NCBI GenBank assembly: GCA_016199625.1
Contig: JACQGI010000039.1
Location: 2,379-66,378, forward strand
DNA length: 64,000 bases
Direction: 5' to 3'
Source of the DNA: Acidobacteriota bacterium
Lineage (GTDB): Bacteria; Acidobacteriota; Vicinamibacteria; Fen-336
Shown: piece by piece, positions 1-64,000 of the stretch
How the letters are laid out: each line of letters starts with the position of its first letter
Position numbering within the stretch: the stretch's first letter is position 1
The notes under the pieces: model-generated
Database searches by the model: none
Told to the model about the DNA's origin: nothing
Seen by the model: only the letters and a program-made list of their open reading frames with translations
Made by a program: the position numbers and the translations under genes

Positions 1-1310
1 CCGCCGCCGCCCACGCGACCGCTCACGCGGTCGGGAGACGACTCGGTGATCGAGAGCTCGGGCAGATCCACTCGCACCTCGCCGGGGCGGGCGGAGGCCA
101 CCAAGTCGAAGCGGCTTCCCCCGGGGACCTCGAGGCGGATCGCTCCGTGAACGCAGGACACTTGCAGCGGATCGGTGAGGGGAGCTTCGGGAACGAGCTC
201 CGCGCCGCCGCGCCGGTTCTCGACGACCACGGCGCCCTGAAATCCCTCGAGGACGACGTCGTCCCCCGCGGCCTCGACCCGCGCCCCCCTGCGGAGGTTC
301 CGGCCCCGCACGCCGCCGTGCTCGACCTTCACGTCCACCGGCCCGCCGATCGACGAGAGGACCACGTCGTTGAAGCTCGCCCGGGCGGTGACCGCGCCCT
401 GGATCTCGGACGCCGCGACCTCGCCGTGCTGCGCGGCGAGCTCCGCATCGCCGCTCACGCGGGTGACTTGCACGTCGCGATAGTCGGTGGCGATCCGCGC
501 GCGGCCGGCCACGTCGGCGGCCCGGACGGCGGCGTGGCGGCCCTCGACCTCGAGGTCGCCCCGCACCTCCTCGGCGACCAGGTCACCGTACGAGACCTGG
601 ACCGAGAGCGCGGCGGAACGAGAGACCGCGACGTCGCCGTGGGACACCTCGAGGGCCGTCCGGCCGCCGACGTCCTTCGCCTCCACGTCGCCGTGCCGGT
701 TGCTGAGAGAGAGCGCCCCGCCTACTGACGAAGCGGCGATCGACCCGTGGCGGTTGCTCGCCCGCGCGTCACCCGCCACGCGGTCGACGGTGACGGAGTC
801 GTAGGAGCTCTCCAGGTCGGCCGAGGCCACGTCGCGAACGTCCACGCGTCCGTGCTCGTTGCGCACCCGCACGACAGTTCCCGGCGGCACGGCCACGGAG
901 AGGTGGGTCTCGAGACCCACGTCGCGCTCGTCGAGCTCCTTCCTGTTGGTGGAAACCCGCACCGTGTCTGCATCGGCGGCCGCCACCGTACGCACGCGCC
1001 GTGAGAACGAGCGCGCCGCATCCTCCGTCGGGAGGAATACGACGGTGCGCAGGCGCGTGCGAACCTCGCCCGGCGCTCCCGCCCAGACCTCGACCGCCCC
1101 GAAGGCGTTCGTCACCTCGACCAACGCGCCCTCGGGGGACGCCACGCGGCCCTCGGTCTCGAAGGCGTACGAAGGGCCGTAGAAGCGACCGCCGAGGATG
1201 CGGCATCCGGTGGCGCCCAGGTGGAGCTCCCCCCGAACGGTCCACGCCACCTCGAGGAAGCCGCCGAAGGCGAGGAGCAGCAAGAGGACGACGACCTTTC
1301 GGGCCCTCAT
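1..1310 (-). CDS. DUF4097-like (LiaF C-terminal-like, beta-helical repeat) membrane-anchored stress protein. Partial: runs off the window start. Absent from the ORF track because no stop codon lies inside the window.
   Basis: Hand translation from the ATG at 1310: MRARKVVVLLLLLAFGGFLEV..., an N-terminal membrane anchor followed by repeated HGDV/HGxV...V motifs typical of DUF4097. Third-position GC is high. Its ATG overlaps the stop of the upstream gene (ATGA). Confidence 0.5.
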   Translation of the reverse strand, partial: MRARKVVVLLLLLAFGGFLEVAWTVRGELHLGATGCRILGGRFYGPSYAFETEGRVASPEGALVEVTNAFGAVEVWAGAPGEVRTRLRTVVFLPTEDAARSFSRRVRTVAAADADTVRVSTNRKELDERDVGLETHLSVAVPPGTVVRVRNEHGRVDVRDVASADLESSYDSVTVDRVAGDARASNRHGSIAASSVGGALSLSNRHGDVEAKDVGGRTALEVSHGDVAVSRSAALSVQVSYGDLVAEEVRGDLEVEGRHAAVRAADVAGRARIATDYRDVQVTRVSGDAELAAQHGEVAASEIQGAVTARASFNDVVLSSIGGPVDVKVEHGGVRGRNLRRGARVEAAGDDVVLEGFQGAVVVENRRGGAELVPEAPLTDPLQVSCVHGAIRLEVPGGSRFDLVASARPGEVRVDLPELSITESSPDRVSGRVGGG

Positions 1311-1498
1311 CGCGTCCCCCGCCGCGACAGAGTGTTGTACAGCTCCAGCGTGCCCCAGAGGACGAGCGTCGTCGGCCACCAGGTCCTCAGCGTCGCCAGG
1401 AGATCGATCCGCCCGAGGTTGGCCAGCGTCCAGAGCACGCCCAGGGCGACGAGGGCGGAGCCGATGACGACGTTCTCGGGCCTAGGGACGACCGGCAT
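1307..1498 (-). CDS. Small membrane protein (DUF5668/LiaF-TM-like motif W-P-x-L-L-I-x-x-G).
   Basis: Hydrophobic 63-aa ORF that shares the WP..LL..G motif with the C-terminus of the upstream protein. It sits in the sigma/anti-sigma operon. The start is uncertain. Confidence 0.35.
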   Translation of the reverse strand: MPVVPRPENVVIGSALVALGVLWTLANLGRIDLLATLRTWWPTTLVLWGTLELYNTLSRRGTR

Positions 1499-2066
1499 CG
1501 CCCGCGTCCTTCCGGCGCCGGACCGAGCCGTAGAGCAGGACCCCGCCCGTCACGATGAGGAGCACCGGCCAGTAGTCCCTCAGGGCGGCGAGATTGAGGT
1601 ATCCGAGGTTGTTCAGGAGCAGGAGCAGCCCGAGGAGCACGAGGCCGCCGCCCCACGCGGGCGACTCCAGGGCGTCCTCCTCCGCGACGGCCGCCCCGCC
1701 TGCCGCGCGGGCGTTCAGGACGTCGGCGCTGCGATAGGCGTCGAGGATGTTGTAGAGATAGAGGAACGGGATCAGGAACGCGAACGGAAAGGGGCCGATC
1801 TCGGCGGTGGCGTAGATGCTCCCCACCAGTCCGAAGAAGAAGACGAGAGCCTTGGCCGGCTGGCCGTTGTAGACCTGTCCGATCCCCGGGAAGATCACGG
1901 AGAGCAACAGCGCGAGGCCCGGCGCCTTCTGCGTTCGAGTCGGTGGGAACGGTCCGGCCGGCGGCGCAGGAAGCGGCGGCATGGGTGGGATCGGCTGCGG
2001 CTTCTCCTCTGCGGCGACGAGATCATCGGTCATTGAGGACGCTCCTTCGACTTCACGAGTCTTCAC
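1482..2066 (-). CDS. Membrane protein with a Pro-rich N-terminus, a TM2-like segment (FPGIGQVYNGQ) and a LiaF/PspC-like C-terminal TM domain.
   Basis: Translated motifs read by eye. Its position directly after the anti-sigma gene, 4-nt overlap at 2063-2066, supports operon membership. Confidence 0.5.
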   Translation of the reverse strand: MKTREVEGASSMTDDLVAAEEKPQPIPPMPPLPAPPAGPFPPTRTQKAPGLALLLSVIFPGIGQVYNGQPAKALVFFFGLVGSIYATAEIGPFPFAFLIPFLYLYNILDAYRSADVLNARAAGGAAVAEEDALESPAWGGGLVLLGLLLLLNNLGYLNLAALRDYWPVLLIVTGGVLLYGSVRRRKDAGDAGRP

Positions 2067-2737
2067 AAGCTACGAGTCCCGTGGGTGGGATGTTCTGGAA
2101 AAGGGCCCGCGGCCGACCGCGTCCCGAGGTCCCCGTGCGGCTCGCGGCCGGTCTTTTTCGAGTCCTGCTCCGCGGCGCGGCGACGCTCGAGGAGCCTGCG
2201 GTAATCCTCCACGCGGTCGTTGACGCGATCGAGGCGGCTGCCGAAGGCGGTCCCGACCACGACGCGGAGGATGCGGAAGTCCTCCACGAGCCGCTCCCTC
2301 CGCTCGGCCAGGTACACCGTCGCGTTGACGGTCCGCTCTTTGAGCCGATCCGCCGCCCGCGTCGCTCCGTCGGACGTCGCGGCGAGCACGAGGCCCGTCA
2401 GGGCGAACGCGGCCGCCGCCGCCACGGCCTGGAGCGGCGCCGGCACGAGCGCGAAGCGCCACGCGATCTCGGGCCGGCGCCACACGCGGCGGACCCGGGA
2501 CGCGACCCCCTGGCGGGACCGCGCCAGAGCCGCCGCAGCCGCGCGCTCGGCCAGCCCGGCGGGGGGCTCGAGGACCGGGTGTGCCCGCAGGGCGGCCACG
2601 ACCTCGCCGACGGCCTCCGACAGCTCGCGACAGGCCGCGCAGGAGACGAGGTGACCCGCGAGCTCCGAGCACAGGGGCTCTTCCAGGAGGCCCTCGCGGT
2701 GATCCGACAGCAACTCCTCGACCCTGCGACAGTCCAT
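2063..2737 (-). CDS. Anti-sigma factor with an N-terminal zf-HC2 putative zinc finger.
   Basis: N-terminus MDCRRVEELLSDHREGLLEEPLCSELAGHLVSCAACRE, the classic H..C..H..CxxC pattern. One central TM segment. ATG at 2737 is preferred; 2752 is an alternative start. Confidence 0.65.
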   Translation of the reverse strand: MDCRRVEELLSDHREGLLEEPLCSELAGHLVSCAACRELSEAVGEVVAALRAHPVLEPPAGLAERAAAAALARSRQGVASRVRRVWRRPEIAWRFALVPAPLQAVAAAAAFALTGLVLAATSDGATRAADRLKERTVNATVYLAERRERLVEDFRILRVVVGTAFGSRLDRVNDRVEDYRRLLERRRAAEQDSKKTGREPHGDLGTRSAAGPFPEHPTHGTRSL

Positions 2738-2744
2738 CGTGGCG

Positions 2745-3311
2745 TCACGCATAGTCGGCCTGGCGTCCGAGCAGGCGCTTCGCCAGCTCGAGGCGTCCGC
2801 GGTTGATGCGGCTCTTGACGGTTCCGAGGGGGAGGCCGAGGGTCTTCGCGATCTCGTCGTACGACAACCCTTCGAGGTCGCAGAGCACGACAGGCTCGCG
2901 GAGCTCCGCTGGCAGGGCCCGCAGGCCGCGGTGAACGAAGCGGACGCGCTCGTCCCGCTCCAGGCTCCGGAGCGGGCTGTCGCCCGGAGCGCGCAGGCCC
3001 TCGAGCATCGCCGGGTCTTCCACCTGCCGCCTCAGCTCCTCTCTGCGCCGCCTGTAGTCGTCGATGGCTTGATGGCGCGCGACGGTGAGCAGCCACGCCC
3101 CGAAGCTGCCTCCCGACTCACGAAAGCCGTCCAGGCTCTGATACACCTTGACGAAGATCTCCTGCGTCAGGTCCTCGGCGGCGTCCACTCGCCCGGTGAA
3201 CCGGTACGCCACGGCGAAGACGCGCCGGGTGTAGCGGGCCACCACCTCTCGCCAGGCCGTCTCGTCTCCCCTCCGACACCGGAGAAGGAGGTCGCCGTCG
3301 GTCTCAGTCAA
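2745..3311 (-). CDS. ECF (sigma-70 family, group 4) RNA polymerase sigma factor.
   Basis: Region 2 (DLTQEIFVKVYQSL) and region 4 (LSYDEIAKTLGLPLGTVKSRINRGRLEL) motifs are present. It lies upstream of the anti-sigma gene. Confidence 0.85.
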   Translation of the reverse strand: MTETDGDLLLRCRRGDETAWREVVARYTRRVFAVAYRFTGRVDAAEDLTQEIFVKVYQSLDGFRESGGSFGAWLLTVARHQAIDDYRRRREELRRQVEDPAMLEGLRAPGDSPLRSLERDERVRFVHRGLRALPAELREPVVLCDLEGLSYDEIAKTLGLPLGTVKSRINRGRLELAKRLLGRQADYA

Positions 3312-3351
3312 GAGGTCGGTCTCTCCCGGCGGCCCGTCGTTCGTCAGGGGG

Positions 3352-3377
3352 AACGCGACGGCGGGCCCCAGGGTTCA
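3352..3377 (-). promoter_or_regulatory. Candidate autoregulated ECF-type promoter (GAACC-N16-CGTT on the - strand).
   Basis: The reverse complement of 3352-3377 reads GAACCctggggcccgccgtcgCGTT, about 40 nt upstream of the sigma start. Confidence 0.25.
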
Positions 3378-3401
3378 GAATTCTCCACGTTTCAGCCGTG
3401 T

Positions 3402-3431
3402 TTGACCCTCCGGCGGAGGCTGTAGTACAGT
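3402..3431 (+). promoter_or_regulatory. Candidate sigma-70 promoter, TTGACC-N18-TACAGT.
   Basis: Read directly in the divergent intergenic region upstream of the UPF0104 gene. Confidence 0.25.
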
Positions 3432-3507
3432 GCGCTCCTGCTCGTCCTCGCGCAGCGGGGGCTATCAAATCCATGAAGAAAAAGGCTTTGCGCGGAGAGA
3501 CTCGAGG

Positions 3508-4623
3508 GTGAGCGGGTCCCGCCGCGGGCGCCTTCTGGCGGCCGGGCTCCTGGCGCTGCTCCTGCTGGGCCTCTTCTTCCGCGGCGTCGACTGGCACGAG
3601 CTGGTCCGGGCGCTGAGGACCGCTCACCCGGGTTGGCTCGCGGCCGTGGTCCTGTCGACGATCCTCGTGTACGCCGCGCGGGCCTGGCGCTGGGGGTACC
3701 TTCTCGCCCCTCTGGCGCGCGTTCCCTTCCCCAGGCTGTTCTCCGCGACGGTGGTCGGCTTCATGACCGGCCTGGTCGTGCCGCGTGCCGGTGAGGTCGT
3801 GCGGCCGTACCTGGTCGCCCGCCGCCACGCCCTCCAGGCGTCCGCCGCCTTCGCATCGATCATCATCGAGCGCCTGGTGGACCTCATCACCGTCCTCGTC
3901 CTGTTCAGTCTCTACCTCTACGTTCTGCCCACGCCGGGGGTTCAGAAGGAGGGGGCGTTGACGACGGAGTTGAAGAGGGCGGGAGTGCTCGTCGCCCTCG
4001 CGGCCATCGCGGTGCTCGCCGTGCTCGTGACCTTCCACGTCCACGCGGAGCGCGCCCTGTCGGTCGTCGACCGGATCCTGCGACGCCTCCCGGAGCGGCT
4101 GGCCGCGCCCGTGAACCACGCCCTGCGGTCCTTCGGCGAGGGGCTCGCGGTGCTCCAGGCGCCCGGGAGGCACCTCGCCGGCATCTTCGCCCAGTCGGTG
4201 CTCGTCTGGCTGCTCATCGCCCTCGGGATCTGGGCCAACAACCGGGCCTTCGGCCTGGACCTGCCGTTCCACACGACTTTCCTGATGCTGGGGTTCCTCA
4301 CCGTCGGAGTGGCCGTCCCGACGCCCGGGATGGTGGGGGGCTTCCACGTGGCCTACCAGCTCGCCCTCACGAAGCCCTACGGTGTCGACCGGGACGTGGC
4401 GGCCGCCGCCGGGATCGCGTGTCACGCCCTCACGAACCTCCCGGTCCTCGTTCTCGGTCTCTGGTTCCTCGGTCGCGAGGGGCTCACGATGGGCCGCGTG
4501 GCGGAGATGGCCGACGACGCTGCGCACAGGGGAAAGGACCACGACGACTCTCACACGGGAAGGCACGAGCATTCGGCTTCCATCCCGGCCCTCGGAGATA
4601 CGAGCGGAGGAGCGGATCGATGA
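3508..4623 (+). CDS. UPF0104 / lysylphosphatidylglycerol-synthase transmembrane-region (flippase-like) family membrane protein.
   Basis: Multi-TM protein with the conserved pattern ...RWxYLLxPL...GFxTGLVVPRAGEVVRPYLVARR... A GTG at 3508 is the likely start. The track ORF 3430 extends upstream into the promoter. Confidence 0.6.
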   Translation: MSGSRRGRLLAAGLLALLLLGLFFRGVDWHELVRALRTAHPGWLAAVVLSTILVYAARAWRWGYLLAPLARVPFPRLFSATVVGFMTGLVVPRAGEVVRPYLVARRHALQASAAFASIIIERLVDLITVLVLFSLYLYVLPTPGVQKEGALTTELKRAGVLVALAAIAVLAVLVTFHVHAERALSVVDRILRRLPERLAAPVNHALRSFGEGLAVLQAPGRHLAGIFAQSVLVWLLIALGIWANNRAFGLDLPFHTTFLMLGFLTVGVAVPTPGMVGGFHVAYQLALTKPYGVDRDVAAAAGIACHALTNLPVLVLGLWFLGREGLTMGRVAEMADDAAHRGKDHDDSHTGRHEHSASIPALGDTSGGADR

Positions 4624-5078
4624 AGTGCCCCTTCTGCGGCCACCTCGAGGACAAGGTCGTGGACTCCCGGGAGAGCAAGGAGGGCGAGGTCATCCGTCGC
4701 CGGCGCGAGTGCCTCGGCTGCGGCAAGCGCTTCACCTCCTACGAGCGGATCGACCAGATCCCCCACATGGTCGTCAAGAAGGACGGCCGCCGGGAGCGCT
4801 TCGACCGGGAGAAGGTCCTCGCGGGACTCCTCAAAGCCTGCGAGAAACGCCCCGTTCCCATCAAGGCCCTCGAGGCGATCGCCGACCGCGTGGAAGCCCG
4901 CGTGCAGGAGAGCCCGGACCGGGAGGTCCCCACGGCGGAGGTGGGGGAGTTTCTCATGGAGCAGCTCCGGGAGCTGGACAAGGTAGCCTTCGTCCGGTTC
5001 GCCTCCGTCTACCGCGAGTTCAAGGACGTGGACCAGTTCATGGCCACGCTGAAGGGGCTGCTGGAGACCCGGGAGTAG
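4620..5078 (+). CDS. nrdR: Transcriptional repressor NrdR.
   Basis: MKCPFCGHLEDKVVDSRESKEGEVIRRRRECLGCGKRFTSYER, the zinc ribbon plus ATP-cone arrangement. ATGA overlap with the previous gene. GGAGG sits 10 nt upstream of the ATG. Confidence 0.85.
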   Translation: MKCPFCGHLEDKVVDSRESKEGEVIRRRRECLGCGKRFTSYERIDQIPHMVVKKDGRRERFDREKVLAGLLKACEKRPVPIKALEAIADRVEARVQESPDREVPTAEVGEFLMEQLRELDKVAFVRFASVYREFKDVDQFMATLKGLLETRE

Positions 5079-5097
5079 GGCTTCCCGGCCGCCCGCC

Positions 5098-6438
5098 TCA
5101 TTCCCGCTTCTGGTTCATGCGGAACTGGAGGTACGTCTCGCCGACCTTGATCACGTCGCCCTCGGCCAGCGGGTGCTTGGCCACGCGACGCTCGTTCACG
5201 AACGTGCCGTTGGTGCTCTTGAGATCCAGGAGCACGTAGCGCCCGTCCTCGGGGCGGATGCGGCAGTGCTCGCTCGAGACCGAGACGTCCTCGAGGACGA
5301 TGTCGTTGAGCTTGGCGCGGCCCAGTGACGTGGCGCTCTGGCGGTTGAGGCTGAACACCATCCCCGATCCCGGCCCGCTGGTGACCGCCAGCACCGGCTG
5401 CTCGCGCAGCGTGACCGTTTTCTCGAGGTACTCCTCGGTGAGGTCCATCCGCGCGAGCACCGTGTCGGGGATCTCGTCCCCGCGGCGTGTGCGGCCCTCC
5501 CCGAGGCCATCGACGGGCGCCGAGGCGCCCGTCGAGCAGAACGCACAGGCGGCGTGGGGGCCCGCGAGCGGGCGGCCGCACGTCGCGCACGGAGGCGCCG
5601 GCCGGCGTCGCAGGGCGAGGACGCCGACGGCGGCCACGCCGAGCACGAGCCCGACCCCGACGGCGAGCCACGGCCAGGCCGTCCGGTGCCGGGCGCCGAT
5701 CGGAGGGGTGGCGGGCCCGCCCGCCGACGCTGCGTGCGGCTCGGCCGCTCCGGACGCGTGCGCGGTCGCGCTCCGCCCGTCGGCCGGCGTGGTGCCCGCG
5801 GACTCGGGCGCCGCGAGCAGACGCGCCGCCAGCACCGCCCCCGTGGCCTCCGGGCCCGGCAGGTATTCCCCGGCCGTGAGCTTGGCGATGCGCCGCAACA
5901 CGCGTTCGCGCACGCGGCCGATGCCGACGGTGAACACCGGGATCGACGTCTGCTGGGCGACGGCGAGGGCGTCTTCGAGCTGGAGCGCGCTGTTCTCGTC
6001 CTTTCCGTCGGTGACGAGGAGGATCGCCCGGCGCGGCGAGGGCGCGTCGCGGAGGTAGCGGCTCGCGTCGTACAAGGCATCGTGGAGTGCCGTGAAGCGC
6101 CCGGAGATCGTGACGTGCTCGATCGCGGCGCGAACCTCCTCGGCGCGCGACGTCCGAGGGAGCACGAGGCGGGCCGCGTCGTCGAAGGTGAAGACGGCGA
6201 CCTCGCTCCCGGAGGGGAGGCTCTCGAGAAGCCCCGCCGCCAGAGCCCGCGTCCGCTCGAGGTCCTCGAGACGCAAGCTGCCGGAGGTGTCGAGGACGAG
6301 GCCGACGACGACCGGTGGCCCCTCGTCGCTCGGCGCCGGGAAAGCGCTCAAGGCAAGGAGGGCCAGGCCGAGGAGGACGCCTCGCCGCAGCTCGTGCCGC
6401 CTCCCAGCGCATGTCACGGAACTACAGTGTCTTAGCAC
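5098..6438 (-). CDS. VWA domain - TM - zinc ribbon - FHA domain transmembrane signalling protein.
   Basis: Signal-like N-terminus. VWA MIDAS motif DTSGS in VVVGLVLDTSGS...LLVTDG. TM segment WPWLAVGVGLVLGVAAVGVLAL. CATCGRPL...CAFC ribbon. C-terminal FHA domain (GRAKLNDIVLEDVSVSSEHCRI...TNGTFVN). Confidence 0.7.
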   Translation of the reverse strand: MLRHCSSVTCAGRRHELRRGVLLGLALLALSAFPAPSDEGPPVVVGLVLDTSGSLRLEDLERTRALAAGLLESLPSGSEVAVFTFDDAARLVLPRTSRAEEVRAAIEHVTISGRFTALHDALYDASRYLRDAPSPRRAILLVTDGKDENSALQLEDALAVAQQTSIPVFTVGIGRVRERVLRRIAKLTAGEYLPGPEATGAVLAARLLAAPESAGTTPADGRSATAHASGAAEPHAASAGGPATPPIGARHRTAWPWLAVGVGLVLGVAAVGVLALRRRPAPPCATCGRPLAGPHAACAFCSTGASAPVDGLGEGRTRRGDEIPDTVLARMDLTEEYLEKTVTLREQPVLAVTSGPGSGMVFSLNRQSATSLGRAKLNDIVLEDVSVSSEHCRIRPEDGRYVLLDLKSTNGTFVNERRVAKHPLAEGDVIKVGETYLQFRMNQKRE

Positions 6439-6570
6439 GCCCCCCTCATCAGCGTCAACGCCGCGTCCTTGGGGCAGGTGTGGCTGCCAAGCTACAATGG
6501 ACCGCTTCGCCCGTTCCCGGCCCGAGGTCGTGGAGGGCCCCAGGTTCTCACGGCTCCAAGGACGGGGTGA

Positions 6571-8787
6571 GTGATCGGGCGCACGTCACCGATGGCCTCG
6601 CGCCCTTCGTTCCGGAACAACGCCCGTCTGGTTCTCCTCGCCACACTCGGGGCGCTCGGCGTGTTCCTCCTGGTCGAGGTCCTGCTCCGGAAGAGCCGCG
6701 ACTTCTCCCCGGACTTTCTCGCCTCGGTGCTCCTGTACGGGCTCACGGTCCTGAACCTGACGCTGCTCCTCGTCCTTCTGTTCGTGCTCGGCCGGAACCT
6801 CGTCCGTGTGCTCATGGAGCGCCGACGCGGCGTTCTCGGGGCGCGATTCCGCATGCGCCTCATGCTGGTCTTCCTGCTGATGGCCATCGGACCGTCGCTG
6901 CTGCTGCTCGTCGTCGGAAGCGACCTCATCCAGCAGACCGTGGATCGATGGTTCAACGTGGACGCCGAGCGCCTGCTCTCCTCCTCGAAGGCCCTCGAAG
7001 CCGCCCTCCGGCACACCTCGCTGGAGCGCTGCCGCGTGCTGGCGCGCGTGCTGGCTCGCGAGGTGGAAGCCCGGCGGCTGCTGGAGCCGGCGGGGCAGGG
7101 ACGCCTGCGGCGCACGATCGAGGTACGCCGGCGCGAGCTGCACATCGACATGGTCAACGTCGTCTCTCGCGACGGCGAGCTCCTGGCGGTGGTGGACCCG
7201 CGGCTCTCGGGCCTGCCCCTGGACACCGCTTCGGGGGACCCCGTCGTCGAGGTCGCTCTCTCCGGACGAGAGGTCACGGCCTCGATGCCCGGCGGGGCGG
7301 GGGAGCTCGTGCGGGCGGGCGCGCCGGTCCGGGACGGCTCAGGTACGGTTCGGGGCGCCGTGCTGGTCTCCATGCTGCTCCCCGCCGAGGTCGCGGCGGA
7401 GGCGCGGGAGGTGCAGGAGCGTTACGACAAGTTCCGCAAGGCACAGGCCTTCCGCGAGCCCATCAAGGCGGTGTACCTGTCCCTGTACCTGTTCCCGGCC
7501 CTGCTCATCCTCTTCGGAGCCGTGTGGCTGTCGCTCTACCTGGCCCGGAGGATCACGGTGCCCCTGAGGCTCGTGGCTGAGGGGGCCGAGCGCATCGCCG
7601 CGGGCGAGCGCGGCGTGCGGGTGGACTTCCCGGCGGGAAACGACGAGTTCGCCGCCCTCATCGCCTCCTTCAACCGGATGTCGGAGCGCCTCGCGCGCAG
7701 CGAGGAGGAGGTGGAGCACAGCCGCGCCGGTCTCCAGAGGAAGAACGAGGAGCTCGAGGAACGACGGCGTCTCATGGAGACGGTCCTCGAAACCGTCGGC
7801 ACGGGAGTTGCGGTCGTGGACGCCGAGTCCACCGTGACGGCGGTCAACGCGGCCGCCTGCCGGCTCCTCGGCGTGGACGCGGAGATCGTCGGCCGCCGCG
7901 CCGAGGAGGCGCTGACAGGACCGGGGCGCGGCGAGATCCTCTCTCTCGTCCAGCGCCTGCTGTCGGGACGCACCGGCCGCCAGGAGCGAGAGGTTCAGCT
8001 CCCGTCCCGCGGGAGGGACCGACACCTGGCGGTGACCGTCGTACCGCTGCCGGGCCCGCCGGGGGCTCCGCCCGGGGCCGTCCTCGTCCTCGACGACCTC
8101 ACGCCTCTCATGCGAGCGCAGAAGGTGGCCGCTTGGGGAGAGGTGGCCCGCAAGCTGGCTCACGAGATCAAGAACCCCCTGACGCCCATCCAGCTCTCGG
8201 CCCAACGGATCCGCAAGGCCCACCTGAAGTCCGCCCCCGACTTCGAGAAGGTGGTAGCCGAATGCACCGCCTCGATCGTGCAGGAGGTGGACGCCCTCAA
8301 GAACCTCGTGGACGAGTTCGCCCAGTTCGCCCGTCTGCCGGCGGCGAACCTCGTCCCGTCCTCGCTTCACGACGTGGTGGACCAGGCGCTCTCCCTCTAT
8401 GACGGCCTGTTCGCCGACGTCCGGTTCGACCGTCGCTACGCCCCCGACCTGCCGGCGCTGCGCCTCGACGCGGACCAGATGAAGCGCGTCGTCATCAACC
8501 TCGTGGACAACGCCATCGAGGCCACGGGGAGGAAGGGGAGCGTCGTGATCTCCACGGAGTACGACCGGGAGCAGGGCCGCGTGCGGCTGGGGGTCGCCGA
8601 CGACGGGCCCGGCATCCGCCCCGAGGACCGCGACAAGCTCTTCGTCCCCCACTTCTCCACGAAGAAGCGGGGCAGCGGCCTGGGCCTGGCCATCGTCAGC
8701 CGCATCGTCCAGGAGCATCACGGCGTCATCCGCCTGGAGGACAACGTGCCGCGTGGGGCGCGGTTCGTCGTGGAGTTCCCGGCATGA
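6571..8787 (+). CDS. ntrY: NtrY-like sensor histidine kinase (TM, HAMP, PAS, HisKA, HATPase).
   Basis: HisKA H-box HEIKNPLTPIQLSAQ, HAMP and PAS-like segments, and G1/G2 ATPase boxes (DDGPGI, GSGLGLAIV). The start may be the internal MASRP. Confidence 0.75.
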   Translation: MIGRTSPMASRPSFRNNARLVLLATLGALGVFLLVEVLLRKSRDFSPDFLASVLLYGLTVLNLTLLLVLLFVLGRNLVRVLMERRRGVLGARFRMRLMLVFLLMAIGPSLLLLVVGSDLIQQTVDRWFNVDAERLLSSSKALEAALRHTSLERCRVLARVLAREVEARRLLEPAGQGRLRRTIEVRRRELHIDMVNVVSRDGELLAVVDPRLSGLPLDTASGDPVVEVALSGREVTASMPGGAGELVRAGAPVRDGSGTVRGAVLVSMLLPAEVAAEAREVQERYDKFRKAQAFREPIKAVYLSLYLFPALLILFGAVWLSLYLARRITVPLRLVAEGAERIAAGERGVRVDFPAGNDEFAALIASFNRMSERLARSEEEVEHSRAGLQRKNEELEERRRLMETVLETVGTGVAVVDAESTVTAVNAAACRLLGVDAEIVGRRAEEALTGPGRGEILSLVQRLLSGRTGRQEREVQLPSRGRDRHLAVTVVPLPGPPGAPPGAVLVLDDLTPLMRAQKVAAWGEVARKLAHEIKNPLTPIQLSAQRIRKAHLKSAPDFEKVVAECTASIVQEVDALKNLVDEFAQFARLPAANLVPSSLHDVVDQALSLYDGLFADVRFDRRYAPDLPALRLDADQMKRVVINLVDNAIEATGRKGSVVISTEYDREQGRVRLGVADDGPGIRPEDRDKLFVPHFSTKKRGSGLGLAIVSRIVQEHHGVIRLEDNVPRGARFVVEFPA

Positions 8788-8796
8788 GGAGTGTGC

Positions 8797-10206
8797 ATGC
8801 GTGAATCCATCCTGATCGTCGACGACGAGACGGGCGTGCGGACCTCGCTCCAGGGGATCCTCGGAGACGAGGGGTACCAGGCCGACGCCGTGGAGAGCGG
8901 TGAGGCGTGCCTCGCGGCCCTCGAGAAGGGCCGGTACGATCTGGTGCTCCTCGACGTGTGGCTGCCCCAGATGGACGGCCTGACGACCCTCTCGCGGATC
9001 CGGACCCTCGACCCGGACCTCCCGGTCGTCGTCATCTCGGGACATGGGAGCATCGAGACCGCAGTCAAGGCCGTGCGGATGGGGGCCCAGGACTTCGTCG
9101 AGAAGCCCCTCTCCCTCGAGAAGACGCTCCTCGTCGTCAGGAACGCCCTGCGACAGCGGAAGCTCGAGGCCGAGAATCGCGCCCTCAAACAGCAGGTCGA
9201 GCACCGCTGGGTCATGGTGGGCGAGAGCGCAGGGCTGCGGGCGCTCCGGGCGGAGATCGCACAGGCGGCCCCCTCCAACGGCCGCGTCCTCATCTACGGA
9301 GAGAACGGCACCGGCAAGGAGCTCGTGGCGCGCAACATCCACGTCGGGAGCCTCCGGGCCGACGGCCCCTTCGTCGAGGTGAACTGTGCGGCGATCCCCG
9401 AGGAGCTCATCGAGAGCGAGCTGTTCGGCCACACCCGCGGGGCTTTCACCGGCGCCCTCACGACCAAGAAGGGGAAGTTCGAGCTGGCCGACGGGGGGAC
9501 TCTGTTCCTCGACGAGGTGGGGGACATGAGCCTCAAGACCCAGGCCAAGGTCCTGCGGGTCCTCCAGGAGCAGAAGGTGGAACCGGTGGGCGGGACCAGC
9601 TCGATCACCGTCGACGTCCGCGTCATCGCCGCCACCAACAAGCGCCTCGAGAACGAGATCCGCAAGGCGGCCTTTCGCGAGGACCTCTACTTCCGCCTGA
9701 ACGTCATCCCGTTCCAGGTGCCGCCCCTGCGGGACCGCCGCGAGGACGTCCCGCTCCTCGCGCGCCACTTCATCGCCGAGCTCTCGGCCGAGTACGGCAA
9801 GCGCCCGAAGGACCTCGCCGCGGAAGCCCTCGACGTCCTTCTGGCCCATCACTGGCCGGGCAACGTGCGTGAGCTCCGGAACATCATCGAGCGGCTCGTC
9901 ATCATGACTCCCGGCGATCGGATCGAGGCCCGCCACCTGCCCGGCGGACTGCTCGCCGGGACCCCGCCTGGAGAGCCGTCGGCGTCCGGAGGCTCCCCGC
10001 CACCTCTCCTCGGCGAGTTCCCGTCGCTGGCCGCCGCCCGCGAGGATTTCGAGAAGCGCTACATCTGGAAGAAGTACCAGGAGTGCGGCGGCAACATGAG
10101 CCGCACCGCCGAAATGCTGCAAGTGGAGCGTTCGAACCTCTACAGGAAGATGAAGGCCTACGGGCTCCTGCCTGCGCGGCGAGGAGAGGCCCTCGAGTCC
10201 GCCTGA
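8797..10206 (+). CDS. ntrX: Sigma-54-dependent response regulator (NtrX/NtrC family).
   Basis: Receiver domain (ILIVDDE...D54-like). AAA+ domain with the GAFTGA motif (GHTRGAFTGAL) and a Walker A box (GENGTGKE). C-terminal Fis-type HTH. GGAG sits 6 nt upstream of the ATG at 8797. Confidence 0.8.
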   Translation: MRESILIVDDETGVRTSLQGILGDEGYQADAVESGEACLAALEKGRYDLVLLDVWLPQMDGLTTLSRIRTLDPDLPVVVISGHGSIETAVKAVRMGAQDFVEKPLSLEKTLLVVRNALRQRKLEAENRALKQQVEHRWVMVGESAGLRALRAEIAQAAPSNGRVLIYGENGTGKELVARNIHVGSLRADGPFVEVNCAAIPEELIESELFGHTRGAFTGALTTKKGKFELADGGTLFLDEVGDMSLKTQAKVLRVLQEQKVEPVGGTSSITVDVRVIAATNKRLENEIRKAAFREDLYFRLNVIPFQVPPLRDRREDVPLLARHFIAELSAEYGKRPKDLAAEALDVLLAHHWPGNVRELRNIIERLVIMTPGDRIEARHLPGGLLAGTPPGEPSASGGSPPPLLGEFPSLAAAREDFEKRYIWKKYQECGGNMSRTAEMLQVERSNLYRKMKAYGLLPARRGEALESA

Positions 10207-10286
10207 CGACGCCTGCGCCCGTCGGGGCGAACCTCCCCCCTGGCGCGTCCTTCGCTCAGGTGCTGCCTCCTCAAGCACTTCGGCCT

Positions 10287-10316
10287 TGAAACGGAGCTGC
10301 GCTTTTCCCCATAATG
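10287..10316 (+). promoter_or_regulatory. Sigma-70-like promoter, TTGAAA-N18-CATAAT.
   Basis: Read directly in the sequence. A GGGGGAGG Shine-Dalgarno and a TTG start at 10346 lie about 25 nt downstream. Confidence 0.35.
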
Positions 10317-10345
10317 GGCCCGGAGCACGGAGGATCGGGGGAGGC

Positions 10346-10894
10346 TTGGAGGCGAGCCGGGAGGACCGGATCCGGAACCTGCGCACCGAAGGCTGGACTC
10401 TTCTCGACGCGGGCCGGAGCCGGGAGGCTGCCGACGCCTTCGGACGCGTCGTGCTCCAGGACCCCGCCGACGCCGAGGCGCGACGGGGCCTCGACGATGC
10501 TCGCGCGGCGGTAGCCGAAGAGGCCCGACTGCTGGACCAGCTCCTCGACCAGGCGATCCGCGCCACCGACACCGGCGACCGGGGGCAGGCGCGCCAGCTC
10601 CTGGAAGACGTCATCGTGCGTGGCGGGGATCGTGACCGGGCTCTCGCACTGCTCGACCGCCTCGAGGACCACGTCGGCCGGGTCGAGGCCAGACCGCCCG
10701 CCGGTGAGGCTGCGGCTTCCTCGCCGGTCCCGGCCGCGCGGCGCGCGCGCTCCCGGTCGCGGCGGATCTTCGCCGTGGCCTGGGCGTGTCTGTTCGCCTT
10801 GCTCGCCGCCGGGATCGCGGTGAGCTGGGAGCGGCTCCTGGAGAACCTGGTCCGTACGCCCGGCCCCAGGTCCCAGGCAGGGGATCGCCGGTGA
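10346..10894 (+). CDS. TPR-like helical protein with a C-terminal TM anchor (hypothetical).
   Basis: A TTG start with a strong RBS. TPR-like helix pairs are followed by the hydrophobic segment IFAVAWACLFALLAAGIAV. The stop overlaps the next gene start (GTGA). Confidence 0.4.
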   Translation: MEASREDRIRNLRTEGWTLLDAGRSREAADAFGRVVLQDPADAEARRGLDDARAAVAEEARLLDQLLDQAIRATDTGDRGQARQLLEDVIVRGGDRDRALALLDRLEDHVGRVEARPPAGEAAASSPVPAARRARSRSRRIFAVAWACLFALLAAGIAVSWERLLENLVRTPGPRSQAGDRR

Positions 10895-11835
10895 GCTGCC
10901 CCGCCTGCGGCGGCGCACTCAAAGGCGGCCAGGACCGCTGCCCCGCGTGTGGCACCATCGTCTCGCCGCCCGTCGAGGGCTCCCTCGCTCCCGATCCCCT
11001 GGCCGGCGCCCCTCCCCGCGAGAAGGTCGAGCCCCTGCGGGAGATCCCGGGGCTCAGGAAGCGCGAGAAGACCTGGAAGGACGAGGTGCGTGAGCGGGTC
11101 CGGCAGCGTCGCCGAACCCGCACCGGTGAGGAGGATCTCCCCCTTTTCCGCGAGACCCAGGACGAGGACTCGCCCGAGGAGCCCGGCGCACCTCGGCCCC
11201 GGCCGAGCGAGTCGGCGCACCCGGATCCCTATGCCGTCACCGAGCGCGTCCAGCTCGAGCGGCTGGACGAGATGGTGGCCGACCTCGCGCTCCGACCGGA
11301 GCCGCGCCCCACCCTGGACGAGGACGCCGTCGGCGACGGGTCCGCCGAGGAAGGAGACGTCGGGCGTTCACCCGCGGCGGACTGGCCACGCGGAGTCGAG
11401 GTCGCGCCGGCGTTGCCTCCCGTCGAGCGGCCGGCTCATCCGGGCGAACGGCTCCAGGCGGCCGTCGTGGATCTCGCGTTGCTCGTCGCCCTATGGTCCG
11501 TGGTCGTCTACTTCGCCGGTCGTGCCGCCCAGGTTCCCGTCGAGGAGCTGCTCCCTGCCTGGCCGTACCTCGGCGCGTACCTCGCGACCCTCGGCCTCGT
11601 CTACGCCGCGTATTTCACCGGGACGACGGGTCAGACGCTCGGCAAGATCGTGACCGGGCTGCGCGTCGTGGACACGGCAGGCCGACCTCCCGGATACGCC
11701 CGCGCTTTCCTCCGTGCCGGCGTGGCAGCGCTGGGGATCCTCACGGTTGGCGCCGGGCTCCTCCCCATGCTCGTCGACCCCGCCCGGCGGGCCCTTCACG
11801 ATCGGCTGCTCCGCACCCGGGTCGTGAAGTTCTGA
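10891..11835 (+). CDS. RDD-family membrane protein with an N-terminal double-CxxC zinc ribbon.
   Basis: CPACGGALKGGQDRCPACG ribbon, an acidic/Pro-rich linker, and a C-terminal RDD domain (ERLQAAVVDLALLVALW...HDRLLRTRVV). Confidence 0.6.
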   Translation: MSCPACGGALKGGQDRCPACGTIVSPPVEGSLAPDPLAGAPPREKVEPLREIPGLRKREKTWKDEVRERVRQRRRTRTGEEDLPLFRETQDEDSPEEPGAPRPRPSESAHPDPYAVTERVQLERLDEMVADLALRPEPRPTLDEDAVGDGSAEEGDVGRSPAADWPRGVEVAPALPPVERPAHPGERLQAAVVDLALLVALWSVVVYFAGRAAQVPVEELLPAWPYLGAYLATLGLVYAAYFTGTTGQTLGKIVTGLRVVDTAGRPPGYARAFLRAGVAALGILTVGAGLLPMLVDPARRALHDRLLRTRVVKF

Positions 11836-11857
11836 CGACTCGGCGCGCTCGCCCCAC

Positions 11858-13498
11858 GTGGACGCACTCACACTCGACCGGCTCCTCGCCGAACTCCGAC
11901 CCGCTCTCTGCGGCCGCCATCTCGGCCGGCCGCGCGGCGTCGGCCCCCACGCGGTAGCCTTCGAGATCTCGGGAAGCAGGGACCGGCGGCTCTGGCTCGA
12001 CGTGTCGCGGGGCACCGCGGGCCTCTACCTGCTCTCCCGCGACGAGGTCCGCGCACTCGAGGACACGGACGAGGAGAGCTGGCCCGGCCGGACGCGCCAG
12101 GCGATCCTCCTTCTACGGAAGCACGTCGGCGGGACCCGCATCCGGGAGGTCCTGCGTGTGCCCGGAGAGCGCGCGCTCCTCGTCGAGGCCGGCGACGTCC
12201 GGCTCTCCCTCCGGATCTCGGGCCCCGCGCCCGCCCTGACGCTCGCCGTCGCCGAGGTTCCAGTGGCGACGCTGGGCGACGGGCCACCGGCCTGGCCGCC
12301 GCGCCCCCCGGCCCCGGAGCGGGAGTGGGACCGCGTGGACCCGGAAGCGGTGGCCGCCGCGGCGGCGGCGGCCACCGCGAAAGGGCACACGCGCCGACGG
12401 GCCGTGCTGTCGGCCTGTCCGTCCTTCGGCCCGCTGCTGGCCGGCCTCGTCGGCGAGTCGCCTGCGAGCGTCTCGGCCCTGCGCGCTCGCCTCGCCACGC
12501 CGCGGCCGACCGTCCTGCTGCCGGGACCGCTGCAGGACTGCCACGACGCCGACCTGGCCGACGGCCCGGCCGATCTCGGGCCGATTCCGATCGAGGGCCG
12601 TGTGGCGCACCACCCGCCCTCCTGGACCGAGGCCGCCGCGACGTTCCTCTGCCTGCGCCGCCGGGGGGAGCTCTTCGGGCGGGCGCGGCGCACGGCACTG
12701 GAGTCGGCGCGGCGCGAGATCCGGCGCCTCGTCCGGCTCGAGGCTCACCTCGGCCGCGACGTGGCCGGATTGGCGGATGCGGCTGCCCTGAGGCGCCAGG
12801 GTGAGGCGATCCTCGCGTCGCTCGCCGTGCTGGCTCCGGGTGTCCCTGAAGCGGAGCTGCGCGACCCGTACGAGCCGAGCAGACGGGTGAAGATCTTCCT
12901 GGACCCCCGGCTGAGCGCCCCGGCCAACGCGGACCGCCTGTTCGAGAGGGCCCGTCGCGTCGATCGGGCGCGAGCCCGCATCGCGGATCGGCTCGACGAG
13001 ACACGCCGCGCTCTCGAGGCGGCCCATGCCCACGAGAGGCGCGCCCTCGAGGCCCGGGATCTCCCGGCCCTCCGTTCCGGGGAGAGTCGGGGTCGCCGCT
13101 CGGCGCGGCCGGGGGCGAGCGCGGGCGGCGGACGGCTGCGCTATCTCACCTCGCGCGGGCTGCCCGTCCTCGTGGGCCGAGGGGCCAGGGAGAACCACGA
13201 GCTGACCTTCGGCGTCGCCCGGCCCGACGACCTCTGGCTCCACGTCCGCGATCGCCCCGGAGCGCACGTGATCCTCCGTGACGAGGAGGGACGCGCCGGC
13301 ACCGACGACGTGCGGGAGGCGGCCGAGGTGGCCGCGTTCCACAGCGAGGCGCGGGGGGAGGCGAGCGTGGACGTGCACGTGGCGCGCCGCAAGCACGTGC
13401 GGCCCGCCAGGGGCGGCCCCGGGCGGGTCCTCGTGGGCCACTCCGACACGCTGCGCGTCGCCCCCCGTGACCCTGCGGGTCGGCTCCGGCGGAGGTGA
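11858..13498 (+). CDS. NFACT / RqcH (Rqc2, FbpA)-like protein with a C-terminal DUF814-like domain.
   Basis: The C-terminal region RYLTSRGLPVLVGRGARENHELTF...DLWLHVRDRPGAHVIL matches the NFACT-R/DUF814 pattern. GTG start. The assignment is inferred from motifs alone. Confidence 0.5.
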   Translation: MDALTLDRLLAELRPALCGRHLGRPRGVGPHAVAFEISGSRDRRLWLDVSRGTAGLYLLSRDEVRALEDTDEESWPGRTRQAILLLRKHVGGTRIREVLRVPGERALLVEAGDVRLSLRISGPAPALTLAVAEVPVATLGDGPPAWPPRPPAPEREWDRVDPEAVAAAAAAATAKGHTRRRAVLSACPSFGPLLAGLVGESPASVSALRARLATPRPTVLLPGPLQDCHDADLADGPADLGPIPIEGRVAHHPPSWTEAAATFLCLRRRGELFGRARRTALESARREIRRLVRLEAHLGRDVAGLADAAALRRQGEAILASLAVLAPGVPEAELRDPYEPSRRVKIFLDPRLSAPANADRLFERARRVDRARARIADRLDETRRALEAAHAHERRALEARDLPALRSGESRGRRSARPGASAGGGRLRYLTSRGLPVLVGRGARENHELTFGVARPDDLWLHVRDRPGAHVILRDEEGRAGTDDVREAAEVAAFHSEARGEASVDVHVARRKHVRPARGGPGRVLVGHSDTLRVAPRDPAGRLRRR

Positions 13499-14010
13499 CC
13501 CTGGGCTATCATCGGGCCATGTCCACCACGGAGGCATCGGCCACGCCGCGCCCCCTCTCCGCGGCGGCGACGGCGCTCGCCACGGGGTTCGGGTCCGGCT
13601 ACTCTCCCTTCGCCCCCGGCACCGCGGGGTCGGCGGTGGGGCTGCTCTTGTTCTGGCCCCTCCAGGCGCTCCCGCCCGCCCAACAGGTCGTTGCCGTCGC
13701 GGTCGTCTTCTTCCTGGGCGTCGCCGCCTCGACCCACGTGGCTCGCCGCGCCGGGCTCGACGACCCGGGCTGCGTCGTGGTGGACGAGGTGGTGGGGCAG
13801 TGGGTGACGCTGCTCTTCCTGCCGTGGACGCCCGGAGTCGCCCTCGCCGGGTTCTTTCTCTTCCGCGTCATGGACGTGATCAAGCCGTACCCCGCCCGGG
13901 ACCTCGAGGCGCTCCACGGGGGCTGGGGCATCATGGCGGACGACCTGGTCGCGGGGATCTACGCGAACCTGCTGGTGCGGGTCGGCCTCATCGTGTGGCC
14001 CGCCTCGTGA
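13495..14010 (+). CDS. pgpA: Phosphatidylglycerophosphatase A.
   Basis: ALATGFGSGYSPFAPGTAGS...VVVDEVVGQW...FRVMDVIKPYPAR, the PgpA signature. The start may instead be the ATG at 13519. Confidence 0.7.
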   Translation: MTLGYHRAMSTTEASATPRPLSAAATALATGFGSGYSPFAPGTAGSAVGLLLFWPLQALPPAQQVVAVAVVFFLGVAASTHVARRAGLDDPGCVVVDEVVGQWVTLLFLPWTPGVALAGFFLFRVMDVIKPYPARDLEALHGGWGIMADDLVAGIYANLLVRVGLIVWPAS

Positions 14011-15275
14011 ACGCTGGCGGACGGGCGCTCCGCGCCGAGATCCTCGCCGTCGGCAGCGAGCTGCTCATGCCGGGGCGCGCGGAGACGAACGCCGTCTTCC
14101 TGACGGGGAGGCTTCTCGAGGTCGGCATCGCGGTCGGTGCACGGGTGACCGCGGCCGACGAGCCGGCCCTCCTCGAGTCGGCCTTCCGCGCGGCCCTCGC
14201 CCGGGCAGACGTCGTCCTGGCCACCGGCGGGCTCGGCCCGACCGAGGACGACCTCACCCGCGAAGCCGCCGCCGCGGCACTGGGGCTCCGGCTCCGGCGC
14301 GACCCCGGCATTCTCGAAGCCCTGAGGGCTCGGTTCGCGGGGTACGGACGGGTCATGGCGCCCGTGAACGAGAAGCAGGCCGACGTCCTCGAGGGGGCCG
14401 AGGTCCTTCCCAACGCGCGCGGGACGGCTCCAGGCCTGTGGCTCGAGGTCGCCGGGCGCGTCCTCATCCTCCTCCCCGGACCGCCTCGGGAGATGGAGCC
14501 GATGTTCGACCAGCACGCCCTGCCGCGGCTGCGCGCGCGCGCCGGGGGCACGGTGCTCGCCACCCGTGTCCTGCGCATCGCGTCCATGGGCGAGAGCGAC
14601 GTGGAACAGGTCGTGGCTCCAGTCTACAAGCAATACGGGAACCCGCGCACCACGATCCTCGGGGGCGCTGGCCAGACGGAGCTGCATCTCACGGCCGAGG
14701 CGGCGTCGCGCGAGGCAGCGGAGGCCCGTCTCGAGGAGCTGGCCGCGCGGATCCGCGCGGTGCTCCCCGGCCGGATCTTCAGCGAGGACGGTCGCGAGCT
14801 GCCCGAGGTGGTGGCCGCGCTGCTCCGCGACCGCGGTCTGACCCTGTCCGTCGCCGAATCCTGCACCGGGGGCCTGCTGTCCGCCCGCCTCACGGCGACC
14901 GCGGGGGCCAGCGCCTTCCTCGAACGTGCCTACGTCACGTACAGCAACCGGTCCAAGACCGAGCTCCTCGGCGTTCCGGCGGACCTGATCGCTTCCGCCG
15001 GCGCCGTGTCGGAGGAAGTGGCGCGGGCGATGGCGGCCGGGGCGCGACGCGCGGCGGGGACCGACATCGCGGTGGCGATCACCGGCATCGCCGGCCCCGA
15101 CGGCGGCACGGCCGAGAAGCCGGTGGGCCTCGTGTTCCTGGCCGTCGAAGGTGCGGCCGGCGACCGGGTGCGCCGGGCCCTTTTCCCCGGCGACCGGGAG
15201 CGCGTCCGCCACCAGGCGAGCCAGGCGGCTCTCGAGATGATCCGCCGCGGCCTCCTGGGACTCGCCCCGGCGTGA
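14007..15275 (+). CDS. cinA: Competence/damage-inducible protein CinA (MoCF-binding domain plus nicotinamide-nucleotide amidohydrolase domain).
   Basis: N-terminus AEILAVGSELLMPG...TGGLGPTEDD. C-terminus LSVAESCTGGLLSARLT...GIAGP. GTG start overlaps the pgpA stop. The longer track ORF 13278.. is in another frame across pgpA. Confidence 0.8.
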   Translation: MNAGGRALRAEILAVGSELLMPGRAETNAVFLTGRLLEVGIAVGARVTAADEPALLESAFRAALARADVVLATGGLGPTEDDLTREAAAAALGLRLRRDPGILEALRARFAGYGRVMAPVNEKQADVLEGAEVLPNARGTAPGLWLEVAGRVLILLPGPPREMEPMFDQHALPRLRARAGGTVLATRVLRIASMGESDVEQVVAPVYKQYGNPRTTILGGAGQTELHLTAEAASREAAEARLEELAARIRAVLPGRIFSEDGRELPEVVAALLRDRGLTLSVAESCTGGLLSARLTATAGASAFLERAYVTYSNRSKTELLGVPADLIASAGAVSEEVARAMAAGARRAAGTDIAVAITGIAGPDGGTAEKPVGLVFLAVEGAAGDRVRRALFPGDRERVRHQASQAALEMIRRGLLGLAPA

Positions 15276-15841
15276 CGCGCGGGGCGACCGGGATCGCGAC
15301 GGTCCGGGCCTTCGTGGCCCTCGAGGTGGACGACGCGATGAGGGCCCGCGTCGCCGGGAGCATGGAGCAGCTCCGGGAGCAGATCCGCGGCGTGCGATGG
15401 GTGGCGAGGCAGGCGATCCACGTGACGCTGCGCTTCCTGGGGGAATCCACCCGCGAGGCGCTGGACCGCGTCGCTCGCGACCTCCGGGCCGTCGCCGCGG
15501 CGTGCCCGCTGGCCGAGGCGCGCGTCGCCGGGCTCGGGGTCTTCCCCGAGCGCGGGAGCCCGCGGGTGCTCTGGCTGGGCCTCGACCTCCCGCCCTCCGT
15601 GCTCGAGATGCAGGCGCAGTGCGAACGCGCGGCTGTGGCCGCGGGCTTTCCCCGCGAAGACCGTCCCTTTCAATCCCACCTGACCCTGGGTCGCTGGCGC
15701 GACCGCGCACAGCGCCCGACCCTGCCCCGCCTCGACCTCGGCGTCACTGCCCTCGATGCGGTGGTCTTGTTCCGCAGTGAGCTTCGGCCCACGGGTGCGG
15801 TCTACACCCCGATCGAGACCTTCCGCCTCGGCACGGGGTAG
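15272..15841 (+). CDS. thpR: RNA 2',3'-cyclic phosphodiesterase (2'-5' RNA ligase family, ThpR/LigT).
   Basis: Two H-x-T/S-x motifs (HVTLRFLG and HLTLGRW). GTG start overlaps the cinA stop. Confidence 0.7.
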   Translation: MTRGATGIATVRAFVALEVDDAMRARVAGSMEQLREQIRGVRWVARQAIHVTLRFLGESTREALDRVARDLRAVAAACPLAEARVAGLGVFPERGSPRVLWLGLDLPPSVLEMQAQCERAAVAAGFPREDRPFQSHLTLGRWRDRAQRPTLPRLDLGVTALDAVVLFRSELRPTGAVYTPIETFRLGTG

Positions 15842-15852
15842 AGTAGTCGCCG

Positions 15853-16449
15853 ATGCTTCTCGGCCTCGTCCTCCTCGGCGCCTATCTCCTCGGATCGGTT
15901 CCCTTCAGCTACCTCGTGGCGCGCCGCTGGGGGATCGAGGACGTGCGCTCGGTCGGGAGCGGGAACGTCGGCGCCACCAACGTCCTGCGTTCCGCCGGCA
16001 AGGTCGCCGGCCTGCTTGCTTTCGCCCTCGACGCCCTCAAGGGGGCGGCCGCGGTGCTCGTCGCACGGGCATTCGGAGCGGTCGCGCCTGCGGACGCTCT
16101 CGCAGCGGCTGCGGCCGTCGTGGGACACATGTACCCTGTGTGGCTGGGCTTCCGCGGCGGGAAGGGCGTCGCCACCGGGGCCGGGGCCTTCCTGCCCCTC
16201 GCGCCGGCGGCCACCGCGGCCGCACTCGTCGTCTTCGCCCTGACCGCCGCCGCGACGCGCTACGTCTCCCTCGGCTCCGTGGCGGGCACCGTGGCCCTGG
16301 CCGCCGTCGCGTTCCTCCGCGGTGCGCCGGCGCCCGTCGCCTGGACCGCCGCAGCCGTCGGCGCCCTCATCGTGTGGAGGCATCGCGGCAACCTCGAGCG
16401 GATCTTCCGGGGGACGGAGAACCGGTTGGGCGCCCCGAGGCAGCCGTGA
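15853..16449 (+). CDS. plsY: Glycerol-3-phosphate acyltransferase PlsY.
   Basis: GSGNVGATNVLRSAG...HMYPVWLGFRGGKGVATGAG, the PlsY signature. Confidence 0.85.
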   Translation: MLLGLVLLGAYLLGSVPFSYLVARRWGIEDVRSVGSGNVGATNVLRSAGKVAGLLAFALDALKGAAAVLVARAFGAVAPADALAAAAAVVGHMYPVWLGFRGGKGVATGAGAFLPLAPAATAAALVVFALTAAATRYVSLGSVAGTVALAAVAFLRGAPAPVAWTAAAVGALIVWRHRGNLERIFRGTENRLGAPRQP

Positions 16450-17432
16450 AAGTCGCAGTCCTGGGCGGGGGCTCCTGGGGCACCGCGCTCGCTGCCCACC
16501 TCGTGCGCGCCGGCAACGGCGTGCGTCTCTGGGCCCGGGAGCCCGAGATCGCCCGGCGGATCCGCGAGGCCTGCGAGAACCCTCGCTATCTGCCCGGCGT
16601 CGTGCTCCCGGCAGGGCTCGGGGCGACGACGGACCTCCGTGAAGCGGCGGACGGCGCGGAGACCGTGCTGGTGGTGGTCCCGTCGGAGTTCTGTCGCGGC
16701 GTCTACCGGGCGCTTCGGCCGCTCGTGGCTCCGGGCGTCGCCCTGGTCTCGGCCACGAAGGGGATCGAGCCGGACTCCCTCGCGCGCATGACCGAGGTCG
16801 CCGCCGCGGAGGCTCCCGGCCATCGGCTCGCCGTGCTGTCCGGCCCCTCGTTCGCACTCGAGGTGGCCCGGGAGCAGCCGACGGCCGTCGTCGTGGCGTC
16901 GCGCGACATCGGCCTCGCCGAGTCGCTGCAGCGTGCCCTGTCGACCCGTGCGTTCCGCGCCTATTCGACCGACGACGTGGTGGGCGTCGAGCTGGCCGGA
17001 GCCCTCAAGAACGTCGTCGCCATCGCGGCGGGGATCATCGACGGCCTCGGCCACGGCCACAACACCGTGGCCGCGCTCATCACGCGGGGCCTCGCCGAGG
17101 TGACGCGCCTGGCGGTGGCCCTCGGCGGACGGGCCGACACCTTGGCCGGCCTCGCCGGCCTGGGGGACCTGGTCCTGACCTGCACCGGCGCGCTTTCGCG
17201 CAACCGGCGCCTCGGCCAGGCCCTGGGCCGCGGCCGGAGCCTCGCAGAGGCCGTGCAAGAGACGGCGATGGTCGCCGAGGGCGTCCGGACGACCCTCGCC
17301 GCCTGCGCGCTGGCCGAGCGGGCCGGCGTCGACATGCCCATCTCGCTGGCGATGAAGGCGGTCCTGTACGGCGGAAAGAGTCCCCGGGAAGCCGTGGAGG
17401 AATTGATGTTGCGGAGCCTCAAAAGGGAGTAA
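16446..17432 (+). CDS. gpsA: NAD(P)H-dependent glycerol-3-phosphate dehydrogenase.
   Basis: VKVAVLGGGSWGTALA...GALKNVVAIAAGI...GDLVLTC, the GpsA signature. GTG start overlaps the plsY stop. Confidence 0.9.
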   Translation: MKVAVLGGGSWGTALAAHLVRAGNGVRLWAREPEIARRIREACENPRYLPGVVLPAGLGATTDLREAADGAETVLVVVPSEFCRGVYRALRPLVAPGVALVSATKGIEPDSLARMTEVAAAEAPGHRLAVLSGPSFALEVAREQPTAVVVASRDIGLAESLQRALSTRAFRAYSTDDVVGVELAGALKNVVAIAAGIIDGLGHGHNTVAALITRGLAEVTRLAVALGGRADTLAGLAGLGDLVLTCTGALSRNRRLGQALGRGRSLAEAVQETAMVAEGVRTTLAACALAERAGVDMPISLAMKAVLYGGKSPREAVEELMLRSLKRE

Positions 17433-17462
17433 ACTAAGGGACCGCGGCCGTTTGCCCGAATC

Positions 17463-19139
17463 ATGTATCGCCTCATTTACCAGGACGGCGAGAGCCCCCA
17501 GAGCCACACCTTCACGTCGGGGGAGGTGGTGATCGGGCGCTCGCCCGAGTGCCAGGTCGTCCTCAAGGACTTCGGGATCTCGCGCCAGCACGCCAAGGTC
17601 GTCGTGGACGAGGACGGCGCGCGAATCATGGATCTCAAGTCCAAGAACGGCACCCAGGTCAACGGCGTGCCGGTGGTCGAGGCGCCTCTCAAGGACGGCG
17701 ACCGCATACTTCTGGGGAAGTTCCAGCTCACCTTCAGCAAGAGCCTCGAGGGGAAAGTGGTCCTCGACGAGGCGAAGCCGCTCTCCGAGGAGGCGGGCAC
17801 CATCATCCGGAGCGTCGGCGAGCTGTCGAAGCTGCTCTCGGCCACGGACACCTCCGCTGGCGTTCAGGCCGCGGCCGACGCCAAGAAAGCCCCGGCCGAC
17901 GTCCAGGAGATCGAGAAGTCCAACCGGATCCTGAAGGTCTTGACCAAGGTGGCCGAGACCCTGATCGCCGTGCGGCCGGTCGAAGAGGTTCTCCAGCAGG
18001 TCATGGACATCGTCTTCGACCACGTTCCGGCTGACCGCGGCTTCCTCATGCTCCTCGAGGAGGGTGACACGAAGCTCGTCCCCATGGTGATCAAACACAA
18101 GAACCCCGCTCTCGCCGACTCTGCGAAGATCACCATCTCCAAGACGATCGCCGACCGCGTGATGAAGGACCGTGTCTCGATCCTCACCTCGGACGCCATG
18201 GTGGACCCGCGCTTCGGCGCCGGCGACTCCATCCGCTTCCACGGGATCCGGAGCGCCATGTGCGCGCCGCTCTGGAACAAGGACCAGGTCATCGGGATCA
18301 TCCACGTGGACTCGCCGATGCTGACCAACTGTTTCACCCTCAACGACTTGGATCTGCTCACGGCCCTCGCAAACTACGCCGCCGTGGCGGTCGAGCGGGC
18401 GCGGCTCAACCAGAAGATCCTCGCCGAAGAAAAGAAGCGCGAGCGCCTGGGTCGCTTCCTGTCCCCGCAGGTCACGAGCCGGATCCTCGCCACCTCCGAT
18501 TCCCAGGGTGCGGCCCTGGGCGTCCCGGAGGAAAAGCACGTCTCGATCCTGTTCGCCGACATCGTGGGCTTCACCAGCATGTCGGAGAAGATGAGCCCGG
18601 CTGCCGTGGCGCTGCTGCTCAGCGACTACCTTTCCCGGATGACCGACATCGTCTTCAAGTACGAGGGGACGCTGGACAAGTACATCGGCGACGCGATCAT
18701 GGCGGTGTTCGGCGCGCCCCTCGACATGCCCGACCACGCCGAGAGGGCGATCCGGGCCGCCCTGGAGATGCAGGAACGCCTCGCCGAGTTCAACTCCGAG
18801 CGCAAGGAGGGCCCCCACCTGCGGATTCGCATCGGGATCAACAGCGGGAAGGTCGTGGCGGGCGAGATCGGCAGCGTGAACAAGAAGGAGTACACCGTTC
18901 TCGGCGACACGGTGAACACGGCGAGCCGCCTCGAGAGTTCCGTGGCCAAGCCCGGGATGGTCGTGGTGGGTGAGAACACTTACGAGGCCGTCAAGCAGCT
19001 CTTCCAGTGCAAGAGCCTGGGCAAGGCCACGCTCAAGGGCAAGGAGAAGGAGGTGGCGGTCTACGAGGTCGTGGCCCCCGTGGGCGCCAGCGACTCGACC
19101 CCGGCCCCCGCCCCGGACGCCGCCTCGCGGGAGGCCTGA
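17463..19139 (+). CDS. FHA - GAF - class III adenylate/guanylate cyclase.
   Basis: N-terminal FHA domain (GRSPECQVVLKDFGISRQHAKV...KNGTQVNG). Central GAF domain. C-terminal cyclase motifs (ILFADIVGFTSMSEK, KYIGDAIMAVFGAP, GINSGKVVAGEIGS, VLGDTVNTASRLE). Confidence 0.8.
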   Translation: MYRLIYQDGESPQSHTFTSGEVVIGRSPECQVVLKDFGISRQHAKVVVDEDGARIMDLKSKNGTQVNGVPVVEAPLKDGDRILLGKFQLTFSKSLEGKVVLDEAKPLSEEAGTIIRSVGELSKLLSATDTSAGVQAAADAKKAPADVQEIEKSNRILKVLTKVAETLIAVRPVEEVLQQVMDIVFDHVPADRGFLMLLEEGDTKLVPMVIKHKNPALADSAKITISKTIADRVMKDRVSILTSDAMVDPRFGAGDSIRFHGIRSAMCAPLWNKDQVIGIIHVDSPMLTNCFTLNDLDLLTALANYAAVAVERARLNQKILAEEKKRERLGRFLSPQVTSRILATSDSQGAALGVPEEKHVSILFADIVGFTSMSEKMSPAAVALLLSDYLSRMTDIVFKYEGTLDKYIGDAIMAVFGAPLDMPDHAERAIRAALEMQERLAEFNSERKEGPHLRIRIGINSGKVVAGEIGSVNKKEYTVLGDTVNTASRLESSVAKPGMVVVGENTYEAVKQLFQCKSLGKATLKGKEKEVAVYEVVAPVGASDSTPAPAPDAASREA

Positions 19140-19143
19140 CCCG

Positions 19144-20955
19144 GTGCCCGTCCCGGTCGCGAGACGGCGCGGCCGCATCCTCTACGCGCTCCTACTCCTC
19201 CTCTTCGCCCTCGGCGTCGTCCCCCTCCTGTGGACGTCCTACGCCCTGGTGTCGGGTGCCCGCGAGACCCTCGAGCTCTACCAGAAGGGGATCCAGCTCG
19301 ACAAGGCCCGGAGCCTCTCCCAGCAGGTGGCCACCTACGTGCGCAGCCTCCAGTCACAGGTCACGGCGGTCGCCCGCACCCTCGAGGTCGATGCTGCTCC
19401 CGGCCAGTTCGCCTCGCGGGTGGGCCGCATCCGGGAGCAGGAGGCCCTGAAGAGGTACGTCGAGGGGACGAGCCCCTTCAACTACATCAGTGTCGTCGAC
19501 GCCAAGGGCTCCGGCGCCCGCTCGGGCGTGCAGCTTCCGGAACCGGCCATCCAGCAGCTCCTCGAGGAGGGCTTCCACCGCGGTCTCGAGGGCAAGCGGA
19601 TGATGAGCCACCCGGTGATCGCCCTCTCGATCAAGGAGCCGGTGATCATCCTCGCCGAGCCCGTGACGCTCCGGGACCCGAAAGCCAGCGACGGCGAGGG
19701 TGTGAAGGTGGAGGGTGTAGTCCTGGCGGTGGTGACCCTAGGCCCCCTCTGGACCATGACCCAGCAGATGGCCCAGGAGGGCCTCGTGGACGTCTACGTC
19801 GTGGACGGCCGTGGGCACCTCGTGGCCCACTCCGACCCGCACCGCCTCAGCCCCGAGGAAGGCGAGCCGGACCTCGACGTCTCCAACGTCGAGATCGTCC
19901 GGAAGTTCCTCGAGTCGCGTGGCCGGGCCTCGTCCACCGAGCCGTTCACGCTGCCCACCAAGGACGGCGTCCTCAAGATGCTGGGGACTTACACCCGCGT
20001 CCCGGACTCGGGCTGGGGCGTCATCGTCCAGGTGGACCTGGACAAGGCGTACTACACGGCCATCAAGATGAGGAACGAGTCCCTCCTCCGTGTGGCACTC
20101 GTGACCGTCCTCTGCGTGTTCCTCGGGAGGCTCTTCGCCGGCCAGATCAGCCGGCCCATCCAGGAGCTGGCCCGGGGCGCCCGCCGGCTCGCCGGCGGCG
20201 ACTACGCCACGAGGGTCCAGATCCGCAGCGGCAACGAGGTCGGGGAGCTGGCCGACGCCTTCAACCACATGGGGTCGGAGATCCAGAAGGCCATCGAGAA
20301 GATCCGGGAGCAGGCCGCCGTCAACAAGGAGCTCTTCATGGGCTCCATCAAGATGCTGGCCAACGCCATCGACGAGAAGGACGTGTACACCCGTGGCCAC
20401 TCCGAACGCGTCGCCTACTACTCCATGGTCATCTCCAAACACATGGGGATGCCCGCCGACGAGGTGGAGCGGGTCTACCTCTCCGGGATCATCCACGACG
20501 TGGGGAAGATCGGCATCGAGGACAAGATCCTGCGGAAGCCCGCAGCCCTCACCGATGAAGAGTACGAGATCATGAAGCAGCACCCCAAGAAGGGGGAGCA
20601 CATCCTCGAGGCCGTCCCCATGCTCAAGGCGATGGCGGGCGCCGGGCTCATGCACCACGAGAACGTGGACGGCAGCGGCTACCCCGACGGCCTCAAGGGT
20701 GACGCGATCCCACTCCTCGGGCGGATCGTGAGCGTCGCGGACGCGTTCGACGCCATGACCACGGATCGCCCCTACTCGAAGGCCATGACCTTCGAGGCAG
20801 CGCTCGCCCGCCTGCGGTTCCTGGCGGGGAAGAAGTTCGATGCCACGTGCGTCGGGGCCATGGAGAAGGCCGCGGCGGCAGGGGACCTCTCTCCGGCCAA
20901 GGCGCGCCGCGCCGCCGTCGCGGCGCGCCAGCAGGCGGTCCCGACCTCGTCATGA
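19144..20955 (+). CDS. Membrane sensor - HAMP - HD-GYP phosphohydrolase.
   Basis: Two TM segments flank a periplasmic sensor of about 290 aa, followed by a HAMP domain. HD-GYP motifs read HSERVAYY...IIHDVGKIGI...HHENVDGSGYPDGL. The GTG start lies 5 nt after the cyclase stop. Confidence 0.8.
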   Translation: MPVPVARRRGRILYALLLLLFALGVVPLLWTSYALVSGARETLELYQKGIQLDKARSLSQQVATYVRSLQSQVTAVARTLEVDAAPGQFASRVGRIREQEALKRYVEGTSPFNYISVVDAKGSGARSGVQLPEPAIQQLLEEGFHRGLEGKRMMSHPVIALSIKEPVIILAEPVTLRDPKASDGEGVKVEGVVLAVVTLGPLWTMTQQMAQEGLVDVYVVDGRGHLVAHSDPHRLSPEEGEPDLDVSNVEIVRKFLESRGRASSTEPFTLPTKDGVLKMLGTYTRVPDSGWGVIVQVDLDKAYYTAIKMRNESLLRVALVTVLCVFLGRLFAGQISRPIQELARGARRLAGGDYATRVQIRSGNEVGELADAFNHMGSEIQKAIEKIREQAAVNKELFMGSIKMLANAIDEKDVYTRGHSERVAYYSMVISKHMGMPADEVERVYLSGIIHDVGKIGIEDKILRKPAALTDEEYEIMKQHPKKGEHILEAVPMLKAMAGAGLMHHENVDGSGYPDGLKGDAIPLLGRIVSVADAFDAMTTDRPYSKAMTFEAALARLRFLAGKKFDATCVGAMEKAAAAGDLSPAKARRAAVAARQQAVPTSS

Positions 20956-21710
20956 GAAGGAAGACCATGATCAGAGCCTCGTCCCTCGCCCTCGCCCTCG
21001 TCGGCCCGGTTCCCGCCCTGGCCCAGGCGGGGCCGGCCGCCGACCCGGAGATCGCCTTCAGCGTGGGGCTCACCCACCTCCGGGAAGGGCGCTGGCAGCT
21101 GGCCCTCGAGGAGCTCAGGAAGGCGGTCAAGCAGGATCCGAAGAACCCGTACTTCCAGAAAGGGCTCGGCCAGGCCTGTCTCAGCCTCAACAAGCTGGGC
21201 GACGCCGAGAAGGCGTTTCGCAGGGCCCTCGAGCTGAACCCCTACTACGTGGACGTCCACAACGACCTCGGCACCACGCTCCTTCTCCAGGGGAAGCGCG
21301 AGGAGGGCAAGAGGGAGTACCTCACGGCCTTCAACGACCCGATGAACCCCACGCCCGAGCTCACCGCCCGGAACCTCGGCCACGCCTACTTCGACGAGAA
21401 GAACTATCCCGAGGCCCTCAACTGGTTCCGGACGTGCATGGCGCGGAACAAGTTCTACCCCGACTGCCCGATCCGTCTCGCCGACACCCTGGTGGTCCTG
21501 GGCCAGATGGACGACGCCGTCGCGCAGCTCGAAGCCGCCCACAAGGCGATGCCCGACGAGCTGGCGGTGACACTGGCCCTGGGTGAGGCGTACTACCGTG
21601 CCGGCCGGTTCAACGACGCTCGCGGGACGCTCGAGCAGGTGGCGGGCAAGGACCCCGCTGGGCCTCACGGCCGCAGAGCCGCGGAGCTGCTCGAGAACTT
21701 CCCCAAGTAG
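20952..21710 (+). CDS. Secreted TPR-repeat protein.
   Basis: Signal peptide MIRASSLALALVGPVPALA followed by several TPR motifs. ATGA overlap with the HD-GYP stop. Confidence 0.6.
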   Translation: MRRKTMIRASSLALALVGPVPALAQAGPAADPEIAFSVGLTHLREGRWQLALEELRKAVKQDPKNPYFQKGLGQACLSLNKLGDAEKAFRRALELNPYYVDVHNDLGTTLLLQGKREEGKREYLTAFNDPMNPTPELTARNLGHAYFDEKNYPEALNWFRTCMARNKFYPDCPIRLADTLVVLGQMDDAVAQLEAAHKAMPDELAVTLALGEAYYRAGRFNDARGTLEQVAGKDPAGPHGRRAAELLENFPK

Positions 21711-21720
21711 GCCGCTCCCC

Positions 21721-22074
21721 GTGCCCTACCAGTCGATACTCGATGAGCTGGTGCGCTCCGTCGACGGAGCTCAGGGAGCGCTCCTCCTGGACGCCTTGGG
21801 CGAGGTCGTGGTGGAGTCCGGGGCCCGCGACGAGCGGCACCGGCTCATCGGCGCCTACCAGGGGATCGCGTTGGCTTCGGCGCGGAAGACCTCCGCGCGC
21901 TACGAAGTCGGAGACGTGCACTACATCCTCTGCCGCTACGCATGGGGTCACGTCATCCTCCGTCCCCTGAAGGACGGCTACTACCTCGTCGTGTCCCTCG
22001 CTCCCGAAGCCAACGTCGGCGAGGGCGTCCACCGCTCGGCGCTCACCCAGGAGCGCATGGACGGCGCCATCTGA
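21721..22074 (+). CDS. Roadblock/LC7 (MglB-like) domain protein.
   Basis: Roadblock-like pattern over about 117 aa: SILDELVRSVDGAQGALLLDALGEVVVESG...ARYEVGDVHYILCRYAWGHVILRPLKDGYYLVVSL. GTG start 11 nt after the previous stop. Confidence 0.5.
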   Translation: MPYQSILDELVRSVDGAQGALLLDALGEVVVESGARDERHRLIGAYQGIALASARKTSARYEVGDVHYILCRYAWGHVILRPLKDGYYLVVSLAPEANVGEGVHRSALTQERMDGAI

Positions 22075-22093
22075 GGGGGCGAGGCGCGGAACG

Positions 22094-23011
22094 ATGAGCG
22101 GCCCGTCGGTCCTGGAACGGCTCCGCAAGGGTCTCACGCGCACCCGCAACGTCCTCGAGATGCCCATCGAGGACCTGGTCCGCGGCCGCCGCCCCCTCGA
22201 TTCCGCGGACCTCGATGCCGTGGAGGAGGCCCTTCTCGCCGCCGATCTGGGGCTCCCCGCGGTCGCGGAGGCCATGAAGGTCCTTCGAGAGCGGAGCGGC
22301 GAGCTCGCCGCCGGCGGTCTTCCGGCGATGCGGGCGGCGCTCCGGGACGAGATTCGGCGGGCCGTCGAGCGACCCGCGCCCGTCCAGCAGTTCTCGGCCC
22401 GACCCTGGGTCGCGTTCGTCGTGGGGGTGAACGGCGCGGGCAAGACCACGACGATCGGGAAGCTCGCGAGAGCCTGGTCAGCCGAAGGAAAGTCCGTGCT
22501 CCTCCTCGCTGCCGATACGTTCCGTGCGGCGGCCGCCGAGCAGCTCGCCGTGTGGGCCGAGCGGACCGGCAGCCCGTTCCACAGGGGAGCGGAAGGCGCC
22601 GACCCCTCGGCCGTTCTCACCGACGGCCTGCGGGCGGCGCGGGCTCGCGGCTACGACGCGGCGCTCGTGGACACGGCCGGACGGCTCCACACCAAGGGCA
22701 ACCTCATGGCCGAGCTGGCCAAGATGTCGCGGGTGGCGGGCAAGGAGGTCCCGGGCGCGCCCCACGAGACCCTCCTGGTCCTGGACGCCACCACCGGAAG
22801 CAACGGCCTGGCCCAGGCGCGGGAGTTCTCCCGCGCCGGAGGCCTCACCGGCCTCGTGCTCACGAAGCTCGACGGAACGGCCAAGGGGGGCGTCGCCGTG
22901 GCGGTGGTGCGGGAGCTGGGCGTGCCCATCCGCTACGTGGGAGTCGGCGAATCCGCCGAGGACCTGCTTCCCTTCGACGCCGCCGCCTTCGCCGAATCGC
23001 TATTCTCATGA
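22094..23011 (+). CDS. ftsY: Signal recognition particle receptor FtsY (short NG-domain form).
   Basis: GVNGAGKTTTIGKLA, DTAGRLH and GLVLTKLDGTAKGG motifs. Confidence 0.9.
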   Translation: MSGPSVLERLRKGLTRTRNVLEMPIEDLVRGRRPLDSADLDAVEEALLAADLGLPAVAEAMKVLRERSGELAAGGLPAMRAALRDEIRRAVERPAPVQQFSARPWVAFVVGVNGAGKTTTIGKLARAWSAEGKSVLLLAADTFRAAAAEQLAVWAERTGSPFHRGAEGADPSAVLTDGLRAARARGYDAALVDTAGRLHTKGNLMAELAKMSRVAGKEVPGAPHETLLVLDATTGSNGLAQAREFSRAGGLTGLVLTKLDGTAKGGVAVAVVRELGVPIRYVGVGESAEDLLPFDAAAFAESLFS

Positions 23012-24129
23012 AACCCGACGACGAACGCTGGATGCGGCGGGCGTTGGAGCTGGCGGCTCGCGGCGCAGGAGAGACCAACCCCAATCCCATGGTGGGCTGC
23101 GTCGTCGTTCGAAGCGGGCGCGTCGTGGGCGAGGGCTGGCACCGGCGCGCCGGCGGCCCACATGCCGAGGTCACGGCGCTGCGGCGGGCCGGAGCCCGTG
23201 CTCGCGGCGCGACCCTGTACGTGACCCTCGAGCCCTGCGCCCACCAGGGGCGGACGGCGCCCTGCGCGCCGCTCGTCGCAGCCGCGGGGGTCCGTCGCGT
23301 GGTCGCAGCCGTTCGCGACCCGAACCCCCTCGTGAACGGCCGTGGCCTCGGTCTGGTGAGGCGCCGGGGTCTCGAGGTCTCCCACGGCGTCCTCGCCGCG
23401 GAGGCGGAGCGCCTGAACGTGCGTTTCCTCACCGCCGCGCGCGCCCGCCGGCCTTTCGTGCTCCTCAAGGCGGCGATCACCCTGGACGGCCGGATCGCCA
23501 CCGCACGGGGGGAATCCAAGTGGATCACGAGCGCGGCGCAGCGGCGTGCCGCGCGATCCCTCCGTCGGCTCCATGACGCCGTGGCGGTGGGGATCGGCAC
23601 GGTCCTCGCGGACGACCCGCTGCTGCTGCCCCGGCCGGCCGTCGCACGGCCCTTCCATCGAGTCGTCTTCGACTCGCGCCTCCGCCTGCCGCTGCGCTCG
23701 CGCCTGGTACGAACGGCCCGTCGCGCGCCGGTCCTGCTCCTGTGCCACAGCGCCTCGCCGGCACGGCGACGCGCCCTCGAGGCCCGGGGCGTGACGGTGG
23801 TGCCGTGCCCCGGACGGGACGGCCGTGTCTCCCTGTCGCGGGCCCTCGACGCGCTGCGGGAGCGCGGCATCGGGAGCCTGATGGTGGAGGGCGGGTCGGA
23901 GCTCTTGGGCTCTTTCCTGGGCGCGCGCCTCGTGGACCAGGTCGCTCTCTTCCGTGCCCCGCTGCTCCTCGGCGGCCGCGGAGGGCGCCCGGCTTTCGGT
24001 GGCCCGGATCCCCCCCGCCTCGGCGACGCCTTGCCCCTGCATCGGGTGCCGAGCCCGGGCGATCACTACGAGCTCTGGGAGCCCGTCGGCTCCTCAGCCG
24101 GGAGACGCGCGGGACGCAACCGGGGATAG
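23008..24129 (+). CDS. ribD: Bifunctional riboflavin biosynthesis deaminase/reductase RibD.
   Basis: The deaminase motif reads HAEVTAL...LYVTLEPCAH. The reductase domain follows. ATGA overlap with ftsY. Confidence 0.9.
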   Translation: MKPDDERWMRRALELAARGAGETNPNPMVGCVVVRSGRVVGEGWHRRAGGPHAEVTALRRAGARARGATLYVTLEPCAHQGRTAPCAPLVAAAGVRRVVAAVRDPNPLVNGRGLGLVRRRGLEVSHGVLAAEAERLNVRFLTAARARRPFVLLKAAITLDGRIATARGESKWITSAAQRRAARSLRRLHDAVAVGIGTVLADDPLLLPRPAVARPFHRVVFDSRLRLPLRSRLVRTARRAPVLLLCHSASPARRRALEARGVTVVPCPGRDGRVSLSRALDALRERGIGSLMVEGGSELLGSFLGARLVDQVALFRAPLLLGGRGGRPAFGGPDPPRLGDALPLHRVPSPGDHYELWEPVGSSAGRRAGRNRG

Positions 24130-24187
24130 GGTCCGCCGCGCGGCCTCGCCCTTTGTGTCCTCCCCGCCTTTGTGGTGAACTGGGCTC

Positions 24188-24790
24188 GTGTTCACCGGGA
24201 TCGTCGAGGAGACCGGAACCGTGGATGCTGCGGTGCGGCGGGGCGGCATCCTGGCCTTGCGCGTCGCCGCCCAGCGCATCCTGGGCGACCTCCCCCTCGG
24301 AGGCTCCATCGCCGTCGACGGCTGCTGCCTCACCGCGGTCGAGGTGGACCGGCGCGGCTTCGTGTGCGAGCTGACCGAAGAGACCCTGCGCAGGACGGCC
24401 TTCGAGGAGCGCCTTCGACCCGGCGTCCGCGTGAACCTCGAGCGCCCGCTCCGCGCCGACGGACGCTTCGACGGCCACATCGTCCAGGGGCACGTCGACG
24501 GCGTGGGCCGCATCCTCGAGATGCGGCGGCTCGGCACTTCGGCCGAGATGTCGGTAGCGATCGGCGAAGACCTCGAGCCTTACCTCGTGCCCAAGGGCTC
24601 CGTGGCGGTGGACGGCGTCTCCCTCACCGTGGCCGTCCTGGCCCCGGGCGCCTTCACCGTCGCCCTGATCCCGTATACACTGGACCATACGAGCCTGGGG
24701 GACGCGCGCCCCGGTGACCGCGTGAACCTCGAGGCGGACGTCGTGGCCAAATACGTGGAGAGGCTCCTCGCCCCCCACCGTCACCGGTAG
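24188..24790 (+). CDS. ribE: Riboflavin synthase alpha subunit.
   Basis: MFTGIVEETGTV start and the duplicated lumazine-binding repeat. Confidence 0.9.
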   Translation: MFTGIVEETGTVDAAVRRGGILALRVAAQRILGDLPLGGSIAVDGCCLTAVEVDRRGFVCELTEETLRRTAFEERLRPGVRVNLERPLRADGRFDGHIVQGHVDGVGRILEMRRLGTSAEMSVAIGEDLEPYLVPKGSVAVDGVSLTVAVLAPGAFTVALIPYTLDHTSLGDARPGDRVNLEADVVAKYVERLLAPHRHR

Positions 24791-24802
24791 AGAGAGCACT
24801 CG

Positions 24803-26011
24803 ATGCCGTTCAGCAGCATTCCGGAAGCCATCGAGGACATCCGGGCCGGCCGGATGGTCATCGTGGTCGACGACGAGGACCGGGAGAACGAAGGCGACCT
24901 CACCATCGCCGCGGAGAAGGCGACCCCCGAGGCCGTCAACTTCATGGCGCGCCACGGCCGCGGCCTGATCTGCCTGCCCATGACCGGCGAGCGACTCGAC
25001 GAGCTGCGCATCCCCCTCATGGTGCGCGACGAGCAGAACGACGCCAAGTTCGGGACCGCCTTCTGCGTCCCCATCGAGGCCAAACAGGGCACCACCACGG
25101 GGATCTCGGCGGCCGATCGCGCCCGCACGGTCCTCGCGGCGGTCGACCCGGCGACGAAGCCGTCGGACCTGGCGCGCCCCGGCCACATGTTCCCCCTCCG
25201 CGCGATGCCCGGGGGCGTGCTCCAGAGGGCCGGCCAGACCGAGGCGGCGGTCGATCTCGCGAGGCTGGCGGGGCTCCATCCCGCCGGAGTCATCTGCGAG
25301 ATCATGCACGAGGACGGGACGATGGCCCGGGTCCCGCAGCTCGAGGACTACTGCCGGACCCACGGTCTCCGGATGATCACCATCAAGGATCTCATCCAGC
25401 ACCGGATGAGGACCGAGCGGCTCATCCGGAAGATCGCCGAGGCCAACCTGCCGACCCGCTACGGGCCCTTCCGCATCCACGCCTACGAGAGCCTCACCGA
25501 CGGCCGGCACGACGTGGCCCTGGTCATGGGCGAGATCAGGCGCCAGGATCGCGTGATGGTGCGCGTCCACTCCCAGTGCCTCACCGGCGACATCTTCAGC
25601 TCGACGCGCTGCGACTGCGGCGACCAGCTCCACACGGCCCTCGAGGTGATCGGCAAGGAGGGGAAGGGCGTCCTCCTGTACCTTCGCCAGGAGGGGCGCG
25701 GCATCGGACTCGTCCACAAGATCATGGCGTACCAGCTCCAGGACCAGGGCAAGGACACCGTGGAGGCCAACGAGGCGCTCGGGTTCAAGGCCGACCAGAG
25801 GGATTACGGGATCGGCGCCCAGATCCTGGCGGAGCTCGGCGTCCACAGGATGCGCCTGCTCACGAACAACCCTCGGAAGTTCGTGGGCCTCGAGGGCTAC
25901 GGCCTGGAGATCGTCGAGCGGATCCCCATCGAGGTGCCCGCCAGCGACGCCAGCCGGCGCTACCTCAAGACGAAGAAGGAGAAGCTCGGGCACCTGTTGC
26001 GGAGCGTCTAG
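24803..26011 (+). CDS. ribBA: Bifunctional 3,4-dihydroxy-2-butanone-4-phosphate synthase / GTP cyclohydrolase II.
   Basis: [17 protein letters not shown] motif of DHBP synthase, and the CDCG zinc site with RQEGRGIGL of GTP cyclohydrolase II. Confidence 0.9.
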
Positions 26012-26032
26012 GCAGGTCAGCGGAGCGAGAGC

Positions 26033-26493
26033 GTGATCGAGGAGTTCCTGCGGAGCGTTCCGCTGTTTCGCGACATGGACGACGAAGAGCTGGCCCAGGT
26101 GCTGATGGTCGGGATCGTCCGGCGTCATCGGGAAGGGGCGACGATCCTCACCGAGGGGACCCCCGGCGGCCAGCTCCACGTGATCCACGAGGGCAGGTCC
26201 GGATCAGCAAGGTCGTCCCCGGGATCGGAGAGGAGGCCCTCACGATCCTGCACGGCGGGGACTTTTTCGGCGAGGTGGAGTTCTTCGACGGGGCTCCGTC
26301 CTCCGCCCACGCCATCGCCCACACGGATTGCGAGGTGCTGGCGTTGCCGCACACGGAGATCGCGGAGCTCATGGGCCGCCGGCCGGAGCTGGCCGCCAAG
26401 TTCCTGTGGGCGTTCGGCCGGACGCTGGCCGCCCGGCTTCGGGATACGAACCACAAGATGGCGACCCTGTTCGCCATCTCCCGGGTGTTCTGA
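26033..26493 (+). pseudogene. Stand-alone cyclic-nucleotide-binding domain protein with an apparent -1 frameshift near 26196-26202. This is either a disrupted gene or a single-base sequencing error in a G run.
   Basis: Frame A reads MIEEFLRSVPLFRDMDDEELAQV...LHVIHEGR. The expected continuation, VRISKVVPGIGEEALTILHGGDFFGEVEFF...RLRDT, is in the neighbouring frame (track ORF 25576..26493). Inserting one G at cagg|tcc restores a canonical cNMP domain. Confidence 0.55.
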
Positions 26494-26522
26494 GGGCGCC
26501 TAACCCCCACGGAACCCGAGGT

Positions 26523-26552
26523 TTGACAAGACCGGGCCCGTTGCCCTAAAAT
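26523..26552 (+). promoter_or_regulatory. Near-consensus sigma-70 promoter, TTGACA-N18-TAAAAT, upstream of ffh.
   Basis: Read directly. It lies about 75 nt upstream of the ffh ATG. Confidence 0.5.
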
Positions 26553-26629
26553 CAACCGTTACTTTGGTTTGCCCTGCGCGGACGTCGGCGGCCCTCGGCC
26601 ACGCCGCGCGACGCTTGGGGTCTGGCCTC

Positions 26630-27970
26630 ATGTTCGAGACTCTCACCGAAAAGCTCCAAGGGGCCTTCCGCTCCCTCCGGGGCCAAGGCACGCTCACGCC
26701 CGGTCACGTCGAGGGCGCCTTGCGCGAGATCCGGCTCGCCCTCCTCGAGGCGGACGTCCACTTTCGAGTCGTAAAGGACTTCCTCGAGAGGGTCCGTGTC
26801 CGGGCGACCGGCGAAGACGTCCTCAGGAGCTTGACGCCGGACCAGGCGGTCCTTCGGGTCGTCCGGGACGAGATGGTCTCCCTGCTGGGAGGCGAGGGCG
26901 TCGTGCGCCTCGAGACGGGCTCGCGGCCTCCGTCGGTAGTCCTGATCACCGGGCTCCAGGGGTCGGGCAAGACGACCTCGGCCGCGAAGCTGGGCCGCTG
27001 GCTGGTGAACCGGGGACACCACCCCCTCCTGGTCTCGACGGACGTCCATAGACCCGCCGCGCGCGAGCAGCTCCGGAGCCTGGCCGGCAAGGCGGGCCTC
27101 GAGGTCCACCATCCCGAGGGCGACGACCCGGAGGCGATCCTGCGCTCGGCCCTCTCCGAGGCCCGGGCGGTGGGGCACGACGTGCTCCTCGTGGACACGG
27201 CCGGGCGGCTCCACGTCGACGACGAGCTCATGGCGGAGCTGGCCCGGCTCAAGGGTGTCGCAGCGCCGACGGAGATCCTCTACGTGGCCGACGCGATGAC
27301 GGGACAGGACGCCGTGAAGAGCGCCGACGAGTTCCACAAACGCGTGGGACTCACGGGCCTCGTCCTCACCAAGCTGGACGGCGACGCCAGAGGCGGCGCG
27401 GCCCTCTCCGCCGCCGCCGTGACGGGCCGCCCGGTGAAGTTCGCCGGCGTGGGCGAGAAGGTGGACGACCTCGAGCCCTTCCAGGCCGAGCGGATGGTCT
27501 CGCGGATCCTGGGCATGGGCGACGTGCTCTCGCTCATCGAGCGCGTCGAGGAGGCCGTCGACCACGAGAAGGCCGAGGAGATGGTCCGGAGGCTCCGCAG
27601 GAGCGAGTTCACCCTGGAGGACTTCCGGGAGCAGATGCGCCAGCTCCGCAAGATGGGTCCCCTGGACCAGATCCTCGGCATGCTCCCCGGCATGGGCTCC
27701 CTGAAGGGGGTCGACACCGAGGCGGGGGAGCGCGAGATGAAACGCTCGGCGGCCATCATCGACTCCATGACGCCTCTCGAGCGGCGGGAGCCGTCGGTGA
27801 TCAACGGCAGCCGGCGGAAGAGGATCGCCCAGGGCAGCGGGACCACCGTCGAGGACGTCAACCGCCTGCTCAAGCAGTTCGCGCAGACGCGGAAGCTCAT
27901 GAAGAACATGGGTGGGGGCGGCGGCAGGGCCATGAAGCGCCTGGCCGCGCGGCTCCCGCAATTCCGATGA
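26630..27970 (+). CDS. ffh: Signal recognition particle protein Ffh.
   Basis: MFETLTEKLQ start. GLQGSGKTT, DTAGRLH and TKLDGDARGG motifs. Met-rich M-domain. Confidence 0.9.
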   Translation: MFETLTEKLQGAFRSLRGQGTLTPGHVEGALREIRLALLEADVHFRVVKDFLERVRVRATGEDVLRSLTPDQAVLRVVRDEMVSLLGGEGVVRLETGSRPPSVVLITGLQGSGKTTSAAKLGRWLVNRGHHPLLVSTDVHRPAAREQLRSLAGKAGLEVHHPEGDDPEAILRSALSEARAVGHDVLLVDTAGRLHVDDELMAELARLKGVAAPTEILYVADAMTGQDAVKSADEFHKRVGLTGLVLTKLDGDARGGAALSAAAVTGRPVKFAGVGEKVDDLEPFQAERMVSRILGMGDVLSLIERVEEAVDHEKAEEMVRRLRRSEFTLEDFREQMRQLRKMGPLDQILGMLPGMGSLKGVDTEAGEREMKRSAAIIDSMTPLERREPSVINGSRRKRIAQGSGTTVEDVNRLLKQFAQTRKLMKNMGGGGGRAMKRLAARLPQFR

Positions 27971-28028
27971 AGAGTAGCCACGGAGAGACGCAGACGTGGC
28001 GAGTTTTCGAGAGAGACAAGGACGAGAC

Positions 28029-28274
28029 ATGCTTTCGATTCGACTGAGACGGGCCGGGACCACCAAGAAGCCCCACTACCGCGTGGTCGTAGCCGACTCC
28101 CGCGCGTGGCGTGACGGGCGCTTCGTGGAGGTCCTGGGCTCCTACGACCCCCGCAAGGACCCCGTGGTGGTGAAGATCGACGCCGAGCGGGCGCAGTACT
28201 GGATCAAGAAGGGGGCGCGGCCCTCCGACACGGTCCGGAGCCTGCTCAAGAAGCTCGCAGGGACCTCGGTGTGA
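28029..28274 (+). CDS. rpsP: 30S ribosomal protein S16.
   Basis: [41 protein letters not shown]. The conserved ffh-rpsP order supports the call. Confidence 0.85.
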
Positions 28275-28501
28275 GGGAACTCCTCGCCACGCTGGCCCGG
28301 GCGCTCGTGGAGCAGCCCGACCGTGTGCGGGTGAGCGAGCACCCCGAGGACGAGGGGACCCGCCTGGAGCTCGAGGTGGCGCCCACGGACCGGGGCAAGG
28401 TGATCGGCAAGGGCGGGCGCACGGCCGACGCGCTCCGCGTCGTCCTCGACGCGGTGGCTCGCCGCCGGGGCCTGCGCTGCCGGATGGAGATCCTGGATTG
28501 A
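28271..28501 (+). CDS. KH-domain RNA-binding protein (YlqC/UPF0109 family).
   Basis: [13 protein letters not shown], the KH GXXG loop. It sits between rpsP and rimM as in many bacteria. Confidence 0.7.
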
Positions 28502-29019
28502 GGGCTTTCGCGGACCTCGTGGCGATCGGTCGCGTGGTCAAGCCGCAGGGGCGGAAGGGTGAGCTGCTCGTCGAGCCCCTCTCCGACCGCCCCGACCGCT
28601 TCCCGAGCCTGCGCCGGGCGTTCGTGCCGGCGCCCGGTGGCGGCGCGCGCGAGGTGGCGGTCACCGCCTGCTGGCCCCACAAGGGCCGCTGGGTCCTGAA
28701 GCTCGAGGGCTCCGATTCCATCGACGCGGCAGAGCCCTATCGTGGCGTGGAGCTGCGGATCGGTGAAGAGGAGCTCGAGACGCTGCCCGCCGGATCCTAC
28801 TATCACCACCAGCTCCGGGGGCTTCGGGTCGAGGACCCCAAGGGGCGCGTGCTCGGGGCGGTGGCGGACGTTCTCGACACGGGGGGTAGCGCCCCGGTGC
28901 TGGTCGTACGCGGAGCGGCGGGGGAGACTCTCATTCCCCTCGCCGAAGCCTTCGTCAGGGCAGTGGATCTCGCCGGCGGCCGTCTCCTCGTGCGAGCCGC
29001 CGAGGCGGTGGAATGCTGA
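28498..29019 (+). CDS. rimM: Ribosome maturation factor RimM.
   Basis: GRVVKPQGRKGELLVEPLSD plus a PRC barrel. TTG start overlaps the KH protein stop. Confidence 0.85.
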   Translation: MRAFADLVAIGRVVKPQGRKGELLVEPLSDRPDRFPSLRRAFVPAPGGGAREVAVTACWPHKGRWVLKLEGSDSIDAAEPYRGVELRIGEEELETLPAGSYYHHQLRGLRVEDPKGRVLGAVADVLDTGGSAPVLVVRGAAGETLIPLAEAFVRAVDLAGGRLLVRAAEAVEC

Positions 29020-29768
29020 GGATCGACGTCGTCACGATCTTCCCGCGAATGGTCGAGGCTCCCCTCGCCGAGGGCATCGTCCGCCGCGCCGCGGAACGCG
29101 GGATCGTCGGGATCCGCGTCCACGACCTGCGCGATTTCACCGACGACCGGCATCGCAGCGTGGACGACTCGCCCTTCGGTGGCGGGCCTGGAATGGTCAT
29201 GAAGGCCGAGCCTTTCCTGCGCGCCGTGCAGGCGGTCCTTCCCGGCGGCGCGGGCCCGCGCGACGCCGTCGTGCTGTTGTCACCCCGGGGTCGGCGGTTC
29301 GACCAGGCGGCGGCGGCGCGCTACGCAGGCGGCGATCGCCTGGTGCTCCTCTGCGGTCGATACGAGGGGATCGACGAGCGGGTGCAGGCGGCGGCCGCTA
29401 CCGAGGAGGTCAGCCTCGGGGACTTCGTCCTGACCGGAGGCGAGGTGGCCGCGCTCGCCGTGGCCGAGGCCACGGTCCGGCTCCTCCCGGGAGCTCTGGG
29501 CGACGAGGAGTCCGCCGGGGCGGACTCCTTCGCCGATGGCCTCCTGGACTTCCCCCATTACACGCGCCCGGCCGCGGTGCGCGGCCTCGCGGTTCCTGAG
29601 GTCCTGCTCTCGGGGGACCATGGGAGAGTCCGCCGCTGGCGGCGGAAGGAGGCCCTCCGCGCCACCCGTCAGCGCCGCCCGGACCTCCTCGCTTCGGCGC
29701 GGCTCACCGCCGAGGACGAGGCCCTGCTGCGCGAGATCGAAGACGAAACCGCACTTGTTCACAGATAG
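29013..29768 (+). CDS. trmD: tRNA (guanine37-N1)-methyltransferase.
   Basis: [13 protein letters not shown] start. [12 protein letters not shown] and [10 protein letters not shown] motifs. Confidence 0.9.
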
Positions 29769-29778
29769 GAATGGAACC

Positions 29779-30183
29779 ATGAATCCCATCGAGACGATCG
29801 AGGCATCGGATCTGAAGAAGGGCCTGCCGCGGATCACGGCGGGCGACACCGTCCGCGTCCACGTCCGTGTGAAGGAGACCGCCGTCAAGGAGGAGATCAA
29901 GGGCAAGCCCAAGGAGACCGAACGCGAGCGTGTCCAGGTCTTCGAGGGGGTGGTCATCGGGCTCCGCGGCACGGGTGCCCGCAGCACCATGACCGTGCGG
30001 AAGATCTCCTTCGGCACGGGCGTCGAGAGGATCTTCCCGCTCCATGCGCGGACCATCGAGAAGATCGAGGTGGTCAAGCACGCGAAGGTGCGTCGGGCGA
30101 AGCTGTACTACCTCCGCGAGCGGAAGGGCAAGGCGGGTCGCATGAAGGAGAAGCGGGCCGAGGCGCCGCTGCGCGGAGCCTAG
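29779..30183 (+). CDS. rplS: 50S ribosomal protein L19.
   Basis: Typical L19 sequence: [12 protein letters not shown]...[11 protein letters not shown]...[26 protein letters not shown]. Confidence 0.9.
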
Positions 30184-30258
30184 GGCGGCGCACAGCGCCC
30201 AGGGAAGGGCTCGTCGTCTCTCGTCTTCGGGATCCGCGAGGCGGATTCCTGGAGGTCC

Positions 30259-30930
30259 ATGGCGCCACGCAGTGCGAGGGCCGGTCGGAACCGTCGTCCT
30301 CTGGTGCACCGGGGGCGCGAGCTGCGTTGCACAGCTGCGTTCGAGGAAGAGGCCCGGGCCCGAGGATTCGCCGCCGTCGCGGGGGTGGACGAGGTGGGCC
30401 GCGGGGCCCTCTGCGGGCCCGTGGTGGCCGCGGCGGTGATCCTCGGCGCCGGCTTCCACTCCGAGGGGGTCGACGACTCGAAACGGCTGACCCACCGCCA
30501 GCGCGAGCGCCTCGCCGAGCGCATCCGCCACGACGCCTGCGCCTGGGCCATAGGCGCGGCCGGCCCCGAGGAGATCGACCGCATCAACATCCTGAGGGCG
30601 ACGCAGCTGGCGATGCGGCGGGCCGTCGAGGGTCTCGTCCTCGCCCCGGACCTCCTGCTCGTGGACGCCCTGACGGTTCCGGGGGTCGCCGTCGAGCAGC
30701 AGCCCATCGTCAAGGGCGACGCCCTGTCGATCTCCATCGCCGCGGCCTCCATCGTGGCCAAGGTCGCCCGGGACGAGATGATGGAGGAATGGGATCGGCG
30801 CTACCCCGGCTACGACCTCGCCCGGAACATGGGTTACGGCAGTCGGGACCACCGCGAAGCGCTCCGCCGCCTGGGCCCGTCCGTCATCCACCGTCGTTCT
30901 TTCCAGGGCACCCAGGCGTGGTTATTCTAG
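30259..30930 (+). CDS. rnhB: Ribonuclease HII.
   Basis: GVDEVGRGALCGPVVAAAV and DDSKRLT motifs. The start may lie a little downstream of the GTG at 30259. Confidence 0.8.
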   Translation: MAPRSARAGRNRRPLVHRGRELRCTAAFEEEARARGFAAVAGVDEVGRGALCGPVVAAAVILGAGFHSEGVDDSKRLTHRQRERLAERIRHDACAWAIGAAGPEEIDRINILRATQLAMRRAVEGLVLAPDLLLVDALTVPGVAVEQQPIVKGDALSISIAAASIVAKVARDEMMEEWDRRYPGYDLARNMGYGSRDHREALRRLGPSVIHRRSFQGTQAWLF

Positions 30931-30946
30931 GGGTCGAGGGGTAGCG

Positions 30947-33900
30947 GTGGCCAAGATCAACCCGATCAAAGTCAAGCAGGAGGCCGACAAGGCCGAGAAG
31001 GCCGGGAAGGTCGACCAGGCCATCGGGTTGTACCGCCAGATCGTCGACGACAACCCCCGCGACTGGAACACCATCAACAAGATCGGCGACCTCTACGCGA
31101 AGCTGAACAAGTTCCGCGAGGCTTCCCTCGAGTACGCCAAGGTCGCCGACTTCTACGCGAAGGACGGGTTCCTCCTCAAGGCGATCGCCATCTGGAAGAA
31201 GATCAACAAGCTCGACGCGTCGGCACTCGAACCCTACCTCAACCTGGCCGACCTGTACGCGAAGCAGGGCCTCATGATGGAGGCCAAGAGCCAGTACCAG
31301 ATCGTCGTCGACGAGTACATCAAGCGCGGCAAGATGCGGGACGCCGGGGACGTCCTGAAGAAGATGGCGGAGATCGACCCCGGCGACCTCAAGGTCCGCA
31401 GCAAGCTCGCCGACCTCTACACACGCGACGGCAACGCCGCCAAGGCGGTTGAGGAGCACGTCGCGATCGCCGACGAGCTCACGAAGAAGGGCCACCTGGC
31501 CGAGGCCCTGCAGGTCCTCGAGAAGGGCCTGAAGCTCGACGCGAAGAGCAACCGGATCCGCCTCGAGCTGGCGCGAATCCACCTGGTCCAGAAGAATTGG
31601 GAGAAGGCCTCCTACTACCTCGAGGAAGCGGTCCAGCGCGCGCCCAGCGACACGCAGGCCCTCGGGCGCCTCGGCGAGGCCTACCTCGGCGGGAAGAAGA
31701 TCGAGGAGGCCGAGGCCATCTTCAAGCGCCTGCTCGAGCTGGACCCCAACGACCAGGACAGCCGCGTGCAGATGGCCCGGGTATACACCTTGCAGGGCCA
31801 GCTCGACCGGGCCTTCGAGAAGCTGGTCCCCCTCGTCGACAGGATGATCGAGCGCAAGGACGCCGACAAGGCCGCCGGCGTCCTCCAGCAGCTCGTCCAG
31901 GCGGACCCCTCGCACGTGCCGACGCTCCTCAAGCTCGTGGAGATCTACCGCGTCCTCCAGAACGACGCGGCTGTGGTCAGCTCGTATTCCCAGCTCACCG
32001 AGGCCTACATCAACCAGGGGCAGATGGCCCAGGCCGCGGGGGTCCTCGAGGTCCTCGTGTCCATGGAGCCCCAGAACCAACAGCACAAGACGAAGCTCCA
32101 GTTCGTGAAGGGGAAGCTGTCGGGCGGACCGGCAGCACCGGTCCCGCGCCCCGCTCCGTCGGCCACGGCGCCCGAAATCGAGGAAGAGGAGTTCGACCTC
32201 ACGACCCCCTCCGAGGCGCCGGCCTTCGCGGACTTCGAGGCGCCCGCGACGCCGGCGCTATCGATGCCGCGCGGCCCCGCGCCGGCGTCGGCAGCCGTGG
32301 CGCGGCCGCAGATCGAGGTGACGGGTCCGCTGTCGGAGGAGGACAGGGAGTTCATCGAGGAGCATCTCGCCGAGGGGCGCGTGTTCCGCAAGTACGGTCT
32401 GGTAGACAAGGCAGCGGACCAGTTCGAGTCGATCCTTGCCCGCTTCCCCGATCACGCCGACGCTCGGCAGGAGCTCCGGGACGTCTACAAGGAGAAGGGG
32501 CAGAACGCCAAGGCGGCGGAGCAGTGCCTGGCCCTCGCCGAGATCCTCCGCCTCAAGGGCGACGAGGCTCAAGCGGAGGCCTTCGAGGCCGAGGCGCGCA
32601 GCCTCGCCCCGGAAGCGGCCCCGGCCCGTCCGGCGGCCTCCAAGGTCGCGCCGGCGCCGAAGCCGGCGCCGCCCAGGCCCGCTCCTCCGCCTCCGGCGCC
32701 CGTGGAGGCGGCCGAAGAAGAGATCGCGCTTCCCGAGGCCGACGAGGAGATCCCTCTCGAAGTGGAGGAGGCGGGCCTCGAGAGCGAGTCCCTCGATGCG
32801 GGATCCGAGGGCGCGGCGGAGCTGCCGTCCCTCGACCTTGGGGAGGAGATCGGGGCCGAGGCTCCCGGCGAGCTGCCGGCCCACTTCGTCGAGGAGGAGC
32901 CCGCCGCAGAGGAGTTCGACCTGGGCACCGAGGAGCCGGCCGCGCCGCCCCCTCCGCCGGTGCGCGCCGTGCCGCCGCCGAAGCCGGTGCCTTCCGCGAA
33001 GCCGGCGCCCCCTCGGAAGCCCGCGCCGCCGCCCCCTCCCGTCGAGGAGGTGCCCCTCGATCTCGGGGGCGAGGAGTTCCCCCTCGAGGAGCCAGCCCCG
33101 CCGCCACCCCCCGCGCCTCTCAAGGCCGTGGCCCCTAGGCCGCCGCTCGCCCAGGCGCCCGCGCGGCCGGCTCCCGCCGCCCCCGTCGCTCCGTCGCTCC
33201 CGCACGACCTGCGGAAGGTCCTCGACGAGGTGGACTCGTACGTCTCCCTGGGCTTCGTGGACGACGCCAAGGAGGCTCTGCGGGAGGTGGGAACGCGCTA
33301 CCCCGGCCACCCGGCCATCCTCGAGAAGATCGGAGAGCTCGGCTTCGACCAGGAGGTCGTGGAGGAGGAGGCTCCGGCGGTCGAGGAGCCCTTCGGTCTC
33401 GGCGCAGAGGAAGAGCTGCCCCCGCCGCCCGCCGCGGAAGAACCCTCGCCTCTCGACGAGGCGCTCGGGGACCTGGACCTGCCCGAGCCCGAGGCGCCGC
33501 CGCCGCCCGAGCCGTTCCTCCAGGAGCCGGTCGGCGGGGAGACGGGTGGTGTCGACCTGGGCGCCGAGCTGGGCGAGCTGTTCGGCGCCCAAGCCGCCGT
33601 CGAGGAGCCCGCCGCCGAGGCGGCCTCCACGGAGCTGGGCGACGCGGGCCTCGCGGAGATCTTCAAGGAGTTCAAGAAAGGCGTCGACAAGCAGCTCGGC
33701 AAGGAGGACTACGACACACGCTACAACCTCGGCATCGCCTACAAGGAGATGGGCCTCATCGACGAGGCCATCGCCGAGTTCCAGCTCGCCGCGAAGGACG
33801 AAGGCCGGCTCCTCGAGTGCGCCAGCATGCTCGGCATCTGCTTCGTGGAAAAGGGTATGCCGAAGCTGGCCGTGAAGTGGTTCGAGAAGGGGCTGAAGGC

Positions 33901-34075
33901 GCCGGGGCGCTCCGAGGAGGAGTATCAGGGCCTGCGCTACGACCTCGCCATGGCCCTCGAGGCCGCGGGGGAAGCCGACAAGGCCCTTTCGATCTTCACC
34001 GAGCTCTACGGCCAGGACGCCAACTTCCGCGACGTGGCCACGAAGGTGCGGGAGTTGAAGGCGGCCCTGCGCTGA
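30947..34075 (+). CDS. 1042-aa cytoplasmic TPR protein. An N-terminal TPR array and a C-terminal TPR domain are separated by a long Pro/Ala/Glu-rich disordered region of about 400 aa. The architecture resembles SgmX.
   Basis: There is no signal peptide. The first 380 aa contain more than 8 TPR-like helical pairs. The core holds repeats such as PAPKPAPPRPAPPPPAP and PPPKPVPSAKPAPPRKPAPPPPPV plus acidic stretches. C-terminal TPRs read DYDTRYNLGIAYKEMGLIDEAI.... GTG start, with GAGGG 8 nt upstream. Confidence 0.7.
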   Translation: MAKINPIKVKQEADKAEKAGKVDQAIGLYRQIVDDNPRDWNTINKIGDLYAKLNKFREASLEYAKVADFYAKDGFLLKAIAIWKKINKLDASALEPYLNLADLYAKQGLMMEAKSQYQIVVDEYIKRGKMRDAGDVLKKMAEIDPGDLKVRSKLADLYTRDGNAAKAVEEHVAIADELTKKGHLAEALQVLEKGLKLDAKSNRIRLELARIHLVQKNWEKASYYLEEAVQRAPSDTQALGRLGEAYLGGKKIEEAEAIFKRLLELDPNDQDSRVQMARVYTLQGQLDRAFEKLVPLVDRMIERKDADKAAGVLQQLVQADPSHVPTLLKLVEIYRVLQNDAAVVSSYSQLTEAYINQGQMAQAAGVLEVLVSMEPQNQQHKTKLQFVKGKLSGGPAAPVPRPAPSATAPEIEEEEFDLTTPSEAPAFADFEAPATPALSMPRGPAPASAAVARPQIEVTGPLSEEDREFIEEHLAEGRVFRKYGLVDKAADQFESILARFPDHADARQELRDVYKEKGQNAKAAEQCLALAEILRLKGDEAQAEAFEAEARSLAPEAAPARPAASKVAPAPKPAPPRPAPPPPAPVEAAEEEIALPEADEEIPLEVEEAGLESESLDAGSEGAAELPSLDLGEEIGAEAPGELPAHFVEEEPAAEEFDLGTEEPAAPPPPPVRAVPPPKPVPSAKPAPPRKPAPPPPPVEEVPLDLGGEEFPLEEPAPPPPPAPLKAVAPRPPLAQAPARPAPAAPVAPSLPHDLRKVLDEVDSYVSLGFVDDAKEALREVGTRYPGHPAILEKIGELGFDQEVVEEEAPAVEEPFGLGAEEELPPPPAAEEPSPLDEALGDLDLPEPEAPPPPEPFLQEPVGGETGGVDLGAELGELFGAQAAVEEPAAEAASTELGDAGLAEIFKEFKKGVDKQLGKEDYDTRYNLGIAYKEMGLIDEAIAEFQLAAKDEGRLLECASMLGICFVEKGMPKLAVKWFEKGLKAPGRSEEEYQGLRYDLAMALEAAGEADKALSIFTELYGQDANFRDVATKVRELKAALR

Positions 34076-34090
34076 GGGCCTCACGCGCCC

Positions 34091-34318
34091 GTGGCCGTTT
34101 TCCTGTCCGTGCTCAGCACCCTCCTCGTGGGGCTGATCCTCGTCGTGGCGCCCTGGACCGACTGGTGGGACGCCAACTACCTCCTGCACCCGGCCGTCCG
34201 CTCTCTGGTGCTCAACGCCTTCACCCGCGGCGCCGTGACGGGCCTCGGGCTCGTCAACATCCTCCTGGCCCTCTCCGAGACGCGCGAACACCTGGCGGGG
34301 CGTGGTGACCACGCCTGA
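34091..34318 (+). CDS. Small hydrophobic membrane protein (hypothetical, 75 aa).
   Basis: GTG start. Two predicted TM helices. Third-position GC is very high. Confidence 0.4.
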   Translation: MAVFLSVLSTLLVGLILVVAPWTDWWDANYLLHPAVRSLVLNAFTRGAVTGLGLVNILLALSETREHLAGRGDHA

Positions 34319-34379
34319 GCGGCGGTCACGGAGGCCCCGCAGCGCGAGCCCGCCGGCGGACGATCCGGCGGAACCCTGA

Positions 34380-35852
34380 GTGATGGCCAACACCTGGCTG
34401 CTCGTCCCGGTCACACTGGCCTCACTCCTCGCCCTCGCACGCCTCGCGCGGCTGCGACCCGCGTTCCGTCCGTTGCTGGCCCCGTTCGCCTTGACGTCGG
34501 CCGCGGTCGTGGGCTGGGATCTGATCACGGGGCGCCCCCTTCCCGCCGAGGGCTGGGCGGCTCTCGTCTTCCTGGTCCCCCTCCTGATCCTGCTCGTGCG
34601 GGTGACGGTGCTCGCCTTCCAGTGGCTCTTCGAGCGGCGCAACCGGCAGCGGGCGCCCGCTCTCCTCGAGAGCGTCGTCTCGGTGCTCCTCTACGGCGTC
34701 GGGACCGGGATGATCGCACACCACTGGTTCGGCGTGGAGTTGACCCCGTTCCTCGCGACGTCGGCGGTCGTCGGGGCCGTGGTCGGCCTGGCGCTGCAGG
34801 AGACCCTCGGGAACCTCTTCTCCGGGATCGCCCTCCACACCGAATCGCCGTTCCGCGTCGGAGACTGGGTGCGGATCGGAGACCGGGACGGGCGAGTGGA
34901 GCAGGTCTCGTGGCGGGCCATGCGCCTCCGCACGTGGGATGGCGACACCCTCACGATCCCGAACAACGACGTCTCGCGGCACGCGATCCTCAACTACAGC
35001 CTTCCGGGCTCCCCCCACTCGCGAGTGCTGGTGATGGGGGTCAACTACAACACGCCCCCCAACACGGTGATCTCGGTGCTGCGGAGCCTCCTGGACGAGG
35101 TGAAGGCCGTCGTCCAGGACCCCCCGCCGGTCGTCCGCGTCATCGGATACGCGGACTTCGTGATCCAGTACGAGGTCCGCTACTTCATCCGGTCGTACGA
35201 GGACTACCGGACGGCCGAGGGAGAGGTCTTCCGTCTCATCTGGTACCACTTCCGTCGTCACGGCATCGAGATCCCGTTCCCGATCCGGAACGTCTACCTG
35301 CACCCGGTCGAGAAGGCTGCCGACGCCGCGCCTGCGGGGCTGTCGCGCCTCGAGCGGGCGCTGCGGGCCATCGACCTCTTCCGCCCCCTGTCCGACGACG
35401 AGCTGCGGACCGCAGCGGCCTCGTTCCGCCTGCTCCACTATGCCGCCGGCGAGAAGATCATCGAGGAAGGCGCGCCCGGCGACAGCTTCTTCGTCATCGA
35501 CCGGGGCGACGTCGAGGTGTCGAAAGTCATCGGGGGCACGCGCCGCCCGCTGGCGCGGCTCATGGAGGGGCAGTTCTTCGGGGAGATGGCCCTGCTCACG
35601 GGAGAGCAGCGGAGCGCGACGGTGGTCGCCGTGACCGACGTGGACGTGCACACCATCGACAAGGCGGGCTTCGAGCGGATACTCGTGGCCAACCCCGCAG
35701 TCACCGTGGACATCTCCACGATCCTCGCGGAGCGGCGCGAGGCCCTGTCCCAGGCCACCCACGACATCACGGCGCGCTTCGAGCCCGCTGCGTCGAGCGG
35801 CGAGCTGAAGCAGCGGATATTGGACCGCATCCGGAGCTACTTCGGCCTCTGA
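34380..35852 (+). CDS. MscS-family mechanosensitive channel fused to a C-terminal cyclic-nucleotide-binding domain.
   Basis: The MscS pore/beta domain reads LQETLGNLFSGIALHTESPFRVGDWVRI...GRVEQVSWRAMRLRTWDGDTLTIPN. The C-terminal cNMP domain reads FVIDRGDVEV...FFGEMALLTGEQRSATVVA. Confidence 0.8.
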   Translation: MMANTWLLVPVTLASLLALARLARLRPAFRPLLAPFALTSAAVVGWDLITGRPLPAEGWAALVFLVPLLILLVRVTVLAFQWLFERRNRQRAPALLESVVSVLLYGVGTGMIAHHWFGVELTPFLATSAVVGAVVGLALQETLGNLFSGIALHTESPFRVGDWVRIGDRDGRVEQVSWRAMRLRTWDGDTLTIPNNDVSRHAILNYSLPGSPHSRVLVMGVNYNTPPNTVISVLRSLLDEVKAVVQDPPPVVRVIGYADFVIQYEVRYFIRSYEDYRTAEGEVFRLIWYHFRRHGIEIPFPIRNVYLHPVEKAADAAPAGLSRLERALRAIDLFRPLSDDELRTAAASFRLLHYAAGEKIIEEGAPGDSFFVIDRGDVEVSKVIGGTRRPLARLMEGQFFGEMALLTGEQRSATVVAVTDVDVHTIDKAGFERILVANPAVTVDISTILAERREALSQATHDITARFEPAASSGELKQRILDRIRSYFGL

Positions 35853-35880
35853 GAGGCCGCGACGGGCGGGCGAAGGATCC

Positions 35881-36654
35881 ATGGCAGCCGAGCGTGAGGC
35901 CGGGACCGACGCGCTCTTCGCCGAGCTCCTGCGCGCGGGCGAGAGCGCAACGGGGATCGCGGGGTTCCTGGCGGGTCACGACCTGGACGACGCAGCGATG
36001 GTGGCCCTGCTGCGCAAGCCCGTGCCGGTCCGCTTTCTGGAGCGCGTGGCCTCGGCACCCCCGTGGTCCGATCGCCCGCGCGTCCTCGGCGTCCTGGTCC
36101 TGAACCCGCGAACGCCGCGCACCCTGGCGCTGCGCCTCCTTCCGGGCCTCTACTGGCACGACCTCGCAGAAGTGGCCGCGAGCCCCCGTGTTCCGAGCGC
36201 CATTCGCGTGCGCGCAGAGGCGCTCCTGCAGGACATGCTCCCGGAGCTGCGCCTGGGCGAGCGGATCGCCCTGGGCCGGATGGCCACCCCGGTGGTCCTG
36301 CGCCTCCTGCTCGAGGACGCGGAGCCCATGGTGGTGAGGGCGGCCCTCGACAACCCCAGGCTGCGCGAAGAGGACCTGCTCCTGGTCCTGCGGCGAGACA
36401 CGGTGCCGCCCGGCCTCGCGCTTCTCAGGGAAATCGCCGGGTCGCGGCGCTGGCTGGCGTGCTATGCGGTGCGCCTGGCTCTGGTGCTGCAGCGGCGGAC
36501 GCCGCTGCCCATCGCCCTCGCGCAGCTCACGTCGCTCGTCGGGCGCGATCTGCTCCGCATCGCGCAAACCCCCGACCTCATTCCTCTCCTCCAGGCCGCG
36601 GCGGTCCGCGTGGCCCAGGAGCGGGGAGGCGGAGACCGGGGGCCAGCCGCCTGA
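35881..36654 (+). CDS. Helical-repeat (leucine-rich repeat variant / HEAT-like) protein, hypothetical.
   Basis: NPRTP and NPRLREEDLLLVL repeat motifs. GAAGGA sits 5 nt upstream of the ATG. Confidence 0.45.
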   Translation: MAAEREAGTDALFAELLRAGESATGIAGFLAGHDLDDAAMVALLRKPVPVRFLERVASAPPWSDRPRVLGVLVLNPRTPRTLALRLLPGLYWHDLAEVAASPRVPSAIRVRAEALLQDMLPELRLGERIALGRMATPVVLRLLLEDAEPMVVRAALDNPRLREEDLLLVLRRDTVPPGLALLREIAGSRRWLACYAVRLALVLQRRTPLPIALAQLTSLVGRDLLRIAQTPDLIPLLQAAAVRVAQERGGGDRGPAA

Positions 36655-36665
36655 GCCACAAAGAT

Positions 36666-36695
36666 TTGACACGTTTCGTGGCGGTCCGATAGAAT
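36666..36695 (+). promoter_or_regulatory. Near-consensus sigma-70 promoter, TTGACA-N18-TAGAAT, upstream of rodZ.
   Basis: Read directly, about 60 nt upstream of the rodZ ATG. Confidence 0.5.
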
Positions 36696-36757
36696 CCGCC
36701 TGTTCCTCCGTCCGCGGACTCCTGAAACGGTGAACGCAGGCGAGCCTCGGGGCACCC

Positions 36758-37513
36758 ATGGCCTCCTTCGGTGAAAATCTCCGCAGGGAACGCGAGCTTC
36801 GGGGGATCGGCCTGCGTGACATCGCCGACGCCACCAAGATCAGCATCCGTTTCCTCCAGGCTCTCGAGCAGGACCGCGTCGACGTCCTGCCCGGCGGCAT
36901 CTTCCGTCGCGCTTTCGTGCGCCAGTACGCGCGTTACGTGGGCCTGGACGCCGAGCGCATCGTGGCGGAGTTCCTCTACGCGCACGGCGAGGAGCCCGCC
37001 CCGAAGCCGCCCGAGGCCGACCCCAAGCCGCCGGGACGACGGGGCGGACTGGTCGTCGTGGGCCTTCTCCTCGCCGGTACCGTGATCCTGGCTCTCCTCG
37101 GGCGCCGCGACGCGCCGGTCCCCGAGGCCGGGGCGGCGACCCCCGTGGCCCCCGTGGCCCATGCCGACGACCGCGTGTACCCCCCTCCGTCGTCCCAGCC
37201 CGAGCCCGAGGAACCGGAGGGCCTCGTGCTCACCCTGAGCGCGCGGCAGAGCTGTTGGGTCGCGGCGCAGGTGGACGGCGCGACCGTGCTGAACCGCGTG
37301 ATGAACGAGGGCGAGACGGAGACACTGGAGGCCGCGGGGGAGATCGTCCTCTCGGTGGGCAACGCCGGCGGGCTGACGTTCAGCGTCAACGACAAGCCGG
37401 GTGTCCCTCTGGGGCGCAGCGGCGAGGTGCGGCGCAACATCGTGATCACGCCCCAGAGCCTCCCGTCCCTCGTGCAGGACTCTCCGTCGCCCCAGGCTTC
37501 CCACAGCAGCTGA
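36758..37513 (+). CDS. rodZ: Cytoskeleton protein RodZ-like (HTH_XRE - TM - DUF4115).
   Basis: N-terminal HTH (LRRERELRGIGLRDIADATKISIRFLQALE). A single TM segment (GGLVVVGLLLAGTVILALL). A C-terminal DUF4115-like beta domain (LVLTLSARQSCWVAAQVDG...LSVGNAGGLTFSVND). Confidence 0.7.
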   Translation: MASFGENLRRERELRGIGLRDIADATKISIRFLQALEQDRVDVLPGGIFRRAFVRQYARYVGLDAERIVAEFLYAHGEEPAPKPPEADPKPPGRRGGLVVVGLLLAGTVILALLGRRDAPVPEAGAATPVAPVAHADDRVYPPPSSQPEPEEPEGLVLTLSARQSCWVAAQVDGATVLNRVMNEGETETLEAAGEIVLSVGNAGGLTFSVNDKPGVPLGRSGEVRRNIVITPQSLPSLVQDSPSPQASHSS

Positions 37514-37519
37514 TCCCCC

Positions 37520-38617
37520 ATGGCCGAGCCCCGGGCCGCCAACCCCCTGGTCGACGAGTTTCGCAAGGGCGGCGTCCCGAAGGAGCTTCGTGTGATGGCC
37601 GCCCAGGGGGCGCTGCCTCTCAAGCCCGAAGACCTGGTCGACCTGCTCCACCACCTCCTCGGGGATCCCGACGAGAGCATCCGGCAGGCCGCGGAAGGCA
37701 GCCTGATGGCCTTCCCGGTGGACGAGATGCTCCCGATCCTGCGGGACCGCGCGACGCCGCCCGCGGTGCTCTCCTGGGGACTCGCCCACCGCGTCGAGCG
37801 CGAGCTGCGCGAGGTCGCCCTCCAGAACACTTCGACGCCCGACGAGGCCGTCGAGGCCACGGCACCCTCGCTCCCCGAGGCCCTGGCCGAGCTGGTGGTG
37901 ATCAACCAGGTGCGCCTGCTCCGGCGGACGTCCCTCCTCGAGGCCATCGAGTCCAACCCCGAGCTCAACAACGACCAGCGCCGCCGCCTGCGGGAGCTGC
38001 GCGAGACCTTCCGCATCGGTGAGGAGGCGGAGCCGGCGGCCGCCGTCCCGCAAGCCCCCCCCGCGCCCGCCGAGGCTGCGCCGGAGGAGGCGCCGGCCGA
38101 GGAGACCTTCGAGGAGCTGCCGCTCTCGGAGGAGGAGGCCGTGGTCCGCTACCTCTCCGAGGAGGAGCGCCAGCAGACCGAGAAGGTGGGCGCCGTCCAG
38201 AAGCTCTACCGTCTCAACACCGCCGAGAAGGTCATCACCGCCCTCAAGGGCACCCGCGAGGAGCGGGCCATCCTCGTGCGCGACCCGAACCGGATCGTGG
38301 CCACCGCGGTGCTCGGGAGTCCCAGGATCACCGAGGCCGAGATCGAGAGCTTCGCCTCGATGAAGAACGTCTCCGACGCGATCCTCCGCCAGATCGGGAC
38401 CAATCGCGACTGGACCAAGCGGTACGGCGTGGTGGCCAGCCTCGTGAAGAACCCCCGGACGCCCCTGGCCATTTCCCTGGGCATGGTTCCGCGCCTCAAC
38501 CCCAGGGACATCAAGAGCATCGCCGTGGACCGCAACGTCCCCGAGGCGATCCGCAAGCAGGCCCAGCGCTTCATCCGGGCGGCGCAGAGCGGTCCGGGCG
38601 AGAGGAACAAGCACTGA
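37520..38617 (+). CDS. LRV/HEAT-like repeat protein with an acidic central linker (hypothetical).
   Basis: The C-terminal repeats KNPRTPLAISLGMVPRLNPRDIKSIAVDRNVPEAIRKQA share the NPRTP motif with the 35881 gene. The ATG lies 7 nt after the rodZ stop. Confidence 0.45.
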   Translation: MAEPRAANPLVDEFRKGGVPKELRVMAAQGALPLKPEDLVDLLHHLLGDPDESIRQAAEGSLMAFPVDEMLPILRDRATPPAVLSWGLAHRVERELREVALQNTSTPDEAVEATAPSLPEALAELVVINQVRLLRRTSLLEAIESNPELNNDQRRRLRELRETFRIGEEAEPAAAVPQAPPAPAEAAPEEAPAEETFEELPLSEEEAVVRYLSEEERQQTEKVGAVQKLYRLNTAEKVITALKGTREERAILVRDPNRIVATAVLGSPRITEAEIESFASMKNVSDAILRQIGTNRDWTKRYGVVASLVKNPRTPLAISLGMVPRLNPRDIKSIAVDRNVPEAIRKQAQRFIRAAQSGPGERNKH

Positions 38618-38620
38618 TCC

Positions 38621-39238
38621 ATGGCGGACTACTACGACATCCTCGGCGTGTCGCGCGGGGCGAGCAGCGGCGAGATCCGCCAGGCCTACCTGCGCCTGGC
38701 CCGCGAGAAGCACCCGGACCGCTTCGCCGACCCGGGCGAGAAGGAGAAGGCGCAGAGCCTCTTCCAGGACGCGACGGCCGCCTTCAACACCCTGTCGAAC
38801 GAGCGGAGCCGGCGGGAGTACGACGCGGAGCTGGCGCGGCCGAAGCTGACGACCCCGGAGGAGATCGCCAGGGACGCTTACGCCCGCGGGCTGCAGAGCC
38901 TCCAGGCCCGCGACTACCAGTCCGCCGTCGAGCTGCTCCGCAACGCGGTCCACCACGTGGCCGACGACGCCCGCTACCGCGCCGCCCTCGCCCAGGCCCT
39001 CGTGCGGAACCCCCACTGGGTCCGCGACGCCATCCACGAGATGGAGAAAGCCATCGAGATCGCTCCGCTGCAGGCGCCCTACCACGCGCAGCTCGCCGAG
39101 ATGTTCCACGGCCAGGGGCTGCGTCTCAGGGCGCGGAAGGCCCTCGAGAGGGCCGCGGAGCTCTCTACCGACGATCCGGAGGTCCGTCGCGTCTCGGCGC
39201 TCCTCGGCGAGGACGCCGGCGAGGCGGACCGGCGGTGA
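38621..39238 (+). CDS. J-domain (DnaJ-like) protein with C-terminal TPR-like helices.
   Basis: DYYDILGVSRGASSGEIRQAYLRLAREKHPDR carries the HPD motif. TPR-like pairs follow. Confidence 0.7.
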   Translation: MADYYDILGVSRGASSGEIRQAYLRLAREKHPDRFADPGEKEKAQSLFQDATAAFNTLSNERSRREYDAELARPKLTTPEEIARDAYARGLQSLQARDYQSAVELLRNAVHHVADDARYRAALAQALVRNPHWVRDAIHEMEKAIEIAPLQAPYHAQLAEMFHGQGLRLRARKALERAAELSTDDPEVRRVSALLGEDAGEADRR

Positions 39239-39311
39239 GCCGCGGGGCTTGCCTGGGGCCGCCTTTCGGTGTCTACTCAGTGGCCGCGGCCCCCCAACGG
39301 TTCCGAGGACG

Positions 39312-40076
39312 ATGAAGATCACCTACCAGGCGCTCACCGACGTCGGCAGGAAGCGCAAGGGGAACGAGGACAGCCTCTTCGTCAACCCCGAGCAGAACCT
39401 CTTCGTCGTGGCCGACGGCATGGGCGGCCATGCCGCGGGGGAGGTGGCCTCCAAGGTCGCCGTGGAGTCCATCAACGAGTTCGTCTGCCTCACGAGCGGG
39501 GACGAGGAGATCACCTGGCCCTTCGGGCTGGACGAGAACATCTCCTACGACGGAAACCGCCTCAAGACGGCCGTCCGCTACGCAAACCGAAAAGTCCTCG
39601 AGGCGATGAAGGAGCGGACCGAGTACGAGGGGATGGCCACGACGGTCGCCGCCGTGCTCGTGGACGCCGACACGGCCAATCTGGCCCACGTGGGAGACAG
39701 CCGTGTGTACCTATTCCGTGACGGCGCCCTCAGCCAGCTCACCAGCGACCACTCGTGGGTCAACGAGCAGATCCAGAGCGGCATCATCTCCGCCGACCAG
39801 GCCCGCACCCATCCGCTCCGCAACGTCGTGACCCGCGCCCTCGGGGGGAAGCCCGATCTGCAGGTGGACATGCAGTCCCACAAGATGCAGGCGGACGACC
39901 TCCTCCTGCTCTGCTCCGACGGCCTCACCACCATGGTCTCCGACGAGGAGATCGCACGGGTCGTCTCCGAGGCGGCCCTCGACGTGGAGGCCGGCGCCAA
40001 GAACCTGGTGGCCGAGGCCAACGCCCGGGGCGGCGAGGACAACATCACCGTCCTGCTCATCCGCTTCCAGGAGTAG
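39312..40076 (+). CDS. PP2C-family Ser/Thr protein phosphatase.
   Basis: GRKRKGNEDS, VADGMGGHAAGE, CSDGL and GGEDNITV motifs. Confidence 0.85.
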   Translation: MKITYQALTDVGRKRKGNEDSLFVNPEQNLFVVADGMGGHAAGEVASKVAVESINEFVCLTSGDEEITWPFGLDENISYDGNRLKTAVRYANRKVLEAMKERTEYEGMATTVAAVLVDADTANLAHVGDSRVYLFRDGALSQLTSDHSWVNEQIQSGIISADQARTHPLRNVVTRALGGKPDLQVDMQSHKMQADDLLLLCSDGLTTMVSDEEIARVVSEAALDVEAGAKNLVAEANARGGEDNITVLLIRFQE

Positions 40077-40080
40077 CCCC

Positions 40081-42198
40081 GTGGTTCCCGCCGGCGAGAC
40101 CGCCGCCCGCCCGCGCAAGCGCATCGGCAAGTATCTGGTGACCGGGCGCATCGGCCGCGGCGGGATGGGGATGGTCTACCGGGCCTGGGACGAGGTCCTC
40201 GAGCGCGAAGTGGCCGTCAAGACCCTCACCGTCGAGGGGACCCTCGACGAGGAGAGCCGCAAGCGATTCGAGATCGAGGCGAAGGCCGCTGCCCGGCTGC
40301 AGCACCCCAACATCCTCACGGTGTTCGAGCTGGGAGAGGACCGCGGCGTCCCCTTCATCGCCATGGAGCTCCTGCCCGGCATCGACCTCGAGGCGCTCCT
40401 GCGGTCGGCGGAGGAGATCCTGCTCCAGGAGAGGCTGGACGTGGTCGTGCAGGTCTGCCGCGGCCTCGCCTACGCCCACGAGCATCGGATCGTCCACCGC
40501 GACATCAAGCCCTCGAACATCCGGATCCTGGACGACGGCAGCGTCAAGATCATGGACTTCGGTATCGCCAAGCTCCAGGGGACCGGCGTCACCAAGGCCG
40601 GGATGATGGTGGGGACGGTCCACTACATGAGCCCGGAGCAGATCCGCGGCAAGAGCCTGGACGGACGCAGCGACGTCTTCTCCGTCGGAGTGATCCTCTA
40701 CGAGATCCTCGCAGGCCGGCGCCCCTTCTCGGGGGAGACGGCTACGGAAGTGCTCTACCGGATCGTCCATGAGCCTGCGGCGCCGCTTCCGCTGCCCGAG
40801 GATCTCGGGTCCGCCGGACCGCGGCTCCAGGAGATCGTGGACCGCGCCCTGGCCAAGGAGCCCGACCAGCGCTTCTCGAGCGCGACGGAGATGGCCGACG
40901 CCGTCGCAGGGGTCCTCCTTGCTCACCGGCGCCCCGGCGCCGACCCGGCGCAGGAGCAGGAGGCCGTCGCCGCCGCACGGCGGCTCCTCAAGGAGGGCCG
41001 TGCCGAGGAGAGCCTGCGGCACCTCCGCGAGCTGGCCGAGAGGCGCCCGGACTCCCTGGACCTGCGCCGCGCGCTCCGCGCGGCCACCCGCGAGACCCAG
41101 CGGCGCCAACGGGCCGCCGAGCCCGCCGCGGAGGAGTTCCCGGAGCTCGATGCGACTTTCCAGGCGCCCCCGACGCAGATGAGCCCCGAAACGGCGACGG
41201 TGCTGCAGCCGACGGAGCTGGCGGCGCGCCACTCGGCGGTCGGCCCGCCGCGGATCGGAGTGTGGATCGCCGTCGGTGTGGGTGCGGCACTCGTCGTGGG
41301 GGGGGGCCTCGCGGTCCTGCTGCGTGGGGGTCCGGGGGAGGACGTCGTGGGGGGGCCCGTGAAGGTTGCCGTCCGCTCTCGGCCGCCGGGTGCCGTGGTG
41401 CTGCTGGACGGCAAGGAGACCGGCGTCGTCACCGACGGCGAGGTGTTGCTCCCCGAGCCTCGGCGCGGCCTCGTCCGTCTGACGTTCCGCAAGGACGGGT
41501 TCCGGGAGGAGACGCGGACCATCGCGCTGCCGCTGCCCGACGGCGAGGTCGTGTCCGTCACCCTCGGCCCTGCGCCCGCCGCCGTCGCAGTGGTCACCGA
41601 TCCGCCCGGCGCCAGCGTCACCCTCGACGGCCAGCGCGTCCCAGGCACGACGCCCCTCGACCTCCGCGTCGACCCCTCGGCAGAGCATCGCCTGACCCTC
41701 GCCCTCGACGGCCACGCGTCCCAGGAGGTGCGCCTCGCGGCCGGCCGCGTCCCGCCCCAGGTCCGCGTGGGGCTGTCGCCGTCGGGTCCCATGGGCTCGG
41801 TCACCGTCACTGCGAGCTACCCTGTGGACGTCGTCTGGCGCGGGCGGATTCTCGCGAGGGGCCAGACTGCGCCGCGCGTGAGCGTCCCCCAAGGGCGCCA
41901 AGTGCTGACCCTGCTCTCTCCCGGCGTGTTCCTCCGTGCCAACGTCACGGTGGAAGTCCGCCGCGAGACGGCCGTGGCGGCCCCTCCCCTGGGCACGCTG
42001 AACATCCGCGCGACGCCCGACAACTGCGAGGTGTTCGTCGACGGCGCCTCGGTGGGCTACCTCCCGATCCTCGACAGGCCCGTCAGCGCCGGTCGTCACG
42101 CCGTGCTCTTCCGTTGGCCCGACGGCGGCCGCAGCGAGGACGCCGTCGAGGTGGTGGCGGGACGCCCCGCCTTCGTCGTGGGGCGGAGGGACCCATGA
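40081..42198 (+). CDS. Hanks-type Ser/Thr protein kinase with a TM segment and two C-terminal PEGA domains.
   Basis: GRGGMGMVYRA...VAVK, HRDIKPSNI and DFGIAK motifs. A TM segment (IAVGVGAALVVGGGLAVLL). Two RSRPPGAVV.LDG / TDPPGASVTLDG PEGA-like beta domains. Confidence 0.85.
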   Translation: MVPAGETAARPRKRIGKYLVTGRIGRGGMGMVYRAWDEVLEREVAVKTLTVEGTLDEESRKRFEIEAKAAARLQHPNILTVFELGEDRGVPFIAMELLPGIDLEALLRSAEEILLQERLDVVVQVCRGLAYAHEHRIVHRDIKPSNIRILDDGSVKIMDFGIAKLQGTGVTKAGMMVGTVHYMSPEQIRGKSLDGRSDVFSVGVILYEILAGRRPFSGETATEVLYRIVHEPAAPLPLPEDLGSAGPRLQEIVDRALAKEPDQRFSSATEMADAVAGVLLAHRRPGADPAQEQEAVAAARRLLKEGRAEESLRHLRELAERRPDSLDLRRALRAATRETQRRQRAAEPAAEEFPELDATFQAPPTQMSPETATVLQPTELAARHSAVGPPRIGVWIAVGVGAALVVGGGLAVLLRGGPGEDVVGGPVKVAVRSRPPGAVVLLDGKETGVVTDGEVLLPEPRRGLVRLTFRKDGFREETRTIALPLPDGEVVSVTLGPAPAAVAVVTDPPGASVTLDGQRVPGTTPLDLRVDPSAEHRLTLALDGHASQEVRLAAGRVPPQVRVGLSPSGPMGSVTVTASYPVDVVWRGRILARGQTAPRVSVPQGRQVLTLLSPGVFLRANVTVEVRRETAVAAPPLGTLNIRATPDNCEVFVDGASVGYLPILDRPVSAGRHAVLFRWPDGGRSEDAVEVVAGRPAFVVGRRDP

Positions 42199-43679
42199 GG
42201 CGGGCCGCGGCGTACGCCGCCTGTGCGATGCTGCTCCTCGCGGGATCCGCTTCGGCCCAGTCCTCCCCCGATGAGCAGGCCCGGAGGCTCCTCGAGGACG
42301 GGAAGCAATACTTTGGCAAGGGGCAATACAAGCAGGCCCTCGACAACTTCAACACCATCGCGACGGGCTTCTCGGCCACCGATTCCGTGGACGACGCGCT
42401 CCTCGAGATCGGCCGATATCACCTCGAGGTGGACGGCGACGTGGAGAAGGCCCGCGCCTCATTCGAGCAGGTCGCCCAGCGGTACCCCCAGAGCGACGGC
42501 GCCCCCGGCGCCTACTACTACCTCGGCTGGCTCACCATGACGCGCGCGGCCGGTGCGGCGGAGCTCGACGACGCTCTGGCGCAATTCGACCGGATCCGGA
42601 CCCTCTACCCGCGGAGCGACTGGGTCGCCCGGGCCTTCTACGCCTCGGGCCTCGTCCACCGCAAGGCGGGCCGCTTTGCCGAAGCGGTGGAGGCGGAGCG
42701 CCGCGTGGCCCTCGAGTACCCCACGAGCGAGGCCGCTCCCGCGGCCCAGTTCCAGATCGGACACTGCCTCGCCCTCATGGGCGAGCACGGCGTCGCCATG
42801 GAGGAGTACCAACGCGTCCGCAACCGGTTCCCCGAGAGCGAGTGGGCCGCCCGGGCCCTCGACCGCACCACGACGCTCTACCGGCTCTACGCAACCGCGA
42901 GCCCGACCTTCGCCCCCGACCCGTCCGTGTCCTTCGGGGCCGGGGACGTGCTGCGGGACGTCCGCGCGATCCTCATGACGCCCGATCGCACGCTCTGGGT
43001 GGCCTCCGACAAGACCCGCAGCGTGGTTCCCTTCGACGCCGAGGGCAAGATCGGCTCGAGCATCCCCGCCGAGAACATCCGGGCGCTGTCGTTCTCCGCC
43101 AAGGGGGAGCTCCTCGTCGCGGCGAGGTCCGCCGTCCGCATCGGCCCGAAGGACATCAAGTCCTTCGCCGTTCCGACGGACAAGCCGGGCGTGCCGGAGC
43201 CCCTGGAGGACATCGGGGCCGCCGTCATCACCGCCGGCGGCAACATGCTGATCGCCGACGGGAAGAGGAACCGCGTCTACCGGTACGACCGGCAGTTCCA
43301 GTTCCTGGGCACCTGGCCCGACGGGAAGGAGCGCGAGGTGCGACGCCTCGTCCTCGACGGTGAAGGGGCCGTCGTCCTCCTCGACGCCAAGGACAAGACC
43401 GTGCAGGTCTACGACGAGTCGGGGCGGCTCCTGCGCTCGTTGGGGGGCAGGGGTACGGCGTCCGAGTTCCGCAAGCCCGTGGACGTGGCCGTGGACGCCG
43501 CCCGCAACCTGTACGTCGCCGAGGAGGAGGGCCCGGTGCGGATCTTTTCCCCGGACGGAAGGCTCCTCGGCTCCCTGGCCAGCGACGAGGTGCGGCGGCC
43601 CCGGGCCCTGACCCTGGATCCCTCGGGGGCCGTGCTCGTGTACGACGACAAGGCCCAGAGGGTGATCCGCTTCAAGTGA
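42195..43679 (+). CDS. Secreted TPR (YbgF-like) - NHL/beta-propeller repeat protein.
   Basis: Signal peptide MRRAAAYAACAMLLLAGSASA. N-terminal TPRs. C-terminal repeats of the type NLYVAEEEG.VRIFSPDGRLLGSL. ATGA overlap with the kinase stop. Confidence 0.65.
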   Translation: MRRAAAYAACAMLLLAGSASAQSSPDEQARRLLEDGKQYFGKGQYKQALDNFNTIATGFSATDSVDDALLEIGRYHLEVDGDVEKARASFEQVAQRYPQSDGAPGAYYYLGWLTMTRAAGAAELDDALAQFDRIRTLYPRSDWVARAFYASGLVHRKAGRFAEAVEAERRVALEYPTSEAAPAAQFQIGHCLALMGEHGVAMEEYQRVRNRFPESEWAARALDRTTTLYRLYATASPTFAPDPSVSFGAGDVLRDVRAILMTPDRTLWVASDKTRSVVPFDAEGKIGSSIPAENIRALSFSAKGELLVAARSAVRIGPKDIKSFAVPTDKPGVPEPLEDIGAAVITAGGNMLIADGKRNRVYRYDRQFQFLGTWPDGKEREVRRLVLDGEGAVVLLDAKDKTVQVYDESGRLLRSLGGRGTASEFRKPVDVAVDAARNLYVAEEEGPVRIFSPDGRLLGSLASDEVRRPRALTLDPSGAVLVYDDKAQRVIRFK

Positions 43680-43686
43680 GCATGCG

Positions 43687-45858
43687 ATGAAGGTGTGGCT
43701 CCTCGGCCTGGCCCTCCTCGCGGCACCGCCCGCCGCCGCGCAGCAGACGACGCCGCCCGCGGACCCCGCCCAGAAGGAGCTGCAGGCCGTCCAGGATCTC
43801 CTCGGCAGGGCCACGGCCGACTTCGAAGGGGCACAGCAGAGCCGTTCGATCGTCCTCCTCGATGAGATCATCACGCGGCTCGAGACCCTGCGGAGGATGG
43901 AGAGCCTGGCGCCCCGCGGGCGCGAGATGCTGGCCCAGGCCTACGAGATGCGCGGCCGGGCGTACTTCAACATCGGTTTGCAGGAGAAGGCCTCGGACAG
44001 CTTCCGCTCCCTGGTCCAGCTCCAGCCCCAGTACGCGCTCTCGAAGGAGAAGGTCTCCCCGAAGATCGTGGAGTTCTACGCGTCGGTGAAGAAGGGCCTG
44101 GTGGGCTACCTCGCCGTCTCCTCGAAGCCCGCCGGCGCCAGGGTCACGTTGAACGGCGAGTTCCTGAGCGTCACCGACTTCTTTCCCCTGGAGGTCCTCG
44201 CGGGGGACTACGCCGTCGAGGTCTCCCGTGAGGGCTACCGGAGCGAGGCGCGCACGGTCAGCATCGCGCCCCGGGCCACGGAGGCTCTCGACGTACCCCT
44301 CACGCGGGTCTCGGCGAGCTACTTCTTCCTCACCGAGCCCGCCGGCGTCGAGGTCTGGGTGGACGGGGAGCTGAAGACGACCACCTCGGGAGCACTCGCT
44401 CCGGACCAGGCCGAGGAGGTGCGCGGCAGGGGCGTCGACCCGGCGCGGTCGTCGACCTGGACCGAAGTGGCGAACCTCTCCCTGGGAACGCACATGGTCG
44501 AGCTGCGGAAGAAGTGCCACGAGCCGGTCAAGCTCACACTGGACGCCGCGGAGCCCAGGGACTACAACGCCGAGCCGATGCGGATGGAGGAGTCGCTGGC
44601 CTCGCTCCGGCTCGAGTCGGATCCGCCCGGAGCGCGGATCCTCATCGACGGCGAGTCCATGGGGCTGACGCCGAAAGAGCTCGACAACCTGTGCTCGGGC
44701 CGGCACCGGATCGAGGTGAAGCACGCCTCGGGCAAGTTCATCCAGGACGTGGTTCTGGCCAAGGACGAGGCCCTCTCGCTCAAGTGCCCGATCCGTCCGA
44801 GCCTCGCATTCCTCGGCGTGGTGGCCGAGAGCGCCGGTGCGGAGCGCGTCGCTGCCGACGCGGAGGAGAAGCTCCTCCAGAACCTGTCGCGGATCACGAC
44901 GCTGAACTTCGTCCCGGCGCCCAGGGAGACGGTCGACCGCATCCTCGAGGGAGAGAAGCTCACGCGCGGTGGGCTCATCCCCGGCGCGGGGACGGACCCC
45001 GACCTGGTCCGGAAGGTCACCGAGAAGCTGGCCTCGACCCTCGAGGTCCAGGGCTTCCTGATCGCGCTGCTCCCCGAAGAGCGGCTCCAGCGGACGGCGA
45101 TCCTGCATCTCCTGGCGGCGGGGAACACGGTGACGGATCGCTGGGACGTCACTTTCGGCGAGGCCGCGTCGTACCTTCGCTTCCTCTCCGCAGTGGACCA
45201 GAGGGTGCCGCTCTACCGCCCCTGGACCGGTCTCGTGACGGTGGACACGCACCTCCACGACGGCGTCCCCGTGCTGCGGGCGGCGCCCGGGAGCCCGGCC
45301 GCCGTTGCGGGGATACAGCCCGGCGAGGTCCTCTACGCCGCCGACGGCCGGCCCGTCAAGCGCACGGCCGACCTGCTGGCCATCGTGGACGCCAAGCGGC
45401 CGAAGGAAAAGGTCGCGCTCCACCTCAGGGGAGCTTCGGGAGATCGCGCCGTGGAGGTCACCCTCGCGCAGACCCCCCAGGAGATCCCCCTGAACGACCC
45501 GACGCTGCTCTACAACAAGATCATGGTGGACCTGCGCCAGGAGGTCGAGGGATACCCCGGCACGGAGTCGGCGGCCTTCGCGAGGCTCAACCTCGCCCTG
45601 TGCGCCATGCACTTCGGCGACTATGCCGCCGCCCACGAACATCTGCTCAAGGCCCGGGCTGAGCTGCCCAACCGGCCCGGCCTCTCGCAGGGCACGGCCC
45701 TGTACTACCTGGGCGTGGCCTTCGAGCGCCTCGGGGACAAGTACCGCAAGGAGGCCGGAGACGCCTATCGCGCCGCGGCGGGCTTCAAGGACGCCACGCT
45801 CTTCGACAACGACGGGCCGGCCGTGGCGCCTCTCGCCGCCCGCCGGGTGGGGTCGTAG
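43687..45858 (+). CDS. Secreted multidomain protein: TPR - PEGA x3 - PDZ - C-terminal TPR.
   Basis: Signal peptide MKVWLLGLALLAAPPAAA. PEGA-like segments (SSKPAGARVTLNG, TEPAGVEVWVDG, ESDPPGARILIDG). A PDZ domain (GIQPGEVLYAADGRPV). Confidence 0.65.
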   Translation: MKVWLLGLALLAAPPAAAQQTTPPADPAQKELQAVQDLLGRATADFEGAQQSRSIVLLDEIITRLETLRRMESLAPRGREMLAQAYEMRGRAYFNIGLQEKASDSFRSLVQLQPQYALSKEKVSPKIVEFYASVKKGLVGYLAVSSKPAGARVTLNGEFLSVTDFFPLEVLAGDYAVEVSREGYRSEARTVSIAPRATEALDVPLTRVSASYFFLTEPAGVEVWVDGELKTTTSGALAPDQAEEVRGRGVDPARSSTWTEVANLSLGTHMVELRKKCHEPVKLTLDAAEPRDYNAEPMRMEESLASLRLESDPPGARILIDGESMGLTPKELDNLCSGRHRIEVKHASGKFIQDVVLAKDEALSLKCPIRPSLAFLGVVAESAGAERVAADAEEKLLQNLSRITTLNFVPAPRETVDRILEGEKLTRGGLIPGAGTDPDLVRKVTEKLASTLEVQGFLIALLPEERLQRTAILHLLAAGNTVTDRWDVTFGEAASYLRFLSAVDQRVPLYRPWTGLVTVDTHLHDGVPVLRAAPGSPAAVAGIQPGEVLYAADGRPVKRTADLLAIVDAKRPKEKVALHLRGASGDRAVEVTLAQTPQEIPLNDPTLLYNKIMVDLRQEVEGYPGTESAAFARLNLALCAMHFGDYAAAHEHLLKARAELPNRPGLSQGTALYYLGVAFERLGDKYRKEAGDAYRAAAGFKDATLFDNDGPAVAPLAARRVGS

Positions 45859-45860
45859 GA

Positions 45861-46184
45861 GTGCCCGCCGCGCGCCTGGTCTGGGAGCGAGGCGACGGCT
45901 CCCGGGTCGAGTTCCCCCTGACCGCCGACGTGCTGGTCGTGGGGCGCGACGAGGAGGCGGACATCCGCGTCGACGAACCCCTCGTCTCCCGGAACCACGC
46001 GCGCCTCGAGCGCCGGGGCGAGGCCTGGGTGGTCCTCGACCTGGGCTCGACCAACTACACCCGCGTGAACGGCGAGGTGGTCTCCGAGCGCGCGCTGCGA
46101 CACGGGGACGAGGTGCGCTTCGCCCGCGCGCGGTGCACCTTCCTCGCCGCAGCGGGCGCCGATCCCGTCGCCGGAGGGGTGTAG
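45861..46184 (+). CDS. Small stand-alone FHA-domain protein.
   Basis: VVGRDEEADIRVDEPLVSRNHARLERRGEAWVVLDLGSTNYTRVNG. GTG start 3 nt after the previous stop. Confidence 0.7.
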   Translation: MPAARLVWERGDGSRVEFPLTADVLVVGRDEEADIRVDEPLVSRNHARLERRGEAWVVLDLGSTNYTRVNGEVVSERALRHGDEVRFARARCTFLAAAGADPVAGGV

Positions 46185-46185
46185 C

Positions 46186-47769
46186 TCAGGGTCCCGCTGC
46201 GCGGGGCTGCGGGCGGACGTCGTAGAGGACGTAGTCGCCGCGATCGTGGGCCACGGGGTAAGGAAGCTCCAGGCGTGGCGTGCGGGCGCGGTCGACGAGC
46301 ACGTGGGTGACGCGCCAGCGCTGCAGGATGGCCCCCCGCGTCGCGAGATCCGCGCGCGGGTCCAGGAAGCGATCGACGTCCAGCACGCGCTGCCAGCCAC
46401 CCGCCGCCACCAGGAAGAGGTCGGGGTGCTGGGGTGCGACGACCTTGCGCCCGGCGAGTCCCGCGACGCCGTTGGCCGTGTCGCGGTCCGCGAGGACCAC
46501 GGCATCCTCCGGGGTGAGGCGTGCCACGAAGGCCAGGTCGGGCCTCTCCTGGCCGAGGAGCCAGCGCACACGTGCCCCCATCGAGAGGGCGCCGGCGGCG
46601 AGGAGTCCCACGGCCAGAGCACGCCCCCACCGGCCCCGCGCCCACGCGAGGTCGAGGAGGACCGCGGCGCCGATCTGCAGCGGGAGCGCCGCGAAGAAGA
46701 CGAAGCGCTCCCGCAGCGGGAGCACCGGGCAGAGGGCCAGCGCGACGTCCACGGCGAACCAGGCGACGAGGAAGGCGCGTCCGGACCCCGATACCAGCAC
46801 CGCTCCCACCAGGCCGAAGACGGCCGGCCCCAGGACGGCCACGAGCGGGACCACGAACGCCGCGGGATCGAGGGCTAGGGCGGCGCTGCTGACGAGGGCG
46901 GCCCCGCCTGCCGGCGGCACGCTCACGAGGCCTCCGGGGGCGGTCTGGCGCAGGCCGGGGTGGGCCGCGGCCTCGAGCAGGCCCAGGACAGGGTAATACG
47001 GCCACAGCGCCGCGAGGGCCAGGCCGGCCACGGGCAACCCGACGAGGAAGGCGGTCCGCGGCGCGCTCGCGGTGCGCCGGGCGAGGCCGACCCCCCCGAG
47101 TGTGACCAGGGCCGCCGCCAGGGCGAGAGCCGTCAAGGGGTGCGTGGCCACGAGGGCCGCCGTGAGCGCCACGGCGGCCGCGAGGGCGTGCGGTCGCGGC
47201 AGGCCCCGCTCGCCTCCGGGCGGAGGGAGGACGAGGCGCAGCACGAGGAGGAACAGCACCAGGCCGGCCTGGTGCGGGTAGAAGAAGTTCTGGGCGTCGG
47301 CGAGGGACGTCGTCCCCGGCCATCGCCAGGACGGCCACGAGATCGTGGCTCCGGGCCACGGTCCCCAGAGCAGCACCGCCGCGAGCAGGGACCATTGAGC
47401 CGCTCCCTCGCCGGCGAGTCGCGCCGTCGTGGCGCGCAGCGCGAGGGCGAACGCCAGGAGGTTGGCGAGGCCCGCAGCGTAGAGCAGATGGAGGGGATCC
47501 GTCCCCGTGAGGCGCGCCATGGCCCCCAGGAGGACGAGGTAGGGGCCGTAGTGACCCTGGGGGAGCCCCTCGTGCACGACGAGGTTGTGTTTCGGAGGGA
47601 ACTCGCCTTTGGCCAGCTCGCGAACCGCGGCCATGTGGTGCATGGCGTCGGTTCCGAGCCCGGCGCGCAACGGTGCATCGGCGTAGTACAGGGCCGCCAG
47701 GGAGACGCCGGCGAGGGCGACGCAAGCGGGGTAGAGCCCGTCGGTTCGCGAGGGACGGCCCGGCTTCAC
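46186..47769 (-). CDS. Polytopic integral membrane protein with a C-terminal soluble domain (possible ArnT/PMT-like glycosyltransferase; function uncertain).
   Basis: More than 10 hydrophobic helices. GTG start at 47769 overlaps the upstream EAL gene stop (GTGA). The family assignment is a guess. Confidence 0.5.
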   Translation of the reverse strand: MKPGRPSRTDGLYPACVALAGVSLAALYYADAPLRAGLGTDAMHHMAAVRELAKGEFPPKHNLVVHEGLPQGHYGPYLVLLGAMARLTGTDPLHLLYAAGLANLLAFALALRATTARLAGEGAAQWSLLAAVLLWGPWPGATISWPSWRWPGTTSLADAQNFFYPHQAGLVLFLLVLRLVLPPPGGERGLPRPHALAAAVALTAALVATHPLTALALAAALVTLGGVGLARRTASAPRTAFLVGLPVAGLALAALWPYYPVLGLLEAAAHPGLRQTAPGGLVSVPPAGGAALVSSAALALDPAAFVVPLVAVLGPAVFGLVGAVLVSGSGRAFLVAWFAVDVALALCPVLPLRERFVFFAALPLQIGAAVLLDLAWARGRWGRALAVGLLAAGALSMGARVRWLLGQERPDLAFVARLTPEDAVVLADRDTANGVAGLAGRKVVAPQHPDLFLVAAGGWQRVLDVDRFLDPRADLATRGAILQRWRVTHVLVDRARTPRLELPYPVAHDRGDYVLYDVRPQPRAAGP

Positions 47770-48995
47770 TCGGGGCCGGGGTCGGGCCGCGCCAGATAGA
47801 AGCCCTGGCCATAGTCGACCCCCATGGACTGCAGCGCCCGGCACTCCTCCTCGGTCTGGATCCCCTCGGCGATGACCGTGGCGCCGATGCCGTGGCCGAG
47901 GGAGATGATGGCCTTGACCATCTCCCGGTTGACCACGCTCGAGTGCACGTCCCGGATGAGCGAGGTGTCGATCTTGAGGAAATGGGGCTTGAGCCGCGCG
48001 ATGGCCTCGAGGCCGGAGTAACCCGCGCCCACGTCGTCGACGGCGAAGGACATCCCGAGGTCGGTGAAGTAGGCCATGGTCTCGCGGAAGAGGCCGTAGT
48101 TCTCGATGACGAGCTTCTCGGTGATCTCGATGACGATCCTGTCGGGGGAGACCTGGGCCCGGTCGAGGAACTCGATGAGGGGCCGGCCCCGGAACTGCGG
48201 ATCGCGGATCGTGGCCGGCAGCGTGTTCACGAAGAGTCGCGCGTTCGAAGGCACCCGTCCCGACGAGAGCAGGGCTCGAGCGCGGCAGAGCCGGTCCAGC
48301 TCCACCATGAGGCCGTGCTCTTCGGCGGCTCCGAAGAGCCCATCGGCCGTCTCGAGGCCCGTGCCGCGCGCCCCACGGGACAGGGCCTCGAAGCCCAGCA
48401 CGGTGCGGTCCTTCATGAGGAGGATGGGCTGGTAAGCCGTCACCACACGCTCCCGCACGATGAGGTCCTGCAGCCGCTCCCGGACCTGGATCTCCTCGGT
48501 CTTCCGGTGATGGCCGGCCTGGTCCAGTGCGCTCCGGAAGGCCTGGCTCACGATGCGGTCCGTCCCGACCAGGGGGTTGTAGAGGGCGATGGCGTAGCCG
48601 AGGTCGATCCGCGGCGGCGTCTTGAGGTAGGGGAACGCCGTGCGCGCCACGTTCGGCGCGAGGGACGTCAGCAGGCGCGTCCAGACGGCCCTGAGGTCGG
48701 TGAGGGACAGCGAGAGGTTCTTCCGGCGCTTGCGCTCGAGGAAGATCAGGAGCCGGAGCCCACGGGGCTCGTCGAGGGCGAGGATGTCTCCGCCGCGGAA
48801 GTCCTTGCCGCGCTGTTCCCGGAGCAGCTTGAAGAGGCGCTGGCGCACCTCCTCGTAGGCCTCGGACCCGTACGTGGACTCTACTATTCCGAGGGACGAC
48901 GCGTCCATGATGACGAGCCCGAGGTTGCCCCGCTCGGCGAGCTGCGCCTGGAGCTCCGGGACGCGCTCATGGTAGGTGGGGACCGGCTCGGTCAT
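47766..48995 (-). CDS. EAL-domain c-di-GMP phosphodiesterase with a degenerate GGDEF-like N-domain (paralog B).
   Basis: YQPIL, EAL(SR), NARLFVN, EITE, DDVGAGYSGL and KIDTSLIR motifs. ATG at 48995 overlaps the stop of paralog A (ATGA). Confidence 0.8.
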   Translation of the reverse strand: MTEPVPTYHERVPELQAQLAERGNLGLVIMDASSLGIVESTYGSEAYEEVRQRLFKLLREQRGKDFRGGDILALDEPRGLRLLIFLERKRRKNLSLSLTDLRAVWTRLLTSLAPNVARTAFPYLKTPPRIDLGYAIALYNPLVGTDRIVSQAFRSALDQAGHHRKTEEIQVRERLQDLIVRERVVTAYQPILLMKDRTVLGFEALSRGARGTGLETADGLFGAAEEHGLMVELDRLCRARALLSSGRVPSNARLFVNTLPATIRDPQFRGRPLIEFLDRAQVSPDRIVIEITEKLVIENYGLFRETMAYFTDLGMSFAVDDVGAGYSGLEAIARLKPHFLKIDTSLIRDVHSSVVNREMVKAIISLGHGIGATVIAEGIQTEEECRALQSMGVDYGQGFYLARPDPGPE

Positions 48996-50326
48996 GCGGC
49001 CCCGTCCACGGGCACGAGCACCGGCGGGGCGAGGTACCGCCCCTGCCCCAGCTTCACTCCCATGTCGCGGAGGGTCCTGAACTCGGACTCGGCCTCGATC
49101 CCCTCGGCGATGACCTCTGCGCCGATCTTCTCCGAGAGCTCCACGAGGGTCTCGAGGAGGCTGCGCTTGATGAGGCTGCGATCGATGTTCCGCACGAGCG
49201 AGATGTCGAACTTGAGGTAGTCGGGCTCGATCTCGACCACCGCCTGCAGGCTCGAATAACCGGCCCCCATGTCGTCGATGGCGATGCCGAAGCCCTCGGC
49301 CTTGAGGGTGCGCAGGACCTCCTGGTACGCCTGGCGCTCCCCGACGGCCACGCGTTCGGTGATCTCGAGGATCACGTCGGCGTGGTCGAGCCCCTGGCGC
49401 TCGACCTCCTCGATGAACCCCGGGCCGGCGACCTCGGGGTCCCGCAAAGCCCCCGCAGAGGTGTTCAGGAAGAGTTTGTTGCCCCTCCGGAGGTGCCGGC
49501 GAGCCGAGGCGAGGGCCCGGCTCCGGCAGAGGCGCTCGAAGTCCACCAGCCGGCCGGTGCGCTCCGCGAGGACGAACAGGCCCTCGGCGTCCTCGAAGGC
49601 GCTCCCCGCGGGGCCGCGGGTGAACACCTCGTGGCCCAGGACCGTGAGGTTCCGGAGGTCGAGGATGGGCTGGTACAGGGTGACCACCTGTCGGCTCCGG
49701 ATCAGGTCGTCCAGGCTCTGGGCCCGCCGGTCCTCCTCGCGGCTCCGATCCTTGAGGCACATGAACATGGCCTCGTCCAGCGCGCGGTGCACCGATCGCT
49801 CCGCGCGGAGCATCGGGTCGCGGTAGAGGAGAGCGTGGCCCTCGTGGAAGAGCAGCGGCACCGGGATGCCGTCGGGGAGGTGGCGGGGCAGCAGCGTGTC
49901 GAGGCGCTCGCGGAGCCGCGCGGCGAGGGCGTCCACGCCGGGGCGGTCCAGGGCGGCGGGGCCGGGGCCTCCGGCGCAGAGCAGGAACTTGTCGCCCCGC
50001 ACCGCGAGGACGGCGATGATGTCACGGGGGCCGAGCAGGCCTTCGGGGCGCAGGGCACCCAGGGCCTGCGAGAAGCCCCGCACGACCTCGTCGTAGGCGT
50101 GCCAGCCGTGTAGGGACTCGATGGGCGCGTTGGCCCCGAGGTCGAGGTACACGAGGCCGAGGGTGCCCCGCTCCTCGACCAGGCGCCGGACGTCGTCGAG
50201 GACGGCGGCCAGGGTCGGAAGCTCCGTGTTGGTGTCGAAGACGTGGTTCTTGAAGCGCAGCCACTCGCCGCGGAGCCTGAAGTATTCCTGCTCCTCCGGG
50301 CCGGTGCGCGCCATGGCCATGCTCAC
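48992..50326 (-). CDS. EAL-domain c-di-GMP phosphodiesterase with a degenerate GGDEF-like N-domain (paralog A).
   Basis: YQPIL, EVF(TRG), NKLFLNTS, EITE, DDMGAGYSSL and KFDISLVR motifs. The start overlaps the receiver gene stop. Confidence 0.8.
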   Translation of the reverse strand: MSMAMARTGPEEQEYFRLRGEWLRFKNHVFDTNTELPTLAAVLDDVRRLVEERGTLGLVYLDLGANAPIESLHGWHAYDEVVRGFSQALGALRPEGLLGPRDIIAVLAVRGDKFLLCAGGPGPAALDRPGVDALAARLRERLDTLLPRHLPDGIPVPLLFHEGHALLYRDPMLRAERSVHRALDEAMFMCLKDRSREEDRRAQSLDDLIRSRQVVTLYQPILDLRNLTVLGHEVFTRGPAGSAFEDAEGLFVLAERTGRLVDFERLCRSRALASARRHLRRGNKLFLNTSAGALRDPEVAGPGFIEEVERQGLDHADVILEITERVAVGERQAYQEVLRTLKAEGFGIAIDDMGAGYSSLQAVVEIEPDYLKFDISLVRNIDRSLIKRSLLETLVELSEKIGAEVIAEGIEAESEFRTLRDMGVKLGQGRYLAPPVLVPVDGAA

Positions 50327-50718
50327 GAGGCCGTCTTGCCGCCCGCGTCCATCTGGGCGAAGATCGCCTCGATCTTGCCGAGCAGCTCCTGGAGGGAGAA
50401 CGGCTTGCAGATGTAGTCGATGGCTCCTTCCTGGAGCCCCTGGACGCGGTCCTTGGCCTCGGTGCGGGCCGAGAGCATCGCCACGGGGATGTGGGCGGTC
50501 TCCTCGTCCACGCGGAGGAGCTTCAGGACCTCCCAGCCGTCCATCTGGGGCATCATGATGTCCAGGAGCACGAGGTCCGGTCTCTCGAGCTGCGCCCGCG
50601 TGAGCGCCTCGTGACCCCCGGAGGCCGTGACGACCTCGTAGCCCTTCTCGCGCAGCACCAGCTCCAGGAAGTGGAGGATGTCGTCTTCGTCGTCAACGAC
50701 CAGGATCTTCTTCTTCAT
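50323..50718 (-). CDS. Single-domain response regulator (CheY-like receiver, 131 aa).
   Basis: MKKKILVVDDEDDIL...LVLLDIMMPQMDG...KPF. ATG at 50718 overlaps the kinase stop. Confidence 0.85.
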   Translation of the reverse strand: MKKKILVVDDEDDILHFLELVLREKGYEVVTASGGHEALTRAQLERPDLVLLDIMMPQMDGWEVLKLLRVDEETAHIPVAMLSARTEAKDRVQGLQEGAIDYICKPFSLQELLGKIEAIFAQMDAGGKTAS

Positions 50719-53057
50719 AGTGCCGCCGGCCCCGTTCCCTCCGCAGTTGCGCCGATGTGGCGTCGGACCTCGGTGATGAGGGCTCGGACCTCGAAGGGCT
50801 TGCTCATGTACTTCCGGGCCCCGAGCGCCAGCCCCTTCTGCGCGTCCACGTCGTCGCCGCGCGCCGTCAGGACCACCACGGGGATCCCCGCGGTGGCCTC
50901 GTTGCGGCCCATGGCCTCCAGAACCTCGAACCCCGACAGCTCCGGCATCATGATGTCCAGAAGGATGAGGTCGGGACGCTGCCGTGCCATGACGTCCAGG
51001 GCCTGCCGGCCGTCGTAGGCCACGAGGACCCGGAACCCCTCGGTGCGCAGCGTGTCCCGGATGAAGTCCACGGTGTCGGTCTCGTCGTCCACCACGAGGA
51101 CCGTCGGCTCGCGGCCGGCGGAGCCGTTCAAGAGACGCTTCACCCTCGAGACGATCGAGAGGCGGTCCACCGGCTTCATGAGGCACTCCGCTGCGCCGAG
51201 GGAGAGGGCTTTCGGACTGTCGTTGGCGATGGAGACCACGAGGACGGGGATGCCGCGGGTGCCCGGATCCTCCTTCAGCGAGCGGAGGAGGTCGAGGCCG
51301 CTGCGGTCGGGGAGGAGCAGGTCGAGGAGGATGACGTCGGGGTGCCGGCGGGACGCGATCTCGGCCCCCTCGCCGGCCGTCATGGCCGTGAGGACCGAAA
51401 AGCCCTCCTCCTCGAGGTAGGTCCTCATCACCCGGAGGAAATCGGGCTCGTCGTCCACGACGAGGACGACGCCCTGGGGTCCCTTGCCGTGGCTGCGCTC
51501 TTCGCGGCTCACGGCCTGGCCCTTCTCCTGGACGGGCAGGGGGAAGTGGAAAGCTGTCCCGCGTCCCTCCTCGCTCTCCACGGCGATGGCGCTCCCGTGG
51601 GCGTCGAGGATGCTCTTGACGATCGCGAGGCCCAGCCCGACGCCGCCGAAACGCCTCGTGGTCGAGCCGTCCACCTGGTGGAAACGGTTGAAGATCTTCC
51701 CGATCTGGTCGCGGGGGATCCCGATACCCGTGTCCACCACGCTGATCGCGGCGGAAGCCCGCCCGGTGGCCACGACTCGCTGCGCCGAGACAGTGATGTG
51801 GCCCCCTTCCGGTGTGAACTTGAGGGCGTTGATGACCAGGTTCTCGATGACCTGGGAGATCTTCTCCCGATCCGCGATGACCGGGGGCAAGTCGGCCGCG
51901 ATCTGCGACCGGAACGTCAAGCCCTTCTTCTCCAGCTCGGACCTCAGCGTCGTGAGGATCTGGTCCACGAGTTGGGCGAGGGAGAAGGGCTGGATGTTGA
52001 GGACGATGCGCCCCACGTCCATCCGCGAGAAGTCGAGGAGCGCGTTGATGGACTTCGAGAGGCGCTCGAGGTTCCTCTGCACGACCACGAGGCCCTTCTC
52101 CTGCTTATCGGTGATGACGCCGAGCTTGCGGTCCAGGATGTAGTCCGTGTACCCCTTGATGGCGGTGAGGGGCGTGCGCAGCTCGTGGCTGACGTTGGCG
52201 AGGAGGTCGGACTTCATCCGGTCGAGCTCCTTCAGTTCCTCGTTGACCATGGCCAGCTTCTTGTTGGATTCCTCGAGCTGCTCGACGTTCTCTTTGAGCC
52301 GCTCGGTCATGTAGTTGAAGGCCTCGGCGAGGATCTGCAGCTCGTCTCCAGAGCGGATGGAGAGCCGTCGGTCGAAGTGGCCCTCGGCGATGGACTGGGC
52401 GCCCCGGGTGAGCTCCTCGAGGGGCCGCGTGATGCGCGTGGCCAGAGCCACCGCCACCAGCACCGAGGCCAGGATCGAGAGGAGGGTCAGGCCCCCGGTG
52501 GCGTAGATCAGCTTCTCGATGTTGGGGCGGAGGTTCTTGTAGGAGACGTGGTACGAGACCGAGAGCCGGTGGCGTCCCCAATCCTCGATGTAGGGGGCGA
52601 TGATCTCGAGGGTCTCGGTCCCGGCCGGGTCCCGTCCCCGGATCGTCGTGGGCTCGAGGCGCTTGATGGCCTCCAGGCGCTCGGCGTCCTCCACCCACCG
52701 CTCGGCTGCGGCCCCCTCGCCGTGGGGGCTGGCCTCGTCGAGCTCCGTGGAGTCGAAGAGGATCTTCCCGTTCACGTTGATGATGAGGATCCGCTCCACG
52801 TCCTCTTCGAGACGGAGATGGTCCCGCATGAGCTCCCGGAACTTGTAGAAGCCCGAGGCGTAGTAGGTCTCGTAGCCGACGCAGATGGGGGTGCGGGTGA
52901 GCAGCGCGAAGAGGTAGGCCCGGTTCTCGATGTCCCGGCGCAGCTCCTTCCGCTTGGTGAGGATCAGGTAGACGGCGTTGGCCACCAGGATGACGACGAT
53001 TACCGACGCGATGGCGAGCGCCGTGCGCGTCTTGAGGCTGTTGAGCCTGAGGGCCAT
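50715..53057 (-). CDS. Hybrid sensor histidine kinase (sensor - HAMP - HisKA - HATPase - REC - REC).
   Basis: H-box LANVSHELRTPLTAIKGY. N, G1 and G2 boxes. Two receiver domains (VVLVVDDEPDF...LLDLLLPD and VLVVDDETDT...LLDIMMPE). ATG at 53057 with an N-terminal TM segment. Confidence 0.85.
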   Translation of the reverse strand: MALRLNSLKTRTALAIASVIVVILVANAVYLILTKRKELRRDIENRAYLFALLTRTPICVGYETYYASGFYKFRELMRDHLRLEEDVERILIINVNGKILFDSTELDEASPHGEGAAAERWVEDAERLEAIKRLEPTTIRGRDPAGTETLEIIAPYIEDWGRHRLSVSYHVSYKNLRPNIEKLIYATGGLTLLSILASVLVAVALATRITRPLEELTRGAQSIAEGHFDRRLSIRSGDELQILAEAFNYMTERLKENVEQLEESNKKLAMVNEELKELDRMKSDLLANVSHELRTPLTAIKGYTDYILDRKLGVITDKQEKGLVVVQRNLERLSKSINALLDFSRMDVGRIVLNIQPFSLAQLVDQILTTLRSELEKKGLTFRSQIAADLPPVIADREKISQVIENLVINALKFTPEGGHITVSAQRVVATGRASAAISVVDTGIGIPRDQIGKIFNRFHQVDGSTTRRFGGVGLGLAIVKSILDAHGSAIAVESEEGRGTAFHFPLPVQEKGQAVSREERSHGKGPQGVVLVVDDEPDFLRVMRTYLEEEGFSVLTAMTAGEGAEIASRRHPDVILLDLLLPDRSGLDLLRSLKEDPGTRGIPVLVVSIANDSPKALSLGAAECLMKPVDRLSIVSRVKRLLNGSAGREPTVLVVDDETDTVDFIRDTLRTEGFRVLVAYDGRQALDVMARQRPDLILLDIMMPELSGFEVLEAMGRNEATAGIPVVVLTARGDDVDAQKGLALGARKYMSKPFEVRALITEVRRHIGATAEGTGPAAL

Positions 53058-53205
53058 GGCCAGCCTTGAACCACCGGCGCGCGCGCCCCCCCAATTCTCC
53101 GGATCCGAAGGCGGGTGGCCGAGGCGACTCGGATGATAGCCGGTTCCCCGGTGCCGCACAAACCCCCGGCACCGGCTAGAATACCAGCCCCGCGGAGGTT
53201 CGCCC

Positions 53206-54225
53206 TTGCCCATCCTGGCCCGGTTCCTCAAGGACCGGGGCATCGTCACCGAGAGGCAGCTCGAGGAGGCGATCCAGCACCAGGTGCTCTACGGGGGCCG
53301 CCTGGGGACCAGCCTCTACGAGCTGGGCTTCATCACCGAAGAGCGCCTGCAGGAAGCCCTGGGACGCGTCCACGGCGTGCCCACGACCGCCGTGGACCTG
53401 CGGGAGGTGCAGCAGGAGGCCGTGGCCCTGGTCCCCAAGGTGCTGGCGGCCAAGCACAAGGTCTTCCCATACCGCATCCGCGGCAAGACCCTCGACCTGC
53501 TGATGGTGGACCCGCAGGACCACGCCACCGTCGCCAAGGTGGGCTACTCCATCGGCTACATCGTCCGGCCGCTGGTCGTCCCCGAGTTTCGGATGATCCA
53601 GCTCCTCAAGGACTACTACGGCGTGGACGAGCGCTGGCGGTTCAGCGACACCCACCGGCCCGCCGCGCCAGCCGCGGCGCCCCTCGAGGCGTTGGCGCCG
53701 GAGAGTGCAGCGGCACGGATCGAATCCGCCACGACCCGCGACGAGGTCGTGGAGGCGCTGCTGGCCCTCTGCGCCCGGACGTTCCGGCGGGTCGTCTTTT
53801 TCATCGTGCGTGAGCCCTGGGTCATCGGCTGGAGCGGCGCCGGCGAGGGCATGGACCGGGCCCTGGCGTCGAGCCTCCGCATCCCCCTGGACCAGCCGTC
53901 GGTCTTCCAGACGGTCACGCGGGACAAGACCGTGTTCGTGGGACGCTTCGGCCCCGAGGAGGAGAACCAGCGCTTCCTGAAGGCCGTGGGCAAGCGGCCC
54001 ACGACCAACGCCGCGCTCTTCCCCCTCGCCGTGAAGGGGCGGGTGGTGAATCTGGTCTACGGCGACGCCGGCGCCACGGGGAACGTCAAGGCCAACCTCG
54101 GGGACCTCATGGTCGACGTGCAGAAGGTCCCCCGGGCGTATCTGAGGATCATCCGCCGGAGGATCGCGGAGACCCGCAAGGCCGCAGGCGTCGCCCCCGA
54201 AGGTGCGGAAGACGGCGAAGACTAG
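53206..54225 (+). CDS. T2SSE_N (GspE/PilB N-terminal)-domain protein with a C-terminal DUF4388-like region.
   Basis: ARFLKDRGIVTERQLEEAIQHQ...GGRLGTSLYELGFITEERLQEAL matches the GSPII_E_N pattern. TTG start preceded by GGAGG. Confidence 0.55.
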   Translation: MPILARFLKDRGIVTERQLEEAIQHQVLYGGRLGTSLYELGFITEERLQEALGRVHGVPTTAVDLREVQQEAVALVPKVLAAKHKVFPYRIRGKTLDLLMVDPQDHATVAKVGYSIGYIVRPLVVPEFRMIQLLKDYYGVDERWRFSDTHRPAAPAAAPLEALAPESAAARIESATTRDEVVEALLALCARTFRRVVFFIVREPWVIGWSGAGEGMDRALASSLRIPLDQPSVFQTVTRDKTVFVGRFGPEEENQRFLKAVGKRPTTNAALFPLAVKGRVVNLVYGDAGATGNVKANLGDLMVDVQKVPRAYLRIIRRRIAETRKAAGVAPEGAEDGED

Positions 54226-54524
54226 GGTGTTCCGCCCCGGAACCACCGGGCGAGGGCGTACAGGACGAACACGAGACCCACGGTCAGGAGGCTCGACCAG
54301 GCCAGCCAGGCCGTGAGCCGGCGCTGCTGGGTCTCGTCCCAGGGTACCTCGACACGGCGTCGCGTCTCGGGCCGACCCGCGATCTCCACCTCGTAGGCCG
54401 CCGCGCCGCCCCGTCCCTCCAGCGGCCGGCTGCGCACGATCGCGGCGCACGCGGGGCACCGCGTGAGGGCGACCTCGAGGCTGCGATCCAGCACGGCGCC
54501 ACAGCCCGGGCAGGCGAACGGCAC
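54222..54524 (-). CDS. Small zinc-ribbon protein with a C-terminal TM helix (hypothetical).
   Basis: CPGCGAVLDRSLEVALTRCPACAAIV ribbon and the LTAWLAWSSLLTVGLVFVLYALARWF helix. Third-position GC is very high. GTG start. It is the tail of the long antisense track ORF 54222..55727. Confidence 0.35.
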   Translation of the reverse strand: MPFACPGCGAVLDRSLEVALTRCPACAAIVRSRPLEGRGGAAAYEVEIAGRPETRRRVEVPWDETQQRRLTAWLAWSSLLTVGLVFVLYALARWFRGGTP

Positions 54525-54569
54525 CCCCGGAGTATAGTGCCGGCGTGGCGTGGTAGGATCCGGCTCCGT

Positions 54570-55916
54570 ATGCGAGCCCACGCTTGGTTGTCCGCCACGC
54601 TGCTGCTGTCCGCCCCTGCGGCCGGTGGCCCCATCCTCGAGGAGCGCGACCGGGCGCTCTCGGCGCGCGGAGGAAGCCGGCACGTCTTCGTGGTCATGCT
54701 GGACGGGACGCGGCCCGATGCCTTGCGCCGCGCCCAGGCACCGGCCCTCCAGGGCCTGGCCGCCGCCGGCGTGACCTACCTGCAGGCCCGCACGCAGTAT
54801 CCCTCCCAGACGCGCGTCTCCTTCGTGACGCTGCCCACGGGGTCCTACCCCGACGGCCACGGCATCGTCGGCGGCGACGAGTACAAGGACGAGTCGTGGA
54901 ACACACAGTCCCTGGGGGCGACCGGAGACCCCGTCCCCGCCCAAGCCCTCGTCCGTCGGCCCACGATGTTCGAGGAGCTGACCGCCGCGGGCCTCACCTC
55001 CCTCTACGCAGCCATGAAGGGCTACGAGCTCGTGGGGGCGCGCGGCGCGACGTGGACCATCAACGGCAAGAACACGCTGGATGCCACGGCCTACGCGACA
55101 CGCTACCAGGCCGAGGTGGCCGGGAGCGCCGATCTCGCCCTGGGCTACAAGCTGCTCCTCGGCCGTCAGCTCCTGGACCAGACCCTCGAGATCGTCCGTC
55201 GCGAGCGCCCGAGCCTGGTCGTCGTCAACCTCGGGTCGGGGGACTACGCCGCCCACTCCTTCGGCCCCGACGACCCGCGCTACCTGCGCGCCCTCGAGTA
55301 CGGCGACGCCCTCCTGGGCGACCTCGTGAAGGCCGTGGAGGCACTCGGGATCCGGGACCGCTCGGTCTTCGTGATCTCCGCCGACCACGGCTTCACGCAG
55401 GTGGACGGCCGGCGGGTGGTAGCCCCGAAGTCCGATCACGACGGCCATCGTCTCGAGGTCCTCGCCGCACGGGGCATCGAGCACTTCGTCACCAACGCCG
55501 GCGGTGCCGCCATGGGGGTCTACGTCCGGGACCGCGCCCGCCTCGTCGAGGCGGCGAGCGCCCTGCGCGGCGAGACGTGGTGCGCCTCTCTCTACTGCGA
55601 GGACCCCAAGGCGGGCTGCGACCGCAGCCTGCGCTCGCTCCGCGCCTACTTCCCGGGGCGCTCCCCCGACCTCATGGTGGACCTCGACGACGACTACGCC
55701 CTCAACTACGCCCAGGCCGGCCAGCACGGCAGCCTGCGCGACGAGGACATGAACATCCCCCTCGTCCTCTCCGGAGCCGGCGTGGCCCAGGGGAAGGTCC
55801 TTGGCAAGGCGAGCCTCGTGGACGTCGCGCCGACCGTGCTGCGCCTCCTCGGGCTCACGCCGAAGCTCCTGCGGGCCGACGGGCGGGTCCTCGAGGAGGC
55901 TCTCGTGGCGCCGTGA
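54570..55916 (+). CDS. Secreted alkaline-phosphatase-superfamily enzyme (nucleotide pyrophosphatase/phosphodiesterase, ENPP-like).
   Basis: Signal peptide MRAHAWLSATLLLSAPAAG. HVFVVMLDGTRPDAL with a metal/Thr nucleophile region. SADHGF. Confidence 0.7.
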   Translation: MRAHAWLSATLLLSAPAAGGPILEERDRALSARGGSRHVFVVMLDGTRPDALRRAQAPALQGLAAAGVTYLQARTQYPSQTRVSFVTLPTGSYPDGHGIVGGDEYKDESWNTQSLGATGDPVPAQALVRRPTMFEELTAAGLTSLYAAMKGYELVGARGATWTINGKNTLDATAYATRYQAEVAGSADLALGYKLLLGRQLLDQTLEIVRRERPSLVVVNLGSGDYAAHSFGPDDPRYLRALEYGDALLGDLVKAVEALGIRDRSVFVISADHGFTQVDGRRVVAPKSDHDGHRLEVLAARGIEHFVTNAGGAAMGVYVRDRARLVEAASALRGETWCASLYCEDPKAGCDRSLRSLRAYFPGRSPDLMVDLDDDYALNYAQAGQHGSLRDEDMNIPLVLSGAGVAQGKVLGKASLVDVAPTVLRLLGLTPKLLRADGRVLEEALVAP

Positions 55917-57133
55917 GCGGTCGTCGAGCGCTCCCCGGGTTTCTGGGGGCGTTCGCCTCCCGCAACTACCGGCTCCTCTGGATCGGAGCCTTCCTGAGCA
56001 GCGTCGGGAGCTGGACCCAGGACGTCGCGCTCAACTGGCTCATCCACACCCGCTTCGTCGATCCGCGCTACCTGGGCTATCGCTCCTTCGCCGCGGAGCT
56101 GCCCCTCATCGCGTTCATGCTGCTGGGCGGCGCCGCGGCCGACCGGACCGACCGCCGCCGGATCCTCCTGGTCTCCCAGGTGCTGCAGATGTCCTTCGCC
56201 GCCACCCTCGGCCTGCTCTACGTCACGGGCCACCTGGGCGTCGCCGCGATACTGGGCCTGGCCATCCTCACGGGCCTGGCGCAGTCGCAGTCGGCACCCA
56301 CGTACCAGGCCGTGATCACGAGCCTCGTGCCGCCCCCGCAGATCCAGAGCGCCGTGGCGCTGAACTCGCTGCAGTTCAACCTGTCGCGGGCCATCGGTCC
56401 CGTGATCGCGGCACTGCTGCTCGCGGGTGCGGGCACCGGCTGGTGCTTCGCCGTGAACGCGGGGTCGTTCCTGGCGGTGATCGTGGCGCTCTGGCGGATC
56501 GAGATCGCGTCCCCGGGCCTCGGAGGCAAGGAGAGCCTGGCCCGGAGCCTGGCCGCCGGCCTGAGGCACGTCAGGGAGAACCACGTGCTCGCCGTCCTCG
56601 TCGCCCTGGCGGCCGCCGGGAGCTTCCTCGCGTATCCGCTCCTCACGTTCCTGCCCGTGATCGCCGGCGACGTCCTGCGCACGGGCGCGGCAGGCTACAG
56701 CCAGCTCCTCTCGAGCTTCGGCGTCGGCGCCATCGTGGGCGCAGTGGTCACGGCGCAGCGCGGTCACGTGCCGGGCCGCGGCCGCATCCTGAACGGCGCC
56801 TTCGTTCTCTACGGTCTGGCGACCCTCGGCGCGATGGTGTCGCGCCGGCAGGGCCTCTCGATGGCGCTGCTCTGCGCCGCGGGCTTCTTCCTGGTGTGCG
56901 CCTTCTCCATCGTGAACTCCCTCGTCCAGGAGAACGCGCCCGACGAACTGCGGGGGCGCGTCGTGAGCATCTACGGCCTCGCCTTCCGCGGCGGGATGCC
57001 GCTGGGCAGCCTGGTAGCCGGCTTCCTCGTGGGTCCCTTCGGCGCGCCGGCGGTGATCGGCTCGTTCTCGGCTCTCCTCGTCGTCCTCTCCGCCACCCTC
57101 TTCGCGCGCAGCGCGCGCCTCCGTTTGGCGTGA
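55913..57133 (+). CDS. MFS transporter (EntS/DUF894-like).
   Basis: Twelve TM helices. N-terminus YRLLWIGAFLSSVGSWTQDVAL. GTG start overlaps the previous stop. Confidence 0.8.
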   Translation: MSGRRALPGFLGAFASRNYRLLWIGAFLSSVGSWTQDVALNWLIHTRFVDPRYLGYRSFAAELPLIAFMLLGGAAADRTDRRRILLVSQVLQMSFAATLGLLYVTGHLGVAAILGLAILTGLAQSQSAPTYQAVITSLVPPPQIQSAVALNSLQFNLSRAIGPVIAALLLAGAGTGWCFAVNAGSFLAVIVALWRIEIASPGLGGKESLARSLAAGLRHVRENHVLAVLVALAAAGSFLAYPLLTFLPVIAGDVLRTGAAGYSQLLSSFGVGAIVGAVVTAQRGHVPGRGRILNGAFVLYGLATLGAMVSRRQGLSMALLCAAGFFLVCAFSIVNSLVQENAPDELRGRVVSIYGLAFRGGMPLGSLVAGFLVGPFGAPAVIGSFSALLVVLSATLFARSARLRLA

Positions 57134-57142
57134 CGCGCGGCG

Positions 57143-57170
57143 GCGAAATCGCTCCTGCGAAATCGTTCCT
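57143..57170. repeat. Tandem direct repeat, 2 x 14 nt (gcgaaatcgYtcct), immediately upstream of a promoter-like element. Possible operator.
   Basis: gcgaaatcgctcct followed by gcgaaatcgttcct, read directly. It abuts TTGACC-N18-TAAGCT (57170-57199). Confidence 0.4.
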
Positions 57171-57199
57171 TGACCCGCGCGGCGGGCGCGGCGTAAGCT
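57170..57199 (+). promoter_or_regulatory. Candidate sigma-70 promoter, TTGACC-N18-TAAGCT.
   Basis: Read directly. It lies upstream of a GGAGAG RBS and the ATG at 57243. Confidence 0.3.
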
Positions 57200-57242
57200 G
57201 GCCTCAGGTCCTGCGTCCTGCGTCGGGACGTCGGAGAGAGAA

Positions 57243-57413
57243 ATGAAGCACCCGGCCGGTGCCCTCACCCCGCGCCCGACGAGCTCGCCATACCGACCGG
57301 GGACGTACCTGCGCTGCGCGGCCTGCGGGAAGCTCCTGAAGATCGAGTGGGCGACGCGGAGCATCGTGTGCGCCTGCGGCGCGCGCATCCCGGCCACCCC
57401 CTCGGGGAAGTAG
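57243..57413 (+). CDS. 56-aa zinc-ribbon protein (CxxC...CxC), hypothetical. Absent from the ORF track.
   Basis: MKHPAGALTPRPTSSPYRPGTYLRCAACGKLLKIEWATRSIVCACGARIPATPSGK. GGAGAGAGAA RBS 3-5 nt upstream of the ATG. Confidence 0.35.
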   Translation: MKHPAGALTPRPTSSPYRPGTYLRCAACGKLLKIEWATRSIVCACGARIPATPSGK

Positions 57414-57452
57414 CTGGACCGACCGGCGCGGCTCACCCTCGACGCGGCGGTC

Positions 57453-59975
57453 GTGCCGGGCCTCCTCCTCCTCGTCGCGCGCGACCTCCTCGTGCACGAC
57501 CCGCCGCGAGTGCTCGCGTGGCGAGCTCTCCACGACCCGCGCCTCTCGAGCCTGCCGGCCTGGCTCGCGCCGCTCCTGCCGCGACCCCGCCCCGAGCTGG
57601 ATGCCGACCCCGTCGCGCTTCTCCTCGGGGCCCTCGCCATCGGCTTCGCCGCCGCCTATCTTTTCGCCGCGCTGCGCGGCGCGCGGGTCGTCCTGCGCGC
57701 GGCGCTCGTGGCCGCGTCGGCCGCTACGCTCGTCGTCCTCCCGACGGCGGCCTTCGTCGGCCTCGGCATCGCGACGGATCGGCCGTTCGGGCAGGACGGC
57801 GGCGTCGTGCAGCTTCCCCTGGCCCTCGACAGGCTCCTCGCCGGCGAGAGCCCGTACGGCGCCGACTACTCCGACAGCATCCTCGGCAAGGAGGCGCGGG
57901 CCTCGGACTTCTGGAGCGCCCACGGCGGCAACCCGATCCTGCGGCACCACGCCTACCTGCCGGGGACCCACCTTGCGATGATGCCTTTCTACCTGTACGC
58001 GCGTGCGCTGGGGGCCTCTTTCGACCCTCGGGCCGTCACGCTCCTCGGGTGGCTCCTTGCGGTCGGCCTCGCCGTGCGCCTCGTCGAACACGTCTCCGCG
58101 CGGCTCGCCGCTGCGGCAGTCGTCGCCCTGAACCCGCTCGTCTACTGGCACCAGATCTTCGGTGCCAACGACCTGCTGGTCGTGGCCATGGTGCTGGCGG
58201 CGGTCCGGCTCGCCACGGCAGGACGCCCCCTCGCCTCGGGGGCGTTGCTCGGCCTCGCGTGCGCCACCAAGCAGCTCGCCTGGCCGTTCGCGCCCTTCCT
58301 TCTGGTCCACCTCTCCGGTGCGGGCACCTTCGGCGAGCTCGCCGGCCGCACCGCCCTCCGCCGGCTCGCGGGGCCGTCCCTCGTCGCGACGGGAGTCTTC
58401 GCCGCGATCGTCGCTCCCGTGGCGGCGCTGGACCTCGCCCGGTTCTGGGGCGACATCGTCGTCTACAACGTCGGGCTTCCCGGCGCGGACAACTATCCTC
58501 TCGGCGGAACGCCGGGCTTCGGCTTCGCCAACTACCTCGTCTACTTCGGCACGGTGGCGAGCCTGCAGGAACACGCTCCCCTGGCCGGCTTCTACCTCCT
58601 CCTGGTGCCCGTGGGGCTCCTGCTGCTGCGCCACCAGATGCGCAGCGGCGCCGCGGCGACGGTGCTGGTCACGGGGAGCGCGGCGCTGCTGGCGTCGCTG
58701 TACTTCTCCCGGGTGGTCCACGCCAACTACCTGGTGCTGCCCGCGATCCTCCTTCCGCTGGGATTCCTCATGGGGGAGCGCCGGTCCGCCGACGTGGCCG
58801 CCGTGCCGCTGCTGCTCCTCGCCCTCGCCGTAGAGGTGGCCGAGGGCGAGCTGTTCCGTGCAGCGTGGGAGGACGCGGTGAACGCGCGCCTGCCGCGCTA
58901 CCTCGAGGGGCTCGCGGCGACGCTGGCTCCGCGGGCCGGCCCCGACCTCACCCAGGACCCTCTGGGCCTGCTCGTGAGCGCCACGGCCGCGGGGCTGGGC
59001 GTCGCGTACGTCGTGGCCGGAATCCTCGGTGCGTCGGTCCGCGCGCGCGTCGCCGTGGTCGTGGCAGGGGCGCTGCTCGTCGTGGCGCTCCCCACGCGCG
59101 CGCTCGTGCGCATCGGCGAGGCCACGGGGACTCCCCGCGTCCAGGCGTCCTTCGCGGCGTCGGTGCTGGCGGGGATGCGCGCCTCCGACGCGCCGCCGGT
59201 GCGGGAGGCGTGGAGCGCGAGCTTCCGGAGGGACCCGCCCCGGCGGCTCGAGGCCGACGTGCCGTCTCCCGCGGCGCCGGCGCTGGGCCGCCTGTTGCGG
59301 GCCCTCGGGCTGCGCGACCCGCGGCCCCTGGCGCTGGTGGCGTTGGCCGTCTCCCTGATGCTGCTCGTCGTTCTGGTTCCGCAGCCGGCTGTCCCCCTCG
59401 TGTCGGGGATCGCGCTCCTCGCTCCGCCGGCAGCCGTCGGCGTCGCGTTCGGCTCCGGCGACGTCCTGGTCCTTGCGGCGGCCCTCGGCGCGCTCCTCCT
59501 GCGCGCCCGCGGTCGATCCCTGGCCTCGGGGGTCGTCCTGGGCTGCGTAATCCCCCTCGCGCCTCTCGCCGTTCTGCTCTCGCCGCTCGTGCTGTCACCG
59601 GACCGTCTGTTCGCCCGGCGTGCCCTCGGTGGTCTCGCTCTCGGTGCCGCGATCATCACGGGAGCGGCGCTGCTCCTCGACCCGGAGGGCTTCGCGGACG
59701 GGTGGACGCTCGCGGGGCCCGGCTCCGGACTAGGGAACCTCCTCCTCTACTTCGGGGCCGGAGACGCCTCCCTGCGCCTGGCGACGCTCGCCCTCGGGGC
59801 GGCGGTCGTGGCCCTCGTCGCCTTCGCGATGGGTCGCGGCCGGAGGGCCGAGGTCAGAGCGGCGGCGGCTGTGGGGGCCGCGGCGCTCGTGGCGGGCGCG
59901 GTCCTCGCGCCCTGGAGCTCGCCCCACGACCTCGCCGTGCCGCTCGCCCTGCTGGCTGTCGCCAGCGCGGACTGA
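57453..59975 (+). CDS. 840-aa polytopic membrane protein (possible DUF2029/GT87-like glycosyltransferase; function uncertain).
   Basis: More than 20 hydrophobic segments. The [15 protein letters not shown] motif resembles mannosyltransferase-like membrane proteins. GTG start. Confidence 0.55.
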
Positions 59976-60071
59976 CCTCCGCGAACGGTTCTGGCGGAGC
60001 CGATGTCCTCTCCCCTCGTTCGACCGACGAGGTCAGGGGATTCCTGAGCTCCGTTTACGGTCATCTGGGCC

Positions 60072-60088
60072 GCGGGCCGATGGCCCGC
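60072..60088. terminator. GC-rich hairpin (gcgggcc-gat-ggcccgc) between the membrane-protein gene and the tRNA. Possible bidirectional terminator.
   Basis: Perfect 7-bp stem with a 3-nt loop. No U-tract, so this is weak. Confidence 0.2.
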
Positions 60089-60095
60089 AAGTGTG

Positions 60096-60180
60096 TGGTG
60101 CCGGAGGCGGGACTCGAACCCGCATGGGTTTCCCCACACGCCCCTCAAACGTGCGTGTCTGCCAATTCCACCACTCCGGC
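60096..60180 (-). tRNA. tRNA-Leu (anticodon GAG), class II with a long variable arm, CCA encoded.
   Basis: Folded by hand. Acceptor stem GCCGGAG/CUCCGGC. D stem GUG/CAC. Anticodon stem CACGU/GCGUG with loop UUGAGGG (U33, GAG, purine 37). Variable arm of 13 nt. T stem GCGGG-UUCGAGU-CCCGC. Discriminator A plus CCA. Total 85 nt. Confidence 0.85.
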
Positions 60181-60207
60181 ACGGAACGGTGGCGAACGGA
60201 ACTCCGG

Positions 60208-60236
60208 ATTTTAGAGGCCTGGAGCGGCCCTGTCAA
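60208..60236 (-). promoter_or_regulatory. Consensus sigma-70 promoter, TTGACA-N17-TAAAAT, driving tRNA-Leu.
   Basis: Reverse complement of 60208-60236. The -10 element ends about 27 nt upstream of tRNA position +1. Confidence 0.5.
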
Positions 60237-60381
60237 TCCGGGCCCCCTCGGGCCAGCGGAGCCCTTCCCGAACCGCGGCGGAAGCCTTCCCGAGCTCACC
60301 GCACGTGCGAACGACGGATCAACGACTTGCAGCCTCCGGCGCACGGCACGCCCGTTGCCTCAGAGGGTGGCGGAGGGACGC

Positions 60382-60549
60382 ATGGACCGACACGGCGGGA
60401 ACTTGAGCTTCGGCGAGGTCGCGGGCGGGCTCACGGCGCGAACAGGGTGGACCTGGGACGAGGGGCCGGAGCCGACCGCGGACGGACGAGAGGAGGCCAG
60501 CGGCGCGGAAGGCGCCCCTGCGGCGTCGGAGCCGGGAGACCGGTCGTGA
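60382..60549 (+). CDS. 55-aa acidic, disordered small ORF (hypothetical). Absent from the ORF track.
   Basis: A GGAGGG Shine-Dalgarno sits 5 nt upstream of the ATG. Third-position GC is high. Its stop overlaps the next ORF start (GTGA). Confidence 0.3.
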   Translation: MDRHGGNLSFGEVAGGLTARTGWTWDEGPEPTADGREEASGAEGAPAASEPGDRS

Positions 60550-60860
60550 GCCGCCCGCGCCGCTTCGTGTTCATCGACGGCCGCGAGGTCGAGGCTGATT
60601 CCCCGGTGGCGCTGCTCGAGGCGCTTCGCGGCAGCGAGCACCTCCCCCCGGCGACCCTCGATCGCTACCTGGACCTGCTCCACAGCCGCGGCGCCCTCGG
60701 CTTCGGCCTGCGGCTCGACGTGGGAGCGCCCGGTGAGGCCATCGAGGCACGCTGCCACAGAGCCCTTGGCAGCCTCATCGCCTTCGGCTGGGTGCGACCC
60801 GTCGCCTCGGCGCGCCGGCGTGTTGCCGGTCGGTGCGTCCCGATCAGGACAGGTCCCTGA
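60546..60860 (+). CDS. 104-aa hypothetical protein (tail of track ORF 60093..60860).
   Basis: VSRPRRFVFIDGREVEADSPVALLEALRGSEHL... Third-position GC is about 85%, well above the genome average. It overlaps the convergent oxidoreductase gene end by 17 nt. Confidence 0.35.
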   Translation: MSRPRRFVFIDGREVEADSPVALLEALRGSEHLPPATLDRYLDLLHSRGALGFGLRLDVGAPGEAIEARCHRALGSLIAFGWVRPVASARRRVAGRCVPIRTGP

Positions 60861-62418
60861 GGATCTCCCGCGCGGCGTTGGCGCCCGGGCCCCCCGTGAC
60901 GCCGCCGCCGGGATGCGTCCCGGCGCCGCAGAGGTAGAGCCCCTCGACGGGCGTCCGGTAGCGTCCCCAGCCCAGGAGGGGGCGCATGGCGAAGAGCTGA
61001 CCGAGGGACGGCTCCCCGTGAGAGGGGTGACCGCCGGTGAGGGCGTAGGTGCGCTCGAGGTCGAGGGGCGTGAGGACGTGACGGTCGAGGACGAGGCCGG
61101 CGAGGCCGGGGGCGTACGCCTCGAGCGTCCGCAACACGGCGTCGCCCACCTCGTCGCGACGCGCGTCCCAGCTTCCCTCGCGCAGGCGGTAGGGCGTGTA
61201 CTGGACGTACACCGACATCACGTGACGGCCGCTGGGTGCGAGGCTCGGGTCGGTCAGGGTGGGGATCGTGACGTCGAGGTACGGAAGTCGCGAGATCCCG
61301 CCGTACTTGGCGTCGTCGTAGGCGCGCTCGAGGGCGTCCACGCCCGGCCCCACGTGGATCCGTCCTGCGAGCGTCGCGGCCGGGTCTCGCCCGTCGAGGC
61401 CCTCGAATGCGGGGAGCGCCGAGAGCGCGAGGTGGACCTTGGACGCCATCCCTTGGGCTTGGTAGCCCCGCACTCGTCGCAGCTCCTCGGGATCGAGGAG
61501 CGCCGGATCCAGGAGGCCCAGGACCGTCCGGCACGGGTCGGCGCCCGAGACGACGGCGCGAGCCACGACCTCCTCCCCGCCCGCGAGGACGACCCCGGTA
61601 GCGCGTCCGTCCGAGGCCGTGATGCGCGCAACCTCGGCTCCCGTGCGGACCTCGACCCCCAGGCGACGTGCGGCGCCCGCCAGGGCTTCGGAGAGAGCGC
61701 CCAGGCCGCCTTTCACGAGGACGGTGGATCCGGCGCCGTTGCCGTCTCCGGCGGCAGCCGAGAGGAGCAGGTTCGCCGTCGTGCCGGCGGACCAGGGCCC
61801 CGCGAAGACGCCCGAGATTCCGCGAGCGCAGACCATCGCGCGGAGCAGCTCGGTCTCGAACCACTCGGCGGCGAAGTCCGCGACCGCCATGGGCCCCCAG
61901 CGTAGCAGCCGCTGGGCGTCCTCGCGCCCGAGGCCGCGGAAGGCGAGGCCCGCCCCGAGGAGCCCCCACAGGTCGCGCGGGCCCGGCGCGTCCAGGTCCG
62001 GCGGCGTCATCTCGAGGACGCGGGCGAGCATCCGTGCGATGCGTGTCAGGGAGAGGTGGAAGGCCGCGTAGCGGTCGGCGTCGCGCGTCGAGAACGGCCG
62101 GATCTCCGCGGCACAACGCACCGGGTCGCCGAAGAGCGCCAGGCCCCGCCCGTCCGGGAGCGGCGCGAAGAACCGGGGCTCGGGCTCGACCGTCTCCACC
62201 GCGAGCCCCAGCTCGCGGACGACAGCGGCGCGGAGTGGACCGGCCGTGTGGGCGAGGCTCGACACGCGGAAGCCGGGGGCGAACTCCTCGGTGACGGCGG
62301 CGCCGCCGACGCGGTCGCGCCGCTCGAGGAGCAGCGTCCTGAGCCCGCCCTTCGCGAGCAGCGCCGACGTCACGAGGCCGTTCACGCCTCCGCCGATGAC
62401 GACGACGTCGGGTCTCAC
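60844..62418 (-). CDS. Phytoene-desaturase-family (CrtI-like, COG1233) NAD(P)/FAD-dependent oxidoreductase, paralog 2.
   Basis: N-terminal Rossmann motif VVVIGGGVNGLVTSALLAKGG...LERRDRVGGAAVTEE. C-terminal GTHPGGGVTGGPG. GTG start overlaps the paralog 1 stop (GTGA). Confidence 0.8.
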   Translation of the reverse strand: MRPDVVVIGGGVNGLVTSALLAKGGLRTLLLERRDRVGGAAVTEEFAPGFRVSSLAHTAGPLRAAVVRELGLAVETVEPEPRFFAPLPDGRGLALFGDPVRCAAEIRPFSTRDADRYAAFHLSLTRIARMLARVLEMTPPDLDAPGPRDLWGLLGAGLAFRGLGREDAQRLLRWGPMAVADFAAEWFETELLRAMVCARGISGVFAGPWSAGTTANLLLSAAAGDGNGAGSTVLVKGGLGALSEALAGAARRLGVEVRTGAEVARITASDGRATGVVLAGGEEVVARAVVSGADPCRTVLGLLDPALLDPEELRRVRGYQAQGMASKVHLALSALPAFEGLDGRDPAATLAGRIHVGPGVDALERAYDDAKYGGISRLPYLDVTIPTLTDPSLAPSGRHVMSVYVQYTPYRLREGSWDARRDEVGDAVLRTLEAYAPGLAGLVLDRHVLTPLDLERTYALTGGHPSHGEPSLGQLFAMRPLLGWGRYRTPVEGLYLCGAGTHPGGGVTGGPGANAAREILRDLS

Positions 62419-64000
62419 CGGATCCTCCCGCGATCCCAGTCGCGCAGGATCTCGAAGGCCGCGAGCCGTCCCGGGGCCCCCATGATCCCGCCGCCGGGGT
62501 GCGTGGCCGACCCGCACATGTACAGGCTGCGCACCGGCGTCCGGTAGCGGGCCCAGCCCGGCACGGGCCGGAGGAAGAAGAGCTGCTCGAGGCTCAGCTC
62601 GCCCTGGAAGATGTTGCCCTCTGTGAGGCCCCATTCCCTCTCGAGGTCCAGGGGCGTGAGCACTTGGCGGTGGAGGACGAGGCTCTTCAGGTTCGGGGCG
62701 AACTCCGAGAGGGTGTCGATCACCGCGTCGCCGAAGGCGTCGCGCTTCTGGTCCCAGTTCCCTTCCCGCAGCTTGTAGGGGGCGTACTGCACGAAGCACG
62801 ACATCACGTGCTTGCCCGGGGGGGCGACGCTCGGGTCCGTGAGCGACGGGATCACGACGTCCATGTAGGGCCGGCGCGAGAAGTCGCCGTACTTGGCGTC
62901 GTCGTAGGCTCGCTCCATGTACTCGACGCTCGGCGAGATGGAGATCGCGCCGCGCAGGTGGGGCCCCGGGCCGGGAAGACACGTGAAGTCGGGAAGGCCG
63001 TCCAGGGCCAGGTTCACCTTCCCCGACGAGCCCCTCAGCTTGTACCGCCGCACCTCGCCGAGGAAGCTCTCGTCCAACGCCCCCGGCTCGACCATCTTGA
63101 GGAAGGTGCGGTGGGGGTCGACGCTCGACACCACCACGGTCGCGTCGATCTCCTCGCCGCCCTCGAGGACGACGCCCGTCGCGCGCTCGTCGCGGACCTT
63201 GATCCGCTCGATGGCGGCCTTCGTCCGGATCTCGACCCCCGCCTCGCGAGCCGCGCCGGCGATCGCCTCGCTGATGGCCCCGGTTCCGCCCCGGGAGAGT
63301 CCCCAGGAGCGGAAGACGCCGTCGATCTCCCCCATGTAGTGGTGCAGGAGCACGTAGGCGGTGCCCGGCGAGCGCACGCCCAGGAACGTGCCGATGATGC
63401 CGCTCGCCGACATCGTGGCCTTGAGCACGTCGGTCTCGAACCACTGGTCCAGCATGTCGGCGGCGCTCATGGTCATGAGCTGGATCAGGTTGTGCTGGTC
63501 CCGGCGGGGGAGCCGCTGGAAGCGGCGGCCGAGGCCGGCGAGGCGCGCGAGGCCCAGGATGTCGAGGGAGAGCGGGTCCGGGGGGACCATGGCGAGGATG
63601 GGCTTCACGAAGCGCGCCATCTCCACCATGGCCTTCGCGTAGTCGTCGTAGGCCTCGGCGTCGGTGGGCGAGTGGCGGTAGATCTCGCGCCGTGTCCGGC
63701 CGTGGTCGCTCATCCTCCAGAGATGGTCGCCGTCGGGCATCGGCGTGAACGTGCCGTCGAGGGGGAGGATCTCCAGGCCATGCCGCGGCAGGTCCAGCTC
63801 CCGGATGATCTCGGGGCGCAGGAGCGAGACGACGTACGAGCAGACGGAGTACTTGAACCCGGGGAAGATCTCCTCGGTGACCGCGGCGCCTCCGACCAGG
63901 TGGCGCCTCTCCAGGACGAGGACCCGGCGGCCGGCCTTGGCCAGGTAGGCCGCGCTCACGAGGCCGTTGTGGCCCCCACCGACGACCACCACGTCGTAGC
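62415..64000 (-). CDS. Phytoene-desaturase-family (CrtI-like) NAD(P)/FAD-dependent oxidoreductase, paralog 1. Its 5' end probably continues beyond the window.
   Basis: VVVGGGHNGLVSAAYLAKAGRRVLVLERRHLVGGAAVTEE...GSATHPGGGIMGAPG. The reading frame stays open to position 64000. Confidence 0.8.
   Translation of the reverse strand, partial: YDVVVVGGGHNGLVSAAYLAKAGRRVLVLERRHLVGGAAVTEEIFPGFKYSVCSYVVSLLRPEIIRELDLPRHGLEILPLDGTFTPMPDGDHLWRMSDHGRTRREIYRHSPTDAEAYDDYAKAMVEMARFVKPILAMVPPDPLSLDILGLARLAGLGRRFQRLPRRDQHNLIQLMTMSAADMLDQWFETDVLKATMSASGIIGTFLGVRSPGTAYVLLHHYMGEIDGVFRSWGLSRGGTGAISEAIAGAAREAGVEIRTKAAIERIKVRDERATGVVLEGGEEIDATVVVSSVDPHRTFLKMVEPGALDESFLGEVRRYKLRGSSGKVNLALDGLPDFTCLPGPGPHLRGAISISPSVEYMERAYDDAKYGDFSRRPYMDVVIPSLTDPSVAPPGKHVMSCFVQYAPYKLREGNWDQKRDAFGDAVIDTLSEFAPNLKSLVLHRQVLTPLDLEREWGLTEGNIFQGELSLEQLFFLRPVPGWARYRTPVRSLYMCGSATHPGGGIMGAPGRLAAFEILRDWDRGRIR

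Follow-up and report, generated by a model that had tools for sequence, protein, structure and literature searches.

At one end of the window (the whole 64,000-nucleotide stretch that was analysed, from an acidobacterial MAG with a Vicinamibacteria MAG as its closest named relative) we found three independent transcription units that meet at an ordinary chromosomal junction: a tRNA gene, a pair of small overlapping genes (ORF55 and ORF104), and a tandem pair of flavoprotein genes (ox2 and ox1). The best overall explanation, which we consider probable, is that a sigma-70 tRNA unit, a sigma-54-type ORF55-ORF104 operon and a non-carotenoid ox2-ox1 operon adjoin by descent. The three units stand side by side through synteny and do not form a functional cluster. 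Nearly all of the anatomy described in an earlier sequence-only reading of the region was recovered, and its remark that no integrase is visible agrees with our Pfam scan of the window proteins, which found none. The features are:

60096..60180, minus strand: tRNA-Leu(GAG), 85 nt, class II
60208..60236, minus strand: sigma-70-type tRNA promoter (TTGACA, 17 nt, TAAAAT)
60318..60329, plus strand: IHF-consensus-like element ATCAACGACTTG (WATCAANNNNTTR), a match to ATCAANNNNTTR
60345..60358, plus strand: sigma-54-type -24/-12 box GGCACGCCCGTTGC, 37 nt upstream of the ORF55 ATG
60372..60377, plus strand: Shine-Dalgarno sequence GGAGGG, read from the sequence, ending 4 nt before the ORF55 ATG
60382..60549, plus strand: ORF55, 55-aa acidic protein, with homologues and a conserved N-terminal motif
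60546..60860, plus strand: ORF104 (NCBI HY317_05740, hypothetical protein), with homologues and a coding GC pattern
60844..62418, minus strand: ox1, 524 aa, second gene of the tandem COG1233 flavoprotein pair (Pfam Amino_oxidase, NAD_binding_8)
62415..64000, minus strand: ox2, 531 aa in the deposited record, first gene of the pair (P0035 match)

The class II tRNA-Leu(GAG) claimed previously is real: it was called by ARAGORN and scored 49.6 bits with Rfam RF00005 (gathering score: 29 bits), and its length of 85 nt is consistent with class II. The relative L001 carries an identical sequence, and L009 and L012 each have a predicted tRNA-Leu(gag) at the syntenic position. On the minus strand, the hexamers TTGACA (60236-60231) and TAAAAT (60213-60208), separated by 17 nt, were the sole promoter-like match between positions 59900 and 60900 (shuffles expect 0.0). 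L001 keeps both hexamers with a diverged spacer. The promoter had been called perfect; it is present and conserved in L001, but because 11 of 12 consensus positions match it is near-perfect. The tRNA unit runs leftwards from this strong, conserved sigma-70 promoter.

ORF55 and ORF104 are both real, conserved genes. As proposed before, ORF55 is led by GGAGGG, lies about 200 nt from the tRNA (201 nt, counted from the ORF55 ATG) and encodes an acidic product (11 D+E vs 4 K+R). L001 has AGGAGG at the place equivalent to this Shine-Dalgarno sequence. The ORF55 product begins with a conserved 17-residue motif, LSFGEVAGGLTARTGWTWD (FGE..GGLTAR.GW.W), followed by a variable acidic tail, and homologues occur in L001/L002 and L012. 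It could be argued that ORF55 is a chance reading frame in the 5' leader of ORF104 and that ORF104 alone is functional: the exact ORF55 sequence is missing from the protein collection that contains its annotated neighbours, a word-based search gave no homologues, L009 carries ORF104 without ORF55, and the GC3 signal fits an antisense ORF equally well. However, the window, L001, L012 and L015 keep the residues of the motif despite synonymous codon changes, the Shine-Dalgarno sequence is at the right distance from the start, and the gene is called in L001, L002 and L012. Moreover, L012 keeps ORF55 alone, and the motif is found in frame within the fused proteins P0013 and P0021. We regard a chance ORF as extremely improbable.

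The GTG start of ORF104 lies within a GTGA overlap with the ORF55 stop, and its GC content by codon position (0.78/0.57/0.85) follows a pattern typical of coding sequence; both the overlap and a third-position GC of ~85% had been noted earlier. So had the convergent overlap of ORF104 with the 3' end of ox1, which measures 17 nt. Homologues of ORF104 fell into five clusters at 60-65% identity, and the family is rare (27 representatives among 1.84 billion proteins). The product consists of an orphan alpha/beta domain and a basic tail at the C-terminus. The domain, of ~85 residues, has the order beta-beta-alpha-alpha-alpha-beta with several nearly invariant Arg and one invariant Cys, and its AF2 model reached a block-mean pLDDT >90; no PDB match was obtained, Foldseek included. 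The description of the small ORF pair as uncharacterised holds, as neither protein has a match in Pfam, NCBIfam, PADLOC, PHROGs or PDB, and the homologues that were to be looked for exist for both.

The most plausible reading of ORF55 and ORF104 is that they are two modules of a single, rare orphan family. L001/L002 repeat the layout of the window (tRNA, Shine-Dalgarno sequence, 54-aa ORF, ATGA overlap, 88-aa ORF and convergent oxidoreductase), and in P0013 and P0021 the ORF55 motif, a linker of 12-20 aa and the ORF104 domain form one chain. Separate coupled genes in the window and L001 and a single polypeptide elsewhere resemble split/fused ('Rosetta-stone') pairs. Unlike in such pairs, some genomes retain only one half (ORF55 in L012; ORF104 in L009, L003/L004/L008 and L017); interaction may be facultative, and the complex need not be obligate. 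In the mechanism that we propose, the operon would be transcribed rightwards, divergent from the tRNA, and translation of ORF104 would be coupled to termination of ORF55 via the GTGA overlap. The products would be modules of one lineage-restricted protein, the first a Trp/Gly-rich peptide motif of ~17 residues and the second the ORF104 domain. From the fusion of motif and domain in some relatives, we infer that the motif binds the domain; AF2 confidence for the motif was low (pLDDT ~50), so that the model gives no demonstration of docking. The pair would act as a small regulatory or adaptor complex and not as an enzyme. The neighbours of the family vary (tRNA, REC genes, MshEN ATPase, a TA pair, M50 peptidase), and this inconsistency establishes no functional partner.

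Two other roles for the small proteins were considered. One is that they form a toxin-antitoxin module, or a RiPP precursor and its recognition protein, beside a tRNA gene, which would be in keeping with the small gene sizes, the 4-nt overlap, the acidic tail on one product and the basic tail on the other, the conserved, 'leader-like' N-terminus and variable C-terminus of ORF55, and a PIN-like remnant at the equivalent tRNA in L012. We nevertheless think it unlikely to a high degree: Pfam, NCBIfam and PADLOC gave no match, PqqD/RRE and known toxin/antitoxin families included, Foldseek returned no PDB neighbour and hence no RRE or toxin fold, maturase genes are absent next to the small ORFs, and the variable tails contain no Cys. 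Fusion in relatives and solitary occurrence are, in addition, both atypical for a TA pair or RiPP system. The small proteins might instead serve the adjoining oxidoreductases as assembly factor, regulator or electron-transfer adaptor, since ORF55 and/or ORF104 abut the 3' end of ox1 in the window, L001/L002 and L012. Yet these loci are closely related (ox2-type proteins 83-88% identical), so that adjacency can be inherited synteny, and the convergent orientation precludes co-transcription. The ox pair occurs in L011 without the small genes, L003/L004/L008, L015 and L017 have small genes without an adjoining oxidoreductase pair, and the small genes are missing from the proteobacterial operons described below. 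A service role thus seems highly improbable.

The ORF55-ORF104 promoter is probably of the sigma-54 type, with -24/-12 elements and an IHF-like bending site; this reading rests on sequence and conservation. The pattern of the box has two matches in the window (0.14 expected), and ATCAANNNNTTR has a single match in the whole 64 kb with both strands searched (0.09 expected). Of 18 fetched loci, just four carried the sigma-54-type pattern, each at the homologous site (L001, L002, L009 and L012). In the window, L001 and L012, the start codon follows GGCAYG-N4-TTGC at a distance of 37-42 nt, and boxes with one mismatch lie at an equivalent distance in L009, L017 and L015, spanning three different genomic contexts. 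Elements equivalent to the IHF-like site of the window were found in L001, L009, L012 and L015, and they lie at one of two distances upstream of the -24 box, 5 nt or 14-15 nt. Altogether, the box with an IHF-like site recurs in six contexts, related or unrelated; it is absent from the group-B relatives L003 and L005. Known sigma-54/IHF promoters (glnA, pspA, nifH and Pu types) share the GG and GC elements at canonical spacing (GGCACG-N4-TTGC here), the A/T-rich WATCAANNNNTTR element just upstream of the box and the position kept relative to the gene, and the window also carries a sigma-54 activator gene (8791-10206). In contrast to those promoters, the IHF-like site here is unusually near the -24 box, and rpoN, an upstream activator site and the cognate activator were not identified.

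The third unit comprises ox2 and ox1. The window end cuts ox2, and because the deposited protein has 531 aa, its start codon should fall ~10 nt past position 64000. As claimed, the two genes are tandem and GTGA-coupled, the GTG start of ox1 (62418-62416) overlapping the ox2 stop (62417-62415). The products are paralogues with 51% identity. ox2 matches P0035 (100%), which NCBI names NAD(P)/FAD-dependent oxidoreductase, and has >120 clusters at 81-88% identity. Among relatives, ox2-type proteins are 83-86% identical vs 64-76% for the ox1 type; ox2 is highly conserved and ox1 the faster-evolving partner. The pair with its 4-nt overlap is kept in L010-L012, and plasmids of Rhizobium, Parasedimentitalea and Fuscovulum likewise carry tandem pairs. 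In an approximate NJ tree (10 sequences, no outgroup), 'first' genes grouped with 'first' and 'second' with 'second' across phyla, ox1 being among the latter.

The sequence-only reading had suggested that these coupled CrtI-like paralogues carry out two steps of desaturation or isomerisation, for example of carotenoids, in the manner of myxobacterial CrtIa/CrtIb. Both proteins do belong to the broad CrtI/COG1233 superfamily, Pantoea CrtI (4dgk; E 1.9e-17 and 3.4e-21) is their top sequence hit in the PDB, the top NCBIfam models (CrtO, crtI_fam) are carotenoid enzymes, and JGI labels relatives 'phytoene dehydrogenase-like protein'. They share with CrtI-type desaturases the N-terminal GxGxxG FAD-binding Rossmann domain, a full-length alignment to Pantoea CrtI, the size of ~520-530 aa and, with the myxobacterial enzymes, the presence of two paralogues in one genome. 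However, every curated carotenoid cut-off lies far above their scores. With TIGR02734 (crtI_fam) they reached 120 and 125 bits, about half the cut-off of 238, and with the CrtD and carotenoid isomerase models <100 bits (cut-offs >500). The CrtO-type beta-carotene ketolase model (NF045689) scored best of the curated models for both and aligned end to end, but at 227 (ox1) and 310 bits (ox2) against an equivalog cut-off of 1000; CrtO, moreover, works alone, whereas the ox genes form a tandem pair. Domains of phytoene synthase, polyprenyl synthase or lycopene cyclase were detected neither in window genes 1-60000 nor in the 10-kb regions flanking the L010, L011 and L012 pairs; a crtB/crtE/crtY context was not found. 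The NCBI name is generic only, homologous pairs lie in amine-catabolic operons, and the ox proteins clustered with non-carotenoid COG1233 proteins. The vertebrate CrtO-like protein PYROXD2 may resemble ox2 closely, which we take as a lead. PYROXD2 is reportedly ~35% identical to Synechocystis CrtO, and the single cited assay detected no carotenoid activity for it (PMC12010460); levels of trimethylamine and dimethylamine have been associated with the PYROXD2 locus (PMC8777681, PMC3169529). A carotenoid pathway is therefore very improbable.

We instead propose that ox2 and ox1 form a translationally coupled operon, convergent with the ORF55-ORF104 unit, whose two products would be the subunits of a CrtO-like flavoprotein pair of ancient origin and wide distribution, probably a heteromeric FAD-dependent dehydrogenase and not a carotenoid desaturase. 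By gene arrangement, a precedent is CtmAB, the limonene dehydrogenase of Castellaniella defragrans, in which adjacent paralogous COG1233 flavoprotein ('phytoene dehydrogenase-like') genes are both required for one non-carotenoid reaction (PMC4109377). CtmA and CtmB are 27% identical to each other vs 51% for ox1 and ox2, and the Ctm cluster holds a ferredoxin and a ferredoxin reductase, whereas none was seen beside ox1/ox2. On three alphaproteobacterial plasmids, the operons that contain the tandem pair also encode an aminotransferase, a GcvT-type aminomethyltransferase, Rieske oxygenases and amine/polyamine ABC transporters. A deoxyhypusine-synthase-like gene is near the pair in L010-L012; in the acidobacterial ox loci no aminomethyltransferase is adjacent. 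Drawing on these gene neighbours in distant taxa and on the Pfam Amino_oxidase fold, we tentatively name an amine or N-methylated amine as the most likely substrate.

Our findings suggest that the ox pair represents enzymes that are already widespread and not carotenogenic, and that the only fresh item at this junction is the small two-part protein, apparently switched on by a sigma-54 promoter. With a promoter of this type, the ORF55-ORF104 operon would stay silent until an enhancer-binding ATPase activates it.

The arrangement described in the sequence-only reading, a tRNA-Leu(GAG) next to two small ORFs and a pair of oxidoreductase genes, was confirmed by our analysis. We refer to the coupled small genes as ORF55 and ORF104, and to the tandem COG1233 flavoprotein genes as ox2 (the first gene of the pair) and ox1 (the second). 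The features of this region are:

57453-59975, membrane protein MBI3932897.1, DUF2029/GT87 (Pfam)
60096-60180, minus strand, tRNA-Leu(GAG), class II, 85 nt (ARAGORN; Rfam RF00005)
60236-60208, minus strand, sigma-70-like promoter TTGACA-17 nt-TAAAAT (consensus scan)
60372-60377, plus strand, Shine-Dalgarno sequence GGAGGG (sequence)
60382-60549, plus strand, ORF55 (sequence)
60546-60860, plus strand, ORF104, starting in the GTGA overlap with the ORF55 stop
60844-62418, minus strand, ox1 (sequence)
62415-62418, minus strand, GTGA overlap of ox1 and ox2 (sequence)

The small genes could be read as described before. ORF55 is led by GGAGGG and is acidic (11 acidic versus 4 basic residues), its stop overlaps ORF104 by GTGA, and the GC content by codon position of ORF104 is 0.78/0.57/0.85, in agreement with the high third-position GC noted from the sequence. 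The 3′ end of ORF104 overlaps the end of ox1 convergently by 17 nt. In the NCBI annotation ORF104 is the hypothetical protein HY317_05740 of an Acidobacteria bacterium MAG, located on a contig of 125,682 bp, and an exact look-up did not find ORF55 in the protein collection that contains its annotated neighbours. A word-based search also retrieved no relatives of ORF55; its homologues were found solely by inspecting the neighbours of ORF104 relatives. Five clusters of homologues match ORF104 with 60-65% identity, and when 1.84 billion representative proteins were scanned in full with HMMER, just 27 relatives turned up, nearly all of 66-141 aa. Metagenomes scanned with a 12-sequence subset of the alignment yielded three loci only, a scan of GTDB representatives found one locus, and tblastn gave no match to ORF104 on plasmids. 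Both small ORFs, for which the sequence-only reading had proposed a homology check, have homologues, in the case of ORF55 at the fetched comparison loci L001 and L012.

A lower-GC relative (L001/L002) repeats the entire layout of the window, in the order tRNA-Leu(GAG), spacer of ~210 nt, AGGAGG, 54-aa ORF, ATGA overlap, 88-aa ORF and convergent oxidoreductase. ORF55 and the 54-aa ORF have the N-terminal motif L[ST]FGE..GGLTAR.GWTW[DE] in common, and their acidic tails have diverged. Locus L012 shares synteny with the window (kinase, MshEN, MFS, GT87, tRNA-Leu, ox1 and ox2); it keeps a 55-aa ORF55 homologue and lacks ORF104. L009 carries GT87 and the tRNA, with a 94-aa homologue of ORF104 and no ORF55. 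Solo homologues of ORF104 occur in other contexts (L003/L004/L008, L005 and L017). In two proteins, P0013 and P0021, a short linker connects the ORF55 motif to the ORF104 domain within one chain. This split/fused pattern argues that the products of ORF55 and ORF104 act together.

Over the 17 motif codons, the window, L001, L012 and the fusion locus L015 differ pairwise in 7-12 codons, 2-8 of them synonymously, as expected for translated sequence. An antisense ORF of 132 aa (60360-60758, minus strand) shares its third-codon positions with ORF55, so that GC content at these positions alone cannot separate the two; conservation of the plus-strand motif favours ORF55. We conclude that ORF55 is a conserved small gene and belongs to a split/fused orphan family, both of them new findings of modest weight. 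Fusion of the two products by programmed −1 frameshifting was rejected: no slippery heptamer precedes the stop codon in the window or in L001, and coupling by termination-reinitiation is therefore likely.

Two further proteins matched by the ORF104 family profile were set aside. P0033 (603 aa) gave a spurious match, made through six or more copies of a 'CKFTFIDGTKSD.HSP' unit, and is probably unrelated. In P0026, the C-terminal half of the ORF104 domain follows an unrelated N-terminal segment that by eye resembles the start of a GH35-type glycosidase; this protein is probably a chimera created in assembly or gene calling.

Two conserved blocks stood out when the sequences upstream of the small genes in the window, L001, L009 and L012 were aligned:

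60318-60329, plus strand, IHF-like element ATCAACGACTTG, matching the IHF consensus WATCAANNNNTTR
60345-60358, plus strand, sigma-54-type −24/−12 box GGCACGCCCGTTGC, pattern GGCA[CT]G-N4-TTGC

The canonical spacing of sigma-54 promoters is TGGCAC-N5-TTGC, with GG at −24 and GC at −12, and GGCACGCCCGTTGC has both dinucleotides at this spacing. The pattern GGCA[CT]G-N4-TTGC has two matches in the 64-kb window versus 0.14 expected, and of 18 fetched loci only L001, L002, L009 and L012 have it, in each case at the homologous position. Versions with one mismatch occur in L017 (CGCACGGCCGTTGCA) and in L015 (GGCATGCGCCATGC), both in unrelated genomic contexts, and the distance from box to start codon is 37-42 nt in L001, L012, L009, L017 and L015. 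The box is absent from L003 and L005, in which the ORF104 homologue lies upstream of an MshEN/T2SS-ATPase/receiver gene. On both strands of the window, ATCAACGACTTG is the sole match to the IHF consensus (0.09 expected), and equivalents are present in L001, L009, L012 and L015. The spacings between the IHF-like site and the −24 GG (15, 15, 14, 5 and 5 nt) fall into two classes that differ by roughly one turn of the helix.

From this architecture we infer sigma-54/IHF-type control of the ORF55-ORF104 operon. Transcription would start at ~60370, giving a leader of ~12 nt in which the Shine-Dalgarno sequence lies, and would require an enhancer-binding ATPase. The window encodes a Sigma54_activat/REC/HTH_8 protein (8791-10206; Pfam), and no activator site was identified. 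The apparently clean sigma-54/IHF promoter signature was overlooked in the sequence-only reading and would be a new finding, if a modest one. The other match to the box in the window (7798-7811) is located inside an NtrY-like histidine-kinase gene (6571-8787), ~1 kb ahead of the gene for the sigma-54 activator, and is probably due to chance.

Neither small ORF matched Pfam, NCBIfam, PADLOC or PHROGs, and a profile search of PDB sequences with the ORF104 family was likewise empty, so that the pair is indeed uncharacterised, as proposed before. AF2 with a six-sequence alignment predicted a beta-beta-alpha-alpha-alpha-beta domain for ORF104 (mean pLDDT 80.8); with 25 sequences and the fusion P0013 as target, the block-mean pLDDT of the domain exceeded 90 and that of the N-terminal motif was ~50. 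Foldseek searches with both models gave no PDB neighbours (best E values 0.28 and 0.71; TM-scores <0.3). L42, R48, G60, R69, C70, L77 and W82 are invariant in the family, R40 and R84 are nearly so, and the C-terminal tail of ORF104 is basic. In BFVD, the domain model matched uncharacterised phage proteins of 79-86 aa (A0A516M232, A0A516M4C6 and A0A6J5N672; target-normalised TM-scores 0.69-0.83, identity 13-18%), the best being A0A516M232 (E 1.2e-4, target-normalised TM-score 0.83). The predicted fold of ORF104 may thus be shared with small phage proteins.

Several functions were considered for the pair. A winged helix was hinted at by faint HTH_IclR and TrmB matches in helix 3 of two of the 25 family members; at E ~0.05 these are too weak, and with no support from Foldseek this assignment was not adopted. 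A toxin-antitoxin module is unlikely: neither partner matches Pfam, NCBIfam or PADLOC families or a PDB fold in Foldseek. A RiPP precursor paired with a PqqD-like recognition protein is unlikely as well: none of the 25 members matched PF05402 (PqqD/RRE) even at E up to 5, there was no PDB fold match, and no radical-SAM or cyclodehydratase gene adjoins the small ORFs in the window. Some family members lie beside receiver-domain and MshEN/T2SS-ATPase genes: two receiver-domain genes neighbour the fusion in L015, and an MshEN/T2SS-ATPase/receiver gene is the neighbour in L003 and L005. The neighbours are a tRNA and oxidoreductases in the window, L001 and L012, and a UPF0175/DUF3368 pair with an M50 peptidase in L017. 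The ORF104 homologues of L003, L005 and L008 are directly upstream of the MshEN/T2SS-ATPase/REC gene, a faint recurring association. With low confidence, we propose that the ORF55 motif would bind the ORF104 domain to form a small regulatory or adaptor complex.

The tRNA is the sole one of the window (ARAGORN, anticodon gag) and scores 49.6 bits against RF00005 (gathering score 29), which bears out its assignment as a class II tRNA-Leu(GAG). Its promoter, the single sigma-70-like site within 59900-60900 (0.0 expected from shuffles), had been called perfect; the promoter is present, but it matches the consensus at 11 of 12 positions and is near-perfect only. A mobile element integrated at the tRNA was rejected because the window proteins searched with Pfam included no integrase, in line with the sequence-only reading, and because the GT87, MFS and MshEN flanks are syntenic in L012 and L009. 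Nor did we retain a functional link between the tRNA and the small genes, a tie that is missing in L003, L015 and L017. In L012, positions 13494-13980 hold a 96-aa ORF between the ORF55 homologue and tRNA-Leu(GAG), antitoxin-like by eye and without a Pfam match, followed by a truncated PIN-domain ORF running into the tRNA (Pfam PIN E 0.0013, below cut-off). The two ORFs look like the decayed remains of a VapBC-like insertion close to the tRNA.

The oxidoreductase genes are coupled paralogs, as had been noted: they overlap by GTGA and their products are 51% identical. ox2 extends past the end of the window, and the deposited protein (531 aa) is named NAD(P)/FAD-dependent oxidoreductase. Both products have an FAD-binding GxGxxG Rossmann motif (VIGGGVNGL in ox1, VVGGGHNGL in ox2), NAD_binding_8 scores of 43-44 bits (Pfam), and PF01593 Amino_oxidase scores of 76.6 and 61.8 bits against a gathering threshold of 19.8, covering profile positions 3-431 of 443. 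The carotenoid pathway suggested from their likeness to CrtI is not supported. Scores for TIGR02734 crtI_fam (ox1 120.4, ox2 125.2 bits) are below the cut-off of 238.1, and the best curated model, CrtO NF045689, gave 227 and 310 bits versus an equivalog cut-off of 1000; CrtD and carotenoid isomerase models scored <100 bits. The best solved relative is Pantoea CrtI, with E values of only 1e-17 to 1e-21. Phytoene synthase (SQS_PSY), polyprenyl_synt and lycopene cyclase domains were absent from the window genes at 1-60000 (Pfam), and no crt genes were found in the 10-kb flanks of the pair in L010, L011 and L012. In soil Acidobacteriota, a carotenoid role should not be assumed for tandem genes labelled 'phytoene-desaturase-like'.

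More than 120 clusters match ox2 at 81-88% identity, and its relatives at E <1e-50 number at least 8000; one close relative is labelled Vicinamibacteria. The tandem pair with a 4-nt overlap is present in the window, L010, L011 and L012, and tandem pairs at ~50% identity are carried on Rhizobium, Parasedimentitalea and Fuscovulum plasmids (L013, L014 and L019). In a rough NJ tree, the first genes of pairs from different phyla cluster together, as do the second genes, and ox2-type proteins evolve more slowly than ox1-type proteins. Such a tree fits two subunits of one ancient enzyme, and the type is a very widespread, highly conserved and probably two-subunit flavoprotein. For a heteromeric COG1233 pair outside carotenoid metabolism, the limonene dehydrogenase CtmAB sets a precedent (PMC4109377). 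ox1 and ox2 resemble the CtmAB type in that adjacent paralogous subunit genes are kept as a pair. Ferredoxin genes, which belong with a ferredoxin reductase to that type, were not seen beside ox1 and ox2 in the window or in L010-L012.

The plasmid pairs are located behind a TetR regulator and beside a GcvT-type aminomethyltransferase, a class-III aminotransferase and Rieske oxygenase subunits, and they also adjoin amine or polyamine ABC transporters. These alphaproteobacterial operons (L013 8986-13368; L014 8974-13372; L019 4632-12625) look like an uncharacterised amine-catabolic pathway. A literature search for an oxidoreductase-aminomethyltransferase operon returned nothing relevant. In each of the acidobacterial relatives (regions L010 6407-9861, L011 8015-9082 and L012 8846-9913), a deoxyhypusine-synthase-family gene lies 0-3 genes upstream of the pair (PF01916 score 244.7 bits in L012), and in L010 CMD-family and radical-SAM/DUF3641 genes are directly upstream. 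This upstream context may be polyamine-related. ox2 may be a PYROXD2-type protein, a link that runs indirectly through similarity to CrtO. Vertebrate PYROXD2 is ~35% identical to CrtO and had no carotenoid activity when assayed (PMC12010460), and the PYROXD2 locus has been associated with trimethylamine levels (PMC8777681).

The window genes at 1-60000 include housekeeping genes (ftsY, ffh, rimM, trmD, rnhB, ribE and ribBA) and signalling genes (histidine kinases, receiver domains, two EAL proteins, MshEN, FHA and a Ser/Thr kinase; Pfam), in addition to the NtrY-like kinase and the sigma-54 activator. A dense signalling block spans 47766-54225:

47766-48989 and 48992-50326, tandem EAL-domain genes (Pfam)
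50323-50760, receiver-domain gene (Pfam)
50715-53249, hybrid HAMP/HisKA/HATPase/REC kinase (Pfam)
53206-54225, MshEN-domain protein (Pfam)

The tRNA, the small genes and the ox2/ox1 pair are adjacent through inherited synteny. A wider proposal, which we regard as doubtful, is that ORF55 and ORF104 form an undescribed sigma-54-controlled module serving as a signalling adaptor of Acidobacteriota, a Trp/Gly-rich peptide with a receptor-like domain that has no solved structural relative and occurs split, fused or single, and, separately, that ox2/ox1, taken with the amine-catabolic operons of Proteobacteria, could give a lead to the kind of substrate used by the PYROXD2 branch of flavoproteins. 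None of these findings overturns current understanding, and their novelty is modest. If the PYROXD2 link is true, the bacterial operons would open a tractable way of finding which substrate the product of a human mitochondrial disease gene acts on. The small-protein operon, with its conserved 55-aa gene absent from the protein collection, clean sigma-54/IHF architecture and natural split/fused pair, would be a cheap system in which to test what small proteins do in an uncultured lineage.
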